From an uncultured Pelagibacteraceae bacterium (lineage in GTDB: Bacteria; Pseudomonadota; Alphaproteobacteria; Pelagibacterales; AG-422-B15): a stretch of DNA of 64,000 nt. The stretch is from positions 66,458 through 130,457 of the forward strand of contig CACCAS010000001.1 of NCBI GenBank assembly GCA_902544065.1, read 5' to 3'. Under the pieces are notes generated by a model. The model searched no databases. It had not been told where the DNA came from and was given only the letters and a program-made list of their open reading frames with translations. Position numbers and translations under genes: made by a program. This document shows positions 1 to 64,000 of the stretch, piece after piece; position 1 is the stretch's first letter; each line of letters opens with the position of its first letter.

Positions 1-141
1 CCACTGCCAGCAAAAATATATGCAAATGAAGGAGGCTGTCAGTTCCTATTCTATAAGGGTGAGGCACCACCTGAGATTTCCTACAAGGATAGAAAAGGAA
101 AATACATGAAACAAACCGGCGTTACTCTTCCCAAGCTATAA
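1..141 (+). CDS. 3' end of an unidentified CDS truncated by the window edge (46 codons + TAA)
   Basis: Frame 1 is open from base 1 to TAA at 139-141 (...[46 protein letters not shown]). Composition looks protein-like. It ends 6 nt before murA. No family recognised. Confidence 0.35.
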
Positions 142-147
142 AATTCA

Positions 148-1407
148 ATGCAGAAAATTGTTATAAATGGAGGACAACCTCTAAGGGGTGTGATTCCTGT
201 CAGTGGATCAAAAAATGCCGCTTTACCAATCATGGCTGCTAGTATTTTAACAAATGAGAAACTACAACTTTCAAATGTTCCAGATCTAGTTGATGTTAAA
301 ACTATGAGTATGGTCTTATCATCTCTCGGAGTTGATATCACAAAAAGTGTATCTAATAAAAATTCTATTGGGCTTCAATTTACAGATATAGAGAAAACTA
401 TCGCTGAATATGATTTAGTGAGAAAGATGCGAGCGAGCATATTAGTGCTCGGGCCATTACTTGCAAGAAAGCGTGAAGCCAGCGTATCTCTCCCAGGAGG
501 ATGTGCCATAGGTGCTCGGCCAATCGACATTCATATAGATGCACTCACAAAACTTGGTGCAACTTTTGAATTGGAAAAAGGATATATTCAATGTAGTGCA
601 CCAAAAGGACTGACTGGAAATAAGATTGAATTTCCTAAGGTATCTGTTGGGGCTACTGAAAATATCGTAATGGCGGCGTCATTAGCTAAAGGTGAGTCAA
701 AAATTTCTAACATCGCTTTAGAACCTGAGGTGATTGATTTGATTAACTGTTTAAATACCATGGGTGCAAAAATTGAACTTGGTGATAACAGGTCTCTCGT
801 AATCCAAGGGGTAACAACTTTGAATGGCTCAAATTATTCTATTATTCCTGATCGTATCGAGGCTATAACCTATATTATTGCAGGAGCACTAGCAGGAGAT
901 GGACTCAAAATAGAAAATTTAAATATTGAACACATTAGTAATGTTCTAGAAACTTTAAAGACATTGCCTGTAGATATAATTTTCGATGAAAGTACTGTGA
1001 CAGTAAATAAATCTAATATTAGTGAAGGTATTGAAATTAAAACAAAGGAATATCCTGGCTTTCCCACAGACGTTCAAGCTCAAATGATGGTTTTAATGTC
1101 CATGGCTAAAACAAAGTCAGTTATTGACGAGAACATATTTGAAAATAGATTCATGCATGTACCTGAATTGAATAGAATGGGAGCAAATATTGAAATTCTT
1201 GGCAAAAGAGCAATTATTAATCCTTGCTCAGGTTTCAGAGGAGCTCCAGTGATGGCAACTGATCTAAGAGCCTCAGTAAGTTTAATTTTAGCAGGTTTAG
1301 CAGCTGAAGGTGAAACCACGCTAAATCGCATCTATCACTTGGACAGAGGGTATGAACAAATTGAGGTAAAATTAGAAGCATGTGGCGCCGAGATTAAGCG
1401 GGTATAA
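148..1407 (+). CDS. murA: UDP-N-acetylglucosamine 1-carboxyvinyltransferase
   Basis: 419 aa. N-terminal 'GSKNAALPIMAASIL' and the catalytic Cys loop 'LPGGCAIGARPIDIH' are typical of MurA along the full length. Confidence 0.95.
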   Translation: MQKIVINGGQPLRGVIPVSGSKNAALPIMAASILTNEKLQLSNVPDLVDVKTMSMVLSSLGVDITKSVSNKNSIGLQFTDIEKTIAEYDLVRKMRASILVLGPLLARKREASVSLPGGCAIGARPIDIHIDALTKLGATFELEKGYIQCSAPKGLTGNKIEFPKVSVGATENIVMAASLAKGESKISNIALEPEVIDLINCLNTMGAKIELGDNRSLVIQGVTTLNGSNYSIIPDRIEAITYIIAGALAGDGLKIENLNIEHISNVLETLKTLPVDIIFDESTVTVNKSNISEGIEIKTKEYPGFPTDVQAQMMVLMSMAKTKSVIDENIFENRFMHVPELNRMGANIEILGKRAIINPCSGFRGAPVMATDLRASVSLILAGLAAEGETTLNRIYHLDRGYEQIEVKLEACGAEIKRV

Positions 1408-1412
1408 AAATT

Positions 1413-1835
1413 ATGAATTTGAATGCAATTGATACTGATGAATTAAAAATTATTGGGACAATATTGCAGGACGGACTCATTGAAGTAAGTGATATTAAAT
1501 ACCTACCTTCAATAAGATCATTTTTTCTAATGATTACACGATTTATGTGGGAAGAAAAAATAGTAAATAAAGTCAATCAGCGTATTAAGGCCGTCCTATG
1601 CTTTGAGGACGTCATATCAGTTTATTCAAAAAATATTGATCAATTGAATAAATCAAAGAAATTAGAACTTTTGACTTTTAACTATTATCCCAATAAGTCA
1701 AAAAATATTGAAATTGAATTGCTTTTCAAAAATGATGCAATTATAAAACTCGAAACTGAAATTATTCGGTGCAAATTAGATGATCAAGGAAATCCTTGGG
1801 ATACAGAAAAAAAAGTTAATGAACAAAATAATTAA
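1413..1835 (+). CDS. conserved hypothetical protein, DUF2948-like
   Basis: 140 aa. The 'LQDGLIEVSDIKYLPSIRSFFLMITRFMWEE' pattern and the position between murA and hisD match my recollection of alphaproteobacterial DUF2948. Not verified. Confidence 0.6.
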   Translation: MNLNAIDTDELKIIGTILQDGLIEVSDIKYLPSIRSFFLMITRFMWEEKIVNKVNQRIKAVLCFEDVISVYSKNIDQLNKSKKLELLTFNYYPNKSKNIEIELLFKNDAIIKLETEIIRCKLDDQGNPWDTEKKVNEQNN

Positions 1836-3114
1836 TACAAGCAATTCAGACTTTTCACAGGAATTTGAAAATTTAGTAAATACTAATAGGTCAGATGACG
1901 AAGATGTAAAAGATGTTGTAGCTAATATAATTAATGATGTAAAAACCAAAGGTGATGGCGCTTTAATAAAGTATACCAATGAACTTGATCGCAATGAACT
2001 TTCAAAATCAAACTTCATTTTAGATGAAACTGCAATCAACAATCAGACAGATGAATTACCTGAACAGATATGCAAGGCTATTCAAATAGCAGCAGATCGA
2101 GTCAGAGTTTACCATGAAAAACAATTACCACAGGATCTAAGTTTTAATGATGGTCTAAAATCTACACTTGGATACATGTGGAGGCCTTTGGAAACGGCAG
2201 GAATTTATGTGCCAGGTGGAACAGCTAGCTACCCTAGTACAGTTCTTATGAATGCAATACCGGCCATGGTTGCAGGAGTAAAAGAAACAGTAATGGCCAC
2301 ACCATTAACTGACGGACAGATAAATCCATCAGTTTTATATGCTGCAAAAATTGTGGGTATTAAAAAAATATATTGCATGGGTGGCTCTCAGGCAGTCGCT
2401 GCTATGGCATATGGAACTGAAAGCGTGGTTCCAGTAAATAAAATCGTTGGACCTGGCAATGTTTACGTTGCTGAAGCAAAACGGCAAGTCTCAGGACTTG
2501 TCGGGATTGATATGTTTGCGGGCCCTTCTGAAGTAGTTGTAATTTCTGACCAGAATAGTGATCCAAAAATTATCTCTGCTGATCTCATAGCCCAATCTGA
2601 GCATGATAAAAGCGCTCAAAGCATTTTGATTACCACTGATCAAGCATTAGCTGAAGCAGTTGAAAAAGAAGTACTTAGTCAGTTAAAGTCACTTCCGCGA
2701 AAAGAAATTGCGTCAGTGAGCTGGGATAAAAACGGCAAAATCATTGTTGTACGTGATCTCAAAGAGGCTTTTGATATCTCAAATCAATTAGCCCCTGAAC
2801 ACCTCGAGCTTGCCATTGATAATGCGAGAGATTTTCTTAAATATATTGTCAATGCAGGTGCAGTATTTATCGGTAGGAATACACCCGAAGCATTAGGTGA
2901 CTATGTTGCTGGTCCAAGCCATGTATTGCCTACATCAAGAAGTGCAAAATTTTCATCAGGACTATCAGTATTTGACTTCCTAAAGAAAATATCGCTTGTT
3001 GAGTTTACAAAAGAAGGTATTGAAGAAATTGGAAATAGTGCTATGACAATCGCTGATAATGAAGGTCTTGACGGACATTCAAGGTCAATAGAATATAGGC
3101 TTACAAAAAAATAA
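1819..3114 (+). CDS. hisD: histidinol dehydrogenase
   Basis: Motifs 'GPGNVYVAEAKR', 'AGPSEVVVI', 'QSEHD', 'APEHLEL'. The ORF opens at 1780, but the ATG at 1819 (MNKIINTSNSDF...) gives a typical HisD N-terminus and a shorter overlap with the upstream gene. Confidence 0.92.
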   Translation: MNKIINTSNSDFSQEFENLVNTNRSDDEDVKDVVANIINDVKTKGDGALIKYTNELDRNELSKSNFILDETAINNQTDELPEQICKAIQIAADRVRVYHEKQLPQDLSFNDGLKSTLGYMWRPLETAGIYVPGGTASYPSTVLMNAIPAMVAGVKETVMATPLTDGQINPSVLYAAKIVGIKKIYCMGGSQAVAAMAYGTESVVPVNKIVGPGNVYVAEAKRQVSGLVGIDMFAGPSEVVVISDQNSDPKIISADLIAQSEHDKSAQSILITTDQALAEAVEKEVLSQLKSLPRKEIASVSWDKNGKIIVVRDLKEAFDISNQLAPEHLELAIDNARDFLKYIVNAGAVFIGRNTPEALGDYVAGPSHVLPTSRSAKFSSGLSVFDFLKKISLVEFTKEGIEEIGNSAMTIADNEGLDGHSRSIEYRLTKK

Positions 3115-3117
3115 TAT

Positions 3118-3336
3118 ATGTCAAAAGAAGAGATTTTAGAATTTAAGGGTAAAGTTACTGATATACTTCCGAATGCAATGTTTAAAGTTGCACTAGAAAA
3201 TGGCCATGAAGTTCTGGCACATACAGCTGGTAGAATGAGAAAAAATAGAATTAGAGTCTTAGCGGGTGACGAAGTTCTTGTTCAGATCACACCTTATGAC
3301 CTTACTAAAGGTAGAATCATATTTAGATATAAATAA
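3118..3336 (+). CDS. infA: translation initiation factor IF-1
   Basis: 72 aa, canonical IF-1 sequence (...[35 protein letters not shown]). Confidence 0.97.
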
Positions 3337-3349
3337 CTAAGAGAATATA

Positions 3350-3922
3350 TTGAAATTTATTTTAGGCAGCTCATCTCCTAGAAGATTGGAATTGCTATCA
3401 ATTCTTGGGATCAAACCCGATGAAATAATCGCACCAAATATTGACGAGACGATCAACGAAAAGGAATTGCCCTTAGATTACTGTAAACGAATAGCCACTC
3501 AAAAGATGAAGTACTTTGATGGGAAGCATGAAAATATTGTTATTCTTACGGCAGATACTATTGCCTATAGTGGAAGAAGAATAATTGATAAAACAAATGA
3601 TGAAGTTATTGCTAGGAAAAATCTCAATAAATTATCGGGTCGAAGACATCGCGTTTCAACCGTATTGTGCCTAAGAGATACTAAGAATAAAGTCATAAGT
3701 AGGAGTGTCACAACTACAGTCAATTTTAAACTGCTTAATAAAAAAGATATTGATAATTACATCAAAACAAATGAATGGAAAAATGTTTCAGGATCATACA
3801 AAATTCAGGGATTTGCTGAAGTTTTTATCAAGTCAATAAACGGCTCGTATTCAAATGTAGTTGGGTTACCATTGTTTCAAACTAATAACTTACTGGGTTC
3901 GATTGGTTTAATTAAATCATGA
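3350..3922 (+). CDS. maf: Maf-like nucleoside triphosphate pyrophosphatase / septum formation protein
   Basis: 190 aa, TTG start. 'ILGSSSPRRLELL' N-terminus, 'GSYKIQG' and 'NVVGLPL' motifs of the Maf family. Confidence 0.88.
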   Translation: MKFILGSSSPRRLELLSILGIKPDEIIAPNIDETINEKELPLDYCKRIATQKMKYFDGKHENIVILTADTIAYSGRRIIDKTNDEVIARKNLNKLSGRRHRVSTVLCLRDTKNKVISRSVTTTVNFKLLNKKDIDNYIKTNEWKNVSGSYKIQGFAEVFIKSINGSYSNVVGLPLFQTNNLLGSIGLIKS

Positions 3923-4275
3923 GAGAATTAATTTTTATTTACAATGCAAAAAGTGGCATTTTTAATGCCCTCATAGATTGGGGTCATAAAATAATTTCAC
4001 CAAGTACGTATGAATGTCATTTGTGCTCTATCACATATAACAATCGCGGTAAGGAAAAGATTTGGGGTAATTATCTTAAGTCGCTAAAAATAAAGTGCAG
4101 ATTTTATTACATTGACCAACTCGAAGACTTAGAGTTTGTACCTAAGCAAATCAACTTACCATGCGTTTATATTAAAAATGACGATAATTATCAGCTTATG
4201 ATTGATGCTCATGAATTAAATTCATTTAAAAGTGTGCAGGATTTGATAAGCAGACTAAATGAAAAGCTTAATTAA
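3919..4275 (+). CDS. small conserved hypothetical protein with a CxxC motif
   Basis: 118 aa. Start overlaps the maf stop (ATGA). Contains 'YECHLCSITYN'. No family recognised with confidence. Confidence 0.6.
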   Translation: MRELIFIYNAKSGIFNALIDWGHKIISPSTYECHLCSITYNNRGKEKIWGNYLKSLKIKCRFYYIDQLEDLEFVPKQINLPCVYIKNDDNYQLMIDAHELNSFKSVQDLISRLNEKLN

Positions 4276-4344
4276 TTAGCAATAAGAATATTTTCTTTGC
4301 ACGAATACTTCTTATAGAATAAAAGACTTACATTACTAACGTGA

Positions 4345-4420
4345 GGCTCGATAGCTCAGTTGGTAGAGCAAAGGACTGAAAATCCTTGTGTCGGTGGTTC
4401 AAATCCACCTCGAGCCACCA
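4345..4420 (+). tRNA. tRNA-Phe (anticodon GAA), CCA encoded
   Basis: 76-nt cloverleaf read by hand: acceptor GGCTCGA/TCGAGCC, D arm GCTC-AGTTGGTA-GAGC, anticodon arm AAGGA-CTGAAAA-TCCTT, T arm GGTGG-TTCAAAT-CCACC, discriminator A, then CCA. Confidence 0.93.
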
Positions 4421-4425
4421 CTTAT

Positions 4426-4502
4426 GCAGCTGTAGCTCAGTTGGTTAGAGCGCCTGGTTGTGGACCAGGAGGTCGGTAGTTCAAGTCTACCCAGCTGTAC
4501 CA
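4426..4502 (+). tRNA. tRNA-His (anticodon GUG), no encoded G-1, discriminator A73, CCA encoded
   Basis: 77-nt cloverleaf: acceptor GCAGCTG/CAGCTGT (G1:U72), D arm GCTC-AGTTGGTTA-GAGC, anticodon arm CCTGG-TTGTGGA-CCAGG, T arm GGTAG-TTCAAGT-CTACC, A73, CCA. The base at -1 (4425) is T. Confidence 0.9.
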
Positions 4503-5686
4503 ACTAATGTTTTTTTTACGGGAAGAGTTAGTACGATTATAAAGAGCAGGATCATTACAAATCCAAAAACTAAATAAAGAAATCCAAACTCACCGCTTAT
4601 TTCATAGCTTCTAGAAATTAGAATTAGGGCTATTGGCCCTACAGAGAATGAAACAATGAATTTTATACCATATACAAGACTTTGATATTTTTCTGGCGAG
4701 AATTTAGCCAGTAATAGATTTTCTGCTGGAAGTATACTTGAATTAAAAGCAACAATCATAAGACTGATAACAATTAACCAATAATTTGATAGACTAACAA
4801 TGAATAAAAGAAGTGTGCCTTGTCCGATGATGCCAATAGCATAAATTACTTTTTCAGAATATTTATCTGTTAAAATACCACCTATGTAGTTCATTAAGCC
4901 GCTTACAATATAAATGGCGGCTACAATATATCCAATCTCAGACGTTGAGAGGTTTAAGCTGTTTGACAGTCTGATATCAATTATTTTAGGCAAACTTGTT
5001 TGAAGAATTTGATATACAAAACTCAAGCATGTAATACTTACAAGCATAATAATTGCAATTTTTAGCATTTGATTTTTTTCTGGATTATCTCGAAATTGTT
5101 CTGATTTAATATTAGTCAATGAAATTTTTCCTGATTTCAAATGATATGAGAGACATAAGCCTGTTAGAATAGAAATTATTCCAGGCAATATAAACGCTGC
5201 TTGCCAATTAATCTGATCAATTAAAATACCAGCAAAAAAAGCTCCCAATCCAATTCCTACGCCTCCAAATATATTATTGAAACCAAGTGCACGTCCTGTT
5301 TCTTTTGATGTATTAACTATCCATGATATTCCTGCAGGGTGATATATTGAGCAAAATAAGCCAAGCAAGGATAGACTAATAAAAAGAGATAATTTATTCC
5401 CACTCAGCCCACAAAGAACCGAACTAATACCTAGACCTAAAAACATTATTGCAATCATTCCTGAACGGCTCCATCGATCACTAATCCATCCAGCTGGTAA
5501 AGATCCTATGCCAACAAGAAGAGACCCAAGAAACCATAGATTTAAAAGCTCGTCATATGAAAATTTCCACTCATCTTCAATCGCAAGTACAATTACAAAG
5601 TAAAATGCAGCAAACATGTGCATCAATAGATGGCCAAGCGCAGCATAAATAACAGTTAATTTTCTAACGTTTTCAGTGATAACCAT
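4487..5686 (-). CDS. MFS-type transporter
   Basis: 399 aa with about 12 hydrophobic segments. 'GWISDRWSRSGM' resembles the MFS loop 2-3 motif. Substrate unknown. Confidence 0.85.
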   Translation of the reverse strand: MVITENVRKLTVIYAALGHLLMHMFAAFYFVIVLAIEDEWKFSYDELLNLWFLGSLLVGIGSLPAGWISDRWSRSGMIAIMFLGLGISSVLCGLSGNKLSLFISLSLLGLFCSIYHPAGISWIVNTSKETGRALGFNNIFGGVGIGLGAFFAGILIDQINWQAAFILPGIISILTGLCLSYHLKSGKISLTNIKSEQFRDNPEKNQMLKIAIIMLVSITCLSFVYQILQTSLPKIIDIRLSNSLNLSTSEIGYIVAAIYIVSGLMNYIGGILTDKYSEKVIYAIGIIGQGTLLLFIVSLSNYWLIVISLMIVAFNSSILPAENLLLAKFSPEKYQSLVYGIKFIVSFSVGPIALILISRSYEISGEFGFLYLVFGFVMILLFIIVLTLPVKKTLVGTAG

Positions 5687-5774
5687 TTAATAAAAATAGA
5701 GTATTTCTACTTCACTTAATAATAAAAATTATAAAAATTTGACTTTTTTGAATAAATAAGGCATTTCACTGTTC

Positions 5775-5852
5775 ATGATTGTTTTTACACATCATCATAT
5801 TCATATTTAAGTTTGCTGAACAAAAAGCGTCAGCGAACAACGACCCCTTTTT
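5775..5852 (+). promoter_or_regulatory. candidate histidine leader peptide (MIVFTHHHIHI*, 5775-5810) plus alternative hairpins (candidate attenuator)
   Basis: ATG at 5775, four His codons (CAT) at 5790-5798 and 5802-5804, TAA at 5808-5810. A 9-bp hairpin (5811-5819 / 5830-5838) overlaps an A-tract/GC-stem/T-tract element (5822-5852). It lies 49 nt upstream of hisS. Confidence 0.45.
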
Positions 5853-5900
5853 ATATTAAATAAATTAACTTTGTAGTATCGTACTAACGATTGGAATCGT

Positions 5901-7292
5901 ATGACTAAAAATAACAATAACCCCAAGGCCATTTTACCTAGAGGGTTTAAAGATAGTGAGAAACAACTCCTGACTCTCAGAAAAATAGTTACTGAGGTAA
6001 TAGAGGAAGAGTGTCAAAAATTTGGATTTGTTGAATTAGAAACTTCATCCATTGAATATACTGATAGTCTAGGCAAGTTTTTGCCTGATATAGATCGACC
6101 AAGCGGAGGAGTTTTTTCGTTACAAGATGAAGATGGTCAATGGCTATCATTGCGATATGACCTTACAGCTCCTTTAGCACGATATGTTGCACAGAATTAT
6201 CAGAATTTAGTGAAGCCATTTAAAAGATATCAATCCGGAATAGTATGGAGAAATGAAAAGCCAGGACCTGGACGATTCAGAGAATTCTTACAATTTGATG
6301 CAGATGTTATCGGAATTCAGTCAAATCTAATCGATGCTGAATTATGTGTCATGGTTGTAAATATTTTAAGAAGACTTGGTTTAAATGATTCTCAATTTAA
6401 AATTAAATATTCAAATAGAAAAATTTGGACAAATCTTTTTGAGAAAATAAATGCTTCGAAAGAAGTTGAGTCAAAAATTCTTAGAGCAGTAGATAAAAAG
6501 GATCGTCTAGGTGATGAAGGTGTTAAAGACTTATTATGTGAGGGTAGAAAAGATAAATCTGGTGATTTTATGGAAGGTGTAGGTCTTAATAATGAACAAG
6601 CATCAATGATTTTAGACTTCATGAACGACCAGAAGCAAACGAGTGATGATATTGATGAGTTTAACTCTTATCTAGGGAATTTTGCCGATTATCCAATTTC
6701 ATTTGATCCATCTATTGTAAGAGGATTGGATTACTATACAGGCATGATTTTTGAAGCTGAACTATTAATTGATGTAAAAAATACAAAAGGTGAAACTATA
6801 GTTTTTGGATCAGTGGCTGGAGGAGGAAGATATGACAAACTGATATCAAGATTTGGAAAAGAAGACGTTCCCGCTACTGGCATTTCTGTTGGTGTTGACA
6901 GGCTTATTGTCGCTCTAGAGCAGTTGGATCTCATTAAAGTCAAATCGAGACCTTTAGTAATTGTAGCAAATTTAGGAGATAATAATTTATCCGAGTATAT
7001 TCGAATGGCATCTGAAATTAGAGATGCAGGCATGGCCTGCGAGATTTCTTTTGGCTCAAAAAATTTAGCTAAGCAACTTAAATATTGCGATCGCAAGCAA
7101 GCTGATGCAGTTGTAATTGCAGGTGATGATGAAATTAAAAATAATAAAATATCACTTAAAGATTTAAAAGAGGGAAGTGAGATTTCAAAAAATATAACTG
7201 GACGTGAAAAATGGAAAGAAACTAAAGCAGGTCAAAAAGAAGTAATTAGAGAGAATTTAGTAAGCACTCTAAAGGAAATACTAAAAATTTGA
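5901..7292 (+). CDS. hisS: histidyl-tRNA synthetase
   Basis: 463 aa. Class II motifs 'RYDLTAPLAR', 'FREFLQFDADVIG', 'GGGRYDKL', 'GISVGVDRL', plus a C-terminal anticodon-binding domain. Confidence 0.93.
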   Translation: MTKNNNNPKAILPRGFKDSEKQLLTLRKIVTEVIEEECQKFGFVELETSSIEYTDSLGKFLPDIDRPSGGVFSLQDEDGQWLSLRYDLTAPLARYVAQNYQNLVKPFKRYQSGIVWRNEKPGPGRFREFLQFDADVIGIQSNLIDAELCVMVVNILRRLGLNDSQFKIKYSNRKIWTNLFEKINASKEVESKILRAVDKKDRLGDEGVKDLLCEGRKDKSGDFMEGVGLNNEQASMILDFMNDQKQTSDDIDEFNSYLGNFADYPISFDPSIVRGLDYYTGMIFEAELLIDVKNTKGETIVFGSVAGGGRYDKLISRFGKEDVPATGISVGVDRLIVALEQLDLIKVKSRPLVIVANLGDNNLSEYIRMASEIRDAGMACEISFGSKNLAKQLKYCDRKQADAVVIAGDDEIKNNKISLKDLKEGSEISKNITGREKWKETKAGQKEVIRENLVSTLKEILKI

Positions 7293-7295
7293 GCT

Positions 7296-8423
7296 ATGTC
7301 ACTACAGGAATTAAATATTAGATTAAAAGATTATTTTATTGAGTTAGGATTTCAATATGTAGAGCTTCCTTTAGTACATGACTCTGACATTTTTTATGAA
7401 ACATCGGGAGAAGAAATCAGAAGTCAGATGTATTCTTTTATAGACGGTTCAGGGAAGGAAAAATGTCTGAGACCAGATATGACGATCCCTACGTGTCAAA
7501 GTTTTATTAAAAGTGATGATAAAATAAATGAAGCTAATTTATGCTATAGTGGACCCGTATTTAGGTCAACCAATGGAATAAACGATGCATCAATTGAATT
7601 AAACCAATCAGGGGTTGAAATTATTTTTACAGAAAAAAAGCTAAAAACCATTTATGAAAAAGATATATATACGCTTAAAACGGCAGTCAAAATTCTAGAA
7701 AAATTAAATATTAATGAATACCAAATTAAAATAGGCAGTCTAAACCTCTTTAATAGTTTTATAAGTTATTTAGATTTACCGATTAGGTGGAAACAAAGAA
7801 TTGTCAGGCATTTTTTTAGAAGAACATATTTTGATAGTTTGTTAAATCGATTAGGGCAAGGTGTCGGCTATGACATTTTGAAAAAAGATGAAATTATCAA
7901 TGAAAAACTAGGTTTGAATGCCAATTCAAGTGGAAATTTGGCTGATCTAATTAATTCTAATAGCAATTCTGATTCAGGCTCAAGAACAGTTGAAGAAATC
8001 GTCAAACGATTTCAGGAGAAAAGTGAAAACATCGTCTCTGAAAGCAACGGAAAACAAATTGTAAATCTGATAAAAAATTTTTTAGGTTTAAACGCTTCTC
8101 TTGATACTTTTCCGAACATTCTAAGAGAGTTTGTAAGTGATCAAAGGCTTGAGTTTTTTAAAAAAGAGATTGATGGCGTTGAAGAATTCAAGAACGCTGT
8201 CTCATCTGAAATGGATATATCTAAAATTAATTTTAACAATGACTTTGGACATTCAATTGAATTTTATGATGGTGTTATGTTCGAAATCTATGATCAATCA
8301 GGCAATTTAAAGTTAATAACTGGTGGAAGATACGATAAGTTACTTAATATTTTAGGGTCCAGAAACAATCTGTCAGCTATAGGGTTTGCAACAAATAATA
8401 ATAACTTAAGTAAAATTATATAA
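7296..8423 (+). CDS. hisZ: ATP phosphoribosyltransferase regulatory subunit (HisRS paralogue)
   Basis: 375 aa. HisRS-like catalytic core ('LRPDMTIP', 'GGRYDKLL') without an anticodon-binding domain. Sits immediately upstream of a short-form hisG. Confidence 0.85.
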   Translation: MSLQELNIRLKDYFIELGFQYVELPLVHDSDIFYETSGEEIRSQMYSFIDGSGKEKCLRPDMTIPTCQSFIKSDDKINEANLCYSGPVFRSTNGINDASIELNQSGVEIIFTEKKLKTIYEKDIYTLKTAVKILEKLNINEYQIKIGSLNLFNSFISYLDLPIRWKQRIVRHFFRRTYFDSLLNRLGQGVGYDILKKDEIINEKLGLNANSSGNLADLINSNSNSDSGSRTVEEIVKRFQEKSENIVSESNGKQIVNLIKNFLGLNASLDTFPNILREFVSDQRLEFFKKEIDGVEEFKNAVSSEMDISKINFNNDFGHSIEFYDGVMFEIYDQSGNLKLITGGRYDKLLNILGSRNNLSAIGFATNNNNLSKII

Positions 8424-8425
8424 TC

Positions 8426-9127
8426 ATGAAATTCAAAAATAAATTAAGGATAGGATTACCAAGTAAAGGCAGATTAAGAAAAGACATGGAGAAACTATTT
8501 CTACATAAAAATATTACTTTTGAAAATCTTGTAAATGATAGAGATTATATTGGTACAATAAAGGGACTAAGAGATACAGTTCTCTATTTTTTAAGTGCTA
8601 AAGAAATTACCAATAGACTTGATGAGGGATCAATCCATGCAGGCTTAACTGGTGATGACCTAATACAAGAAAAAATTTTCAATTTTAATTCAAAAATAAC
8701 AAAGGATCTGGAGTTAAGTTTTGGAAAAGCGGATCTGGTTGTTGCTGTACCGGATATCTGGATTGATGTAATGACGATGGCTGATTTGGAAGAAGTGAGC
8801 AATAATCACAGAGATAAATATTCAAAAAGGTTGCGTGTAGCAACTAAATATAAGAATTTAACAAATAATTTCTTTTCTAAATGTGGAGTTGTTGATTACA
8901 GAACTGTTGAAAGTGATGGCTCTACTGAAAGTGCGCCTTTCAATGGTTTTTCAGAAATCATCACTGATATAACATCAACAGGTGAAACACTTAGGGCTAA
9001 CAATTTAAGAGTTCTTGATGATGGCATAATCCTGAAATCATCAGCAAATATCTTTTCTTCAAAAGTTGCAGAGTGGGATAACGAAATAGAAAGTAATTAT
9101 AAAAACTTTATTAATAAGTTTGAATAA
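8426..9127 (+). CDS. hisG: ATP phosphoribosyltransferase, short (HisZ-dependent) form
   Basis: 233 aa. 'LRIGLPSKGRL' N-terminus and 'DITSTGETLRANNL'. Lacks the long-form C-terminal regulatory domain. Confidence 0.9.
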   Translation: MKFKNKLRIGLPSKGRLRKDMEKLFLHKNITFENLVNDRDYIGTIKGLRDTVLYFLSAKEITNRLDEGSIHAGLTGDDLIQEKIFNFNSKITKDLELSFGKADLVVAVPDIWIDVMTMADLEEVSNNHRDKYSKRLRVATKYKNLTNNFFSKCGVVDYRTVESDGSTESAPFNGFSEIITDITSTGETLRANNLRVLDDGIILKSSANIFSSKVAEWDNEIESNYKNFINKFE

Positions 9128-9155
9128 AAAAACCCGGCTAGGCCGGGTTTTTTTT
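9125..9155. terminator. bidirectional Rho-independent terminator between convergent hisG and groEL
   Basis: A-tract (9125-9132), stem CCCGGC (9133-9138), loop TAG, stem GCCGGG (9142-9147), T-tract (9148-9155). Confidence 0.8.
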
Positions 9156-9176
9156 ATAGTTTATCGTGAACGATTA

Positions 9177-10829
<1,653 letters not shown>

Positions 10830-10850
10830 TTATTCTCCTTGATTTAAGAT

Positions 10851-11171
10851 TTATTTTTTCTTTTTTGATTTTGATTTTGATTTTTTCTCAATGACACCCA
10901 TGATGTCAGACTCTTTCATGATACATAGCTCTTCCCCATCAACTTTGACTTCAGTGCCTGACCATTTTCCAAATAGGACAATATCTCCTGCTTTTAAATC
11001 TAATGGTGTAACTTTTCCATCTTCAGATTTTGTTCCTGACCCAACAGCAACAATTTGTCCTTCTTGTGGTTTTTCTTGAGCTGTATCAGGAATGATAATT
11101 CCTCCAGCAGTTTTTTCTTCAGTGTCTAATCTCCTTACGAGAACACGATCATGTAAAGGTCGAAAATCCAT
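10851..11171 (-). CDS. groS: co-chaperonin GroES (Cpn10) with a Lys/Ser-rich C-terminal extension
   Basis: 106 aa. '[12 protein letters not shown]' N-terminus with a full Cpn10 core. The tail is '[12 protein letters not shown]'. Confidence 0.95.
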
Positions 11172-11217
11172 TTTTAATCTCCTAAATATTTAATATCTTT
11201 CGCTTAATTACCTAGGC

Positions 11218-11246
11218 ATATAGTGATCCAGTGCGTATGTGTCAAG
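11218..11246 (-). promoter_or_regulatory. candidate sigma-32 (RpoH)-type heat-shock promoter of groES-groEL
   Basis: The minus strand reads CTTGAC-N15-CACTATAT, compared with the remembered consensus CTTGAA-N13-17-CCCCATAT. It lies about 47 nt upstream of the groES ATG. No CIRCE inverted repeat was seen. Confidence 0.35.
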
Positions 11247-11309
11247 AGGGGCTTCAAAAACGAATAATTATAAAAGATGACAAAAAATGCTTATTTTACA
11301 ACACTTTGA

Positions 11310-12080
11310 CTACTGTTCAGACTCTCCACCGTCTATAACTATATTTTGTCCAGTCATAAACGAGCCTGCTTCAGACGCAAGGTAGACGGCGGCTCCGGCA
11401 ATTTCATCAGGCATGCCAATTCTTTTGAGCGCCGATTTTGCTGTTGTTGCTCTCAAAATGTCTTCGTTCTCCCAAAGTGCACGTGCAAAATCAGTCTTAA
11501 TTAGTCCGGGAGATATACAATTTGCTCTTATATTATTTCTGCCATACTCCACAGAAATATTTCTTGCTAACTGAGAGTCAGCGGCCTTACTAATAGCATA
11601 AGCGCCTAACATGCTGCTTCCATGCAGACCTGCTATTGATGAAATTATAATAATAGAACCATTTCTTATTTTTACCAAATCGGGCAATATTTCATTACAG
11701 AGCCAAAAATTACTTTGTACATTTGATTTCATTATTTTTTCAAATGCCTCATCTGGTATGTTATTGGACGGTCCAAAATATGGATTTACAGCCGCGTTGC
11801 ATACTAAAGTTGTTATACTTCCACAAAACTCCTTTGATTTAGCATACAAGTTTTTTAATTGTTCTTTGTCAGAAATATTGCATGATATTGCTGCTGCCGT
11901 ATCCTTACCAAACGTACTATTAATTTCTTCTGCTACGTTCTCGCATGCATCAATTTTACGACTTGTAATTATCACTTTTGCGCCATGCTCAGCCATTCGA
12001 TATGCTATAGCCCTACCTATGCCACGTGAGGATCCAGTGATTATTGCATTTTTATCTTTTAGATTAAAAAGTGATGTCAT
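11310..12080 (-). CDS. short-chain dehydrogenase/reductase (FabG-like)
   Basis: 256 aa. Cofactor motif 'TGSSRGIGRAIA', 'NAAV', and catalytic 'YAISKAA' (YxxxK). Confidence 0.88.
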   Translation of the reverse strand: MTSLFNLKDKNAIITGSSRGIGRAIAYRMAEHGAKVIITSRKIDACENVAEEINSTFGKDTAAAISCNISDKEQLKNLYAKSKEFCGSITTLVCNAAVNPYFGPSNNIPDEAFEKIMKSNVQSNFWLCNEILPDLVKIRNGSIIIISSIAGLHGSSMLGAYAISKAADSQLARNISVEYGRNNIRANCISPGLIKTDFARALWENEDILRATTAKSALKRIGMPDEIAGAAVYLASEAGSFMTGQNIVIDGGESEQ

Positions 12081-12140
12081 TTAATTAATAACTGATTTAA
12101 AAAAAGATTATAAGTTAATAAAATAATTTCAATATAAAAT

Positions 12141-13007
12141 ATGAATATTAATAAAATTGAGAGTGTTGAGAGTTATTCACTATCCTATAAAGCAATTTTA
12201 TGCGATCTCTGGGGAGTAATCCATAATGGTGTTGAAATTTATACTAGCGCTCTTGCTTATCTTGAGCGCATGAAGAAGCATGGAATTGAAGTCTATTTAA
12301 TTTCAAATGCTCCGCGTCCTAACTATGTTGTCCAGCAGGGTTTGACAAATAAACTTGGACTTAATCCTGATCTTTATAAACATATTTATACCTCTGGAGA
12401 TATAGGAACAAAGTTTATTAACAAAAAAATACATGGTGAAAGTTATTTTCATCTAGGTCCAGCTAAGGACTATGATCTATTAGAAAATATAAATATTAGT
12501 AAAGTAGATAATTTTAATGAAGCAGATTTCATTTTAACAACAGGACTTTACGATGACAGTTTTGAAACTCCTAAAGATTATAATGATTTATTTACTGACT
12601 TTATTGAGAGCGAAAAACCTGTCGTATGCGTAAATCCTGATGAAATTGTTTATCGAGGAGTAAACTCTATTTTTTGTGCTGGAGCTTTAGGCAAATATTA
12701 TGAAAAACTTGGTGGCAAAGTAGTATACTATGGAAAACCATACGTTGAAATTTATGACCAAGCTTTTCAAGATTTGAGAAATATGAATAATATTGAAAAT
12801 AAGTCAGATATCCTTGCAATCGGCGACAGCATCAGAACCGACTGTCTTGGTGCACAAAGCTTTAATTTAGATTTTGTATTTATTATGAATGGTATACATA
12901 AAGATCAAATATCAGGTAAAAAAAACAATGAAGATATTAGCAATCTTGTGAAAAATATTCTTTCAAGAGATACAAAAGAAATTATAGTTTCTGATTTTCT
13001 AAAGTGA
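12141..13007 (+). CDS. HAD-superfamily hydrolase, subfamily IIA-like
   Basis: 288 aa. N-terminal 'LCDLWGVIHNG' (DxxG nucleophile motif) and C-terminal 'GDSIRTD'. Confidence 0.8.
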   Translation: MNINKIESVESYSLSYKAILCDLWGVIHNGVEIYTSALAYLERMKKHGIEVYLISNAPRPNYVVQQGLTNKLGLNPDLYKHIYTSGDIGTKFINKKIHGESYFHLGPAKDYDLLENINISKVDNFNEADFILTTGLYDDSFETPKDYNDLFTDFIESEKPVVCVNPDEIVYRGVNSIFCAGALGKYYEKLGGKVVYYGKPYVEIYDQAFQDLRNMNNIENKSDILAIGDSIRTDCLGAQSFNLDFVFIMNGIHKDQISGKKNNEDISNLVKNILSRDTKEIIVSDFLK

Positions 13008-13013
13008 ATTAAA

Positions 13014-13973
13014 GTGAAAATATTTAAAGATCTTAAAAAGACGTATAATTTTACGAAAGACTCTATCCTAATAATAGGTAACCTTGATGGTGTTCATAAA
13101 GGTCACCAATCAATAATATCGTTAGCCAAGAAACTTAATAAAAAAAAAGATGCAAAAGTTGGAGTATTGCTTTTTGATCCTCATCCCAGGAGGTATTTTG
13201 AAAAGCATAATAAAGGTTTTTTATTAACACAAGTTGATACGCGTCTAGAAATTTTAAAATCCCATAAAATTGATTATGCGATTGTCTTAAAGTTCAATAA
13301 GAGTATTGCAACAATGACGCCTAAATTATTTTGTAAAAAAATTCTTTTTTCAGGCATAGCTATGAAGAATATTTTTGTTGGTAAAAATTTTAGGTTTGGC
13401 AATAAAAGATCTGGCGACTATCGGTTTCTATCAAATTTTGGAAAAGAACATTCATTTAATGTGACACCCATAAATTTAGTGAAAACCAATAAAATCCTTC
13501 ACAAAAAAACAAAAATGAAAATTTACTCTTCATCAAACATAAGAGCTTTAATTCAAAAAGGGGAGGTGAAACTTGCCAACAAATTTCTTGGGTCGCCGTT
13601 TACAATTGTCTCTAGAGTAATGAAAGGTGATCAAAGGGGGCGAACAATAGGAGTTCCAACAGCAAACCTTAAAATTGATGAATATATTCAGCCTAACCAT
13701 GGCGTTTATGCTATTCGTGCAAGAGTAATGAATAAGAGTGTAAAAGGAAAGAATTATAAGGGAATTGCCAATTTTGGAGTCAGACCGACTTTTGATAAGA
13801 ATAAGCCCTTATTAGAGGTTCACTTGTTTAATTTTAATTTGAATATTTATAATTCTTCATTAAAAGTAGAATTTATTGACTTCATTAGGAAAGAAAAAAA
13901 GTTTTCTGGAATAGATTCATTAAAAAATCAATTGAAAATAGATATATCCAAAGCTAAGAAAATCTTAAATTAA
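13014..13973 (+). CDS. ribF: bifunctional riboflavin kinase / FMN adenylyltransferase
   Basis: 319 aa, GTG start. 'GNLDGVHKGHQ' (FAD synthetase) and 'GRTIGVPTANL' (riboflavin kinase). Confidence 0.92.
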   Translation: MKIFKDLKKTYNFTKDSILIIGNLDGVHKGHQSIISLAKKLNKKKDAKVGVLLFDPHPRRYFEKHNKGFLLTQVDTRLEILKSHKIDYAIVLKFNKSIATMTPKLFCKKILFSGIAMKNIFVGKNFRFGNKRSGDYRFLSNFGKEHSFNVTPINLVKTNKILHKKTKMKIYSSSNIRALIQKGEVKLANKFLGSPFTIVSRVMKGDQRGRTIGVPTANLKIDEYIQPNHGVYAIRARVMNKSVKGKNYKGIANFGVRPTFDKNKPLLEVHLFNFNLNIYNSSLKVEFIDFIRKEKKFSGIDSLKNQLKIDISKAKKILN

Positions 13974-13977
13974 TAAA

Positions 13978-16788
13978 ATGACCGCTAAAGATGATAAAAT
14001 AGATTTTAGTGAAACTTTGTTTTTGCCTAAAACTTCTTTTGCTATGCGTGCGGGGCTGCCTGAACAAGAGCCAAGCATATTAGAGGATTGGGATAAAAAT
14101 AATCTTTACTATAAATTAAGAAACAAATCGAAAGACCGAAAGAAATTTGTACTTCATGATGGCCCACCATACGCAAATGGCCATCTTCATATGGGGCATG
14201 CTTTAAATAAAGTTTTAAAAGATTTTGTTGTTCGGTCACAGCAAATGCTTGGCCACAATAGCTCATATATTCCTGGCTGGGACTGTCATGGCCTCCCGAT
14301 AGAGTGGAAGATTGAAGAACAATATCGAGAGAAAGGAAAAGATAAAGACGAAGTAGATATCATTCAGTTTAGAAAAGAATGTAGGGAATTTGCTAAAAAG
14401 TGGATTGATATCCAGAGATCGGAATTTATTAGGCTAGGAGTAACTGGAGATTGGTTCAATCCCTATACTACAATGTCTTACGAAGCTGAGTCTACAATTG
14501 TGAAGGAGTTTTTCAAATTTTTGGAAAATGAGAGTTTATATCGTGGCTCTAAACCAGTTATGTGGTCAACAGTTGAAAAGACTGCATTAGCTGAGGCTGA
14601 GATAGAATATAAAGAACATAAATCGATAACAATTTTTGTAAAATTTCCTGTTATTTCTTCACTGGAAAATAATGAAGTAAATACGTCGGTTATTATTTGG
14701 ACTACGACTCCATGGACTATACCAGCAAATCGAGCCATAGCTTTCAGTAAAGATATAAGTTATTCAATTTATTCTGTTAATGGATTAGAAGAAAACAGTC
14801 TACTAAATGAAGGAGATCAAATTATTATCGCTGATGAATTGGTTGACAATGTAAGAACTCAGTGCAAAGTAAAAGAGCTTGCAAAAATTAGAGCAATTAA
14901 AGACTTAGATCAAATAATTTGTGGGCATCCTTTTAGAGTTTCAGGGTATGATTTTGAAGTTAAATTATTTGATGCTGATTTTGTAACTTTAGAACAAGGA
15001 AGTGGATTTGTTCATATAGCCCCAGGTCATGGAGCAGACGATTATAATTTGGGCATTACAAATAACGTGGAAGTTCCGGAAACAGTGGATGAGAATGGTC
15101 AATATTTTGACCATGTTCCCCTTTTTAAAGGCAAAAAAGTATTTAATGATGACGGCTCTGATGCAGATGCAAATGTAGCAGTAATCGTTGAGCTTAAAAA
15201 TCATAATAACCTTGCAGGCAAAGGATCACTCAGGCACAGCTATCCTCATTCATGGAGATCTAAAGCTCCTGTCATATTCAGAAATACTCCTCAGTGGTTT
15301 ATTAGTATGGAAAAGAATGGATTAAGGTCAACGGCACTTAATGAAATAGATAAAGTCAATTGGTTCCCTAAACAAGGTAAGAATAGAATATATTCGATGA
15401 TTGAAGATAGACCTGATTGGGTTGTTTCAAGGCAAAGAGCTTGGGGTGTTCCTCTATCTATATTTTACCATATAGAAACAGGACAACCTTTAATGGATAA
15501 AGAAATTAATCAAAAAATAATCGATTTGTATAGAGAAGAAGGATCAGACGCTTGGTTTAAATACTCTAAAGAAGAATTGTTGGGAAATAAGTACGATCCA
15601 AATGATTATAAAAAAGTTGATGATATTCTTGATGTTTGGTTTGATTCTGGCTGTACCCATTCCTTTGTTTTAGATGAAAAGGAAGATCAAATGTGGCCCG
15701 CATCTCTTTATTTAGAAGGCACTGATCAACATAGAGGATGGTTTCACTCCTCACTTTTGGAGTCATGTGGCACTAGAGGGATTGCCCCTTATGAGTCGGT
15801 CTTGACGCATGGTTTTGTTCTTCACGAAGATGGACTAAAAATGAGTAAGTCTTCAGCTAATATAGTTTCACCTGATGAAATTATTAATAAATCTGGAGCA
15901 GATATTTTGAGGCTATGGGTTGCAAGCAGCGATTATTCAGAGGATTTAAAGATAGGGCCTGAAATCATGAAGAGCAATGTTGATAGCTACAGAAGGCTAA
16001 GGAATACATTACGTTTCATTCTTGGAAACTTATCTGAATTTAATGATAATGAAAAAATTTCATATGCAGAACTCAGTGAGCTTGATCAATATATATTATC
16101 TCAGTTAGAGGAGCTAAAAAAAGAAGTAATAGAAAATTATAAAATATTTGAATATCAAAAAGTTTTTTCTGCAATATTTAATTTTTGTACTAATGATTTA
16201 TCCTCATTTTATTTTGATATTAAAAAGGATATTCTTTACTGCGAATCTAAGAATAGTCATATTAGAATGTCTACTCGAACAGTATTAGATAAGCTATTCT
16301 ATAATTTACTTACCTTACTCGCACCTATTTTATGTTTTACATCTGAAGAGGCTTGGCAAAGCAGACTTGGAAAAGAATCAAGTGTCCATGAAGTTGATTT
16401 TCCAGTTTTAGAAAGTAATGTTATTAATAAAGAGCTCACAAAAAAATGGGATTTATATAAGCAGTTGCGTAAAGTAATAAATGGTGCAATTGAGGTAAAG
16501 AGAAAAGAAAAAGTCATTGGCTCAAGTCTTGAAGCATCTGTAACACTCTTTTCAACAAAAAATATTAATGAAATTGATAGTGATACTCTTGAAAATATTT
16601 CAATAATAAGTGAATTAACAATATTAAACGAAAAGCCACCAGAAGGCTCATATATTTCTGAGTCAGATAAAGATGTAGGTATTGTAGTTAAGAAAGTTGA
16701 TGGCAATAAATGTGAGAGATGTTGGAAATATTATCCTAATCTAGAAAAAGATATTTGTTCACGTTGCGAGCAAGTTATAAATCAATAA
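13978..16788 (+). CDS. ileS: isoleucyl-tRNA synthetase
   Basis: 936 aa. HIGH-type 'HMGHALNK', 'KMSKS', and a C-terminal zinc motif 'CERCW...CSRC'. Confidence 0.97.
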   Translation: MTAKDDKIDFSETLFLPKTSFAMRAGLPEQEPSILEDWDKNNLYYKLRNKSKDRKKFVLHDGPPYANGHLHMGHALNKVLKDFVVRSQQMLGHNSSYIPGWDCHGLPIEWKIEEQYREKGKDKDEVDIIQFRKECREFAKKWIDIQRSEFIRLGVTGDWFNPYTTMSYEAESTIVKEFFKFLENESLYRGSKPVMWSTVEKTALAEAEIEYKEHKSITIFVKFPVISSLENNEVNTSVIIWTTTPWTIPANRAIAFSKDISYSIYSVNGLEENSLLNEGDQIIIADELVDNVRTQCKVKELAKIRAIKDLDQIICGHPFRVSGYDFEVKLFDADFVTLEQGSGFVHIAPGHGADDYNLGITNNVEVPETVDENGQYFDHVPLFKGKKVFNDDGSDADANVAVIVELKNHNNLAGKGSLRHSYPHSWRSKAPVIFRNTPQWFISMEKNGLRSTALNEIDKVNWFPKQGKNRIYSMIEDRPDWVVSRQRAWGVPLSIFYHIETGQPLMDKEINQKIIDLYREEGSDAWFKYSKEELLGNKYDPNDYKKVDDILDVWFDSGCTHSFVLDEKEDQMWPASLYLEGTDQHRGWFHSSLLESCGTRGIAPYESVLTHGFVLHEDGLKMSKSSANIVSPDEIINKSGADILRLWVASSDYSEDLKIGPEIMKSNVDSYRRLRNTLRFILGNLSEFNDNEKISYAELSELDQYILSQLEELKKEVIENYKIFEYQKVFSAIFNFCTNDLSSFYFDIKKDILYCESKNSHIRMSTRTVLDKLFYNLLTLLAPILCFTSEEAWQSRLGKESSVHEVDFPVLESNVINKELTKKWDLYKQLRKVINGAIEVKRKEKVIGSSLEASVTLFSTKNINEIDSDTLENISIISELTILNEKPPEGSYISESDKDVGIVVKKVDGNKCERCWKYYPNLEKDICSRCEQVINQ

Positions 16789-17291
16789 TGGTATATAGGC
16801 TTTCTAAATTTTTTTTACTAATATTATTTTTTTTCGCTTTAGATCAAATAAGTAAAAATATAATTATACAACTTTACAACATCGATGTTGAAAATTTAAG
16901 TTCTCAGTTTTTAACCTCAATTAATGAATACGTAAATTTATATTTAATTTGGAATAAAGGCTTCGCCTTTGGATTATTTCAAAATGACATAAGGACTGTA
17001 AATAATATTTATATGATTTTAATGGCTGTAATTATTGTTGTGGTGTTCATTTACGCCTTAACCATTAATAGCAAAGTTTATTATTATGGATTTAGTTTAA
17101 TAATCGGAGGTGCATTAGGCAATCTTTTTGATCGTTATCAGTATGCAGCAGTATTAGATTTTATTGACGTGCATTATAATAATTTCCATTGGTATGTATT
17201 TAATATTGCTGATATAAATATAACTCTTGGATGTATCCTAATAATAATTTTAGAATTGTTTTCAAATAAAAAGAAAAAAAATGAAATATAA
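16788..17291 (+). CDS. lspA: lipoprotein signal peptidase (signal peptidase II)
   Basis: 'GGALGNLFDR' and 'FNIAD' motifs with 4 TM segments. The ATG at 16788 shares one base with the ileS TAA (TAATG). The track's TTG at 16755 would lie inside ileS. Confidence 0.88.
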   Translation: MVYRLSKFFLLILFFFALDQISKNIIIQLYNIDVENLSSQFLTSINEYVNLYLIWNKGFAFGLFQNDIRTVNNIYMILMAVIIVVVFIYALTINSKVYYYGFSLIIGGALGNLFDRYQYAAVLDFIDVHYNNFHWYVFNIADINITLGCILIIILELFSNKKKKNEI

Positions 17292-17943
17292 AATAATCAG
17301 TCATTACTTTCTATTGATAGTTTTTTTTATATTTATTTCTTGTTCTAATAATACAGTAAGAGATTATACTTCACTTAAGCAAAAAGCATTAGAAATACCC
17401 CCTGACTTTGAGTTATCACCCCCAGTTGTAAATGACGACTCTGCAAGTGAAGAGCTACCAAATGAAGAAGTGGTAGAAGAAATTGAAGAAATACTAACAA
17501 GTAATAATAGTGCAATAACTAGCAAAAAGACTGAGAGTTCATCTTTAGAAGATTTCATTGACAGTAATTTTGTTAATGATGAAAAAGAAGAAGTACCAAA
17601 TGAAGTAAACACAAATGACGATACTGAATCCCTAGATGTTTTGGTAAATGACGACTTAGCTGATCAGGCTACTGATGTCGAAAATACAAATGATACAGAA
17701 GAGATGGCTCAAGATGATCAAACCCAAAATAATGACACTCAAGAAACCAATTTTACTGAAGAAAAGTTGCTAGATGAGTTATCAAATATAGATGATATAA
17801 CATCGCTTTCAGAAGAAGAGCAGTTGAAGCCTGAAATTATTGAAGAAGAAGTTTATGACGATCCTACAGTTTACAATGATGACCAAGATTTAAATGATCT
17901 ATTGAACAGAGTGGATGATTTACTCAACTCATATTCAAATTAA
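17281..17943 (+). CDS. acidic lipoprotein (possibly DUF3035-like)
   Basis: 220 aa. Signal peptide plus lipobox 'FISC'. 'LEIPPDFELSPP' recalls the alphaproteobacterial lipoprotein family found after lspA. The remainder is extremely D/E/N-rich. Confidence 0.7.
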   Translation: MKYKIISHYFLLIVFFIFISCSNNTVRDYTSLKQKALEIPPDFELSPPVVNDDSASEELPNEEVVEEIEEILTSNNSAITSKKTESSSLEDFIDSNFVNDEKEEVPNEVNTNDDTESLDVLVNDDLADQATDVENTNDTEEMAQDDQTQNNDTQETNFTEEKLLDELSNIDDITSLSEEEQLKPEIIEEEVYDDPTVYNDDQDLNDLLNRVDDLLNSYSN

Positions 17944-17954
17944 ATATTCTATAA

Positions 17955-18950
17955 ATGTTTAAGTTTTTTAAAGATCCAAAATGGTTTTACTGGGCATATA
18001 TTGGTTCAGCAATTATTTTATCGTCATTATGGATTCAGGTACAAATTGACGTAAAAATTAATGAATGGTTTGGTGAATTTTATGACATGATACAAGAGGC
18101 GTTGTCAGCTCCTAACGTAATTACTATAGAGGAATATTGGGCAAGTCTTTTATCATTTATAACGTTAGCTGGCATGTATGTGGCTGTTGCAGTTCTTGTA
18201 AGTTATTTTACTAATCATTTTCTATTCAGGTGGAGAACCGCAATGGTAGAATGGTATCATTCCGTTTATGACAAAGCCCGCAAAATTGAAGGGGCCTCGC
18301 AGAGAGTTCAAGAAGACACAATTAAATTCTCAAGAATCATGGAGTCCCTTGGAACGAGTTTGATTGAAGCATTAATGATACTAGTTGAATTTATGCCAAT
18401 TTTATTTGGCCTCAGCATTGGAATTCCAATATTTTTCTTTGGCGAATGGGAATATGGTTTAGTTGTAGGGGCGTTGGTGTGGTCAATTGGTGGTACGTTA
18501 TTTTTAATTATTCTTGGTTTAATTTTAAGACTAGTTGGAATTGAATATGATCTTCAAAAACAGGAAGCTGCATATAGAAAAATGTTGGTAATTGCTGAGG
18601 ATGATGAGACTGTAAGGCCAAAAACTCTTGAGGAATTGTTTGATGATGTAAGGCAGATACATTTTTTAAGTTACATAAGATACCTTTACTTTGACATTGG
18701 CCGTGTTGCATTTTTGCAGGCAAACGTTTTATCAGCATATGTATTTTTAGCACCCGCAATCGTTGCAGGTGTTGTTACTCTTGGTGTTATGCAGCAGATA
18801 ATCAGGGCATTTGGCCGAGTAGAGGGATCAATGCAGTATCTTCTAAAAGCATGGCCTACAATAATTGAGCTCGCAAGTGTTTATAAGAGACTAAGAGAGT
18901 TTGAAAGACAAATTGATGAAGTTTTAATTGAAGAGGAAACTCCAGTATAA
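17955..18950 (+). CDS. SbmA/BacA-family inner-membrane peptide transporter
   Basis: 331 aa. Colinear with E. coli SbmA as remembered ('EWFGEFYDMIQEAL', 'FRWRTAMVEWY', 'IEGASQRVQEDTIKFS', 'EAAYRK', 'VYKRLREFE'). Confidence 0.85.
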   Translation: MFKFFKDPKWFYWAYIGSAIILSSLWIQVQIDVKINEWFGEFYDMIQEALSAPNVITIEEYWASLLSFITLAGMYVAVAVLVSYFTNHFLFRWRTAMVEWYHSVYDKARKIEGASQRVQEDTIKFSRIMESLGTSLIEALMILVEFMPILFGLSIGIPIFFFGEWEYGLVVGALVWSIGGTLFLIILGLILRLVGIEYDLQKQEAAYRKMLVIAEDDETVRPKTLEELFDDVRQIHFLSYIRYLYFDIGRVAFLQANVLSAYVFLAPAIVAGVVTLGVMQQIIRAFGRVEGSMQYLLKAWPTIIELASVYKRLREFERQIDEVLIEEETPV

Positions 18951-18952
18951 AG

Positions 18953-19975
18953 ATGAATTATCCATTCTTAGATTTTGAGAAACTTGAAAAAAAATTTCTT
19001 TTATCTCGCGAAATTATTTCTCAAAAATTTGAAAATATTGTCGTAATTGGCTTTGGAGGATCAACGCAAGGCTCAAAAGCTATTAATTCCTTTTTAAATG
19101 AAATACGAGTAATTTATATTGATCATTTGCATTCCGAAATTATTGATAAATTAGTCGTAACTTTGAATTTAGAAAAAACAGGGTTCATTTTTATTTCTAA
19201 ATCTGGCAAAACTTCAGAAACATTATCTATTTTTGAGTACTTGATAGACCAATGCAAAAATAAAATAAATATCTCAACTCACTTTTTTTCTTTAACTGAA
19301 GATAAACAATCTCAACTTCACGACTTTTCGTTGCAGCACTCAATGAAACTTATTGAGCATGATCCAGATATAGGAGGAAGATTTTCTATATTCAGTAATA
19401 CATCTCTTGTTCCAGGGTTTTATTTTAATTCTGATTTGTGCAAAAATTTTCTTGAGGGCGGCAGAGAAGCTATGGAAGAAAAAGATTTGGCTGAAGATTT
19501 GGCTGATCAGTTAAATCAGTCTATGAAAAATAATAAAAATATCGCAGCATATCTTATTTATGGACATGAATTACTAGAAGTAGGTAATTGGAAAAAGCAA
19601 CTTTTTGCTGAATCGCTAGGCAAAAATGGAAATGGATTTATGCCAGTTGTTTCGGAGATGACTAAAGACCAGCATAGTATTCTTCAATTATTTCTAGACG
19701 GGCCAAAAAATGTATTCTTTGAAATCATGAGTATGGAGAGTGATAAAGTGAATTTAATAAATATGACGCTTTCTAACCATATGAGCGCAATGAACGAGAC
19801 ACTTATAAAACAAGGTCTTAAACCAAGAATTTCAATATTTAAGGAAAATGATGTTAAGGAGTTGGGTTTTTATTTTTGTATCGAAATATTAACAGTTATT
19901 TTCCTAGCAAAGCTTCTTAATGTAGACCCTTTTGTTCAGGAAGCCATCGAACTTCAAAAAAACAATTTAAGTTAG
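18953..19975 (+). CDS. pgi: glucose-6-phosphate isomerase, short form
   Basis: 340 aa. SIS-type 'GFGGSTQGSKA' and 'ISKSGKTSET', plus the PGI signature 'DIGGRFSIFS'. Shorter than the 450-550 aa of canonical bacterial PGI. Confidence 0.7.
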   Translation: MNYPFLDFEKLEKKFLLSREIISQKFENIVVIGFGGSTQGSKAINSFLNEIRVIYIDHLHSEIIDKLVVTLNLEKTGFIFISKSGKTSETLSIFEYLIDQCKNKINISTHFFSLTEDKQSQLHDFSLQHSMKLIEHDPDIGGRFSIFSNTSLVPGFYFNSDLCKNFLEGGREAMEEKDLAEDLADQLNQSMKNNKNIAAYLIYGHELLEVGNWKKQLFAESLGKNGNGFMPVVSEMTKDQHSILQLFLDGPKNVFFEIMSMESDKVNLINMTLSNHMSAMNETLIKQGLKPRISIFKENDVKELGFYFCIEILTVIFLAKLLNVDPFVQEAIELQKNNLS

Positions 19976-20536
19976 TTTATAGAAAGAAAATTTTGATATA
20001 CCCAACTCTTTAACTCTTTCTATTTTTAGCTCTGGAATTAATATATCTTTTGATTTTCTTTCCTCTTCAATAACCAGTACAGAGTTTTTATTTATAAGAT
20101 TTTTCTTTAGGATATTTTTTATAGACCTAACAACTAAGTTTTTATTATAGGGGGGATCTATATACACCAAGTTAAACTTTGGCTTATCAGAAATAGATTC
20201 AAATGAGCATGCATTTTCGTTCAGAACAGATATTTGATTAGTCAAACCTAATTTATTTGCACTCTTATAAATTAGATTAATTATTTGATCATTGTTTTCA
20301 ACCATTGTTGCACTGTTGGCGCCTCTTGATAAAGCTTCAAAACTAAATGAACCCGTTCCTGCAAATAAATCTAGAACATTTGATTTTTCAATTTGAAATC
20401 CAGAATTAATTATTTCTTTACCATGTGTAAGAATATTAAATATCGTTTCTCTATTTTTATCAGATAATGGTCGAACATCTTTATCTTTGTGACTAAAAAT
20501 AGAATGTCCTTTTTTTGACCCGCTAATAATTCTCAT
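19967..20536 (-). CDS. rsmD: 16S rRNA (guanine966-N2)-methyltransferase
   Basis: 189 aa. 'MRIISGSKKG', SAM motif 'LDLFAGTGSFSFEALSRGA', and 'DPPY'. Confidence 0.85.
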   Translation of the reverse strand: MRIISGSKKGHSIFSHKDKDVRPLSDKNRETIFNILTHGKEIINSGFQIEKSNVLDLFAGTGSFSFEALSRGANSATMVENNDQIINLIYKSANKLGLTNQISVLNENACSFESISDKPKFNLVYIDPPYNKNLVVRSIKNILKKNLINKNSVLVIEEERKSKDILIPELKIERVKELGISKFSFYKLT

Positions 20537-21224
20537 ATATTTTGACTTTTTTTAATTTACTTCTTTCTAACGATCCTAATTTATAAGCCCCATAAGATAT
20601 CCGGATGAGCCGAGTCACAGTTATATTTAATGACTCGAAGATATTTCTTATTTCTCTGTTCTTGCCCTCGAGTAATGACATTTTAATCCAAGAGTAAGTC
20701 TTAGTCTTGCTAATGAGGTTTACTTTTATAGGCTTATACTTAATATGCTTTATTCTCAGTCCTTTTGATAATCTATCTACGAAATTTTTATCAATAAATC
20801 CTTGTACTCTTACTTTGTATACTCTTTCAAAATTATTTTTGGGTAATTCCATTTTTCGTTTAAATTCTCCGTTATCTGTAAATAGTAATAAACCCTCAGT
20901 GTTATAATCTAATCTTCCAATTGATAATAAATTTTTTTGTTTAGGTCCTAAAAAATCATAAACCGTTTTTCTATTTTTATTATCAGACTTAGTAACTAAG
21001 CATCCTTTAGGTTTATGAAAAATATAAAGTGAATTTAGTTCAGTAATTTTCTTAATTTTAATTATAGTTTCATCAATACTAATTTTATTACTTGAAGAAA
21101 CTTTTATACCTTGTGTAGATAGTAATTTCCCATCTACTTTAATACGACCTTCCATAATGAATTTATCAATCTCTCTTCGAGAAAAATCAGTTGATCTTGC
21201 GAGAACTTTATTTATTCTTTCCAT
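20523..21224 (-). CDS. rRNA pseudouridine synthase, RsuA/RluB family
   Basis: 233 aa. N-terminal S4 domain and the catalytic motif 'GRLDYNTEGLLLFTDNG'. Confidence 0.88.
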   Translation of the reverse strand: MERINKVLARSTDFSRREIDKFIMEGRIKVDGKLLSTQGIKVSSSNKISIDETIIKIKKITELNSLYIFHKPKGCLVTKSDNKNRKTVYDFLGPKQKNLLSIGRLDYNTEGLLLFTDNGEFKRKMELPKNNFERVYKVRVQGFIDKNFVDRLSKGLRIKHIKYKPIKVNLISKTKTYSWIKMSLLEGKNREIRNIFESLNITVTRLIRISYGAYKLGSLERSKLKKVKIYENY

Positions 21225-21273
21225 TATTATTGTTTATTTTTTTGAGCAATATTTAAGTTACAATTAAATATTT

Positions 21274-21726
21274 ATGACACAAAATACATTTATGGAACAG
21301 GCAATAATGAATGCTTTTAAAGGACTAGATTTGGGAGAGGTACCAGTCGGTTGTGTGATCGTGAATCAAGATAATAAGATAATCTCCCAATCATATAATA
21401 AAGTTACAGCGGATAACGATCCCACTGCTCATGCTGAGATTAACGCCATAAGGCAAGCATGCGTTTCCTTAAAATCTGAGCGTTTAATCGATTGTAGTAT
21501 TTATGTTACTTTAGAGCCTTGTATGATGTGTGCCGCCGCAATATCGAAATCTAAGTTAAAAAGACTATATTATGGAGCAGATGATATGAATTTTGGTTCT
21601 ATCAACGGTGGATTTAATTTTTTTCAAACAAAAAATTGCAATCATGTGCCAGAGATTTATGATAGTATTTCAAAAATTCAATGTGAGAATTTAATAAACG
21701 ATTTTTTTAAGGGTAAAAGACCATGA
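21274..21726 (+). CDS. tadA: tRNA-specific adenosine deaminase
   Basis: 150 aa. Zinc motifs 'HAEINAI' and 'PCMMCAAA'. Confidence 0.9.
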
Positions 21727-22928
21727 CAATTTCAGCTAAGGCACAGCAAACAACAGATCGACTAAACACATTTATGGAAAAAAATGTGTATCCAAATAAT
21801 GATACATACCATAAGCAAATTGAAGACTTTGGAAATGATCGTTGGCAGGTTGTCCCTATTGTTGAAGATTTAAAAAAAGAAGCAAAAAAAGAGGATCTCT
21901 GGAATTTGTTTTTACCAGACAGCGATTTAGGGCATGGACTTTCAAATGCTGAATATGCTCCTATGTGTGAAATAATGGGAAGAGCTATGTGGTCTGCAGA
22001 AGTATTTAACTGCTCTGCGCCTGATACAGGTAACATGGAGGTTCTAGTTAGATACGGAACTGATGAACAGAAAGATAAATATCTTAAACCACTTCTTAAT
22101 GGCGAAATTCGATCTGCATTTGCAATGACAGAACCAGCCGTTGCATCTTCAGATGCAACTAATATTGAAAGTGAGATAAAAAAAGAGGGTAATCAATATG
22201 TCTTAAATGGGACAAAATGGTGGACGTCGGGAGCAATGGATCCAAGATGCCAGTTTTACATTTTTATGGGCAAAACTGATCCTGAGAATGAAAATATTCA
22301 TAAACAACAGTCCATGATTTTAGTTGATAAGGATACACCAGGTATTAAAATAAAAAGACATTTGCCAGTTTTTGGATTTGACGATGCTCCACACGGGCAT
22401 GCGGAGGTAGAGTTCAAGGACGTAAAGGTGCCACCTGAAAATATGCTTTTGGGAGAGGGTAGAGGATTTGAAATCGCTCAAGGCAGACTTGGTCCGGGAC
22501 GAATTCATCATTGCATGAGAACAATTGGACTTGCGGAAGTTGCGCTGGAGGCCATGTGCAAACGATTGATGAGCCGTAAAGCTTTTGGAAAAGAGGTAGT
22601 TAGGCATTCTGTGTGGCAAGAGAGAATTGCTGATGCTCGAATTAATATAGAGATGACAAGACTTTTGACCCTAAAAGCAGCATCAATGATGGATGAGGTA
22701 GGCAATAAAGTTGCTAAAAATGAGATAGCTATGATTAAGGTTGCAGCACCGAATATGGCACTTAAGATAATAGATGATGCGATTCAAGCCTTTGGAGGCG
22801 CAGGAGTCACTACTGATCCAAGATTAGCCCAAGCTTATGCCGGCATGAGAACGCTACGTTTAGCAGACGGGCCAGATGAAGTTCATAGACTCTCAATTGC
22901 TAGAAATGAATTAAAAAAATATCTCTAA
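21723..22928 (+). CDS. acyl-CoA dehydrogenase, ACAD10/ACAD11-type
   Basis: 401 aa. Strong resemblance to the ACAD domain of eukaryotic ACAD10/11 ('[16 protein letters not shown]', 'KWWTSGA', '[13 protein letters not shown]'). Asp replaces the usual catalytic Glu in the YEGT-equivalent motif. Confidence 0.88.
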
Positions 22929-22930
22929 CA

Positions 22931-23098
22931 TTGATAAAAAAAAAGAAAACATTCCAAAAAGACAAGTATGGACGTTACATAAAGTCTAAAGAGTTCGATG
23001 TATACTGGGATGAATACCATGAGCTTGAGGATATCTCGATGAAAGAGTCAGTCAGACAAAAGATTGAAAGAACAAAAAAAATTCAAACTAAAGAATAG
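22931..23098 (+). CDS. possible small ORF (55 aa, TTG start), absent from the ORF track
   Basis: Open frame TTG 22931 to TAG 23096-23098: (M)IKKKKTFQKDKYGRYIKSKEFDVYWDEYHELEDISMKESVRQKIERTKKIQTKE. It fills an otherwise empty 159-nt gap. No SD or family recognised. Confidence 0.25.
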   Translation: MIKKKKTFQKDKYGRYIKSKEFDVYWDEYHELEDISMKESVRQKIERTKKIQTKE

Positions 23099-24332
23099 TA
23101 TCTAAAAAATTTATTAGTCGATTTACTTCCTCAATATTATTATAATGAACCATTGAAACTCTAACCACACCATCATTTGGTTCAATTCCCAATCCCATCA
23201 AACACCTCCATGCATAAAACTCACCATTGCGAATTCCAATTTGATTTTTACCTGCAGCTTTTGCAATTTCTAGTGAACTTTTGTCTTTCACAGTAAATGA
23301 GACAGTAGGCATTCGTTCACTTCTAGAGTGAGCAGTTTTGCCAATTAATCTTACATTTTTTTTGATCTTTAAAAATTCGATAAGTGTTTTGATTAGTGTT
23401 TCTTCGTGGTTATAAATTAGCTCAAAAACTCTTTTTCCTTTTTCATGAAGGTTCAATCCTTGTTCTGTAAAATGATGACTGTAAAGTGTTTCATAGTAGT
23501 CAGTGACTCCCGACATGCATGCCAATTCCTCATGGTTTGGGCCGCCTGGGTTCATTGTGTATGGTATCTCTGATGCTAGAAATTCGTGATTCAAGTTTTT
23601 AGTTTGATCAAGAAGTTCTTTTTTCCCATATAAGAGGGCTAAATGTGGACCATAAGTTTTGTATAGACTGAATCCATAGAAATCTATGTCTAATTCTTTT
23701 AGATCAATAATATCATGTGCCATGTACGCTACTCCATCACCAACTACTTTTATGTCATGACTATGAGCTATTGAAATTATTTCTTTTAAGTTATTTATTG
23801 AAGCCACAACATTTGATGTATGACAGACACAAATAAATTTAGTTCTATTTGTTATTAAATTTTTTAAATCTTCAACTTCAAGTTCAGCACTTTTTGGATT
23901 AAACTTCCATTCCTTAATGTTAATTCCTTTTTCCACAAGTTTTCTCCACGAACCAATATTTGCCTCATGGTCTTGATTGGTTACAATTATTTCATCTTCA
24001 GTTTTAAGCCAATCTTTGATTGCATTAGACAGCAAAAACATATTCATGGTCGTTGATGGACCTATAATAAATTCATTTTTTGAAATATTTAATAGTTCTG
24101 CAATTTTCTCTAAGCTGTTATCCATTTCATTTCCTGCTTCAATTGATGGACCAAAGTCACCATAAGGTTGAACTTTCTTAGTAATCATAAAATCATTAAG
24201 TTTTTCAATTACATGTTTAGGAACATATGTGCCCCCTGCATTCTCAAAAAATGCAAAATCAGCAGTTTTTGGATTTTGAAAAACAGGAAATTGTTTTCTG
24301 ACAAATTCTATATCTAGTATATTTCTACTCAA
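23088..24332 (-). CDS. class V aminotransferase-fold PLP-dependent enzyme (cysteine desulfurase-like family)
   Basis: 414 aa. 'NQDHEANIGSW', 'HTSNVV', and a likely PLP-lysine in 'FSLYKTYGPH'. The C-terminal 'IRNGEFYAWRC' aligns with SufS 'VRTGHHCA', placing Tyr at the SufS catalytic Cys position. Confidence 0.8.
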   Translation of the reverse strand: MSRNILDIEFVRKQFPVFQNPKTADFAFFENAGGTYVPKHVIEKLNDFMITKKVQPYGDFGPSIEAGNEMDNSLEKIAELLNISKNEFIIGPSTTMNMFLLSNAIKDWLKTEDEIIVTNQDHEANIGSWRKLVEKGINIKEWKFNPKSAELEVEDLKNLITNRTKFICVCHTSNVVASINNLKEIISIAHSHDIKVVGDGVAYMAHDIIDLKELDIDFYGFSLYKTYGPHLALLYGKKELLDQTKNLNHEFLASEIPYTMNPGGPNHEELACMSGVTDYYETLYSHHFTEQGLNLHEKGKRVFELIYNHEETLIKTLIEFLKIKKNVRLIGKTAHSRSERMPTVSFTVKDKSSLEIAKAAGKNQIGIRNGEFYAWRCLMGLGIEPNDGVVRVSMVHYNNIEEVNRLINFLDTIL

Positions 24333-24333
24333 A

Positions 24334-25398
24334 TTATTTAATTCCTTCTACAATACTCCAACCGAGCTTACCTAATATTGGAACAAAAGCTTCATAATTT
24401 TTAGCTTCTGAGCTTGAAGCAGTTCCATCTCTTACGCGACCCACTATGCCTTGCGCTATTCCTGCAAGTCTAAATATATTATATGCCATATAGAAATCCC
24501 AATTATCAATTTTTTCTCTTCCTGTTTTTTTGTAATAAAGTTCAGCATACTCACTTTCTGATGGAATATTAAGTGACTTAAGATCCGATCCCATCATTCC
24601 TAATCCTTTTGCGCCCGCTGGTAATCTCCATGACATCATATGATATGTAAAATCTGCTATTGGGTTTCCTAAAGTAGATAATTCCCAGTCTAATATTGCT
24701 TTTACTTCATGAGTTATAGGGTCAAATATCATATTGTCTAATCTGAAATCCCCATGAACGATCGATGTCTCTTGATCAGAAGGTATATTTTTAGGTAACC
24801 ATTCTATCAATTCATTAATCTCAGGTATCATTTGTGTTTCAGAATCTTTGTACTGTTTTGTCCATCTATGAATTTGTCTGCCCATGTAGTTTTCGTGTTT
24901 ACCATAATCAGCTAAATTAACTTTATTAAAATCAACGTTATGTAACTTTGCAATAGTATCATTCATAGATAAGTAAATTTCCCTTCTTTGATTTGGATCA
25001 CATCCTGGTAAAAGAAGTTCCCAATAAATGTTACCAACGACATGGTCCATAACAAAAAAAGGTGTACCAATTACTGTTTCATCATCACAATAACCAAATG
25101 TCTTGGGAACAGGAACATCGGTATCATGAAGAGCTGTCATTACCCTGCATTCTCTATCCACTGCATGAGCTGATTTAAGAAGTTTACCTGGTGGCTTCCT
25201 TCTAAGAACAAAATTATTAATATTTGCTTCAACTAGATAAGTTGGATTTGACTGTCCACCCTTAAATTGTGTTATCTGACTTATCTGAATATTATTACCT
25301 ATAAGCTTTTTTAGATAATCATTTAAAGATTCTTTATTAATTTTGAGTTTATCATCAACTTGCTTTGTGCCTGAAAAAATTTCATTTCTATCAGTCAT
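24334..25398 (-). CDS. phosphotransferase (APH/choline-kinase fold), ACAD10/11 N-terminal kinase-domain type
   Basis: 354 aa. 'FKGGQSNPTYLV', 'VLRRKPPGKLLKSAHAVDRE', 'GTPFFVMDHV', and the catalytic loop 'HGDFRLDNMIF' / 'ILDWE'. Confidence 0.85.
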   Translation of the reverse strand: MTDRNEIFSGTKQVDDKLKINKESLNDYLKKLIGNNIQISQITQFKGGQSNPTYLVEANINNFVLRRKPPGKLLKSAHAVDRECRVMTALHDTDVPVPKTFGYCDDETVIGTPFFVMDHVVGNIYWELLLPGCDPNQRREIYLSMNDTIAKLHNVDFNKVNLADYGKHENYMGRQIHRWTKQYKDSETQMIPEINELIEWLPKNIPSDQETSIVHGDFRLDNMIFDPITHEVKAILDWELSTLGNPIADFTYHMMSWRLPAGAKGLGMMGSDLKSLNIPSESEYAELYYKKTGREKIDNWDFYMAYNIFRLAGIAQGIVGRVRDGTASSSEAKNYEAFVPILGKLGWSIVEGIK

Positions 25399-26657
25399 GT
25401 TAAAGCTTTTTTTCCAATATCTTTTCTATAGTACCCCTCGGGCCAGTCTATCAAGTGAATTGAATCATAAATTTTACTTAAAGCTTTACCAAGCGATGCA
25501 TTTTTTGACGTTACAGAGAGGACTCTTCCACCAGTAGCAATAATTTTTTTATCTTTAATAGCTGTTGCAGCGTGAAATACCTGAAAAGTGTCTGTATTTT
25601 CTAAATTATTTATTCCATTAATCACTGTTTCTTTCTCAAATGATCCTGGGTATCCATTCGATGCCATTACAACTGTTGCACAATGATCATCTTCCCACTT
25701 TAATTCATAGTTTTGTAAATCCTTATCAATACAGCTCAGCATAAGTTGAACTATATCACTTTTCATTCTTAACATTAAAACTTGGCATTCAGGATCTCCA
25801 AATCTAATATTATATTCAACAAGTTTTGCCTTCCCATTTTTAATCATCAGTCCTGCATACAGAATACCTTGATATGGGTGACCTAACTCTCTCATAGCAT
25901 TTAGTGTGGGATATATAATCTCATCATCAACTTGTTTTTTAATTTCGTCTGTAAAGATAGGAGCGGGTGAGTAGGCTCCCATCCCACCTGTGTTAGGGCC
26001 AGTATCATTTTCTCCTATGCGTTTATGGTCCTGCGCACTTTCAAGAGAAATAAACTCAGTACCATCAGTGCATACAAAGTAACTTGCTTCTTCACCTTCC
26101 ATAAATTCTTCAATGACTGCAGTCATATTTGTTCCAAATTTATTTTCAAAAATTTCCTTTAGTGCTTTTTCAGCCATTTCAAAACTATCTGCGACAGTCA
26201 CTCCTTTGCCAGCAGCTAATCCATTTGCTTTTACTACAATTGGCAAACTTTGTTTTTTTAGGTATTTCACTGCCTCTTCGTAGCTATCAAAAGTAGAATA
26301 GGCAGCTGTTGGAATTGAATAAGTATCGCAAAGATCTTTCATAAAGCTCTTTGATCCTTCAAGTTGGGATGCATATTTATTTGGACCAAATATTTTAATA
26401 CCTTTTGATACAAAATAATCCACTATTCCTGCAACTAATGGAACCTCAGGTCCAACTACAATTAAATCAATAGATTTTTCGACACAATATGAATGAATAG
26501 AGTTAAAATTGTTAAGGTGTAAATCTTTACATTCAGCTAGTAGACTTATTCCATAATTTCCAGGAATACAAAATAGTGATGTAGTCAAAGGACTTCTTGA
26601 TATTGCATAGCATAGAGAATGCTCCCTAGCTCCATTTCCAAGTACAAGAATTTTCAT
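25395..26657 (-). CDS. purD: phosphoribosylamine-glycine ligase
   Basis: 420 aa. 'MKILVLGNGAREHSL', ATP-grasp core, and 'GPNTGGMGAYSP'. Confidence 0.95.
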   Translation of the reverse strand: MKILVLGNGAREHSLCYAISRSPLTTSLFCIPGNYGISLLAECKDLHLNNFNSIHSYCVEKSIDLIVVGPEVPLVAGIVDYFVSKGIKIFGPNKYASQLEGSKSFMKDLCDTYSIPTAAYSTFDSYEEAVKYLKKQSLPIVVKANGLAAGKGVTVADSFEMAEKALKEIFENKFGTNMTAVIEEFMEGEEASYFVCTDGTEFISLESAQDHKRIGENDTGPNTGGMGAYSPAPIFTDEIKKQVDDEIIYPTLNAMRELGHPYQGILYAGLMIKNGKAKLVEYNIRFGDPECQVLMLRMKSDIVQLMLSCIDKDLQNYELKWEDDHCATVVMASNGYPGSFEKETVINGINNLENTDTFQVFHAATAIKDKKIIATGGRVLSVTSKNASLGKALSKIYDSIHLIDWPEGYYRKDIGKKALT

Positions 26658-26708
26658 AAAGTAAAATTTAAATTAATTGATATATTAGCATATAAGGAAT
26701 TAAATTAA

Positions 26709-28010
26709 ATGGTTAGACAAAATATCCAAGAGTACTCAGTTTCGGAAATTTCAGACTCTATCAAGGGAACTCTTGAAAATAGTTTTGGCTACGTAAAAGT
26801 TAGAGGGGAAGTCTCGGGTTTAAGTAGGCCAGCATCAGGTCACATATACTTAAATTTAAAAGATGATAAGGCCGTTATAAAAGCAATAATCTGGCGAAGT
26901 TCAGCAGCAAGAATTAGTTTTGTACCCGAAGATGGATTAGAAGTTATTTGTTCGGGCAAGCTCACAACGGGATATTCTGATCGATACCCGGGAAGGTCAG
27001 ATTATTCAATTATAGTTGATGCAATAGCTCCTGCAGGAGAGGGAGCTTTAATGGCTCTTTTAGAGCAACGTAAGAAGAAGCTTGCTGCAGAGGGTTTATT
27101 TGATGAGCAAAATAAGAAAAGCCTACCAAAGTATCCTGAAACGATTGGCATAGTCACGTCTCCAACTGGTGCAGTTATAAAGGATATACTTCATAGATTA
27201 GATGAGAGGTTTCCATGTAATGTCATTCTATGGCCTGTTCCAGTTCAGGGCCAAGATGCCGCTCAGTTAATTTCTGATGCAGTAGATGGACTTAATAATT
27301 TATCTAGTAAAGACGAAGTAAATATACCAGACCTTATTATCATAGCACGTGGTGGGGGCAGTATAGAAGACCTTTGGCCTTTCAATGAAGAAATTGTAAT
27401 CAGGTCTGTCTTCAAAAGTAATATTCCTATTGTATCTGCAATTGGTCATGAAACAGATATCACACTAATTGATTTTGTTTCTGACTTAAGAGCTCCAACG
27501 CCTACGGCTGCAGCAGAAATTTCTACCCCAGATAAAGAAGAACTTTTGAGAGGCATCAATGAAGAACATAATCGTTTAAATTATTCAATAAATCTGTACC
27601 TTGACAATCTTAAAGATAATTTCATTTCAATAAAAGATAAATTGCCTGTTTCACTAAAACTTTTTCTAAATAACCTTACTTCTTATTTTCAAAATATTTC
27701 TCAATTACTAAATTTTCGTGTTCTCGGTGAGCAATTAAAGAGTAGTAAAGTAGAACTTATTTCTTTAGAGGAGTCTATATTGAAAGCTAAAAATATTTTG
27801 GTAGAGAGACTTCAAAAAGAATTAGATAATAAAAGTATGCTCCTTGAAAGCTTGAGTTATAAATCTGTTTTAAAAAGAGGGTACTCAGTTACTAGGAGTT
27901 CAAACAAAATAATCAAATCAAAACAAGATTTAAAAGATGAAAGTGAGTTGATCATAGAAACTAATTTTGCTACTTTAAAAGCCAAACTTAGAGAAATTAA
28001 TGACAAATAG
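26709..28010 (+). CDS. xseA: exodeoxyribonuclease VII large subunit
   Basis: 433 aa. N-terminal OB fold ('VKVRGEVSGLSRPASGHIYLNLKD'), 'GIVTSPTGAVIKDI', 'ARGGGSIEDLW'. Confidence 0.92.
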   Translation: MVRQNIQEYSVSEISDSIKGTLENSFGYVKVRGEVSGLSRPASGHIYLNLKDDKAVIKAIIWRSSAARISFVPEDGLEVICSGKLTTGYSDRYPGRSDYSIIVDAIAPAGEGALMALLEQRKKKLAAEGLFDEQNKKSLPKYPETIGIVTSPTGAVIKDILHRLDERFPCNVILWPVPVQGQDAAQLISDAVDGLNNLSSKDEVNIPDLIIIARGGGSIEDLWPFNEEIVIRSVFKSNIPIVSAIGHETDITLIDFVSDLRAPTPTAAAEISTPDKEELLRGINEEHNRLNYSINLYLDNLKDNFISIKDKLPVSLKLFLNNLTSYFQNISQLLNFRVLGEQLKSSKVELISLEESILKAKNILVERLQKELDNKSMLLESLSYKSVLKRGYSVTRSSNKIIKSKQDLKDESELIIETNFATLKAKLREINDK

Positions 28011-28212
28011 TTTTACTACGAAGGCAGAAATAAGATTGCATCATGGCCAGTTTCAAATAATAAAGTCTGGGGATTATGTAGAATGTTCAATCACAAAAGA
28101 GAAGATATCACTAGATAATTTGAAGTATTGGAATGTTGATTTTCAGGAAATTTATGCAAATCCAGAAGTTGCACTAAGGAGATATAAAGAGATAAATGAA
28201 AATAAAGATTAA
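28000..28212 (+). CDS. small conserved protein, DUF2093-like
   Basis: 70 aa. 'AEIRLHHGQFQIIKSGDYVECSITKEKISLDNLKYWNVDFQEIYANPEVAL' matches my recollection of the alphaproteobacterial DUF2093 found after xseA. Overlaps both neighbours. Confidence 0.6.
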   Translation: MTNSFTTKAEIRLHHGQFQIIKSGDYVECSITKEKISLDNLKYWNVDFQEIYANPEVALRRYKEINENKD

Positions 28213-28996
28213 ATTAATAGCAATCTTTTTTTTTGTTTTTCAACCAGCTATAGCAGCTGATTTACCAAAAGAAATACCTCAAGGAAGCCTTGTTGTTGGC
28301 CAGTCATTAGATGCAGATGAAGTTATAGTAGATAATAATTCTTTAAAAGTGAGCGAAAAAGGTCACTTTGTATTTGCAGTCGGTAGGGACCATGTGGAAC
28401 CGATAAGTGTGACATATTTAAAAAATGGATCATTAATAAAAATTCATCAGATAAATATAATTATACAAGACTACGACATACAAAGAATTGACGGTTTACC
28501 AGAACAAATGGTTACACCACTTGATGATGAAATAATCGAAAGAATAATTTATGAGAACGATTTGATAAAAGAAAAGAAAAAAATAAATTTAGATCTAACT
28601 TATTTTAAAGATAGTTTTATTCAACCAACAGAAGGAATTATCAGTGGTGTTTTTGGTAGTCAAAGAATATTAAATGGAAAAGCTAAAAGTCCTCATCGTG
28701 GTTTAGATATTGCGGCTGAAACTGGAACCCCAATTTATGCCTGCAACGAAGGACTTGTCATACATGCCGAAGATGATCTTTATTACACAGGCGGAACAAT
28801 AATTCTTGATCATGGGCATGGAGTAAAATCGATTTATGCTCATTTATCTGATGTGAAAGTAAACGTAAATCAAACAGTATCAAAGGATGATATTATTGGT
28901 GAAGTAGGTTCTACAGGTCGATCAACTGGCCCTCACCTTCACTGGGGAGTAATGGTGTTTAATACCTATGTAGACCCACAATTGCTTTTAGATTAA
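28196..28996 (+). CDS. M23 family metallopeptidase (secreted)
   Basis: 266 aa. Signal peptide, then 'HRGLDIAA' and 'TGPHLHWGV' zinc-binding motifs. Confidence 0.88.
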   Translation: MKIKIKLIAIFFFVFQPAIAADLPKEIPQGSLVVGQSLDADEVIVDNNSLKVSEKGHFVFAVGRDHVEPISVTYLKNGSLIKIHQINIIIQDYDIQRIDGLPEQMVTPLDDEIIERIIYENDLIKEKKKINLDLTYFKDSFIQPTEGIISGVFGSQRILNGKAKSPHRGLDIAAETGTPIYACNEGLVIHAEDDLYYTGGTIILDHGHGVKSIYAHLSDVKVNVNQTVSKDDIIGEVGSTGRSTGPHLHWGVMVFNTYVDPQLLLD

Positions 28997-29016
28997 TTTT
29001 TTAAAAAAAAATAGAC

Positions 29017-29892
29017 TTATATTTTCCATCTATTGTGGAACCAAAAATATTGTTCAGGGTACTTAGCAATCATTTTTTGATAAAATGAGGATATTTGAGC
29101 TGAAATTTTATAAATATTTTCTTCATTACTTTCTTTATCTTTTGTATCAATGCACTCAATAACCTCAAATTTAAAATTATTATCATTTGTTCGTATTGCC
29201 CAGGCTAAAAATATTTTACATTTTGCTTTCAAAGCAATTTGAGCAGGAAGTGTCGAGATATTCATTTCCTTATTAAAAAATTTAACCTTTGTTCCTGAAG
29301 ACAATTGTTGATCTGCCAAGAGGGCAATAGAACTTCCTTTATTGAATTGATTTAATAGCTGTCTCGTCCCTGATCTGTTTTTACTATAACATTGAACGCT
29401 ATATTTGCGTCTTAGTTGTTTTACAACAAAATTTATCAGAGGATTATTTGGTTCTCTTACTATCGCTGAGACCCTATTCATCTTACTTCGAAGAGCCATC
29501 CCAGGTATTTCCCAATTTGAACTATGACCTGATACAATTACGCTATGTTTAGTTTCATCAAATACATCATCTGAAAATTCATTATTAATAACTTCAATCT
29601 TACTCTCAAGTACACTATTCATATGGGCATATTCAGAGATCGTATAGCCAAGATTCATCCAAACCCTATTAGCTGTATTATTAATCCACTTTTTATCTTT
29701 ATCTTGAAATGCAATAGATAAATTTTTTATTAAAAGATTATGTATTGGAAGAAATGGTCCAACAGAAGTAGTAACCAATACTCCAAGAGTACGCGAGATT
29801 CTTAGAGGTAGAATTTTAAAAACTGTAAAGAAGATAATAAAAAACAAAAATTCCAGTGGATACTTTACCATGATCTTGAATAATGATTTCAT
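29017..29892 (-). CDS. lipid A biosynthesis (Kdo)2-lipid IVA acyltransferase family (LpxL/HtrB-like)
   Basis: 291 aa. N-terminal TM segment, 'SGHSSNWE' (HX4D/E-type acyltransferase motif), 'PEQYFWFHNRWK' C-terminus. Located in the lpxK-waaA cluster. Confidence 0.8.
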   Translation of the reverse strand: MKSLFKIMVKYPLEFLFFIIFFTVFKILPLRISRTLGVLVTTSVGPFLPIHNLLIKNLSIAFQDKDKKWINNTANRVWMNLGYTISEYAHMNSVLESKIEVINNEFSDDVFDETKHSVIVSGHSSNWEIPGMALRSKMNRVSAIVREPNNPLINFVVKQLRRKYSVQCYSKNRSGTRQLLNQFNKGSSIALLADQQLSSGTKVKFFNKEMNISTLPAQIALKAKCKIFLAWAIRTNDNNFKFEVIECIDTKDKESNEENIYKISAQISSFYQKMIAKYPEQYFWFHNRWKI

Positions 29893-29896
29893 TATT

Positions 29897-30871
29897 TTAA
29901 TTGATTAATTTTCCTATTAGTTTTTCAACATTCGGTATTTCAAGCTTAATCTTAAAACAATCAATGTTCTTCTGATAGTCTTCAGGAATACGAATATAGT
30001 CTTTTTCTGTCGTAATAAGTGATAAATTTTCTTTCTTTGCATTATCTAATAAGCTTTCTAAATCTTTTCTTGTGAACTGATAATGGTCGGGAAAACTTTT
30101 CTTTTTTATAACGTCGTATCCTTTGTTCTTTAGGGTATCAAAAAAGCCATCATTGTTTCCAATACCGCTAAATGCGAAATAACTTTTCTTATCAAAAACA
30201 TCTGCAGCTTTAATGTTAGCATTGTAGAATTCTAAGTTATCAAAATCATATTTTTTTGTAATATGATGTAGGTCATCTCCAACAATGACTACAAATTGTG
30301 CGGATTTTAGAGCAGGTCTTATAAGCTCCCTCAGTGGTCCTGCAGGTAAGCACATTTCATTTCCAAAACCTCTCTTGCCATTAACTGTTAGTAAACTTTT
30401 ATCTTTATGAAATGATCGATCTTGAAATCCATCATCCAACAATAATATGTCTGTTTGCTTTTCATTTATTATTCTCTCAATTGCAAAATTTCTATTTGTG
30501 GTGATGTAAGTTGGGACGTAATCTGCATAGAGCAGAGCTTCATCTCCAACCTTGTTAAACGTATCCGATTTTGAAACCTTATAGAAAAAAGATTTATTTT
30601 TAGATCCATAACCTCTCAACAATACTGATACTCTCTTATCTTTCTTTTTTATCTCCTCAATTAATGTCAGTAACGTTGAAGTTTTACCTGTTCCTCCAAT
30701 ATTTATATTACCAATACATATGATAGGGATACTGAACTTTTTATTTTTATAAAATAACGCTCTTAAGTAAAAAAGGCTTATATATATGCATGATAATGGA
30801 ATAAAAAATAATGAGACAAGATTTGCGTAGTATACTTCCTGGTACCATATTTTCAAAAAAAATTTTTCCAT
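29897..30871 (-). CDS. lpxK: tetraacyldisaccharide 4'-kinase
   Basis: 324 aa. N-terminal TM segment, P-loop 'GNINIGGTGKT', 'LLRGYG', 'LLDDGFQ'. Confidence 0.88.
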   Translation of the reverse strand: MEKFFLKIWYQEVYYANLVSLFFIPLSCIYISLFYLRALFYKNKKFSIPIICIGNINIGGTGKTSTLLTLIEEIKKKDKRVSVLLRGYGSKNKSFFYKVSKSDTFNKVGDEALLYADYVPTYITTNRNFAIERIINEKQTDILLLDDGFQDRSFHKDKSLLTVNGKRGFGNEMCLPAGPLRELIRPALKSAQFVVIVGDDLHHITKKYDFDNLEFYNANIKAADVFDKKSYFAFSGIGNNDGFFDTLKNKGYDVIKKKSFPDHYQFTRKDLESLLDNAKKENLSLITTEKDYIRIPEDYQKNIDCFKIKLEIPNVEKLIGKLIN

Positions 30872-30877
30872 AATGAA

Positions 30878-32164
30878 TCAGAGGTATTGATATATTTCTT
30901 TCAATACTTTTTTTACGGTTTCTTCACCTTCTTTTTTTAACCTGCCGACATCAACTTTTATAACCTTATTGTCTAAATTTTTATACTCTTCATGAATAAA
31001 ATGTTCTAGCTGTCTCTCATTTTTTACAATTTGTGATAATTTCATTTGATCCAAAGTCATATATACATCAGAAAAATTTTCAACGTATTCGCCATGATAT
31101 ACTTTCTTTCCATGGTACGCTGCTTCAATTGGATTTTGCCCCCCATGCATCACTAAGCTGCCACCGATAAAAATTATATCAGCTAACTTATAAAATAAAT
31201 CTAATTCACCTATTGTATCCGCTAAATAAATATGAGTATTTCTTTTAATTTTATTTCCTATTGATCTAATTGCAGTGTTTTTAATAATATTCTGATTGAT
31301 GATGTTATTTCTTTTTGGATGTCTAGGAACAACAATTGTAAGAAGATCTTTACAAGTTTTTTTTAATTTTTGAGTCACTCTACTAATAATTTCTTCTTCT
31401 CCAGGGTGTGTACTAGCTGCAAGAAATATTTTTCTACCGCCAGTCAGAACTTTGAGCTCGTCATATTTTTTAGTATCAGTAGGATCAGGAGTTAGGGCAA
31501 ATTTTAAATTGCCAGTATAATTAGTGTTTTTAATTCCAAGTTTTTCATAAAATAAAGTACTATCTGTATTTTGCGTACTGCAGGAACTAAATTTAGAAAA
31601 TAAATCTTTAGACGATGAATCAAATAAAGACCACCTTTTAAAACTTTTAATTGTCATTCTTCCGTTAATTATAATTTGGGGTATATTTTTATTATTTAGG
31701 TTATGAATAAAGTTAGGCCAAATTTCAGATTCTACAAAAACTGCAAGAGATGGCTTCCAATAATTTAGAAATCTATTTGTAAATACTGGTACATCGAAAG
31801 GAATAAATTGATGTACAACTTTACCTTTAATTCTTTTATTTATTACTTGTGCTGATGTTACAGTTCCAGATGTTATTAATATTTGATTAATAGATTGATC
31901 TTTTTCCAATTTATCTACTATTGGCAGTATTGATTGACACTCACCAATGCTGGCAGCATGAATCCAAATCAGTTTACCTTTTTTTCGCTTATATGTATTT
32001 TTCCCATACCTTTCGTTGGTCCTTTCTTGCAATTCTTTACCATTTCTTTTTCGTATAAAGATAACCAAAGGAATAAAGATGAGAGCTAAATTTGAAAATA
32101 TACGGTAGAGAAAGAATATCACTTTTTTAATTATATCCTTTATTAGCTCTTTTTGTGAGATCAT
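30878..32164 (-). CDS. waaA: 3-deoxy-D-manno-octulosonic acid (Kdo) transferase
   Basis: 428 aa. 'LIWIHAASIGE', 'VPRHPKR', 'GGSLVMHGGQNPIEAA'. Confidence 0.9.
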   Translation of the reverse strand: MISQKELIKDIIKKVIFFLYRIFSNLALIFIPLVIFIRKRNGKELQERTNERYGKNTYKRKKGKLIWIHAASIGECQSILPIVDKLEKDQSINQILITSGTVTSAQVINKRIKGKVVHQFIPFDVPVFTNRFLNYWKPSLAVFVESEIWPNFIHNLNNKNIPQIIINGRMTIKSFKRWSLFDSSSKDLFSKFSSCSTQNTDSTLFYEKLGIKNTNYTGNLKFALTPDPTDTKKYDELKVLTGGRKIFLAASTHPGEEEIISRVTQKLKKTCKDLLTIVVPRHPKRNNIINQNIIKNTAIRSIGNKIKRNTHIYLADTIGELDLFYKLADIIFIGGSLVMHGGQNPIEAAYHGKKVYHGEYVENFSDVYMTLDQMKLSQIVKNERQLEHFIHEEYKNLDNKVIKVDVGRLKKEGEETVKKVLKEIYQYL

Positions 32165-32807
32165 TCATTTGATTCTCAAGCGTTTCTTTTGTTTGCTTAA
32201 CCTTTGTATTTTTTTTACTTACTTTAATTGGTTTGCCCCAAATTATAGTTATTTCATTAAACGGCTTTGGAATAATGAACTGATCCCACGTATTTAATTT
32301 CCATTTATTTTTAAATCCAATGCCCACAGGAACAATCACTGAATTGCTCAGCTTTGCGATACTAATTATACCGTCACTTACTTTATGTCTTGGTCCTTTA
32401 GGCCCATCTGGGGAAATGCCAATACAGATATTTTCTTGAAGCGATTTTATCATTTTTCTAGCTGACAAAATGCCACCCTTATTTTTAGTTTTGTTGGATT
32501 TGTGAGTTGATCCTCGTATCGCGCTAAAGCCTAAATGCGAAATGACTTTAGATATTATATCTCCGTCACGATGCTTTGATATAAGAACTCTTATAGGTTT
32601 TTTATTTTGCCACGTAAGGGGACAAATTAAAAGTTGGTCGTGCCAAAAAGAATAAATAAAAGACTCATTTTTTTTAAACAGCCCGCTAATATTTTTTCGA
32701 TCTTTAAATTTTATTTTCGAGGACTTGTGTACAAATAAAATATATAGAGATCCTAAGTACGATATTATATTTTGCGCAATTACTTTACTTGCAAGATACT
32801 TTATCAT
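32127..32807 (-). CDS. DUF374 domain protein (lysophospholipid-acyltransferase-like fold)
   Basis: 226 aa. 'WHDQLL' and 'ISKHRDGDIISKV...GFSAIRGS' as in DUF374. Overlaps waaA by 38 nt. Confidence 0.75.
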   Translation of the reverse strand: MIKYLASKVIAQNIISYLGSLYILFVHKSSKIKFKDRKNISGLFKKNESFIYSFWHDQLLICPLTWQNKKPIRVLISKHRDGDIISKVISHLGFSAIRGSTHKSNKTKNKGGILSARKMIKSLQENICIGISPDGPKGPRHKVSDGIISIAKLSNSVIVPVGIGFKNKWKLNTWDQFIIPKPFNEITIIWGKPIKVSKKNTKVKQTKETLENQMNDLTKRANKGYN

Positions 32808-32811
32808 TAAA

Positions 32812-34542
32812 TTAAAATTCGCGTTCGTATAATTTCTTATAAATGCCGTTCTTTAATAGCAACTCTTCATGATTGCCGCTTTCAACAATTTTTCCATCAT
32901 CTAGAACTATAATTTGATCTGCATTTATTATGGTACTTAGCCTATGAGCTATTACCAAAGTTGTTCTTTCTTTCATCAGTTTTTTGATCGCTTCCTGGAC
33001 AAGGCTTTCCGACTCGGTATCTAAACTTGAGGTTGCTTCATCCAATAGTAGTATTGGTGCATTTTTTAAAAAAGCTCTTGCAATTGAGATTCTTTGTTTT
33101 TGACCGCCTGAAAGACTATATCCCTTCTCTCCAATTATCGTATCATATCCATTTGGCAGTTCAGAAATAAATGAGTCCGCTGCAGCGGATTTTGCAGCAC
33201 TGATTATTTCTTCGTCAGTAGAGTTGGGTCTGCTGTAGAGAATATTTTCTTTTATGGACATATCAAATAGAATTGGTTCCTGACTAACTAAAGCAATCAC
33301 TGACCTGACTGAAGAAATTGTCAAATCTTTTATATTTTGTCCGTCAATTTTTAGTTCACCTGAGTCGGGATCATAGAATCTTGGTATAAGATTTAAAATA
33401 GACGATTTACCTGATCCACTTGGTCCCACTAAAGCAGTAGTTTTTCCGTGGGGAATATTAAGACTTACTTTCTTTAGCGCTGAATTGGTCTGTCCTTCAT
33501 AAGAGAGAGTAACCTCATGTAAATCAATATTAGATTTATTTAATGATAGATCTCTCGCATCTTTTTTTTCGTTAATCAAGCTTTTTTGGTCTAATAAACC
33601 GAATACTCTTATAGCTGCTGCGAAACCTTCTTGAAGAGTTGTATTTATTGAGGCGAGTCTTCTAAGCGGTTGAAATGCTAACATCATTGCTCCAAGAAAT
33701 GATACGAATTCGTTCAGAGGCAGTTCTCCTTGAAGGCCTCTCAAGCCAGCATAATATAGTGTTCCTGCAATACCAAATCCGGCAAGAAACTCTGCAAACG
33801 GTGAAGCTGCTCCGCGTGCATTTGCCCCTCTAAGAATTTTTTGAACTCTTCTCCAGACTGAGTTGCTGAGTTTCTCAATCTCTTTTTCTTCCTGTTGATA
33901 GGCCTTAACAACTCTAGTTCCATCAAGATTCTCAGAGAGTATTGAGGCAAGCACTCCCGTTTCTTCTTGTGTTTCTGTTGAAGCTTTTTTTACTCGTTTA
34001 CCTAATCTTCTAGTCAATACACCAACTAAAGGAAATGCTATTATAGCGATTGTTGCTAACTGCCAGTCTTGGTAATACATAACGCCAAGTAGGCAAACGA
34101 GTGTCAGTAAATCCTTAACTCCATTAGCAAGACTGCTACTAACTGCATCTTGAAGTAAAGTAACGTCATATAGAAAATTAGAAATTATTTTTGCTGAGTG
34201 TATTTTATGAAGCCAAGATAAGTCAGCATTAATAATTTTTCTAAATAATTTGATTTGTGTATCTGCGATAACATTTTGAGCTACCCCATTTAAAAGTACA
34301 ACCTGGATATAAGTTGCGACACTCTTAATTAGTAATGTAAGAATTATTGCAATTGGTATCAACAGCAACATTGACTCATCTTTATCTAGAAAAATTTTGT
34401 CAATTGCGGGGTCAAGCAGCCATGCAGTCGCGCCTGTTGAAAGGGCTATTATTATCATAAAGAATAATGAACTTGCCAATCTTGAGGTGTAAGGTCTTAT
34501 ACTATCTCTAAATAACCTTGCTAATATCTGCGATCCAGTCAT
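32812..34542 (-). CDS. msbA: ABC transporter permease/ATPase, MsbA-like lipid A exporter
   Basis: 576 aa. Six-TM domain plus Walker A 'GPSGSGKSS', signature 'LSGGQKQR' and Walker B 'ILLLDEATS'. Heads the lipid A/Kdo cluster. Confidence 0.88.
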   Translation of the reverse strand: MTGSQILARLFRDSIRPYTSRLASSLFFMIIIALSTGATAWLLDPAIDKIFLDKDESMLLLIPIAIILTLLIKSVATYIQVVLLNGVAQNVIADTQIKLFRKIINADLSWLHKIHSAKIISNFLYDVTLLQDAVSSSLANGVKDLLTLVCLLGVMYYQDWQLATIAIIAFPLVGVLTRRLGKRVKKASTETQEETGVLASILSENLDGTRVVKAYQQEEKEIEKLSNSVWRRVQKILRGANARGAASPFAEFLAGFGIAGTLYYAGLRGLQGELPLNEFVSFLGAMMLAFQPLRRLASINTTLQEGFAAAIRVFGLLDQKSLINEKKDARDLSLNKSNIDLHEVTLSYEGQTNSALKKVSLNIPHGKTTALVGPSGSGKSSILNLIPRFYDPDSGELKIDGQNIKDLTISSVRSVIALVSQEPILFDMSIKENILYSRPNSTDEEIISAAKSAAADSFISELPNGYDTIIGEKGYSLSGGQKQRISIARAFLKNAPILLLDEATSSLDTESESLVQEAIKKLMKERTTLVIAHRLSTIINADQIIVLDDGKIVESGNHEELLLKNGIYKKLYEREF

Positions 34543-34608
34543 GAGAAAGTATTCATAATACTATTACAAAAAATTTAAATCTAAATATTAGTTTATGGCT
34601 AAAAAAGC

Positions 34609-35940
34609 TTATTTTCCCGCTAGTGTCATATTCTCAATTAGAACTGTAGGAGCATTGGTTCGGTACTTGAACTCAAGATCGTTAGCTGCGGATAAATTCA
34701 AAAACATTTCTGTGAGATTTGAAGCTATCGTTACTTCACTTACAGCATGAGTAATCTCGCCATTTTCTATCAACATACCACTAGCCCCCATACTATAATC
34801 ACCTGTAACTAAGTTAACACCCATTCCAATTAGTTCGGTTGCATAAAAACCATATTTAATAGATTTGATCATATCATCATAGGAAAGTATTCCATTAGTC
34901 ATAAAAAAATTTGATGTCGATACGCCTGGAGGTGTTCCAACAGAACGTGATGCATTTCCTGTTGTTTTAAAGTTAAGTTTCTTTGCTGTTGAGGTATTTA
35001 AAATCCAAGTATTGAGTTTTCCATTGGATACAATTTCTTTTTTACTGACTTGAATTCCTTCTCCATCAAATGGTTTAGAGCCCAATCCCTTTAATATTCC
35101 TGGATCATCGATTATGGTTATATCCTTTTTGAATATTTGTTTTCCTAAACTATCCTTTAGAAAACTCGTTCCTCTTGCGATAGACGGACCTGATATTGCT
35201 CCAGCAAGATATCCAATTAAACCATTACTAATTCTTTTATCAAATATTACTGGAAGTTTTGTTGATTTTATTTTTTTTGGATTTAAACGCTTTAATGTTT
35301 TGTTTGCTGCTGATGTTCCGATTTCTTTTGCTGAACGCAAATCTGAAAAATGTCTAGATACAGAGTAATCATAATCCCTTTCCATACTTTGTCCTTCACC
35401 AGCTAGAACGGAGCAAGATATAGAATTTGTTGATGATTTGTATCCTCCCTCGAAGCCATTACTAGTTGCTAAGTAGAATTCGCCCTGCGAATAAGATGCT
35501 CCGGCCCCTTCTGAATTACTTATACCGGGCACTGAAAGAGCTGCATCTTCACACTCTTTAACAGAGTCTATTAGAACTTCGGTATTAGTCTCTTCACTTT
35601 GATGTAGTTCTAAATTACCTATTTCGTTTTCAAACAACGAACTGTCGCCTAAGACAGCCGTATCATCATTAGGTGCTAATTTTGCCATGGATACACATTT
35701 ATTTACAAGTATTTCTATATTATCATCATCAACCTCAGATGAAGAAACAAAAGCTTGCTTCTGATCAACTAGTGCTCTTATTCCAATAGTGCTATCATTT
35801 GACTCTTCAAGATCTTCTATATTCTGTTTTCTGCAGCTGATTGATTTACCACTTGACTTTGCAAGCACAACATCGCAATCAGTAGCTCCACTTTTGAGAG
35901 TCTTTTCAATAATTTTTTGAGCTGTAATTTCAAAATCCAT
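34609..35940 (-). CDS. pmbA: TldD/PmbA-family metalloprotease
   Basis: 443 aa with family-typical length and C-terminal 'GDYSMGASGMLIENGEI'. The PmbA versus TldD choice is tentative. Confidence 0.8.
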   Translation of the reverse strand: MDFEITAQKIIEKTLKSGATDCDVVLAKSSGKSISCRKQNIEDLEESNDSTIGIRALVDQKQAFVSSSEVDDDNIEILVNKCVSMAKLAPNDDTAVLGDSSLFENEIGNLELHQSEETNTEVLIDSVKECEDAALSVPGISNSEGAGASYSQGEFYLATSNGFEGGYKSSTNSISCSVLAGEGQSMERDYDYSVSRHFSDLRSAKEIGTSAANKTLKRLNPKKIKSTKLPVIFDKRISNGLIGYLAGAISGPSIARGTSFLKDSLGKQIFKKDITIIDDPGILKGLGSKPFDGEGIQVSKKEIVSNGKLNTWILNTSTAKKLNFKTTGNASRSVGTPPGVSTSNFFMTNGILSYDDMIKSIKYGFYATELIGMGVNLVTGDYSMGASGMLIENGEITHAVSEVTIASNLTEMFLNLSAANDLEFKYRTNAPTVLIENMTLAGK

Positions 35941-35943
35941 ATA

Positions 35944-36810
35944 TTAAATTAGTGTCAGTAGTAAAGAGATCATAATCAGGGCGCCAGTATACCGATTACT
36001 TTTGAAAATTTCTAGACATGCATCACTATTATAAATATCTAGTTTGAATAATTGAAATAACAAATGAATTCCTACGAGAACAACTGCAGTATAATATAAG
36101 TATTCAAAACCAGATAATCGGCCAAAGATTAACAGACATATAATCATTAAAGAATAAAAAGCAGAAATCCATAATTTGGAATTATCTCCAAACAAAATAG
36201 CAGTTGATTTTATCCCAATTCTTAAGTCATCTTCTCGGTCCTGGTGCGCATATATTGTATCGTAACCTAAAGTCCAAAATATTCCTGCAACATATAAGAA
36301 GAAAATAGATAAAGAAATATTCCCATTAATGGATACAAATCCAATAATAACACCAATATTAAAAGTTAGACCAAGAAATAACTGTGGCCAGTACGTAATC
36401 CTTTTCATTAAAGGGTACAATATAAAAAGAAAAAATGAAATAAATCCGACAGTAATTGCCATCTTGTTTAATGAAAGTAATATTGCAAGTCCGACTAGAC
36501 ACAAAAAACAAAATATTATGATTGCTTCAAATGAGCTTATGGCTCCGCTTGCTAAAGGCCTTTTTGATGTTCTGCTTACATGCTTATCAAGATCTTTATC
36601 AAATAAATCATTTATAACACACCCTGCAGATCTCATTACGACCGATCCAATGGCAAATAATATAATGGTGTTAAGATTATTATGTATATCTTTAAACGAG
36701 TTAAAAGCTGCAAATATTCCCCAAAAACAGGGTAACATAAGTAATATAAATCCATTCGGCTGATGGAGTCTTAATAAATGAATATACTTCTGCAACTTGT
36801 ATTTCCTCAA
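35944..36810 (-). CDS. ubiA: 4-hydroxybenzoate polyprenyltransferase
   Basis: 288 aa polytopic protein. 'NDLFDKDLDKHVSRTSKRPLASG' and 'YAHQDREDD' Asp-rich motifs. Confidence 0.9.
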   Translation of the reverse strand: MRKYKLQKYIHLLRLHQPNGFILLMLPCFWGIFAAFNSFKDIHNNLNTIILFAIGSVVMRSAGCVINDLFDKDLDKHVSRTSKRPLASGAISSFEAIIIFCFLCLVGLAILLSLNKMAITVGFISFFLFILYPLMKRITYWPQLFLGLTFNIGVIIGFVSINGNISLSIFFLYVAGIFWTLGYDTIYAHQDREDDLRIGIKSTAILFGDNSKLWISAFYSLMIICLLIFGRLSGFEYLYYTAVVLVGIHLLFQLFKLDIYNSDACLEIFKSNRYTGALIMISLLLTLI

Positions 36811-36839
36811 AACTAATATTATGAATTTAATATATATAA

Positions 36840-37559
36840 ATGAATAAGATAAAAAATAGAATTTTTATAACTTCAAACTTAAAGGCGGGAGAGACAGTTT
36901 CTTTAGGTGATGATAAATCTCATTATTTAAACAATGTTCTTAGGTGTAAAATCGGTGACCATATTTCTCTTTTCAATGAAAAATCTGAATGTATAGCTGA
37001 AGTTGTAAGCAATGCTAAAAACGGATGTAAACTTAAATTAATGGAATGTAAGAAAAATGAGATCGATAAACATAAGATAACTCTGTTTTTCTCACCAATA
37101 AAGAGAACTCCCATGGAGTTTATGGTGCAGAAATGTACAGAGATTGGGATCAGTTCTTTCCAGCCAGTATTAATGGAGAGAACTAATAATAAAAAAATTA
37201 ATTTTGAGAGATTAAAGCTTATCTCTATAGAGGCATCGGAGCAGTCTAGTAGGGTAAATTTGCCTTTATTTAATAATTTAATTTCTATTAGAGAAATGAT
37301 TAAAACTATGAGTCATGATAAACTTATCTTTTGCTCACTAGAAAAAAATACCAGTTTAATTAATAAAATAAATTTATCTCTTAATGAAAGTATAGGAATT
37401 ATAATTGGCCCAGAAGGTGACTTTTCTCCAAACGAATTGACAGATTTAGGGAGTATGAAAAATTCTGTGCCAGTAACCCTAGGTAGTAATATTCTTAAAT
37501 CTGAAACAGCTGGGGTTGTGGCTTCCTCGCTTGTAATGAACAGCATATATAATGATTAA
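36840..37559 (+). CDS. rsmE: 16S rRNA (uracil1498-N3)-methyltransferase
   Basis: 239 aa. 'EQSSRVNLP' and 'IIIGPEGDFSPNE', with a SPOUT-fold C-terminus. Confidence 0.85.
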   Translation: MNKIKNRIFITSNLKAGETVSLGDDKSHYLNNVLRCKIGDHISLFNEKSECIAEVVSNAKNGCKLKLMECKKNEIDKHKITLFFSPIKRTPMEFMVQKCTEIGISSFQPVLMERTNNKKINFERLKLISIEASEQSSRVNLPLFNNLISIREMIKTMSHDKLIFCSLEKNTSLINKINLSLNESIGIIIGPEGDFSPNELTDLGSMKNSVPVTLGSNILKSETAGVVASSLVMNSIYND

Positions 37560-38886
37560 TAAAAAAGATTTAATAAATTACTTCAGTAAAGGAATAAAGA
37601 AAGATGACTCTCTAAGAATTGGCACTGAACATGAGAAATTTATCTTCAAGCAAAATGATTTATCTTTGATCCCCTATGATGGCGATGTGAGCATACAAAC
37701 TATCTTTCAGGATTTTGTTAAAGACGGATGGAAAGAAGTGAAAGAAGGTAATAATACAATTGCTCTCACAAAAAATAATGCAAGCATAACTCTTGAACCG
37801 GGAGGTCAATTTGAGTTATCTGGTGCTCCACTTAAATCAGTTCATGAAACATGTAGTGAAATCAACAGTCATTTGGATTTAACTAAAAACTTAGAAAAAA
37901 AATATAACATTGGATTTTTAGGAATTGGCTTCTTGCCCGTAGGAACACTAGAAGAAATACCAATGGTTCCTAAAAAAAGATATGCAGATATTATGACACC
38001 CTATATGAGGTCACTTGGCGGGTTGGGTTTAGAGATGATGTATCAATCTGCAACCGTACAAGCAAATTTTGATTTTACTTCAGAAGAAGATATGGGAAAA
38101 AAAATTAACGTTTCTTCTGTACTTCAACCATTAGTTACAGGCTTATTTGCTAACTCACCTTTTAAAAATAAAGAAATATCAGGCTATGAAAGTTATAGAG
38201 GATATGTGTGGACGAGAACTGACGAAGATCGAACAGGCATACCCAAATTTCTAACTGAGCCAAATATGAGTTTTGAGAAATATACAGACTTTGCTCTAGA
38301 TATACCTGTTTATGCCCTGATAAGAGATGGTAATTATATTAAATGCACAGATTATTCATTTTCAGACTTAATTGAGGGCAAGCATAACGAATTTTCTAAA
38401 GATCAAATTACAATTAAAGATTGGGCTGATCATATTTCTACTATATTCACCGAAGTGAGATTAAAAACATTCATTGAAATGAGAGGAGCTGATGCAGGTG
38501 GGTATGATACATTATGTGCATTGCCTGCTTTTTGGACAGGTTTACTTTATGATGAAACTGCTCTTGAGGAGGCTTTGAGCATCACAAGACAGTTCGATTA
38601 CGGTGATTTAATGAATTTTAGAGCAGACATTTTAAAGAATGGCCTTAACTCAACTATTAATAATATTGAAGGATGGGATTTAGCAGAACAAATAGTAAAA
38701 ATTTCCTCAGAGGGTTTAAACAGACGTGGAAAATTAAATTTATATGGTGATAGTGAAGCAGTTCATCTAGATTTTCTTAAAGAAATTATTAAAAGCAAAG
38801 AGTCAAATTCAAAGCGGATGATTAAAAAATACTATGCCCAAGATACCCTTAATCAGAAAGAGCTTTTTCAAAAGGAGTCTTTTTAG
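37552..38886 (+). CDS. gshA: glutamate-cysteine ligase, plant/alphaproteobacterial type (GCS2)
   Basis: 444 aa. 'GTEHEKF', 'ITLEPGGQFELSGAP', 'TVQANFD', 'FTEVRLKTFIEMRGAD'. Confidence 0.88.
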   Translation: MINKKDLINYFSKGIKKDDSLRIGTEHEKFIFKQNDLSLIPYDGDVSIQTIFQDFVKDGWKEVKEGNNTIALTKNNASITLEPGGQFELSGAPLKSVHETCSEINSHLDLTKNLEKKYNIGFLGIGFLPVGTLEEIPMVPKKRYADIMTPYMRSLGGLGLEMMYQSATVQANFDFTSEEDMGKKINVSSVLQPLVTGLFANSPFKNKEISGYESYRGYVWTRTDEDRTGIPKFLTEPNMSFEKYTDFALDIPVYALIRDGNYIKCTDYSFSDLIEGKHNEFSKDQITIKDWADHISTIFTEVRLKTFIEMRGADAGGYDTLCALPAFWTGLLYDETALEEALSITRQFDYGDLMNFRADILKNGLNSTINNIEGWDLAEQIVKISSEGLNRRGKLNLYGDSEAVHLDFLKEIIKSKESNSKRMIKKYYAQDTLNQKELFQKESF

Positions 38887-39971
38887 GTTGACCCCTTTTC
38901 TATATATATAGATTGAGAAGGGAAAGCAAAGCCAGCATCATTCTTTTCAACAATACCTTTGATCTCAAACGCTAAATTTTCTTTTATCTCTAACCATTCC
39001 CCCCAATTTGTAGTGGTAGCAAAACAATAAACCAATAAATCAATAGAGCTGTCAGAGAATTTTTCTATCCTAACAAACAACGGTTGTTCTGTTGATTTAA
39101 CAAAGTTTCCATTATCTGTTAAATATTTTTCAATCTCATCTCTTATTTTTCTTAGCTGATCGTGTGTTGTTCGATATTCTAAACCAATGGTCCAGTAAAT
39201 TCGCCGACTTTTCATATTACTAAAGTTCGTTACGGCATTTTCAGCAAAATTAAAGTTAGGTACCATTACCGGCGAGGAGTCAAATCTTCTTACAAGTGTT
39301 GAGCGAAATCCAATCTTCTCTACAGTGCCTTCAACTATATTTTCAACTTTTATCCAATCACCATTTTGAAATCTTTTTTCAAGAAGTATCAGTATTCCTG
39401 AAATTAAGTTTTTAAATAAATCTTGAGCGCCTAAAGCAACAGCAACACTTAATAATCCAAGGCCAGCTAATATGGGTCCTACTTTTATGCCCCATATTTC
39501 AAGTACTGCCGCACCTCCAATAATAAATATAAAGAATTTAAGTATCCTTACACCCCAATCAATTAAATCATACGTTAACAGTTCACCAAATTTGTGAATA
39601 AAAAATGAAAAAGGATCAATTACTTTATAAAGGAACCAGAATATTTGAATTGTGATGAGTGATGTATTTAAATTTGCGGCAATTATTTCAAGTGTACTAT
39701 TCAAATTTAAATACTGAGTGCTGATGTATACTCCGATTACGATTGGAAAAAATCTTAGAGGACCATCAAAAGCTTCTAGAACTTCGTCATCAATTTGAGT
39801 TGCAGATTTTTTTACAATTGCTTTCAATCTTCCAACAACAATCTTTGAAAATAAAGATCTGAATAGGACAAAAAGTATAAGAATCAGAATACCGATTAAT
39901 ACATTATTGAAATCTATTCCAAACACTCCTTGTGACCAAACTGATGAAACTAAGTCTAAAAAATTATCCAT
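38883..39971 (-). CDS. mechanosensitive ion channel, MscS family
   Basis: 362 aa. N-terminal TM helices, pore helix 'LGLLSVAVALGAQDLFKNLISG', and a beta-domain 'GDWIKV...GTVEKIGFRST'. Confidence 0.88.
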   Translation of the reverse strand: MDNFLDLVSSVWSQGVFGIDFNNVLIGILILILFVLFRSLFSKIVVGRLKAIVKKSATQIDDEVLEAFDGPLRFFPIVIGVYISTQYLNLNSTLEIIAANLNTSLITIQIFWFLYKVIDPFSFFIHKFGELLTYDLIDWGVRILKFFIFIIGGAAVLEIWGIKVGPILAGLGLLSVAVALGAQDLFKNLISGILILLEKRFQNGDWIKVENIVEGTVEKIGFRSTLVRRFDSSPVMVPNFNFAENAVTNFSNMKSRRIYWTIGLEYRTTHDQLRKIRDEIEKYLTDNGNFVKSTEQPLFVRIEKFSDSSIDLLVYCFATTTNWGEWLEIKENLAFEIKGIVEKNDAGFAFPSQSIYIEKGST

Positions 39972-40018
39972 TTCATCATTTTAACTGATTTGGCATTCAG
40001 ATAATAGATATAGTTAAT

Positions 40019-40879
40019 TTACAGAAAATTATTGATTTCTCTTGATACTTCAGTGGTTTTTTCTAGAGGAAGCATGTGACTTGTGTCTTCAATAAAGCAT
40101 ATTTCCGTTTGAGGGTTATATTTCTTTATTCTCTTCTGACTCAGCTTATTGCAGACTACACTATTTGGAGTGAGAATTATTTTTAGGGGTATATTTATTC
40201 TTTTTAGATCAAACCAAACTTCATGTGATGTCAACTTGAAGCAAGCTGACTCCCAGCTCGGTTCGCATCTAAGTTTGAGCTCATTGTTTTGATCAGTATA
40301 GGTACAATATTCAACATAATCTCTGATAATTTGTTCATCAATATGTTTAAATAAATTTTTTTTTGAGAAATATTGAAAAGAGTCATCTTTACTTGTCCAT
40401 CCATTTCTTCTTATAGAAGCATTTTTTGCTAGTGGATTTACTAAGTGAGATAGGCCAGCAAATTGTAAAAACTTATAAGTTAAAATATATCTTAAAGGCA
40501 ACATTACTGGATCAACAAGTATTAACTTACTCACGAGATCAGGATTAGATAAAGCCACAAGCAAACTTGCAGTTCCACCCATCGAATGACCTGAGAGCAC
40601 AACAGGTTTATTTTCCATTTTTATAAGCTCTATTAAGTCGTTTCTAAAAGTGTACCAAGACTTCAATTTACTTGGATCAGCTTTTAGAGTGGTATTGCCA
40701 TGACCTCGCATATCATAAGTTATTACTTCGTAATTATCACTTATGTTTGATAATAACTTATTGTAGACTTTGCCACTAAATCCATTTGCATGAGAAAAGT
40801 AAAACTTATCTGCACCGGGATTTTCTTTTCTATATGTAATTATCTTTCCAGATTCTACTTTGAATTCTTTTTCTAACAT
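40019..40879 (-). CDS. alpha/beta-fold hydrolase
   Basis: 286 aa. Nucleophile elbow 'SGHSMGG' and a C-terminal His ('DTSHMLP'). Confidence 0.8.
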   Translation of the reverse strand: MLEKEFKVESGKIITYRKENPGADKFYFSHANGFSGKVYNKLLSNISDNYEVITYDMRGHGNTTLKADPSKLKSWYTFRNDLIELIKMENKPVVLSGHSMGGTASLLVALSNPDLVSKLILVDPVMLPLRYILTYKFLQFAGLSHLVNPLAKNASIRRNGWTSKDDSFQYFSKKNLFKHIDEQIIRDYVEYCTYTDQNNELKLRCEPSWESACFKLTSHEVWFDLKRINIPLKIILTPNSVVCNKLSQKRIKKYNPQTEICFIEDTSHMLPLEKTTEVSREINNFL

Positions 40880-40883
40880 TTAT

Positions 40884-41312
40884 TCAATGGCATGATTCAT
40901 TATACTTTTTAAGTCTATAGTAATTGTAAGGCAGAGGAGTGATAAATCCTGCTAAGAGCATGAATGGAATAATAGTAATGGTTAACACACCTCCTGCAAA
41001 AATAAGATCTGTTAAATTCATCGAAATCTCCATTGCTACCATACTTATGAAGCTCATTTTAAAGGCGATATTCAAAGCTTCAGAAAAAGGAAAACTTTTC
41101 ATTAAAATTAAAGTCTCTAACAATATACTAGTTACAAGACCGTTGAATATGGCAATTAGCATTACAAGATAAATTGATAATGAATGATCTATCATTTGAA
41201 AGTAAAATATTGTACCAAAGTCTCCAATACTACATCCAAGAAGACACCACATGGTATTGTAGCTTGAAGTCTTCCATGTTGCTTTGCAAGTCCAATTAAT
41301 ATCAAGCATCAA
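40884..41312 (-). CDS. DUF4396-like membrane protein
   Basis: 142 aa with 4 hydrophobic segments. 'WCLLGCSIGDFG' resembles the DUF4396 N-terminal Cys motif. Confidence 0.65.
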   Translation of the reverse strand: MMLDINWTCKATWKTSSYNTMWCLLGCSIGDFGTIFYFQMIDHSLSIYLVMLIAIFNGLVTSILLETLILMKSFPFSEALNIAFKMSFISMVAMEISMNLTDLIFAGGVLTITIIPFMLLAGFITPLPYNYYRLKKYNESCH

Positions 41313-41508
41313 ATTTATTAAATTCCTCTCGTCTTTCGTTTGCGTCTTTTAGTACTAAGGCTTTTTCTTCATCGGACATTCTTTGCCAATTGGTGATTTC
41401 AAACTGCTCTCTAAAGCATCCAATACAGACATTGCCGTCCATAAAAGCCTCATTATACTTACATATTTTGATGCATGGACTGTCTACACGTATGTTTTTT
41501 TTAATCAT
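41302..41508 (-). CDS. DUF1289-like small Cys-rich protein
   Basis: 68 aa. 'SPCIKICKYN...VCIGCFR' four-Cys pattern typical of DUF1289. Overlaps the downstream gene by 11 nt. Confidence 0.7.
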   Translation of the reverse strand: MIKKNIRVDSPCIKICKYNEAFMDGNVCIGCFREQFEITNWQRMSDEEKALVLKDANERREEFNKFDA

Positions 41509-41567
41509 ATAAAGCTTGATTTATTTATATATTCCAATAAAAAGCAACATCAATTTCAAATTATTGT

Positions 41568-42263
41568 ATGGCTCGTATTACTGTAGAAGATTGTATTAAG
41601 CTTATTAATAATCAGTATGATCTGGTTATCCTCGCAAAGGAAAGAGCAGTTCAATTGGGAAGAGGCGCTACCCCTGCTGTAGATCCTGAAAATGACAAAA
41701 AACCTGTAATTGCCCTTAGAGAAATAAGCGAGTCCAAGATTACAGCTGAAGAGTTAAAAGACAGTATTGTTTCTAAATTGAGGCAAATTCCTGATTATGA
41801 GGAAGAAGAGGAATTAGAAGAAGTTGATAACGATACTTTTAGACAAATGTTCCAGGGCGGTCTGTCTAAATCTGAAATGGAAAAGTCAGCAACACGTAAA
41901 TTTACAGCTAGATCACCTAGAGTTGAAACGAGAGCTAAGCCAGTTGAAGATACGATGAGTGATGTTGAAGAGACACCTATGAGTTCAGCAGTCATAAATG
42001 AAACTCAAGTTCTTAATGAGACTGAGGAAAAATTAGATACTTCAGAAGTTGAAGTTCCAATCACGGATAGTATTGAAACAGTTCATGAGGAAACAACTGA
42101 TCAAGCTATAGATGACCGAATTAAAGAAAATCCATCTTCTGAAGAGGAAAGTATTTCTGCTAGCGATCATATAGAAGATAATAATGAAAATGACGTCATT
42201 AATGTAGAAGAGCTGTCTGAAGTTACATCCGATATTGAAGAAGAGAATATTCCTAAAGAATAA
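41568..42263 (+). CDS. rpoZ: DNA-directed RNA polymerase omega subunit with a long acidic C-terminal extension
   Basis: 231 aa. The N-terminal ~70 aa are canonical omega ('MARITVEDCI...NQYDLVILAKERAVQL...KPVIALREI'). The remaining ~155 aa are E/D/S/T-rich and low in complexity. Confidence 0.85.
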   Translation: MARITVEDCIKLINNQYDLVILAKERAVQLGRGATPAVDPENDKKPVIALREISESKITAEELKDSIVSKLRQIPDYEEEEELEEVDNDTFRQMFQGGLSKSEMEKSATRKFTARSPRVETRAKPVEDTMSDVEETPMSSAVINETQVLNETEEKLDTSEVEVPITDSIETVHEETTDQAIDDRIKENPSSEEESISASDHIEDNNENDVINVEELSEVTSDIEEENIPKE

Positions 42264-42268
42264 TTATC

Positions 42269-43399
42269 ATGAATTTTGACTTTTCAGATGATCAAAAGCT
42301 TTTACGCGATCAAGCAAGAAAGTTTTTACAAGATAAATGTGACCGTAAGTCAGTAAGGAGTATCCTAGAAAATCATAAGCAGAGCTATAATGCTAAGTTA
42401 TGGTCTCAAATTTCTGAATTAGGTTGGACGGGTACAGCAATACCTGAAGAATATGGCGGACTTGGTTTAGGCATGTTAGAATTGTGCGTAATAGCTGAAG
42501 AGCTAGGTAGAGCTCTTGCACCCACACCATTTTCTTCTTCGATATATATTTTTGCCGAATTTTTAAAATCGTATGGTACGGATGAACAAAAGAAAAAATA
42601 TTTACCACTCATTGCATCTGGCGAAAAAATTGGAACATTTGCTTTATCTGAAACTAATGGGAAACCAAAACCGAATAATATTAAGACGCAATACGTTTTG
42701 GGTAAATTAAATGGATCTAAAAATCCGGTTTCAGATGGGGAGTCAGCAGATTATATCATTGTTGCAGCAAATTCTGACGGTAATTCGAATTATAATTCAC
42801 TCTCTCTTTATATTATTGATAGAAATGATCCAGGTGTAAATATTTCGAATTTAGAAACCATCGATCCTACAAGACCTGCTTGTACAGTAGATTTAGAAAA
42901 TGTTGCCTGTGAAAGACTCGGAGATGAAGGAATTGGATGGGAGATGATTGATAATATTTTTAATAGAGCAGCTGTTTTATTTTCATTCGAGCAAGTGGGT
43001 GGGGCGCAAGTTTCACTTGATGAAGCAAAAAAATATTCACTTGAGCGATTCGCTTTTGGAAAGCAAATAGGTGCATTTCAAGCTCTAAAGCATAAGATGG
43101 CAGATATGTACGTCAAAATTGAATTAGCAAGATCTAACGCTTATTATGGTGCCTGGGCGTTAAGTACAGACTCAAATGAGCTACCAATTGCCGCTGCAGG
43201 CGCAAGGGTTAGTGCCTCTGAAGCATACAATTTCGCATCTCAGGAAAATATTCAAATTCATGGAGGTGTTGGTTTTACTTGGGAATATGATTGCCACTTG
43301 TTTTATCGTAGATCTAAACTACTTTCTTTAAATATTGGCAGTATTCGTCAGTGGAAAGAAAATTTAATTTCAAATCTTGAAAAAAGGAATATAGTTTAA
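42269..43399 (+). CDS. acyl-CoA dehydrogenase family protein lacking both canonical catalytic-Glu positions (putative non-catalytic partner)
   Basis: 376 aa with an ACAD fold ('EEYGGLGLG', 'QIHGGVGFTWEYD'). The IVD-type site reads 'IFNRAAV' (Asn for Glu). The MCAD-type site reads 'LNIGS' (Ile for Glu). Confidence 0.85.
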   Translation: MNFDFSDDQKLLRDQARKFLQDKCDRKSVRSILENHKQSYNAKLWSQISELGWTGTAIPEEYGGLGLGMLELCVIAEELGRALAPTPFSSSIYIFAEFLKSYGTDEQKKKYLPLIASGEKIGTFALSETNGKPKPNNIKTQYVLGKLNGSKNPVSDGESADYIIVAANSDGNSNYNSLSLYIIDRNDPGVNISNLETIDPTRPACTVDLENVACERLGDEGIGWEMIDNIFNRAAVLFSFEQVGGAQVSLDEAKKYSLERFAFGKQIGAFQALKHKMADMYVKIELARSNAYYGAWALSTDSNELPIAAAGARVSASEAYNFASQENIQIHGGVGFTWEYDCHLFYRRSKLLSLNIGSIRQWKENLISNLEKRNIV

Positions 43400-43401
43400 A
43401 T

Positions 43402-44685
43402 ATGGACTTTAATGACACACCTCAAGAAGCTGAATTTAGAAAAAAAGTAAGAGCTTTTCTAGAAGCGAATGCGGAAAAAAGATCTACTCTATCTTCAAAG
43501 CCAAATGGCGACTCGGGATCGTCTATTTCAAGCGCTGGTGCACCAGAAACTGTAAAAGGTGAAGATGCGGCAAAGGTAGCGCTAGATAATGCTAAAGAAT
43601 GGCAAAGAAAAAAAGCTGATGCAGGATTTGCTGCTATTTTATGGCCAAAGGAATTCGGAGGCTACGGAGGAACTCCTATAGAGCAAGTTATATATGCTCA
43701 AGAAGAACATGACTATTTTGTTCATTCAGGATATTTTGAAATTGGTATAGGTATGCTTGGACCAACTATGATGGCTTGGGGTAAAGACGAGGATAAAAAA
43801 AGATACCTTCCAAAAATGATCACCGGTGAAGAAATATGGTGCCAATTATTTTCTGAACCCTCAGCAGGATCAGATTTAGCTGGTATAAGAATGAAGGCTG
43901 AAAAAGATGGTGACGAATGGGTACTAAATGGTCAAAAGGTATGGACTTCAGGAGCTCATTTTGCTGATTATGGAATGATTGTAGCACGATCTGACCCTAC
44001 TGCTCTAAAACATAAAGGGCTTACATATTTCTATGTTGATATGAAAACACCAGGAATTGAGGCTAAACCTATTAAACAGATTTCTGGATCAGCTAATTTC
44101 AATGAAGTATTCTTCAATGACGTCCGCATACCTGATAGTCAAAGAATTGGTGCGGAGGGTGATGGGTGGAAAGTATCACTTACTACTCTTATGAATGAAA
44201 GATTAGCGGTAGGAGATCCTCCTGGTTTAGATTTTGATCAAATTTTTGAAGCCTCTAAAGAGATAGAAGTTGAAGATGGTCTTGCTGTAAAAAATAGTGA
44301 AGTAAGACAAAAAATGGCTGACTGGTACATTCAGTCGAGGGGATTGCAATATACGAAATACAGGAGTATGACTGCTTTATCAAAAGGCCAAACACCTGGA
44401 CCAGAGCTCTCAATAAGCAAGTTAGTCACAGCATCGAAGATGCAAGATGTATCATCTTATGCACTGGATTTGATGGACATGTCAGGTATGGTTCATCAAG
44501 ATAAAAATCCGGTTCTTAAAAACTTATTCCAAAACGGTTATTTTTTCTCAGCTGCCATGAGAATTGCTGGTGGCACCGATGAAGTTTTAAGAAATATTAT
44601 TGCAGAGAGAGTCTTAGGTTTACCGCAAGATGAAAGATCAGATAAAAAACTGCCTTTCAATGAGTTGCCCTCAGGTAAAAACTAA
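43402..44685 (+). CDS. acyl-CoA dehydrogenase (IVD/LCAD-type catalytic Glu)
   Basis: 427 aa. 'WCQLFSEPSAGSDLAG', 'NGQKVWTSGA', 'LMNERLAVG' (Glu at the IVD position), 'IAGGTDEVLRNIIAE' (Gly at the MCAD position). Starts 2 nt after the upstream ACAD. Confidence 0.88.
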   Translation: MDFNDTPQEAEFRKKVRAFLEANAEKRSTLSSKPNGDSGSSISSAGAPETVKGEDAAKVALDNAKEWQRKKADAGFAAILWPKEFGGYGGTPIEQVIYAQEEHDYFVHSGYFEIGIGMLGPTMMAWGKDEDKKRYLPKMITGEEIWCQLFSEPSAGSDLAGIRMKAEKDGDEWVLNGQKVWTSGAHFADYGMIVARSDPTALKHKGLTYFYVDMKTPGIEAKPIKQISGSANFNEVFFNDVRIPDSQRIGAEGDGWKVSLTTLMNERLAVGDPPGLDFDQIFEASKEIEVEDGLAVKNSEVRQKMADWYIQSRGLQYTKYRSMTALSKGQTPGPELSISKLVTASKMQDVSSYALDLMDMSGMVHQDKNPVLKNLFQNGYFFSAAMRIAGGTDEVLRNIIAERVLGLPQDERSDKKLPFNELPSGKN

Positions 44686-44695
44686 CATCAGCTAA

Positions 44696-45547
44696 GTGTT
44701 CAGTACAATTTTTAGCAATGTTGCCTCAGGCGACTTGCTTTTTTCTATTACTTTATTGATCGGTACAGGTATTTTTGCTGGTTTTATAGCAGGTCTTTTT
44801 GGTATAGGAGGCGGTGTCGTCGTTGTGCCCGCGCTATATTATATTTTTACTCTTGCTGAAGTAGATGAAAGTATAAGAATGCACTTAGCAGTTGGAACAT
44901 CGCTTGCAAATATTGTCCCAATATCAATTATTTCTGCAGTAAGCCATGCCAGGAAAAATTCTGTGAATATAGATTTCTTAAAGTTTATATTTGTTTCTAT
45001 AATCGTTGGTGTAACTTGTGGCTCTATTGCTGTGTCTTATCTTGAGGGAAGCACGCTTATTTTGATTTATTCAATAATATTATTATTTGTCGCAGCACAA
45101 TTTTTTTTCTGGAAAGATAAATGGAGACTATCCTCTTCTTTTCCTAAAAATTTCACTGGTCATGGACTCGGTTCGGTGATTGGCTTTCTTTCCGTAATCA
45201 TTGGAGTAGGAGGAGGTTCAATAAGTATTCCTATACTTAAACTATATAATTTTGAAATTCACAAAGCGATTGGAACAGCAGCTGGAATCGGAACCATAGT
45301 GGCTGTACCAGGGACAATAGGCTTTATGATTGCTGGCTTACAAAACAATGTCGATTTACCATTATCCTTTGGCTATGTAAGCCTTGTAGGACTTATATTA
45401 ATTACACCTATTACAATAATTGGCGCACCGATTGGAGTTAAGTTTGCTCACTATTTATCTAAAAGTAAATTAAACTTTCTTTTTGGAATATTTATCTTGT
45501 TTATGTCGATTAGGTTCTATTTCGAATGGCTATCATTAACGAATTAA
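44696..45547 (+). CDS. TauE/SafE-family anion (sulfite/sulfonate) exporter-like membrane protein
   Basis: 283 aa, GTG start, about 8 TM segments with duplicated 'G(I/V)GGG..(V/S)(V/I)P' motifs typical of TauE/SafE (DUF81). Confidence 0.8.
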   Translation: MFSTIFSNVASGDLLFSITLLIGTGIFAGFIAGLFGIGGGVVVVPALYYIFTLAEVDESIRMHLAVGTSLANIVPISIISAVSHARKNSVNIDFLKFIFVSIIVGVTCGSIAVSYLEGSTLILIYSIILLFVAAQFFFWKDKWRLSSSFPKNFTGHGLGSVIGFLSVIIGVGGGSISIPILKLYNFEIHKAIGTAAGIGTIVAVPGTIGFMIAGLQNNVDLPLSFGYVSLVGLILITPITIIGAPIGVKFAHYLSKSKLNFLFGIFILFMSIRFYFEWLSLTN

Positions 45548-47050
45548 TGTCTGATCATATTTGCCAACCTTACCTGTCTGATCAAGAAGTTTATTTATGT
45601 AATTAAAGATTAACTCAACTTCATCATGAGACTCATAGCTTTCAATAACAATAACCAATGATGGTTTATTAGAAGATGCTCTTACCAATCCCCAGGAACC
45701 ATTTGAAAGCTCAAAACGAATACCATTTATTGTTATTATCTTTTTAATTGTTTGACTTCCAACTTTTTCACCTTTTTCTTTTATGTCCGTGATTTTTTTT
45801 ATAATCGAATCTACAACCTGATACTTTTCTCTATCTTCACAGAAAGGGGCCATCGTTGGTGACTGAAAAGTCTTTTTAATCTCTAATTTCTTATCTGATA
45901 GTTTTTTACTTATGCCATTACTTAAATATTGAAGCATTAAACATGCAGATTTTAATCCATCATCAAAACCTAGTCCCAATGGTTCATTAATAAAAAAATG
46001 GCCACTTTTTTCGAAACCGCATAGTGCACCAATTTCTTTTACTCTTCTTTTTATATGAGAATGTCCTGTTTTCCACATATCGATTAGACAATTATTCATT
46101 TTTAGAATGGAACTTTCAAAATAAAGTCCTGTAGATTTAACATCGATTACAAATTTTGATTCTGGATAATCGTTTGACAAAAACTCAGATAGTAATAAGC
46201 CTATTTTATCGGAAAAAATTTCTTCCCCTTTATCATCAACTACACCAAGTCTATCTCCATCACCGTCAAAAGCAAAACCTATATCAGCATTATGCTTAAT
46301 GACATTTTCTGATAAGTCTTTTAGCATTACTAAGTCTTCAGGGTTTGGATTATAGTGTGGAAATTTAAAATCTAAATCACAGTGTAACTCAATTACTTCA
46401 CAGCCCAACAGACTCAGTAATTCAGGTGCAAACGCTCCAGTAGTTCCATTACCACATGCAACGACAACTTTAATTCCTTTTTTAATTTTTACATCCGAAG
46501 TGAGGTATTCAATGTATTTATCTTTCACTCCAGGAATAAATTGATACATGCCATTATTTTCTATCTTGGCGTTATGATTGTTATCAATTATTTGTTTAAT
46601 TAGGTTCACTTCTTCAGGCCCAAAGGTGAGTGATTTTTCTATGCCACATTTAATTCCAGTCCAGCCATTTTCATTATGACTGGCAGTTATCATGGCTAAA
46701 CTATCTGTATTTAAATGGTGTTGAGCAAAATAAACCATTGGTGAAACTGAAAGTCCGACATCCATCACTTTTAAACCTGAAGATAACAAACCTTTAACGA
46801 CGTGATATTTTACCTCTTCGCTGTATGATCTATAATCATGACCAACCACGATTGAAGATTCGCTACCTTTTACATTAGATATATATTGGCCTAAACCAAA
46901 ACCAAAAACCTCAAGGCCCTTTTTATTTATCTGATCTGGATAGAGCCACCTGGCATCATATTCTCTAAATCCATAAGGAGAAATACTTGCAGCTTCATGC
47001 TTTTCATTAAAGTCAAAACTGAGGCCAGATTGTGATTTAAATATTTTCAA
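45536..47050 (-). CDS. phosphomannomutase/phosphoglucomutase
   Basis: 504 aa. Active-site Ser loop 'ITASHNENGWTG', metal loop 'GFAFDGDGDRLG', 'GFEKSGH'. Confidence 0.9.
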   Translation of the reverse strand: MKIFKSQSGLSFDFNEKHEAASISPYGFREYDARWLYPDQINKKGLEVFGFGLGQYISNVKGSESSIVVGHDYRSYSEEVKYHVVKGLLSSGLKVMDVGLSVSPMVYFAQHHLNTDSLAMITASHNENGWTGIKCGIEKSLTFGPEEVNLIKQIIDNNHNAKIENNGMYQFIPGVKDKYIEYLTSDVKIKKGIKVVVACGNGTTGAFAPELLSLLGCEVIELHCDLDFKFPHYNPNPEDLVMLKDLSENVIKHNADIGFAFDGDGDRLGVVDDKGEEIFSDKIGLLLSEFLSNDYPESKFVIDVKSTGLYFESSILKMNNCLIDMWKTGHSHIKRRVKEIGALCGFEKSGHFFINEPLGLGFDDGLKSACLMLQYLSNGISKKLSDKKLEIKKTFQSPTMAPFCEDREKYQVVDSIIKKITDIKEKGEKVGSQTIKKIITINGIRFELSNGSWGLVRASSNKPSLVIVIESYESHDEVELIFNYINKLLDQTGKVGKYDQTLIR

Positions 47051-47090
47051 TTTAAGTGTTGCGTGTTTTTAAAGAATATAACATATTAAT

Positions 47091-47248
47091 CTTGTTGGTT
47101 CACGTAAAGTGAATAACAGGGAATGAGGTTAAAATCCTCAGCTGTACCCGCAACTGTAACTCAGGAGTTTGAATACAGATGCCACTGATTTAATCGGGAA
47201 GGCGTATTTGAATTTAGACGGAGAAGTCAGGAGACCTACCAACAAAGA
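47091..47248 (+). promoter_or_regulatory. cobalamin (B12) riboswitch
   Basis: Conserved blocks read directly: 'AACAGGGAA' (47115-47123), 'GGTTAAAATCC' (47127-47137), 'GCTGTACCCGCAACTGTAA' (47141-47159), 'GCCACTG' (47181-47187), 'CGGGAAGGC' (47195-47203), and the B12 box 'AGTCAGGAGACCTACC' (47225-47240). P1 closes with TTGTTGGT (47092-47099) / ACCAACAA (47238-47245). It is 126 nt upstream of the TonB-dependent receptor. Confidence 0.88.
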
Positions 47249-47373
47249 CGCAGTCATCCTCAGGTAATCGGGATAATTATTTGGACTTATAACTCAAGAG
47301 TAGTGGTGGCTTAATTATAACCGCTACGAATCAATATGATCGTTGCATATTTTGATTGAAAGGGTGACTTCAT

Positions 47374-49611
47374 ATGCCTAAATTTTCTATAATACTATTT
47401 TTTTACTTTTCAATTTTGATGCATTCATTTGCTGATGAACAAACAATCTGGATTACACCAAATGAAACTGACTATTCAAGATTATCAACTGGTTTAGCTG
47501 GTTCAAATATTACAATAATAAGTGAGAATGAAATCAAAAACTTCAAGAATTTAACTCTTCCAGAAATAGTTGCAACACACTCAGGTGTTCAACTAAGGAA
47601 TCTATTTTCAAACGTAAACTCTACACAAACAACGTTAGATCTAAGAGGATTTGGAGAGTCAGCAAAAAACAATAATTTAATTTTACTTAATGGCCGTCGA
47701 CTGAACGACATAGATATGGCAGGAGTAAATTTCTCAATGGTTCCAATAAAATCCATAAAAAGAATAGAATTAATTCGCGGTGGATCAGCTTCTACAATTT
47801 ATGGTGATGGAGCAACTGGTGGGGCAATCAACATTGTTACAAAAAACGTTTTAGACACATCAATGATTCTTGAGTTTGGAACAAGATCTCATAACACCTA
47901 TTCTACTAATCTCTCGCTTCCAATCAAAATTGACAATACTTCAGGCATACTATTCTCTGCATCTATTAATGAAAGTGACACATATAGGCAGCGTTCAGAT
48001 TTTGAAAGCGAAAGTTATTTAATGAGATATAATATTAAAAAAGAAAATTATGACTTTCATCTAGATATTAATAACAGTTTATATGAACAATTACTTCCTG
48101 GGTCTAGGTATAAAGCAAATTTGAATGGATATACACCATCAGATCCTGTTGCCTGTAATCTATTGTCTGATAGCAGAACAGCTTTTCAAAAAGGAACATG
48201 GTATACTCTGACAGGACAATGTTTAACTAGGGACCCTGATTATGCGAAGTTTGATATCACAGCAATTACTGCTGGTACAAATATCGAATTAGATGATTTA
48301 ACTAATATTTTCATTAGTATTTCAAATAGAGATAAAGAACAGAAAGCCTTTGTTGCAAGTGGAACATCAACTTTAGGGAATCCAACCTCAGAGGATACCT
48401 TTAACCTTTACGAGTTAGAAACAGATTATTTATCACTTAGAACTGATCATAAAACATTTTTAGCTGATCAATTGACAACTTTAAGTATTGGGGTTGATTT
48501 TCAAGAAACTGATTACTCAAAAAAATCAAGTCAAAGTTCTTCACTTCAATTTGGAGGATTTGTTAACGCATCACAAGAAAGTAGAGCAATATATTCACAG
48601 AATTCTATAAATTTCAATGAAGGAAACTCAATTATGTCATTTGGAGCTAGGCTCGAAAATGCTGATTATAAAGTGAGAGAGTCATTTGATAAATCCGTGA
48701 GTAAGTATGCATCTAGTTCAGCGCGTGATCCGTATCAAACAAAAATGTCAAATCACGCTGTCAATATAGGCATTGAACACATTTTAGATAATCAAAATAG
48801 ATTATTTGCAAAATATGCTGAAGCTTTCCGAACTCCAGATTTAGACTCGAGAAATGAAACGTGTGTTAAAAGTTACAGTTACCCCTGTAGTCATCCGGCT
48901 TTTTTTCTTAAAGATCAAAAATCTGACGAGACTGAGATTGGCATTCGTCACAAACAAAATAATTTTAGTTTAAATGCAAGTATATTTGAGATGAATACAG
49001 TAAATGAAATAAGGTATATACCTGAAAAAAATAATACTAATCTAGATCCCATTAAGCGTAAGGGTCTTAATCTAGATTTTAATTATAATTTAAACAAAGA
49101 TATAAATATCGTTGGATCGTTTACGTATATTGATGCACATTTCACCTCTGGCTCACTTACTAGAGGATATTTTGAGGGAACCTATGCGGCTAATTCTCAA
49201 ACTGCGATTAGCAAAATGGACAGTAGTAGAAACTTAAATGACGGAACTTATAATATTGCCGGACTAAAAGTACCCCTGGTATCTGAATATATTTATAACT
49301 TAGGTTTAAATTATAATATGCCACGAGAAATATTATTTAAAATAAATATGTCATTTGTTGACGATATGTTTGTTTCAAATGATCAAGAAAATATAGAGCC
49401 TACCATACCAAGTTACTATTTATTTGATTTAAGCCTTAGTTCTGAAAATGAATATGGAACGTGGTCTTTTGGTATAGACAATATATTTAATACTAGTTAT
49501 TACAATTTTGCAGTTGCAAGTACTGACCATGTAGATCAGAGCTATGGGAGACAAAACATGTACCCAATGGAAAGAAGAAGTATCTTTTTAGATTATTCCT
49601 ATGAATTCTAG
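47374..49611 (+). CDS. TonB-dependent outer-membrane receptor (BtuB-like by context)
   Basis: 745 aa. Signal peptide, TonB-box-like 'EQTIWITP', plug domain ('RGFGESAKNNNLILLNGRRLND', 'IELIRGGSASTIYGDGATGGAINIVTK'), and a C-terminal '...YSYEF' terminal Phe. Lies downstream of the B12 riboswitch. Confidence 0.9.
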   Translation: MPKFSIILFFYFSILMHSFADEQTIWITPNETDYSRLSTGLAGSNITIISENEIKNFKNLTLPEIVATHSGVQLRNLFSNVNSTQTTLDLRGFGESAKNNNLILLNGRRLNDIDMAGVNFSMVPIKSIKRIELIRGGSASTIYGDGATGGAINIVTKNVLDTSMILEFGTRSHNTYSTNLSLPIKIDNTSGILFSASINESDTYRQRSDFESESYLMRYNIKKENYDFHLDINNSLYEQLLPGSRYKANLNGYTPSDPVACNLLSDSRTAFQKGTWYTLTGQCLTRDPDYAKFDITAITAGTNIELDDLTNIFISISNRDKEQKAFVASGTSTLGNPTSEDTFNLYELETDYLSLRTDHKTFLADQLTTLSIGVDFQETDYSKKSSQSSSLQFGGFVNASQESRAIYSQNSINFNEGNSIMSFGARLENADYKVRESFDKSVSKYASSSARDPYQTKMSNHAVNIGIEHILDNQNRLFAKYAEAFRTPDLDSRNETCVKSYSYPCSHPAFFLKDQKSDETEIGIRHKQNNFSLNASIFEMNTVNEIRYIPEKNNTNLDPIKRKGLNLDFNYNLNKDINIVGSFTYIDAHFTSGSLTRGYFEGTYAANSQTAISKMDSSRNLNDGTYNIAGLKVPLVSEYIYNLGLNYNMPREILFKINMSFVDDMFVSNDQENIEPTIPSYYLFDLSLSSENEYGTWSFGIDNIFNTSYYNFAVASTDHVDQSYGRQNMYPMERRSIFLDYSYEF

Positions 49612-49666
49612 AATAGGTTTTGTCATAAATGCGTTGATATTAATAAATTGTTGAGTATCTTTAAGT

Positions 49667-50188
49667 ATGATGAAATTAAATAAAAATAATTACTATGTCA
49701 TCATAGGCATTATCGTATTACTCGCCATGGCTAGATTGCTTCCACATCCACCAAACTTCACTCCAATTCTTGGTATGGCTGTATTTTCTGGAGCAATAAT
49801 AAGTAGAAGATTGATTGCCTATTTAATTCCTCTAGCTGCTATGTTTCTTAGTGACTTATATTTAGGCTTACATTCCAGCATGCCTATTATTTATTTCTCT
49901 TTAGCAGTCTGTGTTTTGATTGGAACATTCATTAAGGCAAGAGTAACTATTTTGAATTCTTTTTTAAGTATCAGTTTAGGGGTATTAGTATTCTTCTTAA
50001 TCACAAATTTTATGGTTTGGTATGGATCAGGAATGTATGAGTATAGTATTTCAGGTCTTATGACTTGTTACTTTATGGGACTGCCTTTTGTGCAAAATAC
50101 ATTTATTTCAAGTATTTTGTATGGAATGGGAGCTTTCTTAATCTACGATATAATCAATAAACGTATGATTTTTGGCAATAATGCTTAA
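49667..50188 (+). CDS. small polytopic membrane protein, candidate ECF-S/BtuM-like corrinoid transporter
   Basis: 173 aa with 5-6 hydrophobic helices. Contains 'LLPHPPNFTPILGMAVF'. Sits 55 nt downstream of the riboswitch-controlled receptor on the same strand. The function is a context-based hypothesis. Confidence 0.6.
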   Translation: MMKLNKNNYYVIIGIIVLLAMARLLPHPPNFTPILGMAVFSGAIISRRLIAYLIPLAAMFLSDLYLGLHSSMPIIYFSLAVCVLIGTFIKARVTILNSFLSISLGVLVFFLITNFMVWYGSGMYEYSISGLMTCYFMGLPFVQNTFISSILYGMGAFLIYDIINKRMIFGNNA

Positions 50189-50254
50189 AAAATAGAGTTG
50201 AAATCAGGTTTTTAAGGCATTATATATTTTTAAATTTAAATATTAGGTGATTCC

Positions 50255-51457
50255 ATGGATACAGCATTTTCAAATGAAGATTTAAAATTTCAATCAGACG
50301 TAAGAGAATTTATCTCAAACAATTATCCAAAAGAGCTGAAAGATTCAATTGGTACTAAAAGGAAAACTGGCAAAGAGTTGTCCCGTGATGACTTAATGTC
50401 ATGGCATAAAATTCTAGGCAAACACAATGGATGGTCAGCCCCGGGATGGCCTAAACAATATGGAGGAGCAGAATTTTCTCCAACACAAAAATATATTTTT
50501 GAGCAAGAATGTGCTCGAGCTGAATGCCAATACATCATGCCTTTTGGCGTAAACATGGTTGGCCCGGTTATTTATACATTTGGCAATGACGAACAAAAAG
50601 CAAAACATCTTCCAGGAATTCTTAGTGGAGATGTATTTTGGTGCCAGGGATATTCAGAGCCAGGGTCAGGATCTGATTTAGCATCTCTTAAAACAAGCGC
50701 AGTCAAAGAAGGTGACCATTATATCGTTAACGGTCAAAAAACTTGGACTACTTTAGCACAGCACGCAGACTGGATTTTTTGTCTAGTAAGAACAAACCCA
50801 GATGCGGAAAAACCTCAACAGGGAATCTCATTTCTTTTGATTGATATGAAAACTCCAGGCATTACTGTTCGTCCAATTAAGCTTATGGACGGATCTCACG
50901 AAGTTAATGAAACATGGTTTGACAATGTAAAAGTTCCGGTTGAGAATCTGATTGGGCAAGAAAACATGGGTTGGACCTACGCAAAATTTTTACTAGCCCA
51001 TGAAAGATCAGGTATTGCTGGTGTCGCGAGGTCCAAAAAAGCCTTAGAAAGAATAAAGCAAATTGCGAGCGCTGAAATGTCTTATGGTGAACCGTTAATA
51101 CAAGATCCTGCATTTAAATCTAAAATAGCAAACGCTGAACTTGAATTAAATTCTTTAGAATATACTGAGCTTAGAACTTTAGCGAAAGATTCAGCGGGAA
51201 AAGGTCCTGGTCCAGAGTCTTCACTCTTGAAAATTAAGGGTACTGATATTCAACAAATGGTTACTGAACTTGCGATGGAAGCAGTTGGATATTATGCAAA
51301 CCCGCACTTGGGCACTACATTAAGTAATGAATATGTAGGACCAGATTATGCAACTAATTTATCAGGATCATACTTCAATTTCAGAAAAGCATCTATTTAT
51401 GGTGGTTCTAATGAAATTCAGAGAAATATTATCGCTAAGATGGTTCTTGGATTATAA
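50255..51457 (+). CDS. acyl-CoA dehydrogenase (IVD/LCAD-type catalytic Glu)
   Basis: 400 aa. 'WCQGYSEPGSGSDLAS', 'NGQKTWTT', 'LLAHERSGIAG' (Glu at the IVD position), 'IYGGSNEIQRNIIAK' (Gly at the MCAD position). Confidence 0.88.
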   Translation: MDTAFSNEDLKFQSDVREFISNNYPKELKDSIGTKRKTGKELSRDDLMSWHKILGKHNGWSAPGWPKQYGGAEFSPTQKYIFEQECARAECQYIMPFGVNMVGPVIYTFGNDEQKAKHLPGILSGDVFWCQGYSEPGSGSDLASLKTSAVKEGDHYIVNGQKTWTTLAQHADWIFCLVRTNPDAEKPQQGISFLLIDMKTPGITVRPIKLMDGSHEVNETWFDNVKVPVENLIGQENMGWTYAKFLLAHERSGIAGVARSKKALERIKQIASAEMSYGEPLIQDPAFKSKIANAELELNSLEYTELRTLAKDSAGKGPGPESSLLKIKGTDIQQMVTELAMEAVGYYANPHLGTTLSNEYVGPDYATNLSGSYFNFRKASIYGGSNEIQRNIIAKMVLGL

Positions 51458-51499
51458 AATTTTTTGACAATCTAGCTGTCAATATATAGGACTATCTCC

Positions 51500-52678
51500 A
51501 TGAATTTTGATTATACAGAAGAACAAACTCTTCTTGAAAACATGGTTACTTCATTTGTAAGAGATGACTATGACTGGGATACAAGATGCTCAATTGTTAA
51601 AACTGAAGAAGGATGGAAAGAAGAGAACTGGAAGAAGTTTGCTGAACTAGGTCTTTTGGGAGTTCCCTTTGAAGAGGATCATGGTGGATTGGGTGGTGAA
51701 GCCACTGACATAATGATTGTAATGGAGCAATTTGGAAAAGGCCTTGTTGTAGAGCCTTACATGCCTTCAATAATTCTAGCTGGAGGTCTCATCTCTAAAC
51801 TGGGGTCAGCAGATCAAAAAAATTCAATTATTCCAGAAATTATTTCAGGTAATAAACGTTATGTTTTTGCATACGCAGAACCTCAAAGTAGGTTTGATTT
51901 ATTTGATGTCAAATGTTCAGCAAATCTTGATGGTGATAATTATATTATTAATGGATTTAAGTCAGTAGTCTTTGGTGCTGGCATGGCAACTCACTTAATT
52001 ATTTCAGCAAGGACTGAAGGAGATCAAAGGTCAAAGTCGGGAATTACATTATTTCTGGTTGATATAAAATCTGACGGTATTACTTTACAGAATTATCCTA
52101 CAATAGATGAGTACAGAGCATCAGAAGTTGTTATTGAAAACTTAAGTGTGTCAAAAGAAAATATTTTAGGCGAGTTGGGCAACTCTTATGAAGCAATTGA
52201 AGAACAAGTAGATTTATCTACAATTGCAATATGCTCGGAAGCTGTGGGAATTTTACAAGTACTTAAAGACTCTACGAATGATTATTGTAAAAATAGAAAA
52301 CAGTTTGGACAGCCAATTAGTGCAAATCAAGCGATACAGCACCGTCTTGTCGATATGATGATTGAATATGAGCAAGCAAAATCAATTCTCTATATGGCAA
52401 TTACAGCTGACCTTAGCAATCCAAACGAAAGAAGAAAAGCAGCATCTGCTGCAAAAGCTCGTATCGGAAAAGCTATTAAATTTGTTGGAGAAAATGCTAT
52501 TCAATTACACGGTGGTATGGGTGTTGTTGACGAGTATATGATTAGTCATTTTTTTAAAAGAGCAACAATGATCGGTATTCTGTTCGGCAATGTTGATTTC
52601 CACATGAAAAGATATATTGATTTGACACAATCTGATATTCAGTCAATAAACGAAGACGACGGAATTAATCTTTCTTAG
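51500..52678 (+). CDS. acyl-CoA dehydrogenase family protein lacking both canonical catalytic-Glu positions (putative non-catalytic partner)
   Basis: 392 aa with an ACAD fold ('EEDHGGLGG', 'QLHGGMGVVDEY'). The IVD site reads 'VDLSTIA' (Ser for Glu). The MCAD site reads 'ILFGNVD' (Phe for Glu). Confidence 0.85.
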   Translation: MNFDYTEEQTLLENMVTSFVRDDYDWDTRCSIVKTEEGWKEENWKKFAELGLLGVPFEEDHGGLGGEATDIMIVMEQFGKGLVVEPYMPSIILAGGLISKLGSADQKNSIIPEIISGNKRYVFAYAEPQSRFDLFDVKCSANLDGDNYIINGFKSVVFGAGMATHLIISARTEGDQRSKSGITLFLVDIKSDGITLQNYPTIDEYRASEVVIENLSVSKENILGELGNSYEAIEEQVDLSTIAICSEAVGILQVLKDSTNDYCKNRKQFGQPISANQAIQHRLVDMMIEYEQAKSILYMAITADLSNPNERRKAASAAKARIGKAIKFVGENAIQLHGGMGVVDEYMISHFFKRATMIGILFGNVDFHMKRYIDLTQSDIQSINEDDGINLS

Positions 52679-52690
52679 ATAAATAATTAC

Positions 52691-53593
52691 CTATTCCGAT
52701 AGCTTTTTAAATATATGGGCAGTATGTTCTGCTCCACTTCTAAGAGCTTTACTGCTTGTCATATCTGAAGCTTCTGACCATTTTTCGGCAAGCATATCAG
52801 CATTTAGATCATCCCCTTTAAGAGCAATTCCTTCAGAATGAACGATTTCAGCCATTGCAAAAACACCAGCTCCAGCAGAAATCATTACACCATCAGGCGC
52901 ATTTTCAGAAGCCATGAATATTACCGCAGGAGATACAGATTCAGGCTTTAGGCTATCAAATACTGCATCGGGCATTCCAAGATTTTCCGTCATTCTTGTA
53001 GCTGCGACGGGTACGAGTGAATTTACTTTGATATTATTCTTTTGTCCTTCAATTCTGAGCGTATTCATTAAACCAATAACTCCCATTTTAGCTGATCCAT
53101 AGTTAGACTGTCCAAAATTACCAAATATTCCTGAAGAAGAAGATGTCATAACTATGCGTCCATATTTTTGCTCTACCATAATTGGCCATACAGCTTTCGT
53201 ACAATAGACTGATCCCATCATATGTACATCAACTACAAATTCAAAATCATCTAAGGTTACTTTTGCAAAAGATTTATCTCTCAAGACACCGGCATTATTG
53301 ACCAAGACATCTATTCTGCCGTAAGCTGCCATTGCATCATCTACAAGTTTTTTTACACCAGCTTTATCAGTTACACTTGATCCATTTGAGATAGCGTCAC
53401 CACCTATAGACTTGATTTCATCGACAACCTTATCAGCTGCTTCACTTGATCCACCTGATCCATCTACGGCACCTCCTAAATCATTAACAATAACTTTTGC
53501 ACCTCTTTCAGCAAATTGAAGAGCATGGCATCTACCTAATCCACCCCCAGCTCCTGTTACTATTGCTACTTTATCCTTAAAACTTATTGTCAT
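52691..53593 (-). CDS. SDR, MFE-2 / 17-beta-HSD4-type (3R)-3-hydroxyacyl-CoA dehydrogenase
   Basis: 300 aa, colinear with the N-terminal dehydrogenase domain of peroxisomal multifunctional enzyme 2: 'VTGAGGGLGRCHALQFAERGAKVIVNDLGG', 'VNNAGVLRDKSF', 'YGRIVMTSSSSGIFGNFGQSNYGSAK'. Confidence 0.88.
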   Translation of the reverse strand: MTISFKDKVAIVTGAGGGLGRCHALQFAERGAKVIVNDLGGAVDGSGGSSEAADKVVDEIKSIGGDAISNGSSVTDKAGVKKLVDDAMAAYGRIDVLVNNAGVLRDKSFAKVTLDDFEFVVDVHMMGSVYCTKAVWPIMVEQKYGRIVMTSSSSGIFGNFGQSNYGSAKMGVIGLMNTLRIEGQKNNIKVNSLVPVAATRMTENLGMPDAVFDSLKPESVSPAVIFMASENAPDGVMISAGAGVFAMAEIVHSEGIALKGDDLNADMLAEKWSEASDMTSSKALRSGAEHTAHIFKKLSE

Positions 53594-53602
53594 TTTAAAC
53601 TC

Positions 53603-54262
53603 CTATACAATCAAATCTTTTAATTGAGTAAAATTATTTATCACCATATCAGCCTCTTTGTAAATATTTTTATTATCAGTATATCCATACTCAACTAGAA
53701 CAACTGGCATATTTGCGTTATGACCTGCATTTAAATCTGTTGCACTATCTCCAATCATTATTGAATCAGACCGATTGATTTTGAGTTGGTTACAGATTTC
53801 AATTAAAGGGAAAGGATCTGGTTTACTTTTAATGTATGTATCTCCTCCAGCCAAGAAATCAAAGTACTTTAATACATCTAACTTCTCTAAAAGCATGACA
53901 CTTAATTTTTCCATTTTATTTGTACATACCGCCAATTTAATTTCTTTAGATTTAAGATACTCTAAAACTTCCCTTACATTATTAAAAAGTATACTGTCAT
54001 CATCAATATTATGCGTATAATGAAGTAAAAATATTTTTAACATCTCATTTAATTTTGCATCATCGTGTTCAATATTTTTTGAAACAGCAGTTCGTCTTAT
54101 CAATTCACGCGCACCATAGCCCACCAAATTTCGTATTTCCTCAAGCGAAATTAATGGATAGTTGAGTTCAGAAAGCATATAGTTTAGAGAATTTTTAAAG
54201 TCTGGAGCTGTATCTACAAGTGTTCCATCGAGATCAAAAATAAATAATTTTTTGTTTTTCAT
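53603..54262 (-). CDS. HAD-superfamily hydrolase, phosphoglycolate phosphatase-like
   Basis: 219 aa. 'FIFDLDGTLVDT', 'CTNK', 'GDSATDLNAG'. Confidence 0.8.
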   Translation of the reverse strand: MKNKKLFIFDLDGTLVDTAPDFKNSLNYMLSELNYPLISLEEIRNLVGYGARELIRRTAVSKNIEHDDAKLNEMLKIFLLHYTHNIDDDSILFNNVREVLEYLKSKEIKLAVCTNKMEKLSVMLLEKLDVLKYFDFLAGGDTYIKSKPDPFPLIEICNQLKINRSDSIMIGDSATDLNAGHNANMPVVLVEYGYTDNKNIYKEADMVINNFTQLKDLIV

Positions 54263-54342
54263 AGTTAAATTAAAGTAAGCCTCTGAAATAAATCTTTACG
54301 ATACAATTAATAACATATTGTTTATTTTTCATTCAAAATCCA

Positions 54343-55644
54343 ATGAATAATTTAGAAATTATAATACTTGCTGCTGGGAAGGGAACTAGAATGAAATCCA
54401 GTATACCAAAAGTACTGAACCCCATGGGAGGGAAACCCATAATTGATCATGTTTTAGATACGGCAAGGTCTCTAAAGCCAAAGAAAATTCATTTAGTCAT
54501 AAATAAAGAAATAAAGAATGAATTCGTTCACTTAAAAAATAAAATAAATTTAATAATACAAAAAAAACAGTTAGGAACTGGCGATGCAATCAACGTAGCT
54601 ATAAAAAATTTTCAAAAAAATTCAAATATTCTTGTCCTTTATGGAGATGTTCCGCTCACGCATTCATCCACTTTAAAAGAAATAATTAAGTTTAAAAAAA
54701 ATGAAATCAATATTCTTTGTTTCAATAAAGAAGAGCCAAATAATTATGGGAAAGTTGTATTGGGAACCAATGGTTTCGTTAATGAGATAATTGAACAAAA
54801 AGAACTCAAAAGAAATGAGAACTTCTACTTATGTAATTCGGGTATTTTCTCAATACACTCATCACTTCTTAAAAAATTAATGCCAAAAATAAATAATAAA
54901 AATATGAAGAAAGAATATTATTTAACAGATATATTCAAAATGGCATCAAATAGTGATATCAAAATTAAGTCAGTTGTTACATCTGAGAGAGAAGTGCAGG
55001 GTATCAATGATAAGAAGGATTTAGCCATGGCAGAAAATGAGTTTCAGGAAAATTTAAGAGCTAAACATCTTAAAGCTGGTGTGACAATGCATGACCCCAG
55101 TACTGTATATTTCTCAGAAGACACAAAAATAGGAAAAGATGTAACTATTCATCCTTTTGTTGTGATTGGTAAAAATGTAAAAATCTTAAATGGTGCTGAA
55201 ATTTATTCTTTTTCACATTTAGAAGATTGTAAGATCGGAAGGAAAACTAGCATAGGACCTTACGCCCGTATAAGGCCAGGTACACAGATTAATGAGCAAG
55301 CAAAAATTGGAAATTTTGTTGAAGTTAAGAATTCATCAATTGACACAAATTCAAAAATTAACCACCTATCTTATGTTGGAGACTCAATCATTGGAAAAAA
55401 TGTTAATGTTGGAGCTGGAACAATAACATGTAATTACGACGGGAAAGCGAAATATAAAACAGTCATCAAAGACAATGCCTTTATCGGATCAAACTCTTCA
55501 CTTGTTGCACCATTAGAAGTCGGCAAGAATTCATATATTGGCTCTGGCTCAACGATAACAAAGAAAGTTAAACAAGATAGTTTGGCTGTTGAAAGATCTG
55601 TCCAAATGGAAGTAAAAAATTGGGCTAAGAGGAAAAATAAATAG
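54343..55644 (+). CDS. glmU: bifunctional UDP-GlcNAc pyrophosphorylase / GlcN-1-P acetyltransferase
   Basis: 433 aa. 'ILAAGKGTRMKS', 'YGDVPL', and C-terminal left-handed beta-helix hexapeptide repeats ('NVGAGTITCNYDG'). Confidence 0.93.
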   Translation: MNNLEIIILAAGKGTRMKSSIPKVLNPMGGKPIIDHVLDTARSLKPKKIHLVINKEIKNEFVHLKNKINLIIQKKQLGTGDAINVAIKNFQKNSNILVLYGDVPLTHSSTLKEIIKFKKNEINILCFNKEEPNNYGKVVLGTNGFVNEIIEQKELKRNENFYLCNSGIFSIHSSLLKKLMPKINNKNMKKEYYLTDIFKMASNSDIKIKSVVTSEREVQGINDKKDLAMAENEFQENLRAKHLKAGVTMHDPSTVYFSEDTKIGKDVTIHPFVVIGKNVKILNGAEIYSFSHLEDCKIGRKTSIGPYARIRPGTQINEQAKIGNFVEVKNSSIDTNSKINHLSYVGDSIIGKNVNVGAGTITCNYDGKAKYKTVIKDNAFIGSNSSLVAPLEVGKNSYIGSGSTITKKVKQDSLAVERSVQMEVKNWAKRKNK

Positions 55645-55652
55645 TAATTATT

Positions 55653-57476
55653 ATGTGTGGAATAGTAGGTATTACAGCAAATGAGTCTGTTTCTTCAAAC
55701 ATAATTGGAGCCTTGAAGAAACTTGAGTACAGAGGTTACGATTCAGCCGGTATAGCTATTAATACTAAAAGCCAAATTCACCAAAAAAAAGCAAAAGGTA
55801 AGCTTGATAACTTAATACTGTCCCTTCAAAAAGATGGTTTTGATGGAAAGGTTGGAATTGGTCACACGAGGTGGGCTACACATGGCGAACCATCAGAAAG
55901 AAATGCCCATCCTCACTCGTCACGAAAAGTTTCGCTCGTCCATAATGGAATTATTGAAAATGCATCAGAGCTTAAAAGTAGAGCAGAATTAAAAAACTAT
56001 AATTTTGAGTCTGATACTGACTCTGAAGTTATAACAGCCCTGATTACTCATTATCTCAATGAAGGTCATGATCATATGGAGTCGGTTAAACAAACAATAT
56101 CACTTTTAGAGGGTTCTTATGCGTTAGCTATCATCTTTAGTGACCTTAAGGATAAAATAGTAGGTGCGAGGAATGGAAGCCCTTTGGTAGCGGGAACTGA
56201 CGGCAACTCCAGCTCGTTAGGATCTGATTCAATAGCATTAAGTTCAATTGCAAAAAAAGTATGTTATTTGGAAGATGGTGACATTGTCGTGCTAAGTAGA
56301 GAAAATATTGAGATCTACAATTCATCAGGAGATAAAGCCAATAGAGAATTTGTTGATATTGGTATTATGGATACAGAAGTTAGTAAGGGATCATACAATC
56401 ATTTTATGGAAAAAGAGATTCATGAGCATCCTAAGGCTGTTGGTGAAACATTTAGACAATTCATTGATCATGATCAGGGGATAATTTCAGTTGATGATAT
56501 AGGACTAAATTTCAATGATATTTCGAAGGTACATTTAATTGCTTGTGGCACAGCATACTACTCTTGCTTGGTTGCAAAATATTATTTTGAAAAATATGCA
56601 AGACTGCCTGTAGAGTGTGATATGGCATCAGAGTTTAGATACCGCGATCCTGTTCTTGATAATAAGGCATTATACATATTTGTTTCTCAATCAGGAGAAA
56701 CCGCAGATACAAAAGCAGCCTTAGACTACTGTAAAGATGCTAAGGTTAGAACTCTTAGTATTGTAAATGTTATGAACAGCTCAATTGCAAGAGAAAGTGA
56801 TTACTGTTTATATACAAAAGCAGGCGCAGAAATTGGTGTAGCTTCCACAAAAGCGTTTACAGCACAATTATCAGTTCTGTTATCAATGGCGCTACATTGT
56901 GGCACCAAAAATAACAATGTTACAATCGAGCAGAATAGGAAGATTTGCAAAGAAATTATGCAGGCTCCACAAATTCTAGAAAGGACAATTAAAAGATCTT
57001 ATGAATTAAAAGAAACTGCAAAATCCATCATAGATTCAAAAGGTGTAATGTATTTAGGAAGAGGTACAGCTTTTCCTCTCGCCTTAGAAGGTGCGCTAAA
57101 ATTCAAAGAAATCTCATATATACACGCGGAAGGTTATCCAGCTGGAGAAATGAAACACGGTCCACTTGCCTTGATTGAAAAAGATTTGCCAGTAGTATGC
57201 ATTGTTCCACCAGGTCCTCTATTTCATAAAACAGTGTCCAATATTCAAGAAGTCATTGCTCGGGGAGGTAGAATATTGATGATCACTGATGACGATAGTC
57301 TTGAGTCTAGTTCTGAAAATATATGGAAGATTTTTAGATTGCCAAAAACACCAAAATCAATTGAAGCAATTGTATATTCTGTTCCAATACACATGTTGGC
57401 GTACTATACAGCTGTTGAACTAGGTAATGATGTAGATCAACCCCGCAATCTTGCTAAATCAGTTACAGTTGAATAG
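55653..57476 (+). CDS. glmS: glutamine-fructose-6-phosphate aminotransferase (isomerising)
   Basis: 607 aa. N-terminal 'MCGIVG', 'HTRWATHG', two SIS domains, and the C-terminal 'LAKSVTVE'. Confidence 0.97.
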   Translation: MCGIVGITANESVSSNIIGALKKLEYRGYDSAGIAINTKSQIHQKKAKGKLDNLILSLQKDGFDGKVGIGHTRWATHGEPSERNAHPHSSRKVSLVHNGIIENASELKSRAELKNYNFESDTDSEVITALITHYLNEGHDHMESVKQTISLLEGSYALAIIFSDLKDKIVGARNGSPLVAGTDGNSSSLGSDSIALSSIAKKVCYLEDGDIVVLSRENIEIYNSSGDKANREFVDIGIMDTEVSKGSYNHFMEKEIHEHPKAVGETFRQFIDHDQGIISVDDIGLNFNDISKVHLIACGTAYYSCLVAKYYFEKYARLPVECDMASEFRYRDPVLDNKALYIFVSQSGETADTKAALDYCKDAKVRTLSIVNVMNSSIARESDYCLYTKAGAEIGVASTKAFTAQLSVLLSMALHCGTKNNNVTIEQNRKICKEIMQAPQILERTIKRSYELKETAKSIIDSKGVMYLGRGTAFPLALEGALKFKEISYIHAEGYPAGEMKHGPLALIEKDLPVVCIVPPGPLFHKTVSNIQEVIARGGRILMITDDDSLESSSENIWKIFRLPKTPKSIEAIVYSVPIHMLAYYTAVELGNDVDQPRNLAKSVTVE

Positions 57477-57494
57477 TTAATTAATTAAATTTTA

Positions 57495-58019
57495 ATGAGT
57501 GAGTTTAAAAATTTAATAGTACTTGGACCATTAATATACGTTATCCATCACTTTGAAGAACATATCATTTTTAATTTTAGGGAATGGAGAGTCAAATATT
57601 TTTCTGACAATAATTCAATTCCAACCGAAGTCATCTTAATAATATTGTCATCATTATTGTTGCTTTTTATTTTTTTTCACCTAATTCAAAAAAATCGAGC
57701 AAGTGCTCATCTTGTATTATTTTTTTTAATGACCACTCAAGTTGTAAATGCTTTTTTTCACATATTTTTTAGTTTTTATTATAATGATTTTAGTCCAGGA
57801 ACAATTACGGGTATAATTCTCTATCTGCCAATCAATATTTTAATTATTTCAGCCGCATTCAAAGAGAGCTTTCTTAAAAGTTATATTGAATTAGCAATAA
57901 TAGGACTATTTGGAATTGCAACTTTTTCTTTATTTGAATTATTTGGTCCAATTGTTATTGGCCTATCAATAATAGTCTCTTTTTTATACTATACGTTTTT
58001 TAAAAATAAATTAGTATAA
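57495..58019 (+). CDS. HXXEE-domain membrane protein
   Basis: 174 aa with 5 hydrophobic segments. Has the 'HHFEEH' motif near the N-terminus. Confidence 0.6.
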   Translation: MSEFKNLIVLGPLIYVIHHFEEHIIFNFREWRVKYFSDNNSIPTEVILIILSSLLLLFIFFHLIQKNRASAHLVLFFLMTTQVVNAFFHIFFSFYYNDFSPGTITGIILYLPINILIISAAFKESFLKSYIELAIIGLFGIATFSLFELFGPIVIGLSIIVSFLYYTFFKNKLV

Positions 58020-58024
58020 GTCCC

Positions 58025-58708
58025 ATGACAGTAACTCTCAAAGAAGAAGGTGATGTATCAATCATTCATATGGATGATGGTAAAGTAAATGTTTTTTCAC
58101 CAGAGATGATTCAGAATTTTGAAAAAATTATGGATAAAATTCCAACCAATAAGGGTTCAGTTTTAATCACAGGAAGACCTGGCATGTTTTCAGCTGGATT
58201 TGATTTAAAGGTTATGATGTCGAGTCCTGAAAATGCTGCCGCTATGGTAAAATCTGGATTCTTAATGTTGAAAAGAGTTTTCTCATTTCCTCGTCCTGTA
58301 GTTGCTGCATGTAGTGGACACGCTATTGCCCTTGGGGCTTTTCTTTTATGCAGCAGTGATTACCGCGTTGGCTGTGAAGGTGATTTTAAGGTTGGGGCAA
58401 ATGAATTAAGAAACAATATGATTGTGCCAACACCTATTTTAGAAATTGCAAAATTTAAATTAACAAAATCACACAAGCAAAGGGCACTTCTCAACGCTGA
58501 AATGTATTCAATAAAAGATTCTATCGAACCAGGATATATTGATGAAGTTGCAAGTCCTGAAAGTTTTTATGATGTCGCCCTAGCCAAAGCTAAAGATTTA
58601 GCAACTTTGGCACACCCTCAATATGATCAAACTAAAAAACTCGATCAGGAAGATGTGTTACCTAAAATTAGCAAAGGTATAGAACAAATCACCTCACCTG
58701 TTGGGTAA
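58025..58708 (+). CDS. enoyl-CoA hydratase/isomerase (crotonase) family protein
   Basis: 227 aa. 'FSAGFDLK' oxyanion-hole region and 'VVAACSGHAIALGAFLL'. Confidence 0.8.
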   Translation: MTVTLKEEGDVSIIHMDDGKVNVFSPEMIQNFEKIMDKIPTNKGSVLITGRPGMFSAGFDLKVMMSSPENAAAMVKSGFLMLKRVFSFPRPVVAACSGHAIALGAFLLCSSDYRVGCEGDFKVGANELRNNMIVPTPILEIAKFKLTKSHKQRALLNAEMYSIKDSIEPGYIDEVASPESFYDVALAKAKDLATLAHPQYDQTKKLDQEDVLPKISKGIEQITSPVG

Positions 58709-58804
58709 ATCAAATTTATCTAATAATATCAATATATTTAGCTAAGACTCTAGCAATTTAGATTATTTGGTACTATAAGGCTGAAAAATATTGAGTTTTT
58801 AAAA

Positions 58805-60184
58805 ATGAGTAAATGGACCGTAAATAGTTGGAGAGGATACAAAGCAAAACATATTCCTGAATATCCGGTTAAATCAGAGTTAGAAAAAACTGAAAGCCAA
58901 CTTAAAACATATCCCCCTCTAGTTTTTGCAGGGGAAGCAAGAGATTTAAAAAGACATCTCGCTAAAGTCTCAGAAGGTAAAGCGTTTCTATTACAAGGCG
59001 GAGATTGCGCAGAAAGTTTTGACGACTTCAATGCTGATTATATACGAGATACTTTCAAAGTTCTTTTACAAATGTCAGTGACACTTACAGCAGCAGGTAA
59101 TTGTCCTGTTGTAAAAGTTGGAAGAATGGCGGGACAATTTGCTAAACCAAGAAGTTCACCTAAAGAAGAAATTAATGGAGTTGAGTTAGAAAGTTATAAA
59201 GGTGATATCATTAATGGTATGGAGTTTACTAAGTCTTCAAGAGCGCCTGACCCTCAAAGAATGATCAGAGCATACACTCAATCAGCAGCTACTCTTAATT
59301 TACTTCGAGCTTTTGCAAAGGGAGGTTTTTCTGATTTAAATAAAGTTCACCAATGGAATATGGGCTTTGTTGATGAAAGTCCGCAAGGAAAAAAATTCAG
59401 AGATCTAGCTGACAAAATTTCAGATACATTATCTTTCATGGATGCCATAGGCATCTCATCTGGCAATACAAAAAGATTAAGAAATGTTGATTTTTTTACA
59501 AGTCATGAAGCACTCCTTTTGCCGTATGAGGAATGTTTAACACGTACAGATAGTACAACTGGCGAAGTTTACGATACATCCGCTCACATGGTGTGGATTG
59601 GTGATAGAACAAGACAACTTGACGGAGCCCACGTAGAATTTTGTAGAGGCATAAAAAATCCTATTGGAATTAAGTGCGGTCCAACTTTAGATCCTGATGA
59701 ATTAAAGAAGTTGATCGATGTATTAAACCCAGAGAATGAAGCAGGTAAAATTACCTTAATCTGTAGATTTGGGGTTGATAACATTGAAGAGAAGTTGCCC
59801 AAATTAGTTGGCCCTTTTGCTAACTCAGATTACAACCTTGTTTGGTCATGCGACCCTATGCACGGTAATACTATGAAAGCTAATTCTGGCTTTAAGACCA
59901 GACCTTTCGAGAGAGTTATTAAAGAAGTTGAGTCATTTTTTGATATTCATCACTCTTTAGGAACATATCCTGGTGGAGTGCATTTAGAGATGACAGGGCA
60001 AAATGTTACTGAGTGCATTGGCGGTGCCCAGGCAATAAAAGATGAAGATTTATCTGCCAGATACCATACTCATTGTGACCCCAGACTTAATGCAAACCAA
60101 GCATTAGAACTTGCTTTCTTAATATCTGATAAGCTCAGAGAATCTCAAGAACCTCTAAAGTCAAAAATTATAATTGCCAAGTAA
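58805..60184 (+). CDS. 3-deoxy-7-phosphoheptulonate (DAHP) synthase, class II (plant-like)
   Basis: 459 aa. 'WTVNSWR...AKHIPEYP', 'LLQGGDCAESF', 'GRMAGQFAKPRS', 'WSCDPMHGNT'. Confidence 0.93.
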   Translation: MSKWTVNSWRGYKAKHIPEYPVKSELEKTESQLKTYPPLVFAGEARDLKRHLAKVSEGKAFLLQGGDCAESFDDFNADYIRDTFKVLLQMSVTLTAAGNCPVVKVGRMAGQFAKPRSSPKEEINGVELESYKGDIINGMEFTKSSRAPDPQRMIRAYTQSAATLNLLRAFAKGGFSDLNKVHQWNMGFVDESPQGKKFRDLADKISDTLSFMDAIGISSGNTKRLRNVDFFTSHEALLLPYEECLTRTDSTTGEVYDTSAHMVWIGDRTRQLDGAHVEFCRGIKNPIGIKCGPTLDPDELKKLIDVLNPENEAGKITLICRFGVDNIEEKLPKLVGPFANSDYNLVWSCDPMHGNTMKANSGFKTRPFERVIKEVESFFDIHHSLGTYPGGVHLEMTGQNVTECIGGAQAIKDEDLSARYHTHCDPRLNANQALELAFLISDKLRESQEPLKSKIIIAK

Positions 60185-60219
60185 TTGCGACTAAATTAAT
60201 TAGTTGTAATATCAGTCAA

Positions 60220-61866
60220 ATGACAGAAAAAATTTCAGTATTAGTAGTCCAATCAAACCCAGTTGTTGGGAATATTGCATTCAACAAACAGATTGTAATT
60301 GATCACATGAAAAATAATAATTCTGATCTAATTTTATTTTCAGAGCTAATGTTAACTGGTTACCCACCAGAGGATTTAATTCTTAAGCCTGCTTTTATGA
60401 AAAAAGTTCACGAAGCGGTTGATGAGATTGTCAATCTATCAAGAGGTAAGAACTCAACTGTTGTACTAGGTACACCTTGGTTAGATAAAGATAATTTATT
60501 TAATGCTGCAGTAGTCATTCATGATGGAAAAATCTTACATAAACATTACAAGATGGCTCTTCCAAACTATGGGGTATTTGATGAAAAGAGAATATTTTCT
60601 AATGGAGAAACAGTAAGCGTTATAGATTTTAAAGGTCTTAATCTGGGGATATTTATTTGTGAAGATATTTGGGTAAATCAAACCATCACTGAAATTGGTG
60701 AACAACAAATCGATCTTGCTGTTTCTCTAAATGCATCTCCTTTTGACATCAATAAAATCAACGAGAGAGAAAAGAAAGCTATCGAATTTTCAAAATCTAT
60801 TGCTGCACCTCTCATCTATGTTAATCAAGTAGGAGGTCAAGATGAAATAGTCTTTGATGGAAGTTCATTCCTGAATGATCAAGAAAAAGTTATCTACAAA
60901 CTTAAGCACTGCCAGTCAGAATCTAAAGAATTCGAATTTAATGAAGATCACAAATTTGTAATTGAAGATGCATTCTCTTATCATACTGATATGGATGACG
61001 TCATTTACTCCAGTTTAATCCTGGGTCTGAGGGATTATGTTGAAAAGAATAATTTTCCAGGCGTTGTTTTAGGAATATCAGGAGGTATTGATAGTGCTTT
61101 TAGTGCAGCCGTAGCCACTGATGCACTTGGCCCCTCAAGAGTAAAAGGTATCTTAATGCCCTCAAAATATACAAGTATTGAGAGCAATACAGATGCATCA
61201 GAATTAGGAAACAATTTAGGCATTGAACTTATGAACATATCTATCAATGAAATTGTTAACTCATACGACAACACACTTAATGATTTATTTTCTGGAACAG
61301 AAAAAGACATTACTGAGGAAAACATTCAATCGCGAACCAGAGGTGCGATTTTGATGGCCTATTCAAACAAATTTGGCCACATGGTTATCACTAATGGTAA
61401 TAAATCAGAGGTATCTGTTGGTTATTCGACTCTTTATGGGGATATGTGTGGAGGGTTCTCAGTAGTTAAAGACATTTATAAAACTGATTTATTTAAATTG
61501 TCGGAATGGAGAAACAAAAATAAACCCTCTTTATCGTTGTTAGATAAGAATGAGATTATACCAAACAATATTATAACCAAGGAACCTACAGCTGAATTAA
61601 AAGAAGATCAGAAAGACAGTGATTCACTCCCACCCTATGATGTATTGGATAAAGTATTATACCATCTTGTTGAAAAAGAAAGTTCAGTTAAAGAGATTGT
61701 AGATCAAGGATTTGATAAAGAATTAGTTAAAAGAATTCAAAATCTACTCTACAATTCAGAATATAAAAGAAGACAAGCGGCACCAGGCGTGAAAATTTCT
61801 GAGAGAAATTTTGGCTATGACAGAAGATATCCGATCACGAATGCATTTAGAGATATGGAAAATTAA
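60220..61866 (+). CDS. nadE: glutamine-dependent NAD+ synthetase
   Basis: 548 aa. N-terminal nitrilase-like domain ('FSELMLTGYPPEDL', 'GIFICEDIW') plus a synthetase domain ('GISGGIDSA', 'TNGNKSEVSVGYSTLYGDM'). Confidence 0.92.
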   Translation: MTEKISVLVVQSNPVVGNIAFNKQIVIDHMKNNNSDLILFSELMLTGYPPEDLILKPAFMKKVHEAVDEIVNLSRGKNSTVVLGTPWLDKDNLFNAAVVIHDGKILHKHYKMALPNYGVFDEKRIFSNGETVSVIDFKGLNLGIFICEDIWVNQTITEIGEQQIDLAVSLNASPFDINKINEREKKAIEFSKSIAAPLIYVNQVGGQDEIVFDGSSFLNDQEKVIYKLKHCQSESKEFEFNEDHKFVIEDAFSYHTDMDDVIYSSLILGLRDYVEKNNFPGVVLGISGGIDSAFSAAVATDALGPSRVKGILMPSKYTSIESNTDASELGNNLGIELMNISINEIVNSYDNTLNDLFSGTEKDITEENIQSRTRGAILMAYSNKFGHMVITNGNKSEVSVGYSTLYGDMCGGFSVVKDIYKTDLFKLSEWRNKNKPSLSLLDKNEIIPNNIITKEPTAELKEDQKDSDSLPPYDVLDKVLYHLVEKESSVKEIVDQGFDKELVKRIQNLLYNSEYKRRQAAPGVKISERNFGYDRRYPITNAFRDMEN

Positions 61867-63195
61867 ATGACAACAGTAACAAGGTTTGCACCAAGTCCAA
61901 CAGGTTTATTGCATCTTGGAAACATTAGAACAGCATTAATTAATTGGTTATATGCACGTACCAATAATGGAAAATTCATTTTAAGGATTGATGATACTGA
62001 TTTAGAAAGATCAAAAGATGAGTATATTTCTCAGATCAAATATGATCTTGATTGGCTGGGGATTGATTTTGATGAAACGTTCAATCAATCGTCTCGTTTT
62101 GACAGATACAAAGAGCAATTTGAGAAATTAAAAGCGGATGGCAGAATTTACCCTTGCTATGAAACACCCGAAGAACTTGAGAGAAAAAGAAAGTTACTCA
62201 TCGCAGCTGGTGGCAAGCAAGTGTACGACCGGTCTGCAATGGAATTAACAGATCAACAAAAAAAAGATTATGAAGCAGAAGGAAGAAAACCCCACTGGAG
62301 ATTCTTATTAAAAACTGAACGTATGAAATGGGATGATTTACTTAAAGGAGAAATAGATATAGACCTCACCAGTTTGTCTGACCCTGTCTTGTTTAGAGAG
62401 GATGGCGTTCCTTTATATACTTTTAGTTCAGCTGTAGATGATATTGATTATGATATAACCAACGTCATCAGAGGAGATGATCATACGAGCAATACGGCGG
62501 TTCAAGTAGAAATTATCAACGCGTTGGATCAAAATAAAATAACTTTTGCCCATCACGCTTTACTAAAAGCATCAAGTGGCGATAAATTGTCAAAAAGAGA
62601 CAATGTCATATCCATTACTAGTTTCAGGGAAGCAAATATGGAGCCCATATCAATATTAAGTTTATTGTCGACCATCGGCACATCTAATTCTATCGAATTA
62701 AAAGACGACATGGATCAAATAAAAAGAGAATTCAAATTGAGTACAATTTCAACTTCACCTGGTCGAATTGAAATTGATGTATTGAATGCTCTTAATAAAA
62801 AACAGGTTCAAAAATACAATTTTAATGAGATCGAAGAGAGATTAAAAAAGATTGATAAAAAAATTGATCAAAAGTTTTGGGAAACAATCAGAGGCAATCT
62901 GAATGTTGTTGAAGATATAAAACAATGGACGGAGATTGTATTTAATAGTGAGACCATCAAGCCCTCTGATAAAGACTATATAAAGATTGCAATGGAATTG
63001 ATTCCTGATGATCCATGGAATGATGAAACATGGGGACAATGGACTTCAGCCATAAAAGAGAAAACTGGTAGAAAAGGAAAAGAGTTATTCTTGCCTCTTA
63101 GAGAAGCCTTTACCGGACTTAATCATGGTCCAGAAATGAAACTACTTATTCAATTACTGGGTAGAGAAAAGATCATAGAAAGAGTTGAGTTATAA
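61867..63195 (+). CDS. gltX: glutamyl-tRNA synthetase
   Basis: 442 aa. 'RFAPSPTGLLHLGNIRTAL' (HIGH region), 'RIDDTD', 'KLSKR' (KMSKS variant). The ATG is directly adjacent to the nadE stop. Confidence 0.93.
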   Translation: MTTVTRFAPSPTGLLHLGNIRTALINWLYARTNNGKFILRIDDTDLERSKDEYISQIKYDLDWLGIDFDETFNQSSRFDRYKEQFEKLKADGRIYPCYETPEELERKRKLLIAAGGKQVYDRSAMELTDQQKKDYEAEGRKPHWRFLLKTERMKWDDLLKGEIDIDLTSLSDPVLFREDGVPLYTFSSAVDDIDYDITNVIRGDDHTSNTAVQVEIINALDQNKITFAHHALLKASSGDKLSKRDNVISITSFREANMEPISILSLLSTIGTSNSIELKDDMDQIKREFKLSTISTSPGRIEIDVLNALNKKQVQKYNFNEIEERLKKIDKKIDQKFWETIRGNLNVVEDIKQWTEIVFNSETIKPSDKDYIKIAMELIPDDPWNDETWGQWTSAIKEKTGRKGKELFLPLREAFTGLNHGPEMKLLIQLLGREKIIERVEL

Positions 63196-64000
63196 ATGTC
63201 ACTGAATTTATACGACACATTCTCAAACTCAAAAAAAAAGTTTGAACCAATTGATCCAAAAAATATCAGAATGTATGTTTGTGGTCCCACAGTGTACGAC
63301 TATCCACATGTAGGAAACGCAAGACCTGTTATAGTTTTTGATATTTTATTTCGAATTCTTCAAAATATATACGGTGCCGAGCATGTAACATACGTGAGAA
63401 ATATAACTGACGTTGATGATAAGATTATAAATGCCTCTCAAGAAAATAATGAAGATATCAATGAATTAACTTCAAGAACCATTAATTATTTTCACGCTGA
63501 TGCGAAATATATAGGAGCAATGGAACCCTCCTATGAGCCCAGAGCAACGGATCACATAGCTGAAATGATTAATATTATTGAGACTTTAATTGAAAAAAAT
63601 TATGCCTATGTTGCAGAGAATAACGTTCTTTTTTCATCTACTAAATTTTCTAAATATGGATCATTATCAGGAAAAAACCTTGAAGAAATGATTGCTGGAT
63701 CAAGAGTTGATGTTGAAAGCTATAAGCAAGAAGCATCAGATTTTATACTATGGAAGCCTTCTAAAGATAACGAGCCTGGATGGGACAGTCCATGGGGCAA
63801 GGGAAGACCTGGATGGCATATAGAGTGTTCAGCAATGAGTGAAAAATTATTAGGTAAAACTTTTGATATTCATGGTGGTGGGCAAGATTTAATTTTCCCA
63901 CATCACGAAAATGAAATCGCTCAAAGTGAGTGTGCGAACGGAAAAAAATTTGCAAATTACTGGGTTCATAATGGCTTTGTCACAGTCGAAGGAAATAAAA
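63196..64000 (+). CDS. cysS: cysteinyl-tRNA synthetase, 5' part (runs off the window end)
   Basis: Translated by hand: '[44 protein letters not shown]...', later '[20 protein letters not shown]' and '[20 protein letters not shown]'. There is no stop before 64000, which is why the ORF track omits it. Confidence 0.93.

Follow-up and report, generated by a model that had tools for sequence, protein, structure and literature searches.

Among leader-peptide attenuators (hisL, trpL and pheL), the hisL leader of E. coli and Salmonella (RF00514) is a short ORF of 16 codons, 7 of them consecutive His codons, accompanied by alternative hairpins and a strong intrinsic terminator. It precedes histidine biosynthesis genes, with hisG among the genes controlled, and the position of the ribosome on the His codons is read via hairpins just after them. 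T-boxes bind uncharged tRNA directly and need no translation. Upstream of hisS in Firmicutes, a T-box ties HisRS expression to tRNA-His charging (PMC2965389), and His leader peptides have been predicted in Bacillus before hisZ and a paralogue of hisS (Naville and Gautheret 2010, PMC2965389). In mycobacteria, leaderless polycysteine short ORFs act as a stalling sensor without a classical terminator (Canestrari et al., bioRxiv 10.1101/834739), and stalling there prevents formation of a duplex by which the ribosome-binding site further downstream would be hidden. The trpL leader of Sinorhizobium meliloti is a leader-peptide attenuator of an alphaproteobacterium (PMC6614838). It carries Trp codons and a classical terminator, and its attenuator RNA acts in trans once released.

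The window analysed here is a 64,000-nt stretch of DNA from an uncultured Pelagibacteraceae bacterium. Its HisS shares 97-98% identity with the HisS proteins encoded in numerous single-cell genomes of Pelagibacteraceae, which places it in SAR11. SAR11, the most abundant marine bacterial group, is noted for its scarcity of transcription factors, and riboswitches account for most of the regulation known in it. In the intergenic gap before hisS, the window carries an 11-codon ORF rich in His codons with a hairpin, termed P1, directly after its stop codon (Table 1). Comparative sequence evidence leads us to read this element as a ribosome-mediated histidine sensor of the leader-peptide type for hisS-hisZ-hisG, with a probability of roughly 0.6; any single output mechanism within the sensor model would merit no more than about one third. 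The element is a genuine His-codon leader, apparently undescribed so far, and would be a variant form of ribosome-mediated attenuation.

Three features that define the leader-peptide class are found at this locus, namely a same-strand ORF before His genes, in-frame His codons and an RNA structure at a ribosome-sensitive position. Two others that were tested failed to appear: an antiterminator and a terminator helix that exclude each other, and an intrinsic terminator ahead of the structural genes. Like hisL, the SAR11 leader is a short His-codon ORF before histidine biosynthesis genes that include hisG, and the ribosome position on its His codons would likewise be read by a hairpin just after them. 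Unlike hisL, it has 11 codons with 3-4 His, a single stand-alone hairpin, no conserved terminator or competitor helix, and hisS as the first gene. The nearest analogues in layout are the His leaders before hisZ and the hisS paralogue of Bacillus and the mycobacterial polycysteine short ORFs. The former share a His-codon ORF before members of the hisS/hisZ family, but they belong to Firmicutes and were detected through premature terminators, whereas the form of the SAR11 leader present in the window (type A) has no terminator; no sequence relation between the two was found. The latter share the use of codons for the amino acid whose metabolic genes follow and the lack of a classical terminator, and would share ribosome stalling as the sensor and, as promoter geometry makes probable for SAR11, the lack of a 5' leader, but pairing between the SAR11 ORF and the hisS start is not above chance. 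The physiological logic of the T-box is the same as that of the SAR11 leader, yet the T-box covariance model (RF00230) gave no match in the window or in 5600-6000. Likewise, the RF00514 His_leader model, and Rfam families in general, gave no match in the window at the gathering score and none at E <= 10 in 5600-6000. In contrast to S. meliloti trpL, the SAR11 leader carries His codons and no conserved terminator.

The first-pass annotation of the window, made from its sequence, was not aware of any leader described for this gene arrangement in streamlined alphaproteobacteria, and no prior description of a SAR11 His leader was found in the literature searched, the coverage of which was incomplete so that one may exist elsewhere; Rfam 15 holds no family that matches it. 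A survey of SAR11 intergenic motifs (PMC2704228) mentions neither hisS nor histidine, the 11 uORFs listed for strain HIMB5 include none before hisS (PMC6429828, Table S1), and the leader is absent from the attenuator survey (PMC2965389). With a conserved His leader, SAR11 would provide a clear example of amino-acid sensing mediated by the ribosome. The leader would couple HisRS and the initial step of histidine synthesis to the charging of tRNA-His and, within one clade, the gene for tRNA-His too. Because it has neither a terminator nor a competitor helix, this leader of ~125 nt would be a compact system for asking how a ribosome-controlled hairpin regulates without the textbook switch. Furthermore, the conserved peptide pattern would serve as a marker for annotating the element in metagenomes.

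Table 1 Features of the hisS-hisZ-hisG locus and its surroundings, with positions counted from the first nucleotide of the window
Feature	Position	Strand	Remarks
hisD	1780-3114	+	
infA	3118-3336	+	
maf	3350-3922	+	
tRNA-Phe	4345-4420	+	
tRNA-His	4426-4502	+	1.4 kb upstream on the same strand; convergent MFS gene between tRNA-His and leader
MFS transporter	4487-5686	-	
Intergenic gap	5687-5900		214 nt, before hisS
-35-like hexamer TTGACT	5739-5744	+	TTGAC kept in 43/43 type-A leaders; putative promoter element
-10-like box GCATTT	5761-5766	+	16 nt after the -35-like box, 8 nt before ATG
Leader ORF	5775-5810	+	11 codons plus TAA (5808-5810), MIVFTHHHIHI; conserved frame, length and His codons
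His codons of leader ORF	5790-5798 and 5802-5804	+	
Hairpin P1	5811-5819 / 5830-5838	+	arms GTTTGCTGA and TCAGCGAAC; A-rich loop 5820-5829; evidence from fold and covariation
Proposed terminator stem GCGTC / GACCC	5827-5831 / 5842-5846	+	C-C mismatch
Invariant ACCCC	5843-5847	+	4-5 nt after P1; invariant in type-A alignment
T-run, proposed terminator tail	5848-5852	+	not conserved
Near-invariant TAGTAT	5874-5879	+	AGTA invariant (alignment columns A109 G110 T111 A112)
Hairpin P2, ATCGT-ACTA-ACGAT	5878-5891	+	just 5' of hisS start
Alternative hairpin ACGAT-TGGA-ATCGT	5887-5900		in the clade of the window
hisS	5901-7292	+	Pfam tRNA-synt_His plus HGTP_anticodon
hisZ	7296-8423	+	Pfam tRNA-synt_His only
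hisG	8426-9127	+	Pfam HisG
Canonical intrinsic terminator 3' of hisG	9133-9155	+	CCCGGC-TAG-GCCGGG plus T8
groEL	9177-10826	-	

Conservation of the leader ORF

The leader ORF lies 90 nt before hisS-hisZ-hisG on the same strand. No other small ORF of 4-41 codons that starts with ATG carries four or more His in six codons on either strand of the 64 kb, where a second-order Markov model predicts 0.15 such ORFs per window, and CATCATCAT was found once in the window. The His-rich mini-ORF on which the first-pass annotation was built is therefore present beyond chance, and the letters and coordinates given there for the ORF, the hairpin and a terminator-like element were all correct. Loci were gathered through the HisS protein without reference to the leader, taking one genome per species plus eight protein clusters (59-71% identity). 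This sample comprised 25 distinct leaders, whose HisS is 59-98% identical to that of the window. In addition, metagenomes were scanned with a pattern in which His6, His7 and codons 10-11 were fixed and the start codon was left free. The pooled set held 43 distinct type-A leaders with 25 distinct peptides.

An 11-codon ORF was found at the same place in all 25 distinct HisS-reached leaders with the MFS / hisS-hisZ-hisG arrangement of the window. The peptides include MLIIKHHHSHI, MITLLHHHYHI, MFNFKHHHYHI and MFIIKHHCLHI, as well as MFIFKHHHLHI, MIKLLHHHYRI, MFIIKHHQLHI and MFNFKHHTAHI. The metagenome scan returned 94 matches, and 28 lay within 2 kb upstream of a HisS gene; an ATG stood exactly five codons upstream in 28/28 of these, compared with only 1/66 of the matches not before hisS. 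Alignment of the hisS upstream regions, which the annotation had suggested as a check, revealed that frame, length and His codons are kept across deep SAR11 lineages. Met1 (ATG), His6 and His7 are present in 43/43 leaders, with CAT at every codon 6 and CAT (29) or CAC (14) at codon 7. Codon 8 is His in 33/43 and T, N, C, Q or P in the others, while codon 10 is His in 42/43 (CAT 42, CGT 1) and codon 11 is Ile in 41/43 (ATT 21, ATC 20). All 43 end in a stop codon, TAA in 35 and TGA in 8. Codons 2-5 and 9 are freely variable, with N-termini such as MIVFT, MLIIK, MITLL, MFNFK and MFIIK.

The ATG and the stop occupy the same columns in all 43 leaders and the ORF columns contain no gap, unlike the P1 loop and the downstream spacer, where indels are numerous. 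Together with the free codons 2-5 and 9 and the kept His codons and stop, this pattern appears to be the signature of a translated ORF, the meaning of which would lie in the His codons and in the position of the stop. The Shine-Dalgarno (SD) sequence was annotated as poor, which is true; nevertheless, it says nothing against translation, because an SD-like motif is present for only 11 of the window's 58 ORFs.

One alternative is that the ORF encodes a functional 11-residue peptide, with a hydrophobic N-terminus and a His cluster (e.g., metal-binding or membrane-active), and that its position is incidental. The strongly kept C-terminal HxHI, with Ile11 in 41/43, and the length fixed at 11 codons would suit such a peptide, but we find it scarcely credible given that the N-terminal half is variable and His8 gives way to C, Q, T, N or P. 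Moreover, all genuine copies lie before hisS, save one possible chance match, an unrelated His-rich short ORF (sORF) holds the equivalent place in another clade, and the hairpin next to the ORF keeps its distance from the stop codon exactly, to the nucleotide.

The order hisS, hisZ, hisG 3' of the leader is the same in all lineages sampled. In most type-A lineages tRNA-His lies just past the 3' end of the convergent MFS gene, and no type-A locus has a His-rich sORF upstream of tRNA-His. As synteny is kept in all type-A lineages, the linkage between leader and operon could partly reflect shared descent.

Hairpin P1 and the sequence up to hisS

P1 always begins at the first base 3' of the stop codon. 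In the window its arms form 9 bp, including one G-U, and it is present in both the MFE and the centroid folds of the leader, whereas the 146 nt of the leader, taken together, are no more stably folded than shuffled sequences (z = -0.49). It is also the sole helix predicted by RNAalifold from the 43 sequences. Standard pairs occupy 370/370 alignment cells (100%) across 42 distinct sequences, and both partners have changed in four of the nine pairs (once C-G/U-A, twice A-U/G-C and once U-A/C-G), a covariation reached by 0/500 shuffles. When the 3' arm was slid by 1-3 columns, pairing fell to 28-56%. The predicted folding energy is -8 to -13 kcal/mol in all clades. The hairpin annotated directly after the stop is thus confirmed, fully paired and with four compensatory positions. 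About a quarter of its cells are G-U pairs, and P1 would therefore work as + strand RNA; a DNA palindrome or a minus-strand RNA is ruled out by the same pairs.

The second hairpin of the annotation, a terminator-like element mutually exclusive with P1, did not hold up. Its letters are present in the window, but the stem pairs in 45% of cells, a level also reached by the controls, whether shuffled or slid, and of its five pairs one is never formed. G5842 is A in nearly all close relatives at 97-98% identity. Other clades have CTATATAAAT, TTATACCATT or TTTATATTT in place of the T-run, which is absent in the L014, L036 and L042 clades, and a terminator scan of 5400-6100 called none. The mutual exclusion fails as well, since RNAalifold gives P1 only and neither arm has a partner that beats shuffled arms. 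In duplex searches of the P1 arms against the downstream sequence and against the ORF, the best pairing was no better than with shuffled arms and its position was not constant. In 15 lineages, folding with the ribosome imitated in its stalled or its terminating position produced no consistent alternative helix; with the RNA under a ribosome at the stop codon blocked, the structure differed from lineage to lineage.

These results bear on the classical two-hairpin attenuator, in which P1 would be the antiterminator opposed to the annotated stem and T-run. The regulatory logic of that model is right; in the L015/L046 clade the GGG of the P1 3' arm could pair with the CCC of ACCCC before a U-run, and a weak version might exist in single lineages. 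As a general explanation it is nonetheless highly improbable, given the control-level stem, the substituted G5842, the T-run missing from several clades and the appearance of the real terminator of this genome, 3' of hisG, which has a 6-bp all-GC stem and T8. No such element occurs in the leader. The C>G excess of the leader, a mark of Rho loading, is mild and within one SD of the window-wide distribution.

Other pairings were considered and rejected. Sequestration of the hisS start through pairing of its AUG with the CAU of the His codons is not indicated, as duplexes of the ORF with the hisS start region were no more stable than shuffles in 11 lineages. Helix P0, in which the leader AUG would pair with the His codons, is weak at -3 to -3.7 kcal/mol, is absent in L039 and shows no covariation; its three invariant pairs are simply AUG:CAU.

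No G-rich partner was found for the invariant ACCCC, and the ACCCCYT motif is not enriched, with 5 matches in the window compared with 6.2 expected. By inspection, pairing of ACCCC with a G-rich promoter-region sequence or with the hisS SD is not conserved, and a spacing of 21 to 29 nt rules out ACCCC and TAGTAT as a -35/-10 pair. TAGTAT may be an internal -10 box or an RNA motif, and the 5' arm of P2 overlaps it. Nearly all clades have a P2-like hairpin of -4 to -9 kcal/mol in this position, with differing arms (AGTATC/GATACT, GTATCA/TGATAC and TAGTACT/AGTACTA in other clades), and RNAalifold missed P2 because of indels and register shifts. The spacer between P1 and P2 is 35-45 nt long, AU-rich and unstructured. 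Mimicry of tRNA-His by P1 or P2 was discarded by inspection, with no GUG in the loops and no NCCA adjoining the stem.

A second architecture in a deeper SAR11 clade

In a deeper SAR11 clade, represented by only four sequences from three lineages, the order differs (type B): a His-rich sORF with a hairpin is followed by tRNA-His-hisS-hisZ-hisG. In L017 and L026 (HisS ~47% identical to that of the window), tRNA-His ends 5 nt before the hisS ATG, and a 24-codon sORF upstream of tRNA-His encodes MNKFVTINRETHRHYFHAGCKLAI in L017 and MNKLAIINIETHRHHFHAGCKLAI in L026, each up to its stop codon. A hairpin inside this ORF, GCUGGCU-GCA-AGCUAGC, adjoins the last His codon, and a U/A-rich tail comes next; the scan called the L017 site terminator-like, compared with 0.1 such calls expected. 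L139 (HisS 78% identical to L017) has the same design with the sORF MIKKIETFKNIHRHHFHAGCTLAI and its stop, and L140/L141 (54%, 1.06-Mb genome) has the sORF MKFVLKNIHHLTHAKQKLGN, likewise closed by a stop, with the hairpin GCUAAGC-AAAA-GCUUGGC. By inspection, the latter hairpin and that of L017 differ by paired changes at several positions. Across type B, the sORFs have 24 or 20 codons with the His runs HRHHFH and HHLTH, and the hairpin covaries.

A His sORF with a hairpin before (tRNA-His-)hisS-hisZ-hisG is therefore present in at least two deep SAR11 lineages whose leaders are unrelated. This argues for His-codon leaders being under function, beyond mere inheritance. No His-rich sORF was found upstream of hisS in the GC-rich alphaproteobacterial loci L018-L022 and L030.

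The type-B loci also bear on the possibility of a pure RNA- or DNA-level element, in which CAUCAY, P1 and ACCCC would be protein-bound or act as a small RNA, with the frame arising as a by-product. The nucleotide conservation of CATATYTRAGTTTG is very high, CAT6 is never CAC, and ACCCC has no explanation in the ribosome model, all of which would fit. Such an element is quite improbable, however, in view of the invariant ATG and stop positions, the indel-free region that coincides with the ORF only, the exchange of TAA and TGA stops and the varying third positions at His7, His8 and Ile11. Type B keeps His codons in unrelated sequence; moreover, the helix between the AUG and the His codons lacks covariation and there is no Rfam match.

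The two architectures also resemble each other upstream of the ORF. Type A has TTGACT-N16-GCATTT-N8-ATG with conserved position and spacing, and type B has CTTGCA-N16-CTAATT/CTATTT-N8-ATG or TTGAAT-N15-CTATTA-N8-ATG. Six representatives of types A and B align gap-free from the -35-like box to the ATG, the distance being equal in both architectures. The type-A -10-like box matches TATAAT poorly, and a consensus promoter scan finds nothing there. The groES promoter of the window reads CTTGAC-N17-CTATAT, a form that we take to be the alphaproteobacterial consensus and that the type-B boxes resemble. Transcription normally starts 6-9 nt after the -10 box. With the ATG 8 nt after the -10-like box in both architectures, the putative transcript start is probably at or within 2 nt of ATG 5775 (5' UTR of 0-2 nt), and the ORF is probably leaderless or near-leaderless. 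Transcript ends were also sought in Logan contigs and set aside, because both contigs include the divergent gene and are DNA-derived. One metagenome contig ends one base before the leader ATG, which may be a coincidence.

Ribosome position and possible outputs

The footprint of a bacterial ribosome extends ~12 nt past the first base of the codon in its A site. The His codons of the leader are located 21, 18, 15 and 9 nt upstream of the base of P1. From this footprint and these distances, a ribosome arrested at His6-His8 by scarce His-tRNA-His would have its edge 3-9 nt short of P1, and P1 would stay folded. With His10 in the A site, the edge would enter the first 3-4 pairs of P1. When charging is adequate, a ribosome at the stop codon would cover and unwind the whole 5' arm. 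The state of P1 would then report whether the ribosome had passed the His codons. The geometry proposed in the first-pass annotation, with the 5' arm covered by a ribosome at the stop and P1 left folded by arrest on the first His codons, agrees with these distances. We also keep its reading of P1 as an ON-state element, because negative feedback needs the starved state, in which P1 is folded, to raise HisRS and HisZG. Folded P1 would thus be ON, with more read-through or a stabler mRNA into hisS-hisZ-hisG, and P1 opened by the ribosome would be OFF, through a step other than a canonical intrinsic terminator. The type-B His codons straddle the hairpin base (-18 to -3), so geometry alone does not settle in which direction the hairpin acts.

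While the sensor half of the annotated attenuator model holds, its read-out half fails as written. No negative element for P1 to oppose was found among terminators, alternative helices or pairing between the ORF and the hisS start. The OFF state would also need tight timing, e.g., by a hypothetical pause, since P1 refolds once the terminating ribosome leaves.

The stalled ribosome might act instead on mRNA fate or on translation. Together with P1 it would shield the transcript from 5'-end-dependent decay, for which ermC-type induced stability is the type of precedent, or it would alter hisS initiation via P2. This is a variant of our best explanation with a different output. A probably leaderless ORF at the extreme 5' end, the AU-rich unstructured spacer of 35-45 nt between P1 and P2, a P2 kept just 5' of hisS and the lack of a terminator would all suit it, as would the mycobacterial leaderless sORF attenuators that act on translation (bioRxiv 10.1101/834739). 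Nevertheless, we regard this output as rather unlikely. Complementarity between the ORF and the hisS start is not above shuffles, the start codon lies outside P2, and in most clades there is no SD that could be hidden. Furthermore, the start of P1 exactly at the stop codon and the invariant ACCCC are left unexplained.

The furthest-reaching reading, which is less likely than not, is that SAR11 uses a distinct form of attenuation without a terminator. The leaderless His ORF would set the single hairpin, together with ACCCC, and so gate elongation or mRNA survival via a factor or pause so far undescribed for leader peptides; in the deeper clade, tRNA-His-hisS-hisZ-hisG would be gated too. The tRNA gene of that clade would then be subject to attenuation by its own charged product. 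In our best explanation, the sensor model, the OFF step would most likely be factor-dependent termination or pausing at P1-N5-ACCCC, or cleavage in the AU-rich spacer. The C-run ends 9-10 nt from the P1 hairpin, and such a spacing is the geometry of hairpin-stabilised pauses. As a possible internal promoter, TAGTAT might provide basal expression of the essential hisS; the same motif is also found upstream of tRNA-His in type-B loci.

Histidine-rich reading frames ahead of tRNA-His

Besides the 11-codon leader that precedes hairpin P1 and hisS-hisZ-hisG (type A), a second kind of His-rich small ORF was found at four loci of a deeper SAR11 clade (type B). These ORFs are 24 or 20 codons long and carry the His clusters HRHYFH, HRHHFH and HHLTH. 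A hairpin lies within the ORF and adjoins the last His codon, and it shows paired changes between lineages. In these loci the ORF is followed by tRNA-His and then by hisS-hisZ-hisG, with the 3' end of tRNA-His 5-6 nt before hisS. A tRNA gene preceded by a leader peptide would be an unusual arrangement. The histidine-related cluster of the window comprises hisD, tRNA-His, hisS, hisZ and hisG; judged against the gene order of the type-B locus L017, the MFS gene looks as if it had been inserted between tRNA-His and hisS.

Features of the histidine loci and of the reference elements (window positions unless a locus is named)
Feature	Position	Strand	Remark
hisD	1780-3114		
tRNA-Phe + tRNA-His	4345-4502	+	just past 3' end of convergent MFS gene
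ACCCC	5843-5847		invariant in 43/43 type-A leaders, fixed 4-5 nt downstream of P1
TAGTAT	5874-5879; L017 2857-2862		near-invariant
Type-B His-rich sORF	L017 2762-2836; L026 2771-2845; L139 482-556; L140 2361-2423		
Intrinsic terminator	9133-9155		canonical, between convergent hisG and groEL
groES promoter	11215-11250	-	CTTGAC-N17-CTATAT; reference for promoter appearance in this genome
Cobalamin riboswitch	47079-47257		114 bits
TonB-dependent receptor	47374-49611		Plug + beta-barrel, downstream of the riboswitch

Conserved motifs and upstream regions

No pairing partner was found for ACCCC, and the motif is not enriched elsewhere in the window. In type A, TAGTAT is located 20-30 nt upstream of hisS; the type-B copy lies roughly 25 nt upstream of tRNA-His. 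The motif could represent an internal -10 box for basal expression or an RNA motif. The hisS upstream regions of three GC-rich loci (L018, L019 and L021; Hyphomicrobiales/Pseudolabrys) contain no His-rich small ORF. They have in common GGGGCGGCTGCTACCACGC(C)AGCCATTGCAAC, about 60-100 nt upstream of hisS, and this shared stretch resembles either a hairpin or a promoter of the Caulobacter type (GCTACCAC).

Expression signals in the window

Of the 58 ORFs that encode 100 aa or more, only 11 have an SD-like motif 4-18 nt from the start; most initiation in this genome does without an SD. The groES promoter matches the alphaproteobacterial consensus form. The metagenomic contig LULV01001055.1 ends one base 5' of the leader ATG, which might reflect an RNA-derived assembly with its 5' end at that point, or chance. 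The terminator beyond hisG, composed of an A-run, a 6-bp all-GC stem and T8, probably acts in both directions. Elsewhere in the window, the cobalamin riboswitch lies 5' of the TonB-dependent receptor gene in a btuB-like arrangement; TonB-dependent receptors are uncommon in SAR11.

Follow-up and report, generated by a model that had tools for sequence, protein, structure and literature searches.

Mammalian ACAD10 and ACAD11 carry a kinase fused to an atypical ACAD and bring 4-hydroxy fatty acids into β-oxidation (PMC12440821, PMC11342911). A 64,000-nt stretch of the genome of a marine Pelagibacteraceae (SAR11) bacterium, referred to here as the window, contains an ACAD gene and a phosphotransferase gene which a sequence-only reading had taken for a split version of this module, raising the question of whether the pair encodes a route for 4-hydroxyacyl-CoAs. 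The split bacterial arrangement is not new in kind, because bacterial pairs have already been assayed: both steps have been demonstrated for the split orthologues of P. putida and B. pseudomallei (PMC11342911, PMC12440821), and P. putida LvaA/LvaC as well as the split B. pseudomallei pair substitute for ACAD10 domains in vitro (PMC11342911). Both ORFs of the window were found at exactly the coordinates given by the sequence-only reading (Table 1). As it had also described, they are separate opposite-strand genes about 1.4 kb apart with a PLP enzyme between them; the two genes are convergent, and their 3′ ends are 1405 nt apart.

Table 1. Features of the kinase/ACAD locus (positions in the window)
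Feature	Coordinates	Strand	Length	Basis of assignment	Position
tadA-like tRNA adenosine deaminase	21274..21726	+		Pfam MafB19-deam, dCMP_cyt_deam_1	directly upstream of ACAD
ACAD10/11-LvaC-type ACAD-fold enzyme	21723..22928	+	401 aa	Pfam, PDB phmmer, motifs	
SAR11-specific conserved small ORF	22931..23098	+	55 aa		2 nt 3′ of ACAD stop
Class-V aminotransferase-fold PLP enzyme, UstD/FGM3/TIGR01976-like	23088..24332	-	414 aa	PF00266, E 1e-51	
ACAD10/11-type APH-fold small-molecule kinase	24334..25398	-	354 aa	PF01636, PDB phmmer, residues	
purD (phosphoribosylglycinamide synthetase)	25395..26657	-		Pfam GARS_N, GARS_A, GARS_C	directly upstream of kinase

The ACAD matched all three domains of the ACAD fold past their cut-offs (PF02771, PF02770 and PF00441; Pfam, E 1e-12 to 1e-37), and none of the NCBIfam ACAD equivalogs reached its cut-off against it. 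In a phmmer search of the PDB, its best-matching structures were residues 374–768 of mouse ACAD11 (PDB 8v3u/8v3v; 431 bits, 54% identity) and the structural-genomics entry 4hr3, an ACAD from Mycobacterium abscessus (437 bits, 57% identity), with any other ACAD (MCAD, SCAD and others) at 147 bits or less. The kinase contained the APH domain PF01636 (Pfam, E 8e-51) and matched 3dxp, a structural-genomics kinase from Cupriavidus (352 bits, 48% identity), residues 6–335 of ACAD11, i.e., its kinase domain (253 bits, 40% identity), and 9o56 (173 bits, 33% identity), other APH-type structures scoring 23–42 bits. Conversely, a search of the window with the two ACAD11 domains singled out precisely the same two ORFs, and none of its four other ACAD paralogues scored above 86 bits. 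The proposed resemblance of the ACAD to the ACAD domain of ACAD10/11, and of the phosphotransferase to their N-terminal kinase domain, was thus borne out in both directions of search, and the match of both ORFs to the ACAD11 domains is far beyond chance.

The APH fold, together with the annotation of relatives as 'aminoglycoside phosphotransferase family', could also suggest an aminoglycoside or macrolide resistance phosphotransferase or a homoserine kinase. The scores virtually eliminate this option: the NCBIfam models for APH(3′) (39 bits, cut-off 205) and homoserine kinase (21 bits, cut-off 271) fell far short, while macrolide phosphotransferases reached 23 bits in the PDB search compared with 253–352 for ACAD11 and 3dxp. 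At the sequence level, an antibiotic-resistance or homoserine kinase identity is refuted by these NCBIfam and PDB scores, and a grouping with aminoglycoside or homoserine kinases, which the sequence-only reading had named as evidence that would count against it, was not found. Within the family, LvaA is the more distant kinase and is reported to share only 29% identity with ACAD10/11 kinase domains (PMC11342911), compared with 40% between the window kinase and ACAD11, which places the window kinase in the ACAD10/11-proximal branch. The same branch holds the B. pseudomallei kinase Q63VL0, which likewise forms a pair of separate proteins with its ACAD (Paquay et al. 2024).

Alignment of the ACAD with ACAD11 equated R255, R260, H263, R266 and D382 with R626, R631, H634, R637 and D753, respectively. 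D382 (L380-A381-D382 in 'LADGPDEVH') confirms the earlier observation that Asp stands in place of the canonical catalytic Glu, and R255, H263 and R266, located in the HCMR-type stretch (positions 254–266), make up the phosphate-binding set of HCMR motif plus upstream Arg. A motif of the HCMR type was looked for in the four other ACADs of the window and was absent from all. Across alpha-, beta- and gammaproteobacteria, the HCMR-containing 13-letter motif was invariant in the full-length kinase-linked ACADs (35/35), all 35 of which also kept [LFI]ADGPDEVH with its first residue as the sole variable site; 4hr3 differs from the window-type ACAD in reading HHAMR instead of HHCMR. LvaC, as far as it is described in the accounts of the lva operon cited below, has the catalytic Asp and active-site motifs in common with the window ACAD. 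The SAR11 ACAD is under unusually strong constraint, with 86–100% identity compared with 60–67% for purD and 68–80% for the kinase.

The kinase, whose sequence includes 'FKGGQSNPTYLV', 'RRKPPGKLL' and 'HGDFRLDNMIF', showed a similarly complete set of residues. D217 and N222 in 'HGDFRLDN' correspond to D220 and N225 of ACAD11, D237-W238-E239 represents the metal-binding DWE motif, and R66 and E83, which align with R61 and E78 of 9o56, supply the Arg that replaces the β3 Lys and the αC Glu; both were invariant throughout the kinase alignment. Mutagenesis of ACAD11 had identified R626, H634, R637 and D753 in the ACAD and D220 in the kinase as essential (PMC12440821, PMC11342911), and every one of these residues is present in the two SAR11 proteins, as is the counterpart of N225.

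We thus consider it likely that the locus encodes SAR11 orthologues of a two-enzyme route taking 4-hydroxyacyl-CoAs into β-oxidation. Following the two-step mechanism proposed for ACAD10/11 (PMC11342911, PMC12440821), the kinase, a predicted 4-hydroxyacyl-CoA 4-kinase, would use ATP to phosphorylate the 4-hydroxyl group. In the second step, Asp382 of the ACAD would act as the base that takes the C2 proton, a hydride would be handed transiently to FAD, and the 4-phosphate, gripped by Arg255, His263 and Arg266, would leave by elimination. The electrons would then go back to the substrate to give 2-trans-enoyl-CoA, so that the overall sequence would involve no net redox change and would not require ETF. 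The predicted chemistry, phosphorylation of the 4-hydroxyl followed by FAD-assisted, redox-neutral elimination of phosphate from the 4-phosphoacyl-CoA to 2-enoyl-CoA, is the same as for ACAD10/11. The architecture differs in that the modules form two ORFs instead of one fused protein, neither SAR11 protein contains the HAD domain of ACAD10 (Pfam), and both are without organelle targeting. Orthology, conservation of catalytic and phosphate-binding residues and genomic linkage can be regarded as established from the comparisons made here, and the activity of the SAR11 pair as predicted; the earlier reading of the pair as a 4-hydroxyacyl-CoA kinase and a phosphate-eliminating ACAD is supported to this extent.

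Linkage was surveyed at 90 kinase loci with fetched flanks (13 SAR11-like, 77 non-SAR11). A lack of co-occurrence had been named as a sign against the module; an ACAD10/11-type ACAD was present inside the fetched flank at 43 of the 90 loci. In beta- and gammaproteobacteria, kinase and ACAD formed a tight same-strand operon with 17–190 nt between the genes at 13/21 loci, which argues for a coupled pathway. The convergent arrangement was seen at 10 of the 13 SAR11-like loci and at 12 other alphaproteobacterial loci; kinase and ACAD are immediate convergent neighbours in the SAR11 lineage L083/L084, separated by about 170 nt. If single-copy genes were placed at random, we estimate roughly that two of them would lie 10 kb or less apart in well below 1% of genomes of such size. 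Another 27 kinase loci, among them one SAR11-like lineage (L085/L089/L090), had flanks of 5 kb or more on each side and no ACAD10/11-type gene nearby, indicating that retention of the kinase does not require a linked ACAD. Comparative genomics nevertheless supports a functional kinase/ACAD pair.

These 27 loci would also suit a kinase whose main substrate is a lipid alcohol, such as a 1-O-alkylglycerol or a monoacylglycerol-like lipid, with the proximity of the ACAD reflecting inherited synteny and not coupling. A 2026 preprint reported chimyl alcohol as a substrate of ACAD10 and of several prokaryotic homologues of the kinase in purified form, stimulation of some of these kinases by acetyl-CoA, and 1-O-alkylglycerol phosphorylation by the 'ACAD10 kinase domain' of Caldalkalibacillus thermarum (PMC13596139); the relation of alkylglycerol to 4-hydroxyacyl-CoA kinase activity is left unsettled there. 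The crystallized C. thermarum kinase is probably PDB 9o56, as judged by its HYDxK motif, and the window kinase shares its APH fold and has every one of its catalytic residues (R66, E83, D217, N222, D237 and E239 for R61, E78, D214, N219, D234 and E236), including the Arg for the β3 Lys, the αC Glu, the catalytic Asp and Asn, and the DWE motif. However, the bit scores put the window kinase nearer to 3dxp and ACAD11 than to the C. thermarum-type enzyme, and HGDFR in the former contrasts with HYDYK in the latter. Furthermore, the partner ACAD keeps the conserved phosphate-binding pocket, the window shows no hint of ether-lipid metabolism, and the tight beta- and gammaproteobacterial operons speak for a coupled pathway. 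A lipid alcohol is therefore, in our assessment, an unlikely main substrate, although it retains some weight.

Gene order in alphaproteobacteria bears on a further explanation, namely that the genes are unrelated, the ACAD being a conventional ETF-linked dehydrogenase of some acyl-CoA and the kinase having some other role, brought together by old gene pairs and a compact genome. In the window, the tadA stop and the ACAD start share 4 nt, as do the purD stop and the kinase start. The gene tadA adjoins the ACAD in other alphaproteobacteria as well (L013–L015, L019, L030, L044 and others), and at most alphaproteobacterial loci the gene immediately upstream of the kinase is purD, purD–kinase being an ancient gene pair of this class. 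Such purD–kinase and tadA–ACAD synteny alone could keep both genes close. The convergent orientation, each gene being set among housekeeping genes, fits this explanation, as do the broken linkage in one SAR11 lineage and the tolerance of one subclade for an unrelated PLP-enzyme insertion between the two. What makes it very improbable is the invariance of R255, H263, R266 and the Asp base, for which a conventional ACAD offers no rationale, along with a head-to-head assay in which unsubstituted acyl-CoAs were not turned over by ACAD10/11 (PMC12440821) and the occurrence of the same two families as a fusion in eukaryotes and in operons in beta- and gammaproteobacteria. Both tadA and purD are only context of the kinase/ACAD pair.

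The surroundings also distinguish the locus from the lva operon of P. putida (LvaA kinase, LvaB, LvaC ACAD, LvaD and LvaE; Rand et al. 2017, as related in PMC6692424, PMC12440821 and PMC11342911), which follows the same two-step logic and to which the sequence-only reading had drawn a parallel. The parallel holds for the proteins, LvaA and LvaC being homologous to the pair, and fails for the locus, which is no lva-type operon and has housekeeping neighbours. A strict levulinate operon for 4-oxo- or 4-hydroxyvalerate is extremely unlikely here. An SDR able to play the LvaD role does recur beside kinase–ACAD operons, at 6 of 15 beta/gamma loci; however, the SDRs of the window are 29–33% identical to this operon-linked SDR, no adjacent gene was recognized as a homologue of LvaD, LvaE, LvaR or LvaB, and the kinase belongs to the ACAD10/11-proximal branch. 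Gene content largely refutes this candidate, as neither an SDR nor an AMP-binding ligase nor a sigma54 regulator adjoins the pair. In the sources cited, the lva operon is inducible and comes with a reductase, a CoA ligase and a regulator, none of which is present at the SAR11 locus: no LvaD-like reductase, acyl-CoA synthetase or regulator was found adjoining the pair, and there is no acyl-CoA synthetase among the annotated ORFs of the window. In contrast to the same-strand operons of betaproteobacteria, kinase and ACAD are not co-transcribed in the window and belong to two tightly packed, otherwise housekeeping units (tadA–ACAD–small ORF and purD–kinase–PLP enzyme), with rluB-like, rsmD, pgi, xseA and similar genes as further neighbours. 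For convergent genes inside such units, a constitutive clean-up or scavenging role fits better than an inducible catabolic operon.

The PLP-enzyme gene starts 1 nt past the kinase stop. Its product scored 305 bits against TIGR01976, under the cut-off of 352 (NCBIfam), and matched FGM3 (228 bits), UstD (182 bits) and SufS (123 bits) in the PDB search, so that it is UstD/FGM3-like and not SufS-like. The gene lies between kinase and ACAD only in the SAR11 subclade of the window (L001–L005, L086–L088) and was absent when sought in L083/L084, in the L085 lineage and at all 77 non-SAR11 loci. It is thus a lineage-specific insertion and probably lies outside the kinase/ACAD module.

Finally, the stretch from the ACAD towards the kinase holds a conserved SAR11-only gene for 55 aa, which shares 11 nt with the 3′ end of the PLP-enzyme gene converging on it. 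The small ORF matched nothing in Pfam, and its only matches were hypothetical proteins of Pelagibacteraceae. LvaB, a small accessory protein of 12 kDa, accompanies the LvaA kinase in the lva accounts cited, and the 55-aa gene occupies a corresponding neighbourhood in SAR11. L001, L085 and L089 have this small ORF as a called gene. The frame was open with an identical stop position at 13/13 SAR11-like loci, and its substitutions favoured third codon positions (e.g., 11/7/28).

The sequence-only reading had described an acyl-CoA dehydrogenase (ACAD) gene and a phosphotransferase (kinase) gene on opposite strands, about 1.4 kb apart with a PLP enzyme between them, as a split version of the ACAD10/ACAD11 module. 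This observation was confirmed: the open reading frames of the ACAD and the kinase have the coordinates it gave, the PLP-enzyme gene lies between them, every peptide motif it quoted was found, and the 3′ ends of the convergent ACAD and kinase genes are separated by 1405 nt. The window has a G+C content of about 33%. The ACAD start overlaps the tadA stop by 4 nt, the kinase start overlaps the purD stop by 4 nt, and the PLP-enzyme start lies 1 nt past the kinase stop. Scans of 20400–27000 for sigma-70 promoters and intrinsic terminators returned fewer sites than shuffled controls.

Features of the window and of comparison loci (L numbers are handles of fetched kinase-bearing loci, with positions in the respective locus)
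Feature	Location	Strand	Remarks
ACAD	21723-22928	+	401 aa; three ACAD domains (Pfam)
Small ORF	22931-23098	+	55 aa; TTG start; lysine- and glutamate-rich
PLP enzyme	23088-24332	-	414 aa; class-V aminotransferase fold
Kinase	24334-25398	-	354 aa; APH-fold phosphotransferase; PF01636 (Pfam)
ACAD-paralogue pair	42269-44685	+	members 42269-43399 and 43402-44685
TonB-dependent receptor	47374-49611	+	between the two ACAD pairs
DUF6580 protein	49667-50188	+	after the receptor, between the ACAD pairs
ACAD-paralogue pair	50255-52678	+	members 50255-51457 and 51500-52678
SDR	52691-53593		near the ACAD pairs
HAD hydrolase	53603-54262		near the ACAD pairs
Enoyl-CoA hydratase	58025-58708		near the ACAD pairs
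Second kinase paralogue	L019, 4469-5518		
Second kinase paralogue	L014, 11072-12127		
Second kinase paralogue	L015, 11072-12139		
Second kinase paralogue	L029, 10733-11827		
Second kinase paralogue	L021, 12351-13394		
SDR beside kinase-ACAD operon	L020, 9-692		

Searched against all PDB sequences, the ACAD matched 4hr3, a structural-genomics 'putative ACAD' from Mycobacterium abscessus (437 bits, 57% identity), and residues 374–768 of mouse ACAD11 (8v3u; 431 bits, 54% identity to the ACAD domain), while the next-best ACADs (FadE3, MCAD and SCAD) reached only about 145 bits. An HMMER alignment, with residue numbers taken as chain index + 1, placed D382 on ACAD11 D753, the catalytic base that stands in place of the usual Glu, and R255, H263 and R266 on R626, H634 and R637 of the HCMR region, which bind the 4-phosphate and are all essential by mutagenesis (PMC12440821). 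The proposed Asp-for-Glu exchange and the likeness to ACAD10/11 were thus both borne out. R260 corresponded in the same mapping to a general ACAD residue. Position mapping of the 35 full-length kinase-linked ACADs revealed [13 protein letters not shown] as invariant in every one, together with [LFI]ADGPDEVH; the four other ACADs of the window carry neither ACAD10/11 motif. 4hr3 has HHAMR, as opposed to HHCMR in all 35 kinase-linked ACADs examined.

The kinase had been likened to the N-terminal kinase domain of ACAD10/11, and it indeed aligned with residues 6–335 of mouse ACAD11 (253 bits, 40% identity to the kinase domain) as well as with 3dxp from Cupriavidus (352 bits, 48% identity) and 9o56 (173 bits, 33% identity); all remaining PDB matches scored 42 bits or less. 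Kinase residues D217 and N222 correspond to D220 and N225, identified in the kinase domain of ACAD11 by the structure paper (PMC12440821). For a homologue from C. thermarum, a preprint describes R61 replacing the β3 Lys, E78 as the αC Glu, an HYDxK loop and a DWE metal motif (PMC13596139). Since 9o56 carries an HYDYK loop we took it to be this enzyme, and its residues R61, E78, D214, N219, D234 and E236 align with R66, E83, D217, N222, D237 and E239 of the kinase. The reciprocal search that the sequence-only reading had proposed as a check gave the same picture: against the whole window, the ACAD11 domains recovered exactly the ACAD (419 bits) and the kinase (250 bits), with the four other ACAD paralogues at 86 bits or less and no second APH gene found. 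Neither protein reached the curated cut-off of an NCBIfam equivalog. An antibiotic or homoserine kinase is a weaker explanation of the gene, as its NCBIfam scores were 39 bits for APH(3′) (cut-off 205) and 21 bits for homoserine kinase (cut-off 271), so that it groups with neither family. 3dxp is an APH-fold kinase wrongly titled 'putative acyl-CoA dehydrogenase', probably because the fused ACAD10/11 lent it their name.

ACAD10 and ACAD11 phosphorylate 4-hydroxyacyl-CoAs and eliminate the phosphate to yield 2-enoyl-CoA (Rashan et al. 2025, PMC12440821; Paquay et al. 2024, PMC11342911), and separate kinase and ACAD orthologues from B. pseudomallei substitute for the ACAD10 domains in vitro (Paquay et al. 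2024, PMC11342911). According to passages in PMC6692424, P. putida LvaA(B), a kinase with its accessory protein, and the ACAD LvaC were defined by Rand et al. 2017, and lvaABCD homologues are noted in alpha-, beta- and gammaproteobacteria. With these B. pseudomallei and P. putida precedents, the split bacterial version is already established; among the papers searched, none names SAR11 together with ACAD11. By orthology, the SAR11 kinase would move the γ-phosphate of ATP onto the 4-hydroxyl group of a 4-hydroxyacyl-CoA, whereupon D382 of the ACAD would take the C2 proton, a hydride would pass from C3 to FAD, and the 4-phosphate, gripped by R255, H263 and R266, would depart. Phosphate loss in ACAD10/11 has been proposed to proceed via a 2,4-dienoyl-CoA intermediate (PMC11342911, PMC12440821). 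The flavin would finally hand the hydride back to give 2-trans-enoyl-CoA with zero net redox change. The known chemistry is left unchanged by the SAR11 pair. No acyl-CoA synthetase was present among the annotated ORFs of the window or the neighbouring genes.

To assess conservation of the neighbourhood, the kinase alignment (A1) was run against GTDB, each species being represented by a single genome, which yielded 80 loci; with SAR11-like contigs added via exact-protein look-ups, the linkage count covers 90. The best match, from the Pelagibacteraceae single-cell genome AG-894-A11, had a 97% identical kinase and a 100% identical ACAD, which places the window in SAR11; a look-up of the exact kinase sequence gave no match. 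A linked ACAD, defined as one of at least 45% identity to that of the window inside the fetched flank, was present at 43 of the 90 loci. SAR11-like loci had it in 10 of 13 cases, always convergent, and other alphaproteobacteria in 14 of 43 (12 convergent, 0.8–4.7 kb off). In beta- and gammaproteobacteria (14/21), 13 of the linked ACADs lay on the same strand, 17–190 nt downstream of the kinase; other groups contributed 5 of 13 (three adjacent on the same strand, one convergent). Of the kinase loci flanked by 5 kb or more on each side, 27 had no such ACAD nearby, among them Caulobacter, Hyphomonas and Henriciella. In alphaproteobacteria other than SAR11, the ACAD often adjoins tadA and purD lies directly upstream of the kinase, and two loci (L030 and L044) contain purD, kinase, rsmD, rluB, tadA and ACAD with one block inverted, so that the SAR11 layout is inherited alphaproteobacterial synteny. 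That synteny alone holds together two functionally uncoupled genes is a weaker alternative to a working pair. Orthology, the defining residues and genomic linkage together support the proposed 4-hydroxyacyl-CoA route, and with it the reading of the two genes as a predicted 4-hydroxyacyl-CoA kinase and phosphate-eliminating ACAD.

The serious rival, if an improbable one, is that the kinase acts on 1-O-alkylglycerol instead of 4-hydroxyacyl-CoA. In a 2026 preprint, ACAD10 and several prokaryotic homologues are reported to phosphorylate 1-O-alkylglycerols, an activity whose relation to that on 4-hydroxy acids the authors call unclear (PMC13596139). The many kinase loci lacking a nearby ACAD keep this explanation alive; however, the SAR11 kinase falls in the ACAD11/3dxp-proximal branch (HGDFR) and not in that of the C. 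thermarum enzyme (HYDYK), and its family is repeatedly linked to an ACAD with the phosphate pocket.

Beside the kinase–ACAD operon, an SDR was found directly adjacent at 6 of 15 beta/gammaproteobacterial loci (L020, L041, L051, L058, L071, L077), which would fit an LvaD-like reduction of 4-oxoacyl-CoA. GST and enoyl-CoA hydratase each recurred at three operon-type loci of these classes. ORF clustering at high-GC operon-type loci was noisy owing to spurious antisense ORFs; only the SDR, plus these two at three loci each, looked like real recurrent partners. A search of the window for an LvaD-like SDR orthologue gave generic similarity only (29–33%), and a strict levulinate operon is among the weaker explanations. 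Several non-SAR11 alphaproteobacteria carry a tandem second kinase paralogue directly downstream of the first, between it and the convergent ACAD, which suggests sub-functionalisation of the kinase, possibly towards different substrates.

SAR11-like loci fell into three arrangements. In the first (window, L001–L005, L086–L088), purD–kinase–PLP enzyme converges with small ORF–ACAD–tadA. In the second (L083/L084; kinase 70%, ACAD 90% identical to those of the window), the PLP enzyme is missing and the small ORF fills the gap of about 170 nt between the convergent kinase and ACAD. In the third (L085/L089/L090; kinase 68–69% identical), synteny breaks directly after purD–kinase–small ORF, unrelated genes follow, and no ACAD occurs within 10 kb. 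These include an HDAC-family gene, Sua5/YrdC and a 2OG-Fe(II) oxygenase and, further on, TauD, an AMP-binding ligase, an aldehyde dehydrogenase and an Fe-ADH. The PLP enzyme occurs only in the first arrangement and is missing from all 77 non-SAR11 loci, and is therefore an insertion specific to the SAR11 subclade of the window; its absence from these loci and from L083/L084 rules it out as a general third component of the module. It is not a typical cysteine desulfurase. Its alignments with fungal FGM3 (228 bits) and UstD (182 bits) run from one end to the other, while the best SufS entries cover only residues 7–244 (123 bits). Against TIGR01976 (VC1184-like) it scored 305 bits, under the cut-off, and, as judged by eye, has GEFYA at the SufS persulfide-Cys loop GHHCA. 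UstD is a decarboxylative aldol enzyme that produces γ-hydroxy amino acids.

The small ORF begins 2 nt past the ACAD stop and has an 11-nt overlap with the convergent PLP gene at the 3′ end of the latter. At all 13 SAR11-like loci it is open and keeps its stop position. It has the core YW[DNS][DE][YF]HxLE[DS][IL]SMxESxRQ, and its substitutions favour third codon positions (e.g., 11/7/28). Database matches were confined to Pelagibacteraceae hypothetical proteins and no Pfam family was found. In the L085/L089 lineage it still adjoins the kinase where the ACAD has gone from the neighbourhood, and one may speculate that its product is an LvaB-like small partner of the kinase (LvaB has 12 kDa).

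SAR11 is the most abundant marine heterotroph and its genome is famous for streamlining. Across SAR11 loci, ACAD identity was 86–100% among the matches listed, compared with 68–97% for the kinase, 60–95% for purD and 62–95% for tadA, and one exact ACAD sequence (P0256) occurred on 378 metagenome contigs, a 90% cluster having 981 members. Where purD is at 60–67%, the ACAD stands at 86–100%. At the sequence level, this indicates unusually strong purifying selection on the ACAD. Its conservation, well above that of its neighbours, and its great frequency in marine metagenomes suggest that the handling of 4-hydroxy acids is important to SAR11, whether to obtain carbon or to clear lipid-oxidation products. 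An extended version, which we consider unlikely, is that SAR11 retains the module as a near-core pathway under strong conservation, perhaps with the SAR11-specific 55-aa protein as an LvaB-like partner of the kinase. The reason would be that 4-hydroxy acids make up a quantitatively relevant, hitherto unrecognised class of the surface ocean's labile dissolved organic carbon or of its lipid-damage products. γ-Hydroxybutyrate, γ-hydroxyvalerate, 4-hydroxy acids derived from oxylipins or lipid peroxidation, and opened γ-lactones would be among the candidates. The significance is modest and lies chiefly in the organism and the ACAD conservation. Two SAR11 genes whose public labels go no further than 'acyl-CoA dehydrogenase' and 'aminoglycoside phosphotransferase family' receive a specific predicted function. 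The comparative picture of ancient alphaproteobacterial synteny, beta/gammaproteobacterial operons, eukaryotic fusion and many kinases without a nearby ACAD may aid the debate on the true role of the ACAD10/11 kinases.

The remaining ACAD paralogues form two adjacent pairs 20–30 kb downstream. The first member of the upstream pair resembles the second of the downstream pair (30% identity), and its second member resembles the first of the downstream pair (33%); several of the four have a non-acidic residue where the canonical base would be. The pairs look like two heteromeric α/β ACADs in the style of PimC/PimD or FadE26/27. A TonB-dependent receptor, unusual in streamlined SAR11 genomes, is encoded between them.

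What the first reader, a model, noticed from the sequence alone, without database searches (positions are those of the whole stretch)
42269..44685. Tandem acyl-CoA dehydrogenase pair in which only one partner keeps a catalytic Glu (alpha2beta2-type ACAD)
The two ACAD genes are separated by 2 nt. The 427-aa protein has Glu at the IVD/LCAD catalytic position ('LMNERLAVG') and Gly at the MCAD position ('IAGGTDEV'). The 376-aa protein has neither ('IFNRAAV', 'LNIGS'). This is the signature of heterotetrameric alpha2beta2 ACADs, with one active site per heterodimer, as established for the Mycobacterium ChsE1-ChsE2 and ChsE4-ChsE5 (FadE) steroid side-chain dehydrogenases. Those enzymes act on bulky acyl-CoA substrates. 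Such pairs are not expected housekeeping genes in a minimal marine heterotroph, and the substrate is unknown.
Basis: partly seen in the sequence, partly recalled or inferred. Interest (0 to 1): 0.55.

Follow-up and report, generated by a model that had tools for sequence, protein, structure and literature searches.

The report
Two-subunit acyl-CoA dehydrogenase gene pair
Two adjacent fatty-acid-type dehydrogenase genes in a SAR11 (Pelagibacter-family) genome most likely build one enzyme from a working subunit and a helper subunit. This design is already known from steroid- and dicarboxylate-degrading bacteria, but here it sits in the core genome of a very small genome and its substrate is unknown.

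Summary
Genes at 42269-43399 (376 aa, "beta1") and 43402-44685 (427 aa, "alpha1") are ACAD paralogs 2 nt apart. Alpha1 Glu266 aligns with the catalytic Glu247 of M. tuberculosis ChsE4. Beta1 has Asn and Ile at the two known catalytic-base positions.

The losses are complementary. Alpha1 keeps the flavin-ring motifs but lacks the motifs that bind the ADP end of a neighbour's FAD. Beta1 shows the reverse. Both patterns hold in 73 distinct orthologs of each. Beta sits directly upstream of alpha in 76 of 77 loci, spanning Alpha- and Gammaproteobacteria and other phyla. Beta1 is under strong purifying selection (dN/dS about 0.06). An alpha2beta2-type ACAD is therefore well supported, although stoichiometry cannot be tested here.

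- The pair is a vertically inherited core element of Pelagibacteraceae and is widespread elsewhere.
- It is not in a steroid cluster, and it has Ala where the steroid enzymes ChsE4 and Tcur3483 have Gly.
- The closest curated family for alpha1 is PimC, not ChsE.
- A second, clearly PimCD-like pair lies 5.5 kb downstream.

This is a new member of a known kind, with unknown substrate.

The parts
42269..43399 (+). beta1: 376-aa ACAD paralog with no catalytic base and a degenerate flavin-ring site; the proposed non-catalytic subunit
   Evidence: The AF2 model has pLDDT 90.9 and a canonical ACAD fold. dN/dS is about 0.06.
43402..44685 (+). alpha1: 427-aa ACAD paralog; the proposed catalytic, flavin-ring-binding subunit
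   Evidence: Its best PDB matches are Tcur3483 (6wy8_B/6wy9_A) and ChsE4 (4x28_A), E about 1e-45.
43397..43404 (+). Junction TAA-AT-ATG: a 2-nt spacer between the beta1 stop and the alpha1 start, which suggests translational coupling
   Evidence: The same 2-nt spacer occurs in 37 related loci, and spacers are 2-155 nt in all 76 loci with the pair.
44197..44199 (+). Alpha1 Glu266 codon, the predicted catalytic base
   Evidence: It aligns with ChsE4 Glu247, is invariant in 73/73 orthologs, and the codon was checked.
43852..43875 (+). Alpha1 SEPSAGSD (residues 151-158), the same-subunit FAD motif of the middle domain
   Evidence: It matches the TEPxAGSD-type motif of Bcd, 1ukw, ChsE4 and Tcur3483. 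S151, E152, P153, G156, S157 and D158 are invariant.
43942..43950 (+). Alpha1 W181-T182-S183, the flavin-ring-flanking motif
   Evidence: It aligns with ChsE4 'WTS' and Bcd 'FIT' and is invariant in orthologs.
44566..44583 (+). Alpha1 AGGTDE (residues 389-394): Gly390 sits at the MCAD-type base position, and Ala389 sits at the position of Tcur3483 Gly363
43046..43081 (+). Beta1 RFAFGKQIGAFQ (residues 260-271), the motif that in canonical ACADs binds the ADP end of the neighbouring subunit's FAD
   Evidence: It aligns with Bcd 'REQFGRSISKFQ'. R260, F263, G264 and Q271 are invariant in 73 orthologs. The motif is absent from alpha1, alpha2, ChsE4 and Tcur3483.
43253..43273 (+). Beta1 QIHGGVG (residues 329-335), the second neighbour-FAD (pyrophosphate) motif
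   Evidence: It aligns with Bcd 'QIFGGYG'. Q329, H331, G332, G333 and G335 are invariant. Alpha1 lacks it ('LMDMSGM').
42647..42667 (+). Beta1 SETNGKP (residues 127-133), the degenerate remnant of the TEPxxGSD same-subunit FAD motif
   Evidence: The Pfam middle domain scores below its cut-off.
42962..42964 (+). Beta1 Asn232 codon, at the ChsE4/IVD-type base position
   Evidence: Orthologs show N40/D31/A2.
43334..43336 (+). Beta1 Ile356 codon, at the MCAD-type base position
   Evidence: Orthologs show I44/L29.
41568..42263 (+). rpoZ, 5 nt upstream of beta1 on the same strand; probably co-transcribed. This is context, not part of the enzyme.
   Evidence: The same order is seen in SAR11 locus L086.
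44696..45547 (+). TauE/SafE-family permease, 10 nt downstream of alpha1. This is context; the adjacency is ancestral synteny.
   Evidence: TauE lies downstream of the pair, with DusA between them, in L046, L047, L050, L051, L056 and L063.
50255..52678 (+). Second pair of the same architecture: alpha2 (50255-51457, 400 aa, E250) and beta2 (51500-52678, 392 aa), PimC/PimD-like

Best explanation
The two genes encode the two subunits of one heteromeric (most likely alpha2beta2) FAD-dependent acyl-CoA dehydrogenase.

Alpha1 (427 aa) holds the flavin ring, the acyl-CoA pocket and the catalytic base Glu266. Beta1 (376 aa) has no base and no working flavin-ring site of its own. It keeps the two motifs that, in every ACAD dimer, reach across the interface and bind the ADP-ribose end of the partner's FAD. 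Alpha1 has lost exactly those motifs. An alpha-alpha dimer could therefore not complete an FAD site, and a beta-beta dimer would have no active site. Only alpha-beta gives one complete site, so a tetramer would have two.

The 2-nt spacer suggests coupled translation and equal amounts of the two subunits. Electrons would pass to ETF, as for other ACADs; this step is inferred because ETF genes are not in the window.

The substrate is not shown. My best guess, at low confidence, is a non-steroid acyl-CoA that is omega-functionalised (for example dicarboxylic), branched or alicyclic, taken from marine dissolved organic matter.

Shown here: the sequence anatomy, its conservation, the synteny and the selection. 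Inferred: the quaternary structure, the FAD count, the electron acceptor and the substrate class.
For: - The ORFs and the 2-nt spacer are confirmed.
- Alpha1's top solved relatives are the alpha subunits Tcur3483 and ChsE4 (E 9e-46 to 2e-44). The next hits are at 2e-32, and E266 aligns with ChsE4 E247.
- In the MAFFT alignment with ChsE4, Tcur3483, Bcd and Thermus ACAD, alpha1 and alpha2 share SEPxxGSD, W-T-[ST] and GG[ST]xE with ChsE4 and Tcur3483, and lack ERxxFG and QxxGGxG. Beta1 and beta2 show the reverse.
- All of these states are conserved in 73 distinct orthologs of each subunit.
- Beta lies directly upstream of alpha in 76 of 77 loci at 50-98% identity. These include SAR86, Rhodobiaceae, Reyranella, a Burkholderiales isolate, and MAGs labelled Flavobacteriaceae, Thermoanaerobaculia and Hydrogenedentales.
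- dN/dS is 0.06 for beta1 and 0.02-0.04 for alpha1.
- Beta1 folds confidently as a complete ACAD (pLDDT 90.9; TM about 0.9).
- In NCBIfam, alpha1's best hit is PimC large subunit. For beta1, IpdE2 and PimD small subunit rank second and third, behind acryloyl-CoA reductase AcrC.
- The definition of the architecture comes from PMC8399759 and PMC11153573.
Against: - No experiment or multimer model was possible, so stoichiometry and FAD content are untested.
- By sequence and by fold, beta1 is closest to ordinary homotetrameric ACADs (4l1f, 1ukw). Known beta subunits rank lower: Tcur3481 is ninth in Foldseek, and ChsE5 scores E 2.5e-25. Common descent of beta1 with ChsE5/PimD-type subunits is therefore not demonstrated.
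- 31 of 73 beta orthologs carry Asp at the ChsE4-type base position.
- One locus (L053) has an alpha ortholog with no adjacent beta.
- E128, K151 and D156 are invariant in beta1's supposedly dead pocket and remain unexplained.
Confidence: 0.8

Rival explanations
1. These are two independent homo-oligomeric enzymes that are merely neighbours. Alpha1 would be an ordinary IVD/LCAD-type ACAD. Beta1 would be an ACAD-fold enzyme with a different chemistry that needs no Glu base, for example a desulfinase-like or oxidase-like activity, or one using Asp in some orthologs.
For: Beta1's best sequence and fold matches are homotetrameric ACADs. ACAD-fold enzymes without the Glu exist: NCBIfam lists 3-sulfinopropanoyl-CoA desulfinase, which beta1 hits weakly (94 bits). 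Asp occupies the base position in 31 of 73 orthologs. A TauE-family permease lies next to the pair.
Against: A beta1 homodimer would lack the TEPxxGSD and aromatic-x-Thr flavin contacts. An alpha1 homodimer would lack the ERxxFG and QxxGGxG contacts. The losses are exactly complementary and conserved. Adjacency in 76 of 77 loci across phyla is far tighter than for unrelated neighbours. The desulfinase score is 94 against a cut-off of 600. The TauE adjacency is inherited synteny, with DusA in between in other lineages.
Confidence: 0.07
2. Beta1 is a catalytically dead paralog with a role other than completing alpha1's FAD site. It could be a regulatory or chaperone-like pseudoenzyme, or a partner that can also pair with alpha2 of the second pair (mixed complexes).
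For: Beta1 is conserved yet lacks a base. The window holds two alpha-type and two beta-type genes. Invariant E128, K151 and D156 in the vestigial pocket hint at a retained ligand or structural role.
Against: The residues that stay invariant in beta1 are precisely the neighbour-FAD contact motifs. Each beta is tightly linked to its own alpha. Beta1 and beta2 are only 29% identical. Orthologs outside SAR11 carry pair 1 without pair 2 in the same locus.
Confidence: 0.08
3. The pair is a true ChsE-type steroid side-chain dehydrogenase, and SAR11 degrades sterols or bile-acid-like compounds.
For: Alpha1's best solved relatives are steroid ACAD alpha subunits. Paralogs at about 47% identity on roseobacter and Massilia plasmids sit in clusters with MaoC hydratases and OB-fold/thiolase genes, which resemble steroid side-chain clusters.
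Against: The window holds only housekeeping genes around the pair, with no MaoC/ChsH, Ltp2, CoA-ligase or ring-cleavage genes. Alpha1 has Ala389 where Tcur3483 has Gly363 and ChsE4 also has Gly. The only heteromeric ACADs with solved structures that these searches returned are steroid enzymes, so the top-hit pattern is biased. NCBIfam places alpha1 nearest PimC. Context in 36 distant loci shows no steroid genes.
Confidence: 0.03

Closest known systems
ChsE4-ChsE5 (FadE26-FadE27) of M. tuberculosis and Tcur3481-Tcur3483 of Thermomonospora curvata: alpha2beta2 steroid side-chain ACADs (PDB 4x28, 6wy8)
   Same: The genes are adjacent. Only alpha has the catalytic Glu, at the IVD/LCAD-type position. 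Alpha keeps the flavin-ring motifs and lacks the neighbour-FAD motifs. These alpha subunits are alpha1's best solved relatives, at E about 1e-45. The architecture is defined in PMC8399759 and PMC11153573.
   Different: There is no steroid-catabolic gene context. Alpha1 has Ala at the Tcur3483 Gly363 position. Beta1 is no closer to ChsE5 or Tcur3481 than to ordinary ACADs. The host is a streamlined marine oligotroph.
PimC-PimD pimeloyl-CoA dehydrogenase large and small subunits (Rhodopseudomonas palustris; TIGR03204/TIGR03203) and the PimCD-like pair needed for growth on C8-C12 dicarboxylates in beta-proteobacteria (PMC12543098)
   Same: This is a two-gene ACAD of Proteobacteria that is not linked to steroids. 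Alpha1's best curated family hit is PimC (213 bits). The second pair in the window is clearly of this family (498 and 376 bits). The RB-TnSeq paper itself proposes a heterotetramer.
   Different: Pair 1 scores far below the equivalog cut-offs (213 against 624; 162 against 653). Its gene order is small then large, the reverse of pimC-pimD. There is no pimFAB-type operon around it. Alpha1 and alpha2 are only 31-34% identical.
IpdE1-IpdE2 (FadE30-FadE33), the heterotetrameric ACAD of steroid ring C/D degradation
   Same: Beta1 hits the IpdE2 model (173 bits), mainly over its C-terminal half, which carries the neighbour-FAD motifs.
   Different: The score is below the cut-off of 450. IpdE2 is shorter (311-position model). 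There is no ipd-type context.
Homotetrameric ACADs (MCAD, IVD, butyryl-CoA dehydrogenase 4l1f, Thermus 1ukw)
   Same: The three-domain fold is the same; the beta1 model superposes at TM about 0.9. The neighbour-FAD motifs of beta1 are the canonical ones.
   Different: In canonical enzymes each subunit has a base and a complete set of FAD contacts. Here each protein has only half of the set.

Membership tests
alpha2beta2 heterotetrameric ACAD (architecture as in ChsE4-ChsE5, ChsE1-ChsE2, Tcur3481-3483) | Two ACAD paralogs encoded by adjacent, co-oriented genes | tested here: met
   The spacer is 2 nt. The pair is adjacent in 76 of 77 related loci.
alpha2beta2 heterotetrameric ACAD (architecture as in ChsE4-ChsE5, ChsE1-ChsE2, Tcur3481-3483) | Only one subunit of the pair carries the catalytic glutamate | tested here: met
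   Alpha1 E266 aligns with ChsE4 E247 and is invariant. Beta1 has N232 and I356, and no ortholog has Glu at either position.
alpha2beta2 heterotetrameric ACAD (architecture as in ChsE4-ChsE5, ChsE1-ChsE2, Tcur3481-3483) | Alpha binds the isoalloxazine ring; beta contacts only the ADP-ribose part of that FAD | tested here: met
   This was tested at motif level only. Alpha1 has SEPSAGSD, WTS and GGTDE but no ERxxFG or QxxGGxG. Beta1 has RFAFGK..Q and QIHGGVG but SETNGKP and NPVSDG instead of the ring motifs. Which motif contacts which part of FAD rests on established MCAD/ACAD structures and on PMC11153573.
alpha2beta2 heterotetrameric ACAD (architecture as in ChsE4-ChsE5, ChsE1-ChsE2, Tcur3481-3483) | Both proteins are required for a stable, active complex, with two FAD per tetramer | not testable with these tools
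   This needs co-expression, SEC-MALS or native MS, and FAD quantification. No multimer prediction was available.
Steroid-degrading subgroup of the alpha2beta2 ACADs (ChsE, IpdE, Scd, Tcur3481-3483) | Located in a steroid-catabolic gene cluster with MaoC-type hydratases, Ltp2/thiolase, CoA ligases and ring-degradation genes | tested here: not met
   The neighbours are rpoZ, TauE, phosphoglucomutase, gshA, rsmE, ubiA, glmU, glmS and similar genes. No such genes appear in 36 distant loci.
Steroid-degrading subgroup of the alpha2beta2 ACADs (ChsE, IpdE, Scd, Tcur3481-3483) | Glycine next to the flavin in alpha (Tcur3483 Gly363). That this Gly is characteristic of steroid ACADs is recalled from the title of the paper behind 6wy8/6wy9, which is not held in the library. 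| tested here: not met
   Alpha1 has Ala389 (A in 71 of 73 orthologs) and alpha2 has Tyr382. ChsE4 and wild-type Tcur3483 have Gly, and 6wy9 is the G363A variant.
PimC/PimD pimeloyl-CoA dehydrogenase (TIGR03204/TIGR03203 equivalogs) | Score above the curated equivalog cut-offs | tested here: not met
   Pair 1 scores 213 against 624 and 162 against 653. Pair 2 scores 498 against 624 and 376 against 653: closest family, but still below the cut-off.
PimC/PimD pimeloyl-CoA dehydrogenase (TIGR03204/TIGR03203 equivalogs) | Gene order large then small subunit, inside a pimFABCDE-type beta-oxidation operon | tested here: not met
   Pair 1 is ordered small then large with no beta-oxidation neighbours. 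Pair 2 has the large-then-small order but only an SDR gene, on the opposite strand, next to it.
Canonical homotetrameric ACAD | Each subunit has a catalytic base and a full set of same-subunit and neighbour-subunit FAD contacts | tested here: not met
   Each protein carries only one half of the set. Beta1's Pfam middle domain scores below its cut-off.
3-sulfinopropanoyl-CoA desulfinase type (ACAD fold without the Glu) | Score above the NCBIfam NF042439 cut-off | tested here: not met
   Beta1 scores 94 bits against a cut-off of 600.

The most novel reading that the evidence does not exclude
The beta1-alpha1 orthologous group is conserved as a stand-alone two-gene unit in SAR11, SAR86 and many other bacteria. 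It may be a heteromeric ACAD dedicated to an abundant but so far unrecognised class of non-steroid acyl-CoA substrates from marine dissolved organic matter. Candidates are terpenoid-derived or alicyclic carboxylic acids, or omega-functionalised or sulfated alkyl chains.

The hints are neighbours in subsets of loci: a P450terp-like CYP108, a luciferase-like monooxygenase and an alpha/beta hydrolase in one alphaproteobacterial lineage, and alkyl sulfatases in SAR86 and four other loci. If so, the split-subunit design would be a general solution for awkward substrates rather than a steroid speciality. Its retention twice in a streamlined genome would point to a significant carbon source for the ocean's most abundant heterotroph.
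Probability: 0.2. Interest if true: 0.65.

Novelty: new member of a known kind. Interest (0 to 1): 0.35.

Why it matters
In the papers I could search, heteromeric ACADs are discussed almost only in steroid degradation. PimCD-type enzymes are the one hinted exception. This work shows the same split-site design in an uncharacterised orthologous group that is core to Pelagibacteraceae and common in other marine and soil bacteria. SAR11 also keeps two such pairs within 10 kb.

Three things follow:
- Annotation: both genes are currently named only 'acyl-CoA dehydrogenase family protein', and beta1-type proteins should not be counted as independent enzymes in metabolic models.
- Biochemistry: the pair is a clean, small target for co-expression.
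- Ecology: identifying the substrate would say something about what SAR11 oxidises.

It does not change the understanding of how ACADs work.

Tried and rejected
- **Exact-sequence look-up of alpha1:** it is not on record.
- **Fold comparison of a confident beta1 model:** all ACADs superpose at TM 0.85-0.92. The fold therefore cannot separate beta-type from ordinary subunits and gives no residue-level answer.
- **Substrate inference from gene context:**
  - No beta-oxidation partner is conserved next to the pair.
  - A MarR gene lies upstream in 6 loci.
  - An alkyl sulfatase lies nearby in 10 loci.
  - A CYP108-like P450 lies nearby in 2 loci (L065, L066).
  - These are lineage-restricted hints, not proof.
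- **TauE adjacency as a clue to a sulfonate substrate:** rejected as a functional link. Other Alphaproteobacteria have the order beta-alpha-DusA-TauE-PGM, so the SAR11 adjacency looks like inherited synteny tightened by gene loss.
- **Promoter and terminator scan:** 42 promoter-like sites against 48 expected from shuffles, so it is uninformative. One terminator-like hairpin at 44720-44734 lies inside the start of the TauE gene.
- **Primary papers on ChsE4-ChsE5, FadE28-29 and IpdE1-E2:** not held in the library. The definitions were taken from two open reviews or papers instead.
- **Residue-level alignment of beta1 to ChsE5 or Tcur3481:** not obtained, because the PDB tool prints only the top hits, which are generic ACADs.
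- **Plasmid paralogs at 47% identity:** these sit in multi-pair clusters and were judged paralogous, not orthologous, to the SAR11 pair.
Full report
**What is there.** The window is from a Pelagibacteraceae (SAR11) genome. A scan of one genome per species found loci 97-98% identical at protein level in many Pelagibacteraceae single-cell genomes. ORFs lie at 42269-43399 (376 aa, here beta1) and 43402-44685 (427 aa, here alpha1), both on the + strand. The junction is TAA-AT-ATG, a 2-nt spacer. Both proteins have the N-terminal, middle and C-terminal ACAD Pfam domains. The middle domain of beta1, which in ACADs contacts the flavin, scores 32.0 bits against a cut-off of 33.3.

**Catalytic residues.**
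- Alpha1's best solved relatives are the alpha subunits of two structurally characterised heterotetramers: Tcur3483 (6wy8_B/6wy9_A, E 9e-46 to 3e-45) and ChsE4 (4x28_A, 1.6e-44). The next hits are at about 2e-32.
- In those alignments alpha1 'LMNERLAVG' pairs with ChsE4 'LNHERVAL'. Counting from the printed coordinates, the aligned Glu is ChsE4 Glu247. That Glu247 is the catalytic base is established knowledge. PMC11153573 states that the alpha subunit carries the catalytic Glu.
- Alpha1 has Gly390 where MCAD-type enzymes have their Glu ('IAGGTDEV' against 'FGGGTNEV').
- Beta1 aligned to butyryl-CoA dehydrogenase 4l1f ends 'LLSLNIG' against 'ITQIYEG', so Ile356 replaces the MCAD-type Glu.
- In the multiple alignment, beta1 'IFNRAAV' places Asn232 at the ChsE4/IVD-type position.

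**Complementary FAD motifs.** A MAFFT alignment compared the four window ACADs with ChsE4, Tcur3483, 4l1f and 1ukw.

| Motif | Role in canonical ACADs | alpha1, alpha2, ChsE4, Tcur3483 | beta1, beta2 |
|---|---|---|---|
| [ST]EPxxG[ST]D | flavin ring, same subunit | present | degenerate: 'SETNGKP' (beta1), 'AEPQSRF' (beta2) |
| aromatic-x-[ST] | flanks the flavin ring | present: 'WTS', 'WTT' or 'FTS' | degenerate: 'NPVSDG' (beta1), 'VVFGAG' (beta2) |
| GG[ST]xE | C-terminal segment, same subunit | present | absent |
| [EN]RxxFG...Q | ADP end of the neighbour's FAD | absent | present |
| Q[IL]HGGxG | pyrophosphate of the neighbour's FAD | absent | present |

Which motif touches which part of FAD rests on established ACAD structures. 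It also rests on the statement that in ChsE4-ChsE5 the alpha subunit binds the isoalloxazine and the beta subunit the ADP-ribose (PMC11153573). PMC8399759 adds that there are two FAD and two active sites per tetramer. So neither protein alone could assemble a complete site, and together they give one per heterodimer.

**Is it more than chance?**
- I extracted orthologs from 80 related loci, giving 73 distinct sequences of each subunit.
- In alpha1, E266, S151/E152/P153/G156/S157/D158, W181/T182/S183 and G390/G391/D393/E394 are invariant.
- In beta1, R260, F263, G264, Q271, Q329, H331, G332, G333 and G335 are invariant.
- The two base positions in beta1 are N40/D31/A2 and I44/L29, never Glu.
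- Beta lies immediately upstream of alpha in 76 of the 77 loci that include upstream DNA, with spacers of 2-155 nt; 37 loci have the 2-nt spacer.
- At 50-60% identity these loci include SAR86, Rhodobiaceae and Parvibaculales MAGs, Reyranella, Caenispirillum, Quisquiliibacterium (Burkholderiales), and MAGs labelled Flavobacteriaceae, Thermoanaerobaculia and Hydrogenedentales.
- Against SAR11 orthologs, dN/dS is about 0.06 for beta1 and 0.02-0.04 for alpha1. Beta1 is therefore a maintained protein, not a decaying copy.
- An AlphaFold2 model of beta1 is confident (mean pLDDT 90.9, pTM 0.90) and is a complete ACAD fold.

**What the fold search does and does not say.** Foldseek against the PDB gives TM 0.85-0.92 to essentially every ACAD. 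Tcur3481, a known beta subunit, ranks ninth. By sequence, too, beta1 is nearer generic ACADs (4l1f at 8e-46) than Tcur3481 (2e-31) or ChsE5 (2.5e-25). So the alpha-type subunits look like one clade with shared derived losses. I cannot show that beta1 shares a specific origin with the ChsE5, PimD or IpdE2 subunits.

**A second pair.**
- The window holds alpha2 (50255-51457, 400 aa, 'LLAHERSGI', 'IYGGSNEIQ') and beta2 (51500-52678, 392 aa), 42 nt apart.
- Alpha1 and alpha2 are 31-34% identical, beta1 and beta2 29%, and alpha against beta about 23%. These are two old alpha/beta pairs.
- NCBIfam places pair 2 next to PimC large subunit (498 bits, cut-off 624) and PimD small subunit (376 bits, cut-off 653).
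- Alpha1's best family is also PimC (213 bits). Beta1's best are AcrC (194), IpdE2 (173) and PimD (162), all far below their cut-offs.
- An RB-TnSeq study found a PimCD-like pair to be needed specifically on C8-C12 dicarboxylic acids in four beta-proteobacteria. That study itself suggested a heterotetramer (PMC12543098).
- Pair 2 is present about 5.5 kb downstream of pair 1 in every SAR11 locus long enough to show it (35 loci).

**Genomic setting.**
- The window is core genome. It includes murA/aroA-type EPSP-family synthase, hisD, hisS/hisZ, groEL, ileS, purD, lipid A genes, glmU, glmS, DAHP synthase, nadE and gltX.
- Pair 1 lies 5 nt after rpoZ and 10 nt before a TauE/SafE-family permease gene, all on one strand. 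The same arrangement is seen in an independent SAR11 genome.
- Upstream ubiA-rsmE-gshA, and downstream TauE and phosphoglucomutase, are also found around the pair in Rhodobiaceae-type MAGs. There, DusA lies between the pair and TauE.
- The locus is therefore inherited vertically within Alphaproteobacteria. The TauE adjacency in SAR11 is best read as old synteny tightened by gene loss, not as evidence for a sulfonate substrate.
SAR11 keeps two of them.

**Substrate.**
- No beta-oxidation partner is conserved beside the pair in 36 distant loci or in three further contigs.
- There are lineage-restricted hints:
  - A MarR regulator lies upstream in 6 loci.
  - An alkyl sulfatase lies convergent to alpha in 6 SAR86 loci and within about 5 kb in four other loci.
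  - In L065, and by gene-cluster assignment also L066, a P450 lies directly downstream. In L065 it is followed by a luciferase-like monooxygenase and an alpha/beta hydrolase. The L065 P450 is P450terp/CYP108-like (E 4e-131).
- Paralogs at about 47% identity on Sulfitobacter and Massilia plasmids sit in clusters with three ACAD pairs, MaoC hydratases, OB-fold/thiolase genes and TRAP transporters.
- Against a steroid substrate: no steroid genes are nearby, and alpha1 has Ala389 where Tcur3483 has Gly363 and ChsE4 also has Gly. PDB entry 6wy9 is the G363A variant. The functional meaning of that glycine is recalled from the title of a paper that is not held.
- I therefore commit only to a non-steroid acyl-CoA, possibly omega-functionalised, branched or alicyclic, at low confidence.

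**Verdict.** The alpha2beta2-type reading is the best explanation (about 0.8). It is inferred from sequence anatomy, conservation, synteny and selection, not demonstrated. The steroid analogy should be limited to architecture. This is a new member of a known kind of enzyme. Its interest lies in its wide distribution, its retention in duplicate in a streamlined genome, and its unknown substrate.

**Open points.**
- Asp occupies the base position in 31 beta orthologs.
- E128, K151 and D156 are invariant in beta1's vestigial pocket.
- One locus (L053) has alpha without an adjacent beta.

Noticed in passing
window 50255-52678 (+): A second ACAD pair of the same split design: alpha2 (400 aa, E250) and beta2 (392 aa). 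It is the closest match in the window to PimC/PimD pimeloyl-CoA dehydrogenase (498 and 376 bits, both below the equivalog cut-offs). It is conserved about 5.5 kb downstream of pair 1 in 35 SAR11 loci.
   Followed up: partly
window 47374-50188 (+): A TonB-dependent receptor (745 aa, Plug plus barrel) and a DUF6580 membrane protein lie directly upstream of the PimCD-like pair on the same strand. From memory, TonB-dependent receptors are considered rare or absent in SAR11, so this may deserve its own look. The same receptor is present in SAR11 locus L086.
   Followed up: no
window 21723-22928 (+) and 24334-25398 (-): A fifth ACAD-family gene (401 aa) ends in 'LADGPDEVH'. An APH-family phosphotransferase gene lies two genes away, with a class-V aminotransferase between them. 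From memory this resembles a split bacterial version of ACAD10/ACAD11 (kinase plus ACAD acting on 4-hydroxyacyl-CoA). A similar ACAD-SDR-phosphotransferase set sits beside the ACAD pairs on the Massilia plasmid (L082).
   Followed up: no
window 41568-42263 (+): RpoZ is 231 aa, but only residues 8-59 match the Rpb6/omega domain. The rest is a long, highly acidic Glu/Asp/Ser-rich tail. The gene ends 5 nt before beta1.
   Followed up: no
window 42650-42652, 42719-42721, 42734-42736 (beta1 E128, K151, D156): Three charged residues inside beta1's degenerate flavin pocket are invariant in 73 orthologs. Nothing I tested explains this. They may fill the empty site, or they may bind something else.
   Followed up: no
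beta1 position 232 in loci L045-L080: 31 of 73 distinct beta1 orthologs, mostly outside SAR11, have Asp rather than Asn at the ChsE4/IVD-type base position. They still lack the flavin-ring motifs.
   Followed up: partly
L058, L060, L061, L062, L064, L068 (SAR86) and L065, L066, L069, L076: Alkyl sulfatase genes (metallo-beta-lactamase plus Alkyl_sulf_dimr plus Alkyl_sulf_C domains) lie next to or within about 5 kb of the orthologous pair in two unrelated lineages. In L065, and by cluster assignment L066, a P450 lies directly downstream of alpha; the L065 copy was confirmed as P450terp-like CYP108.
   Followed up: partly
L053 9828-11048: This is the only locus with an alpha1 ortholog (57% identity) but no beta gene in the 9.8 kb upstream. 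It comes from a MAG, so this may be an assembly artefact or a real exception.
   Followed up: no
window 43477-43581 (alpha1 residues about 26-60): SAR11 alpha1 carries a Ser/Gly/Ala-rich insertion of about 20 residues near the N-terminus. Orthologs outside SAR11 are 408-414 aa, against 427 aa here.
   Followed up: no
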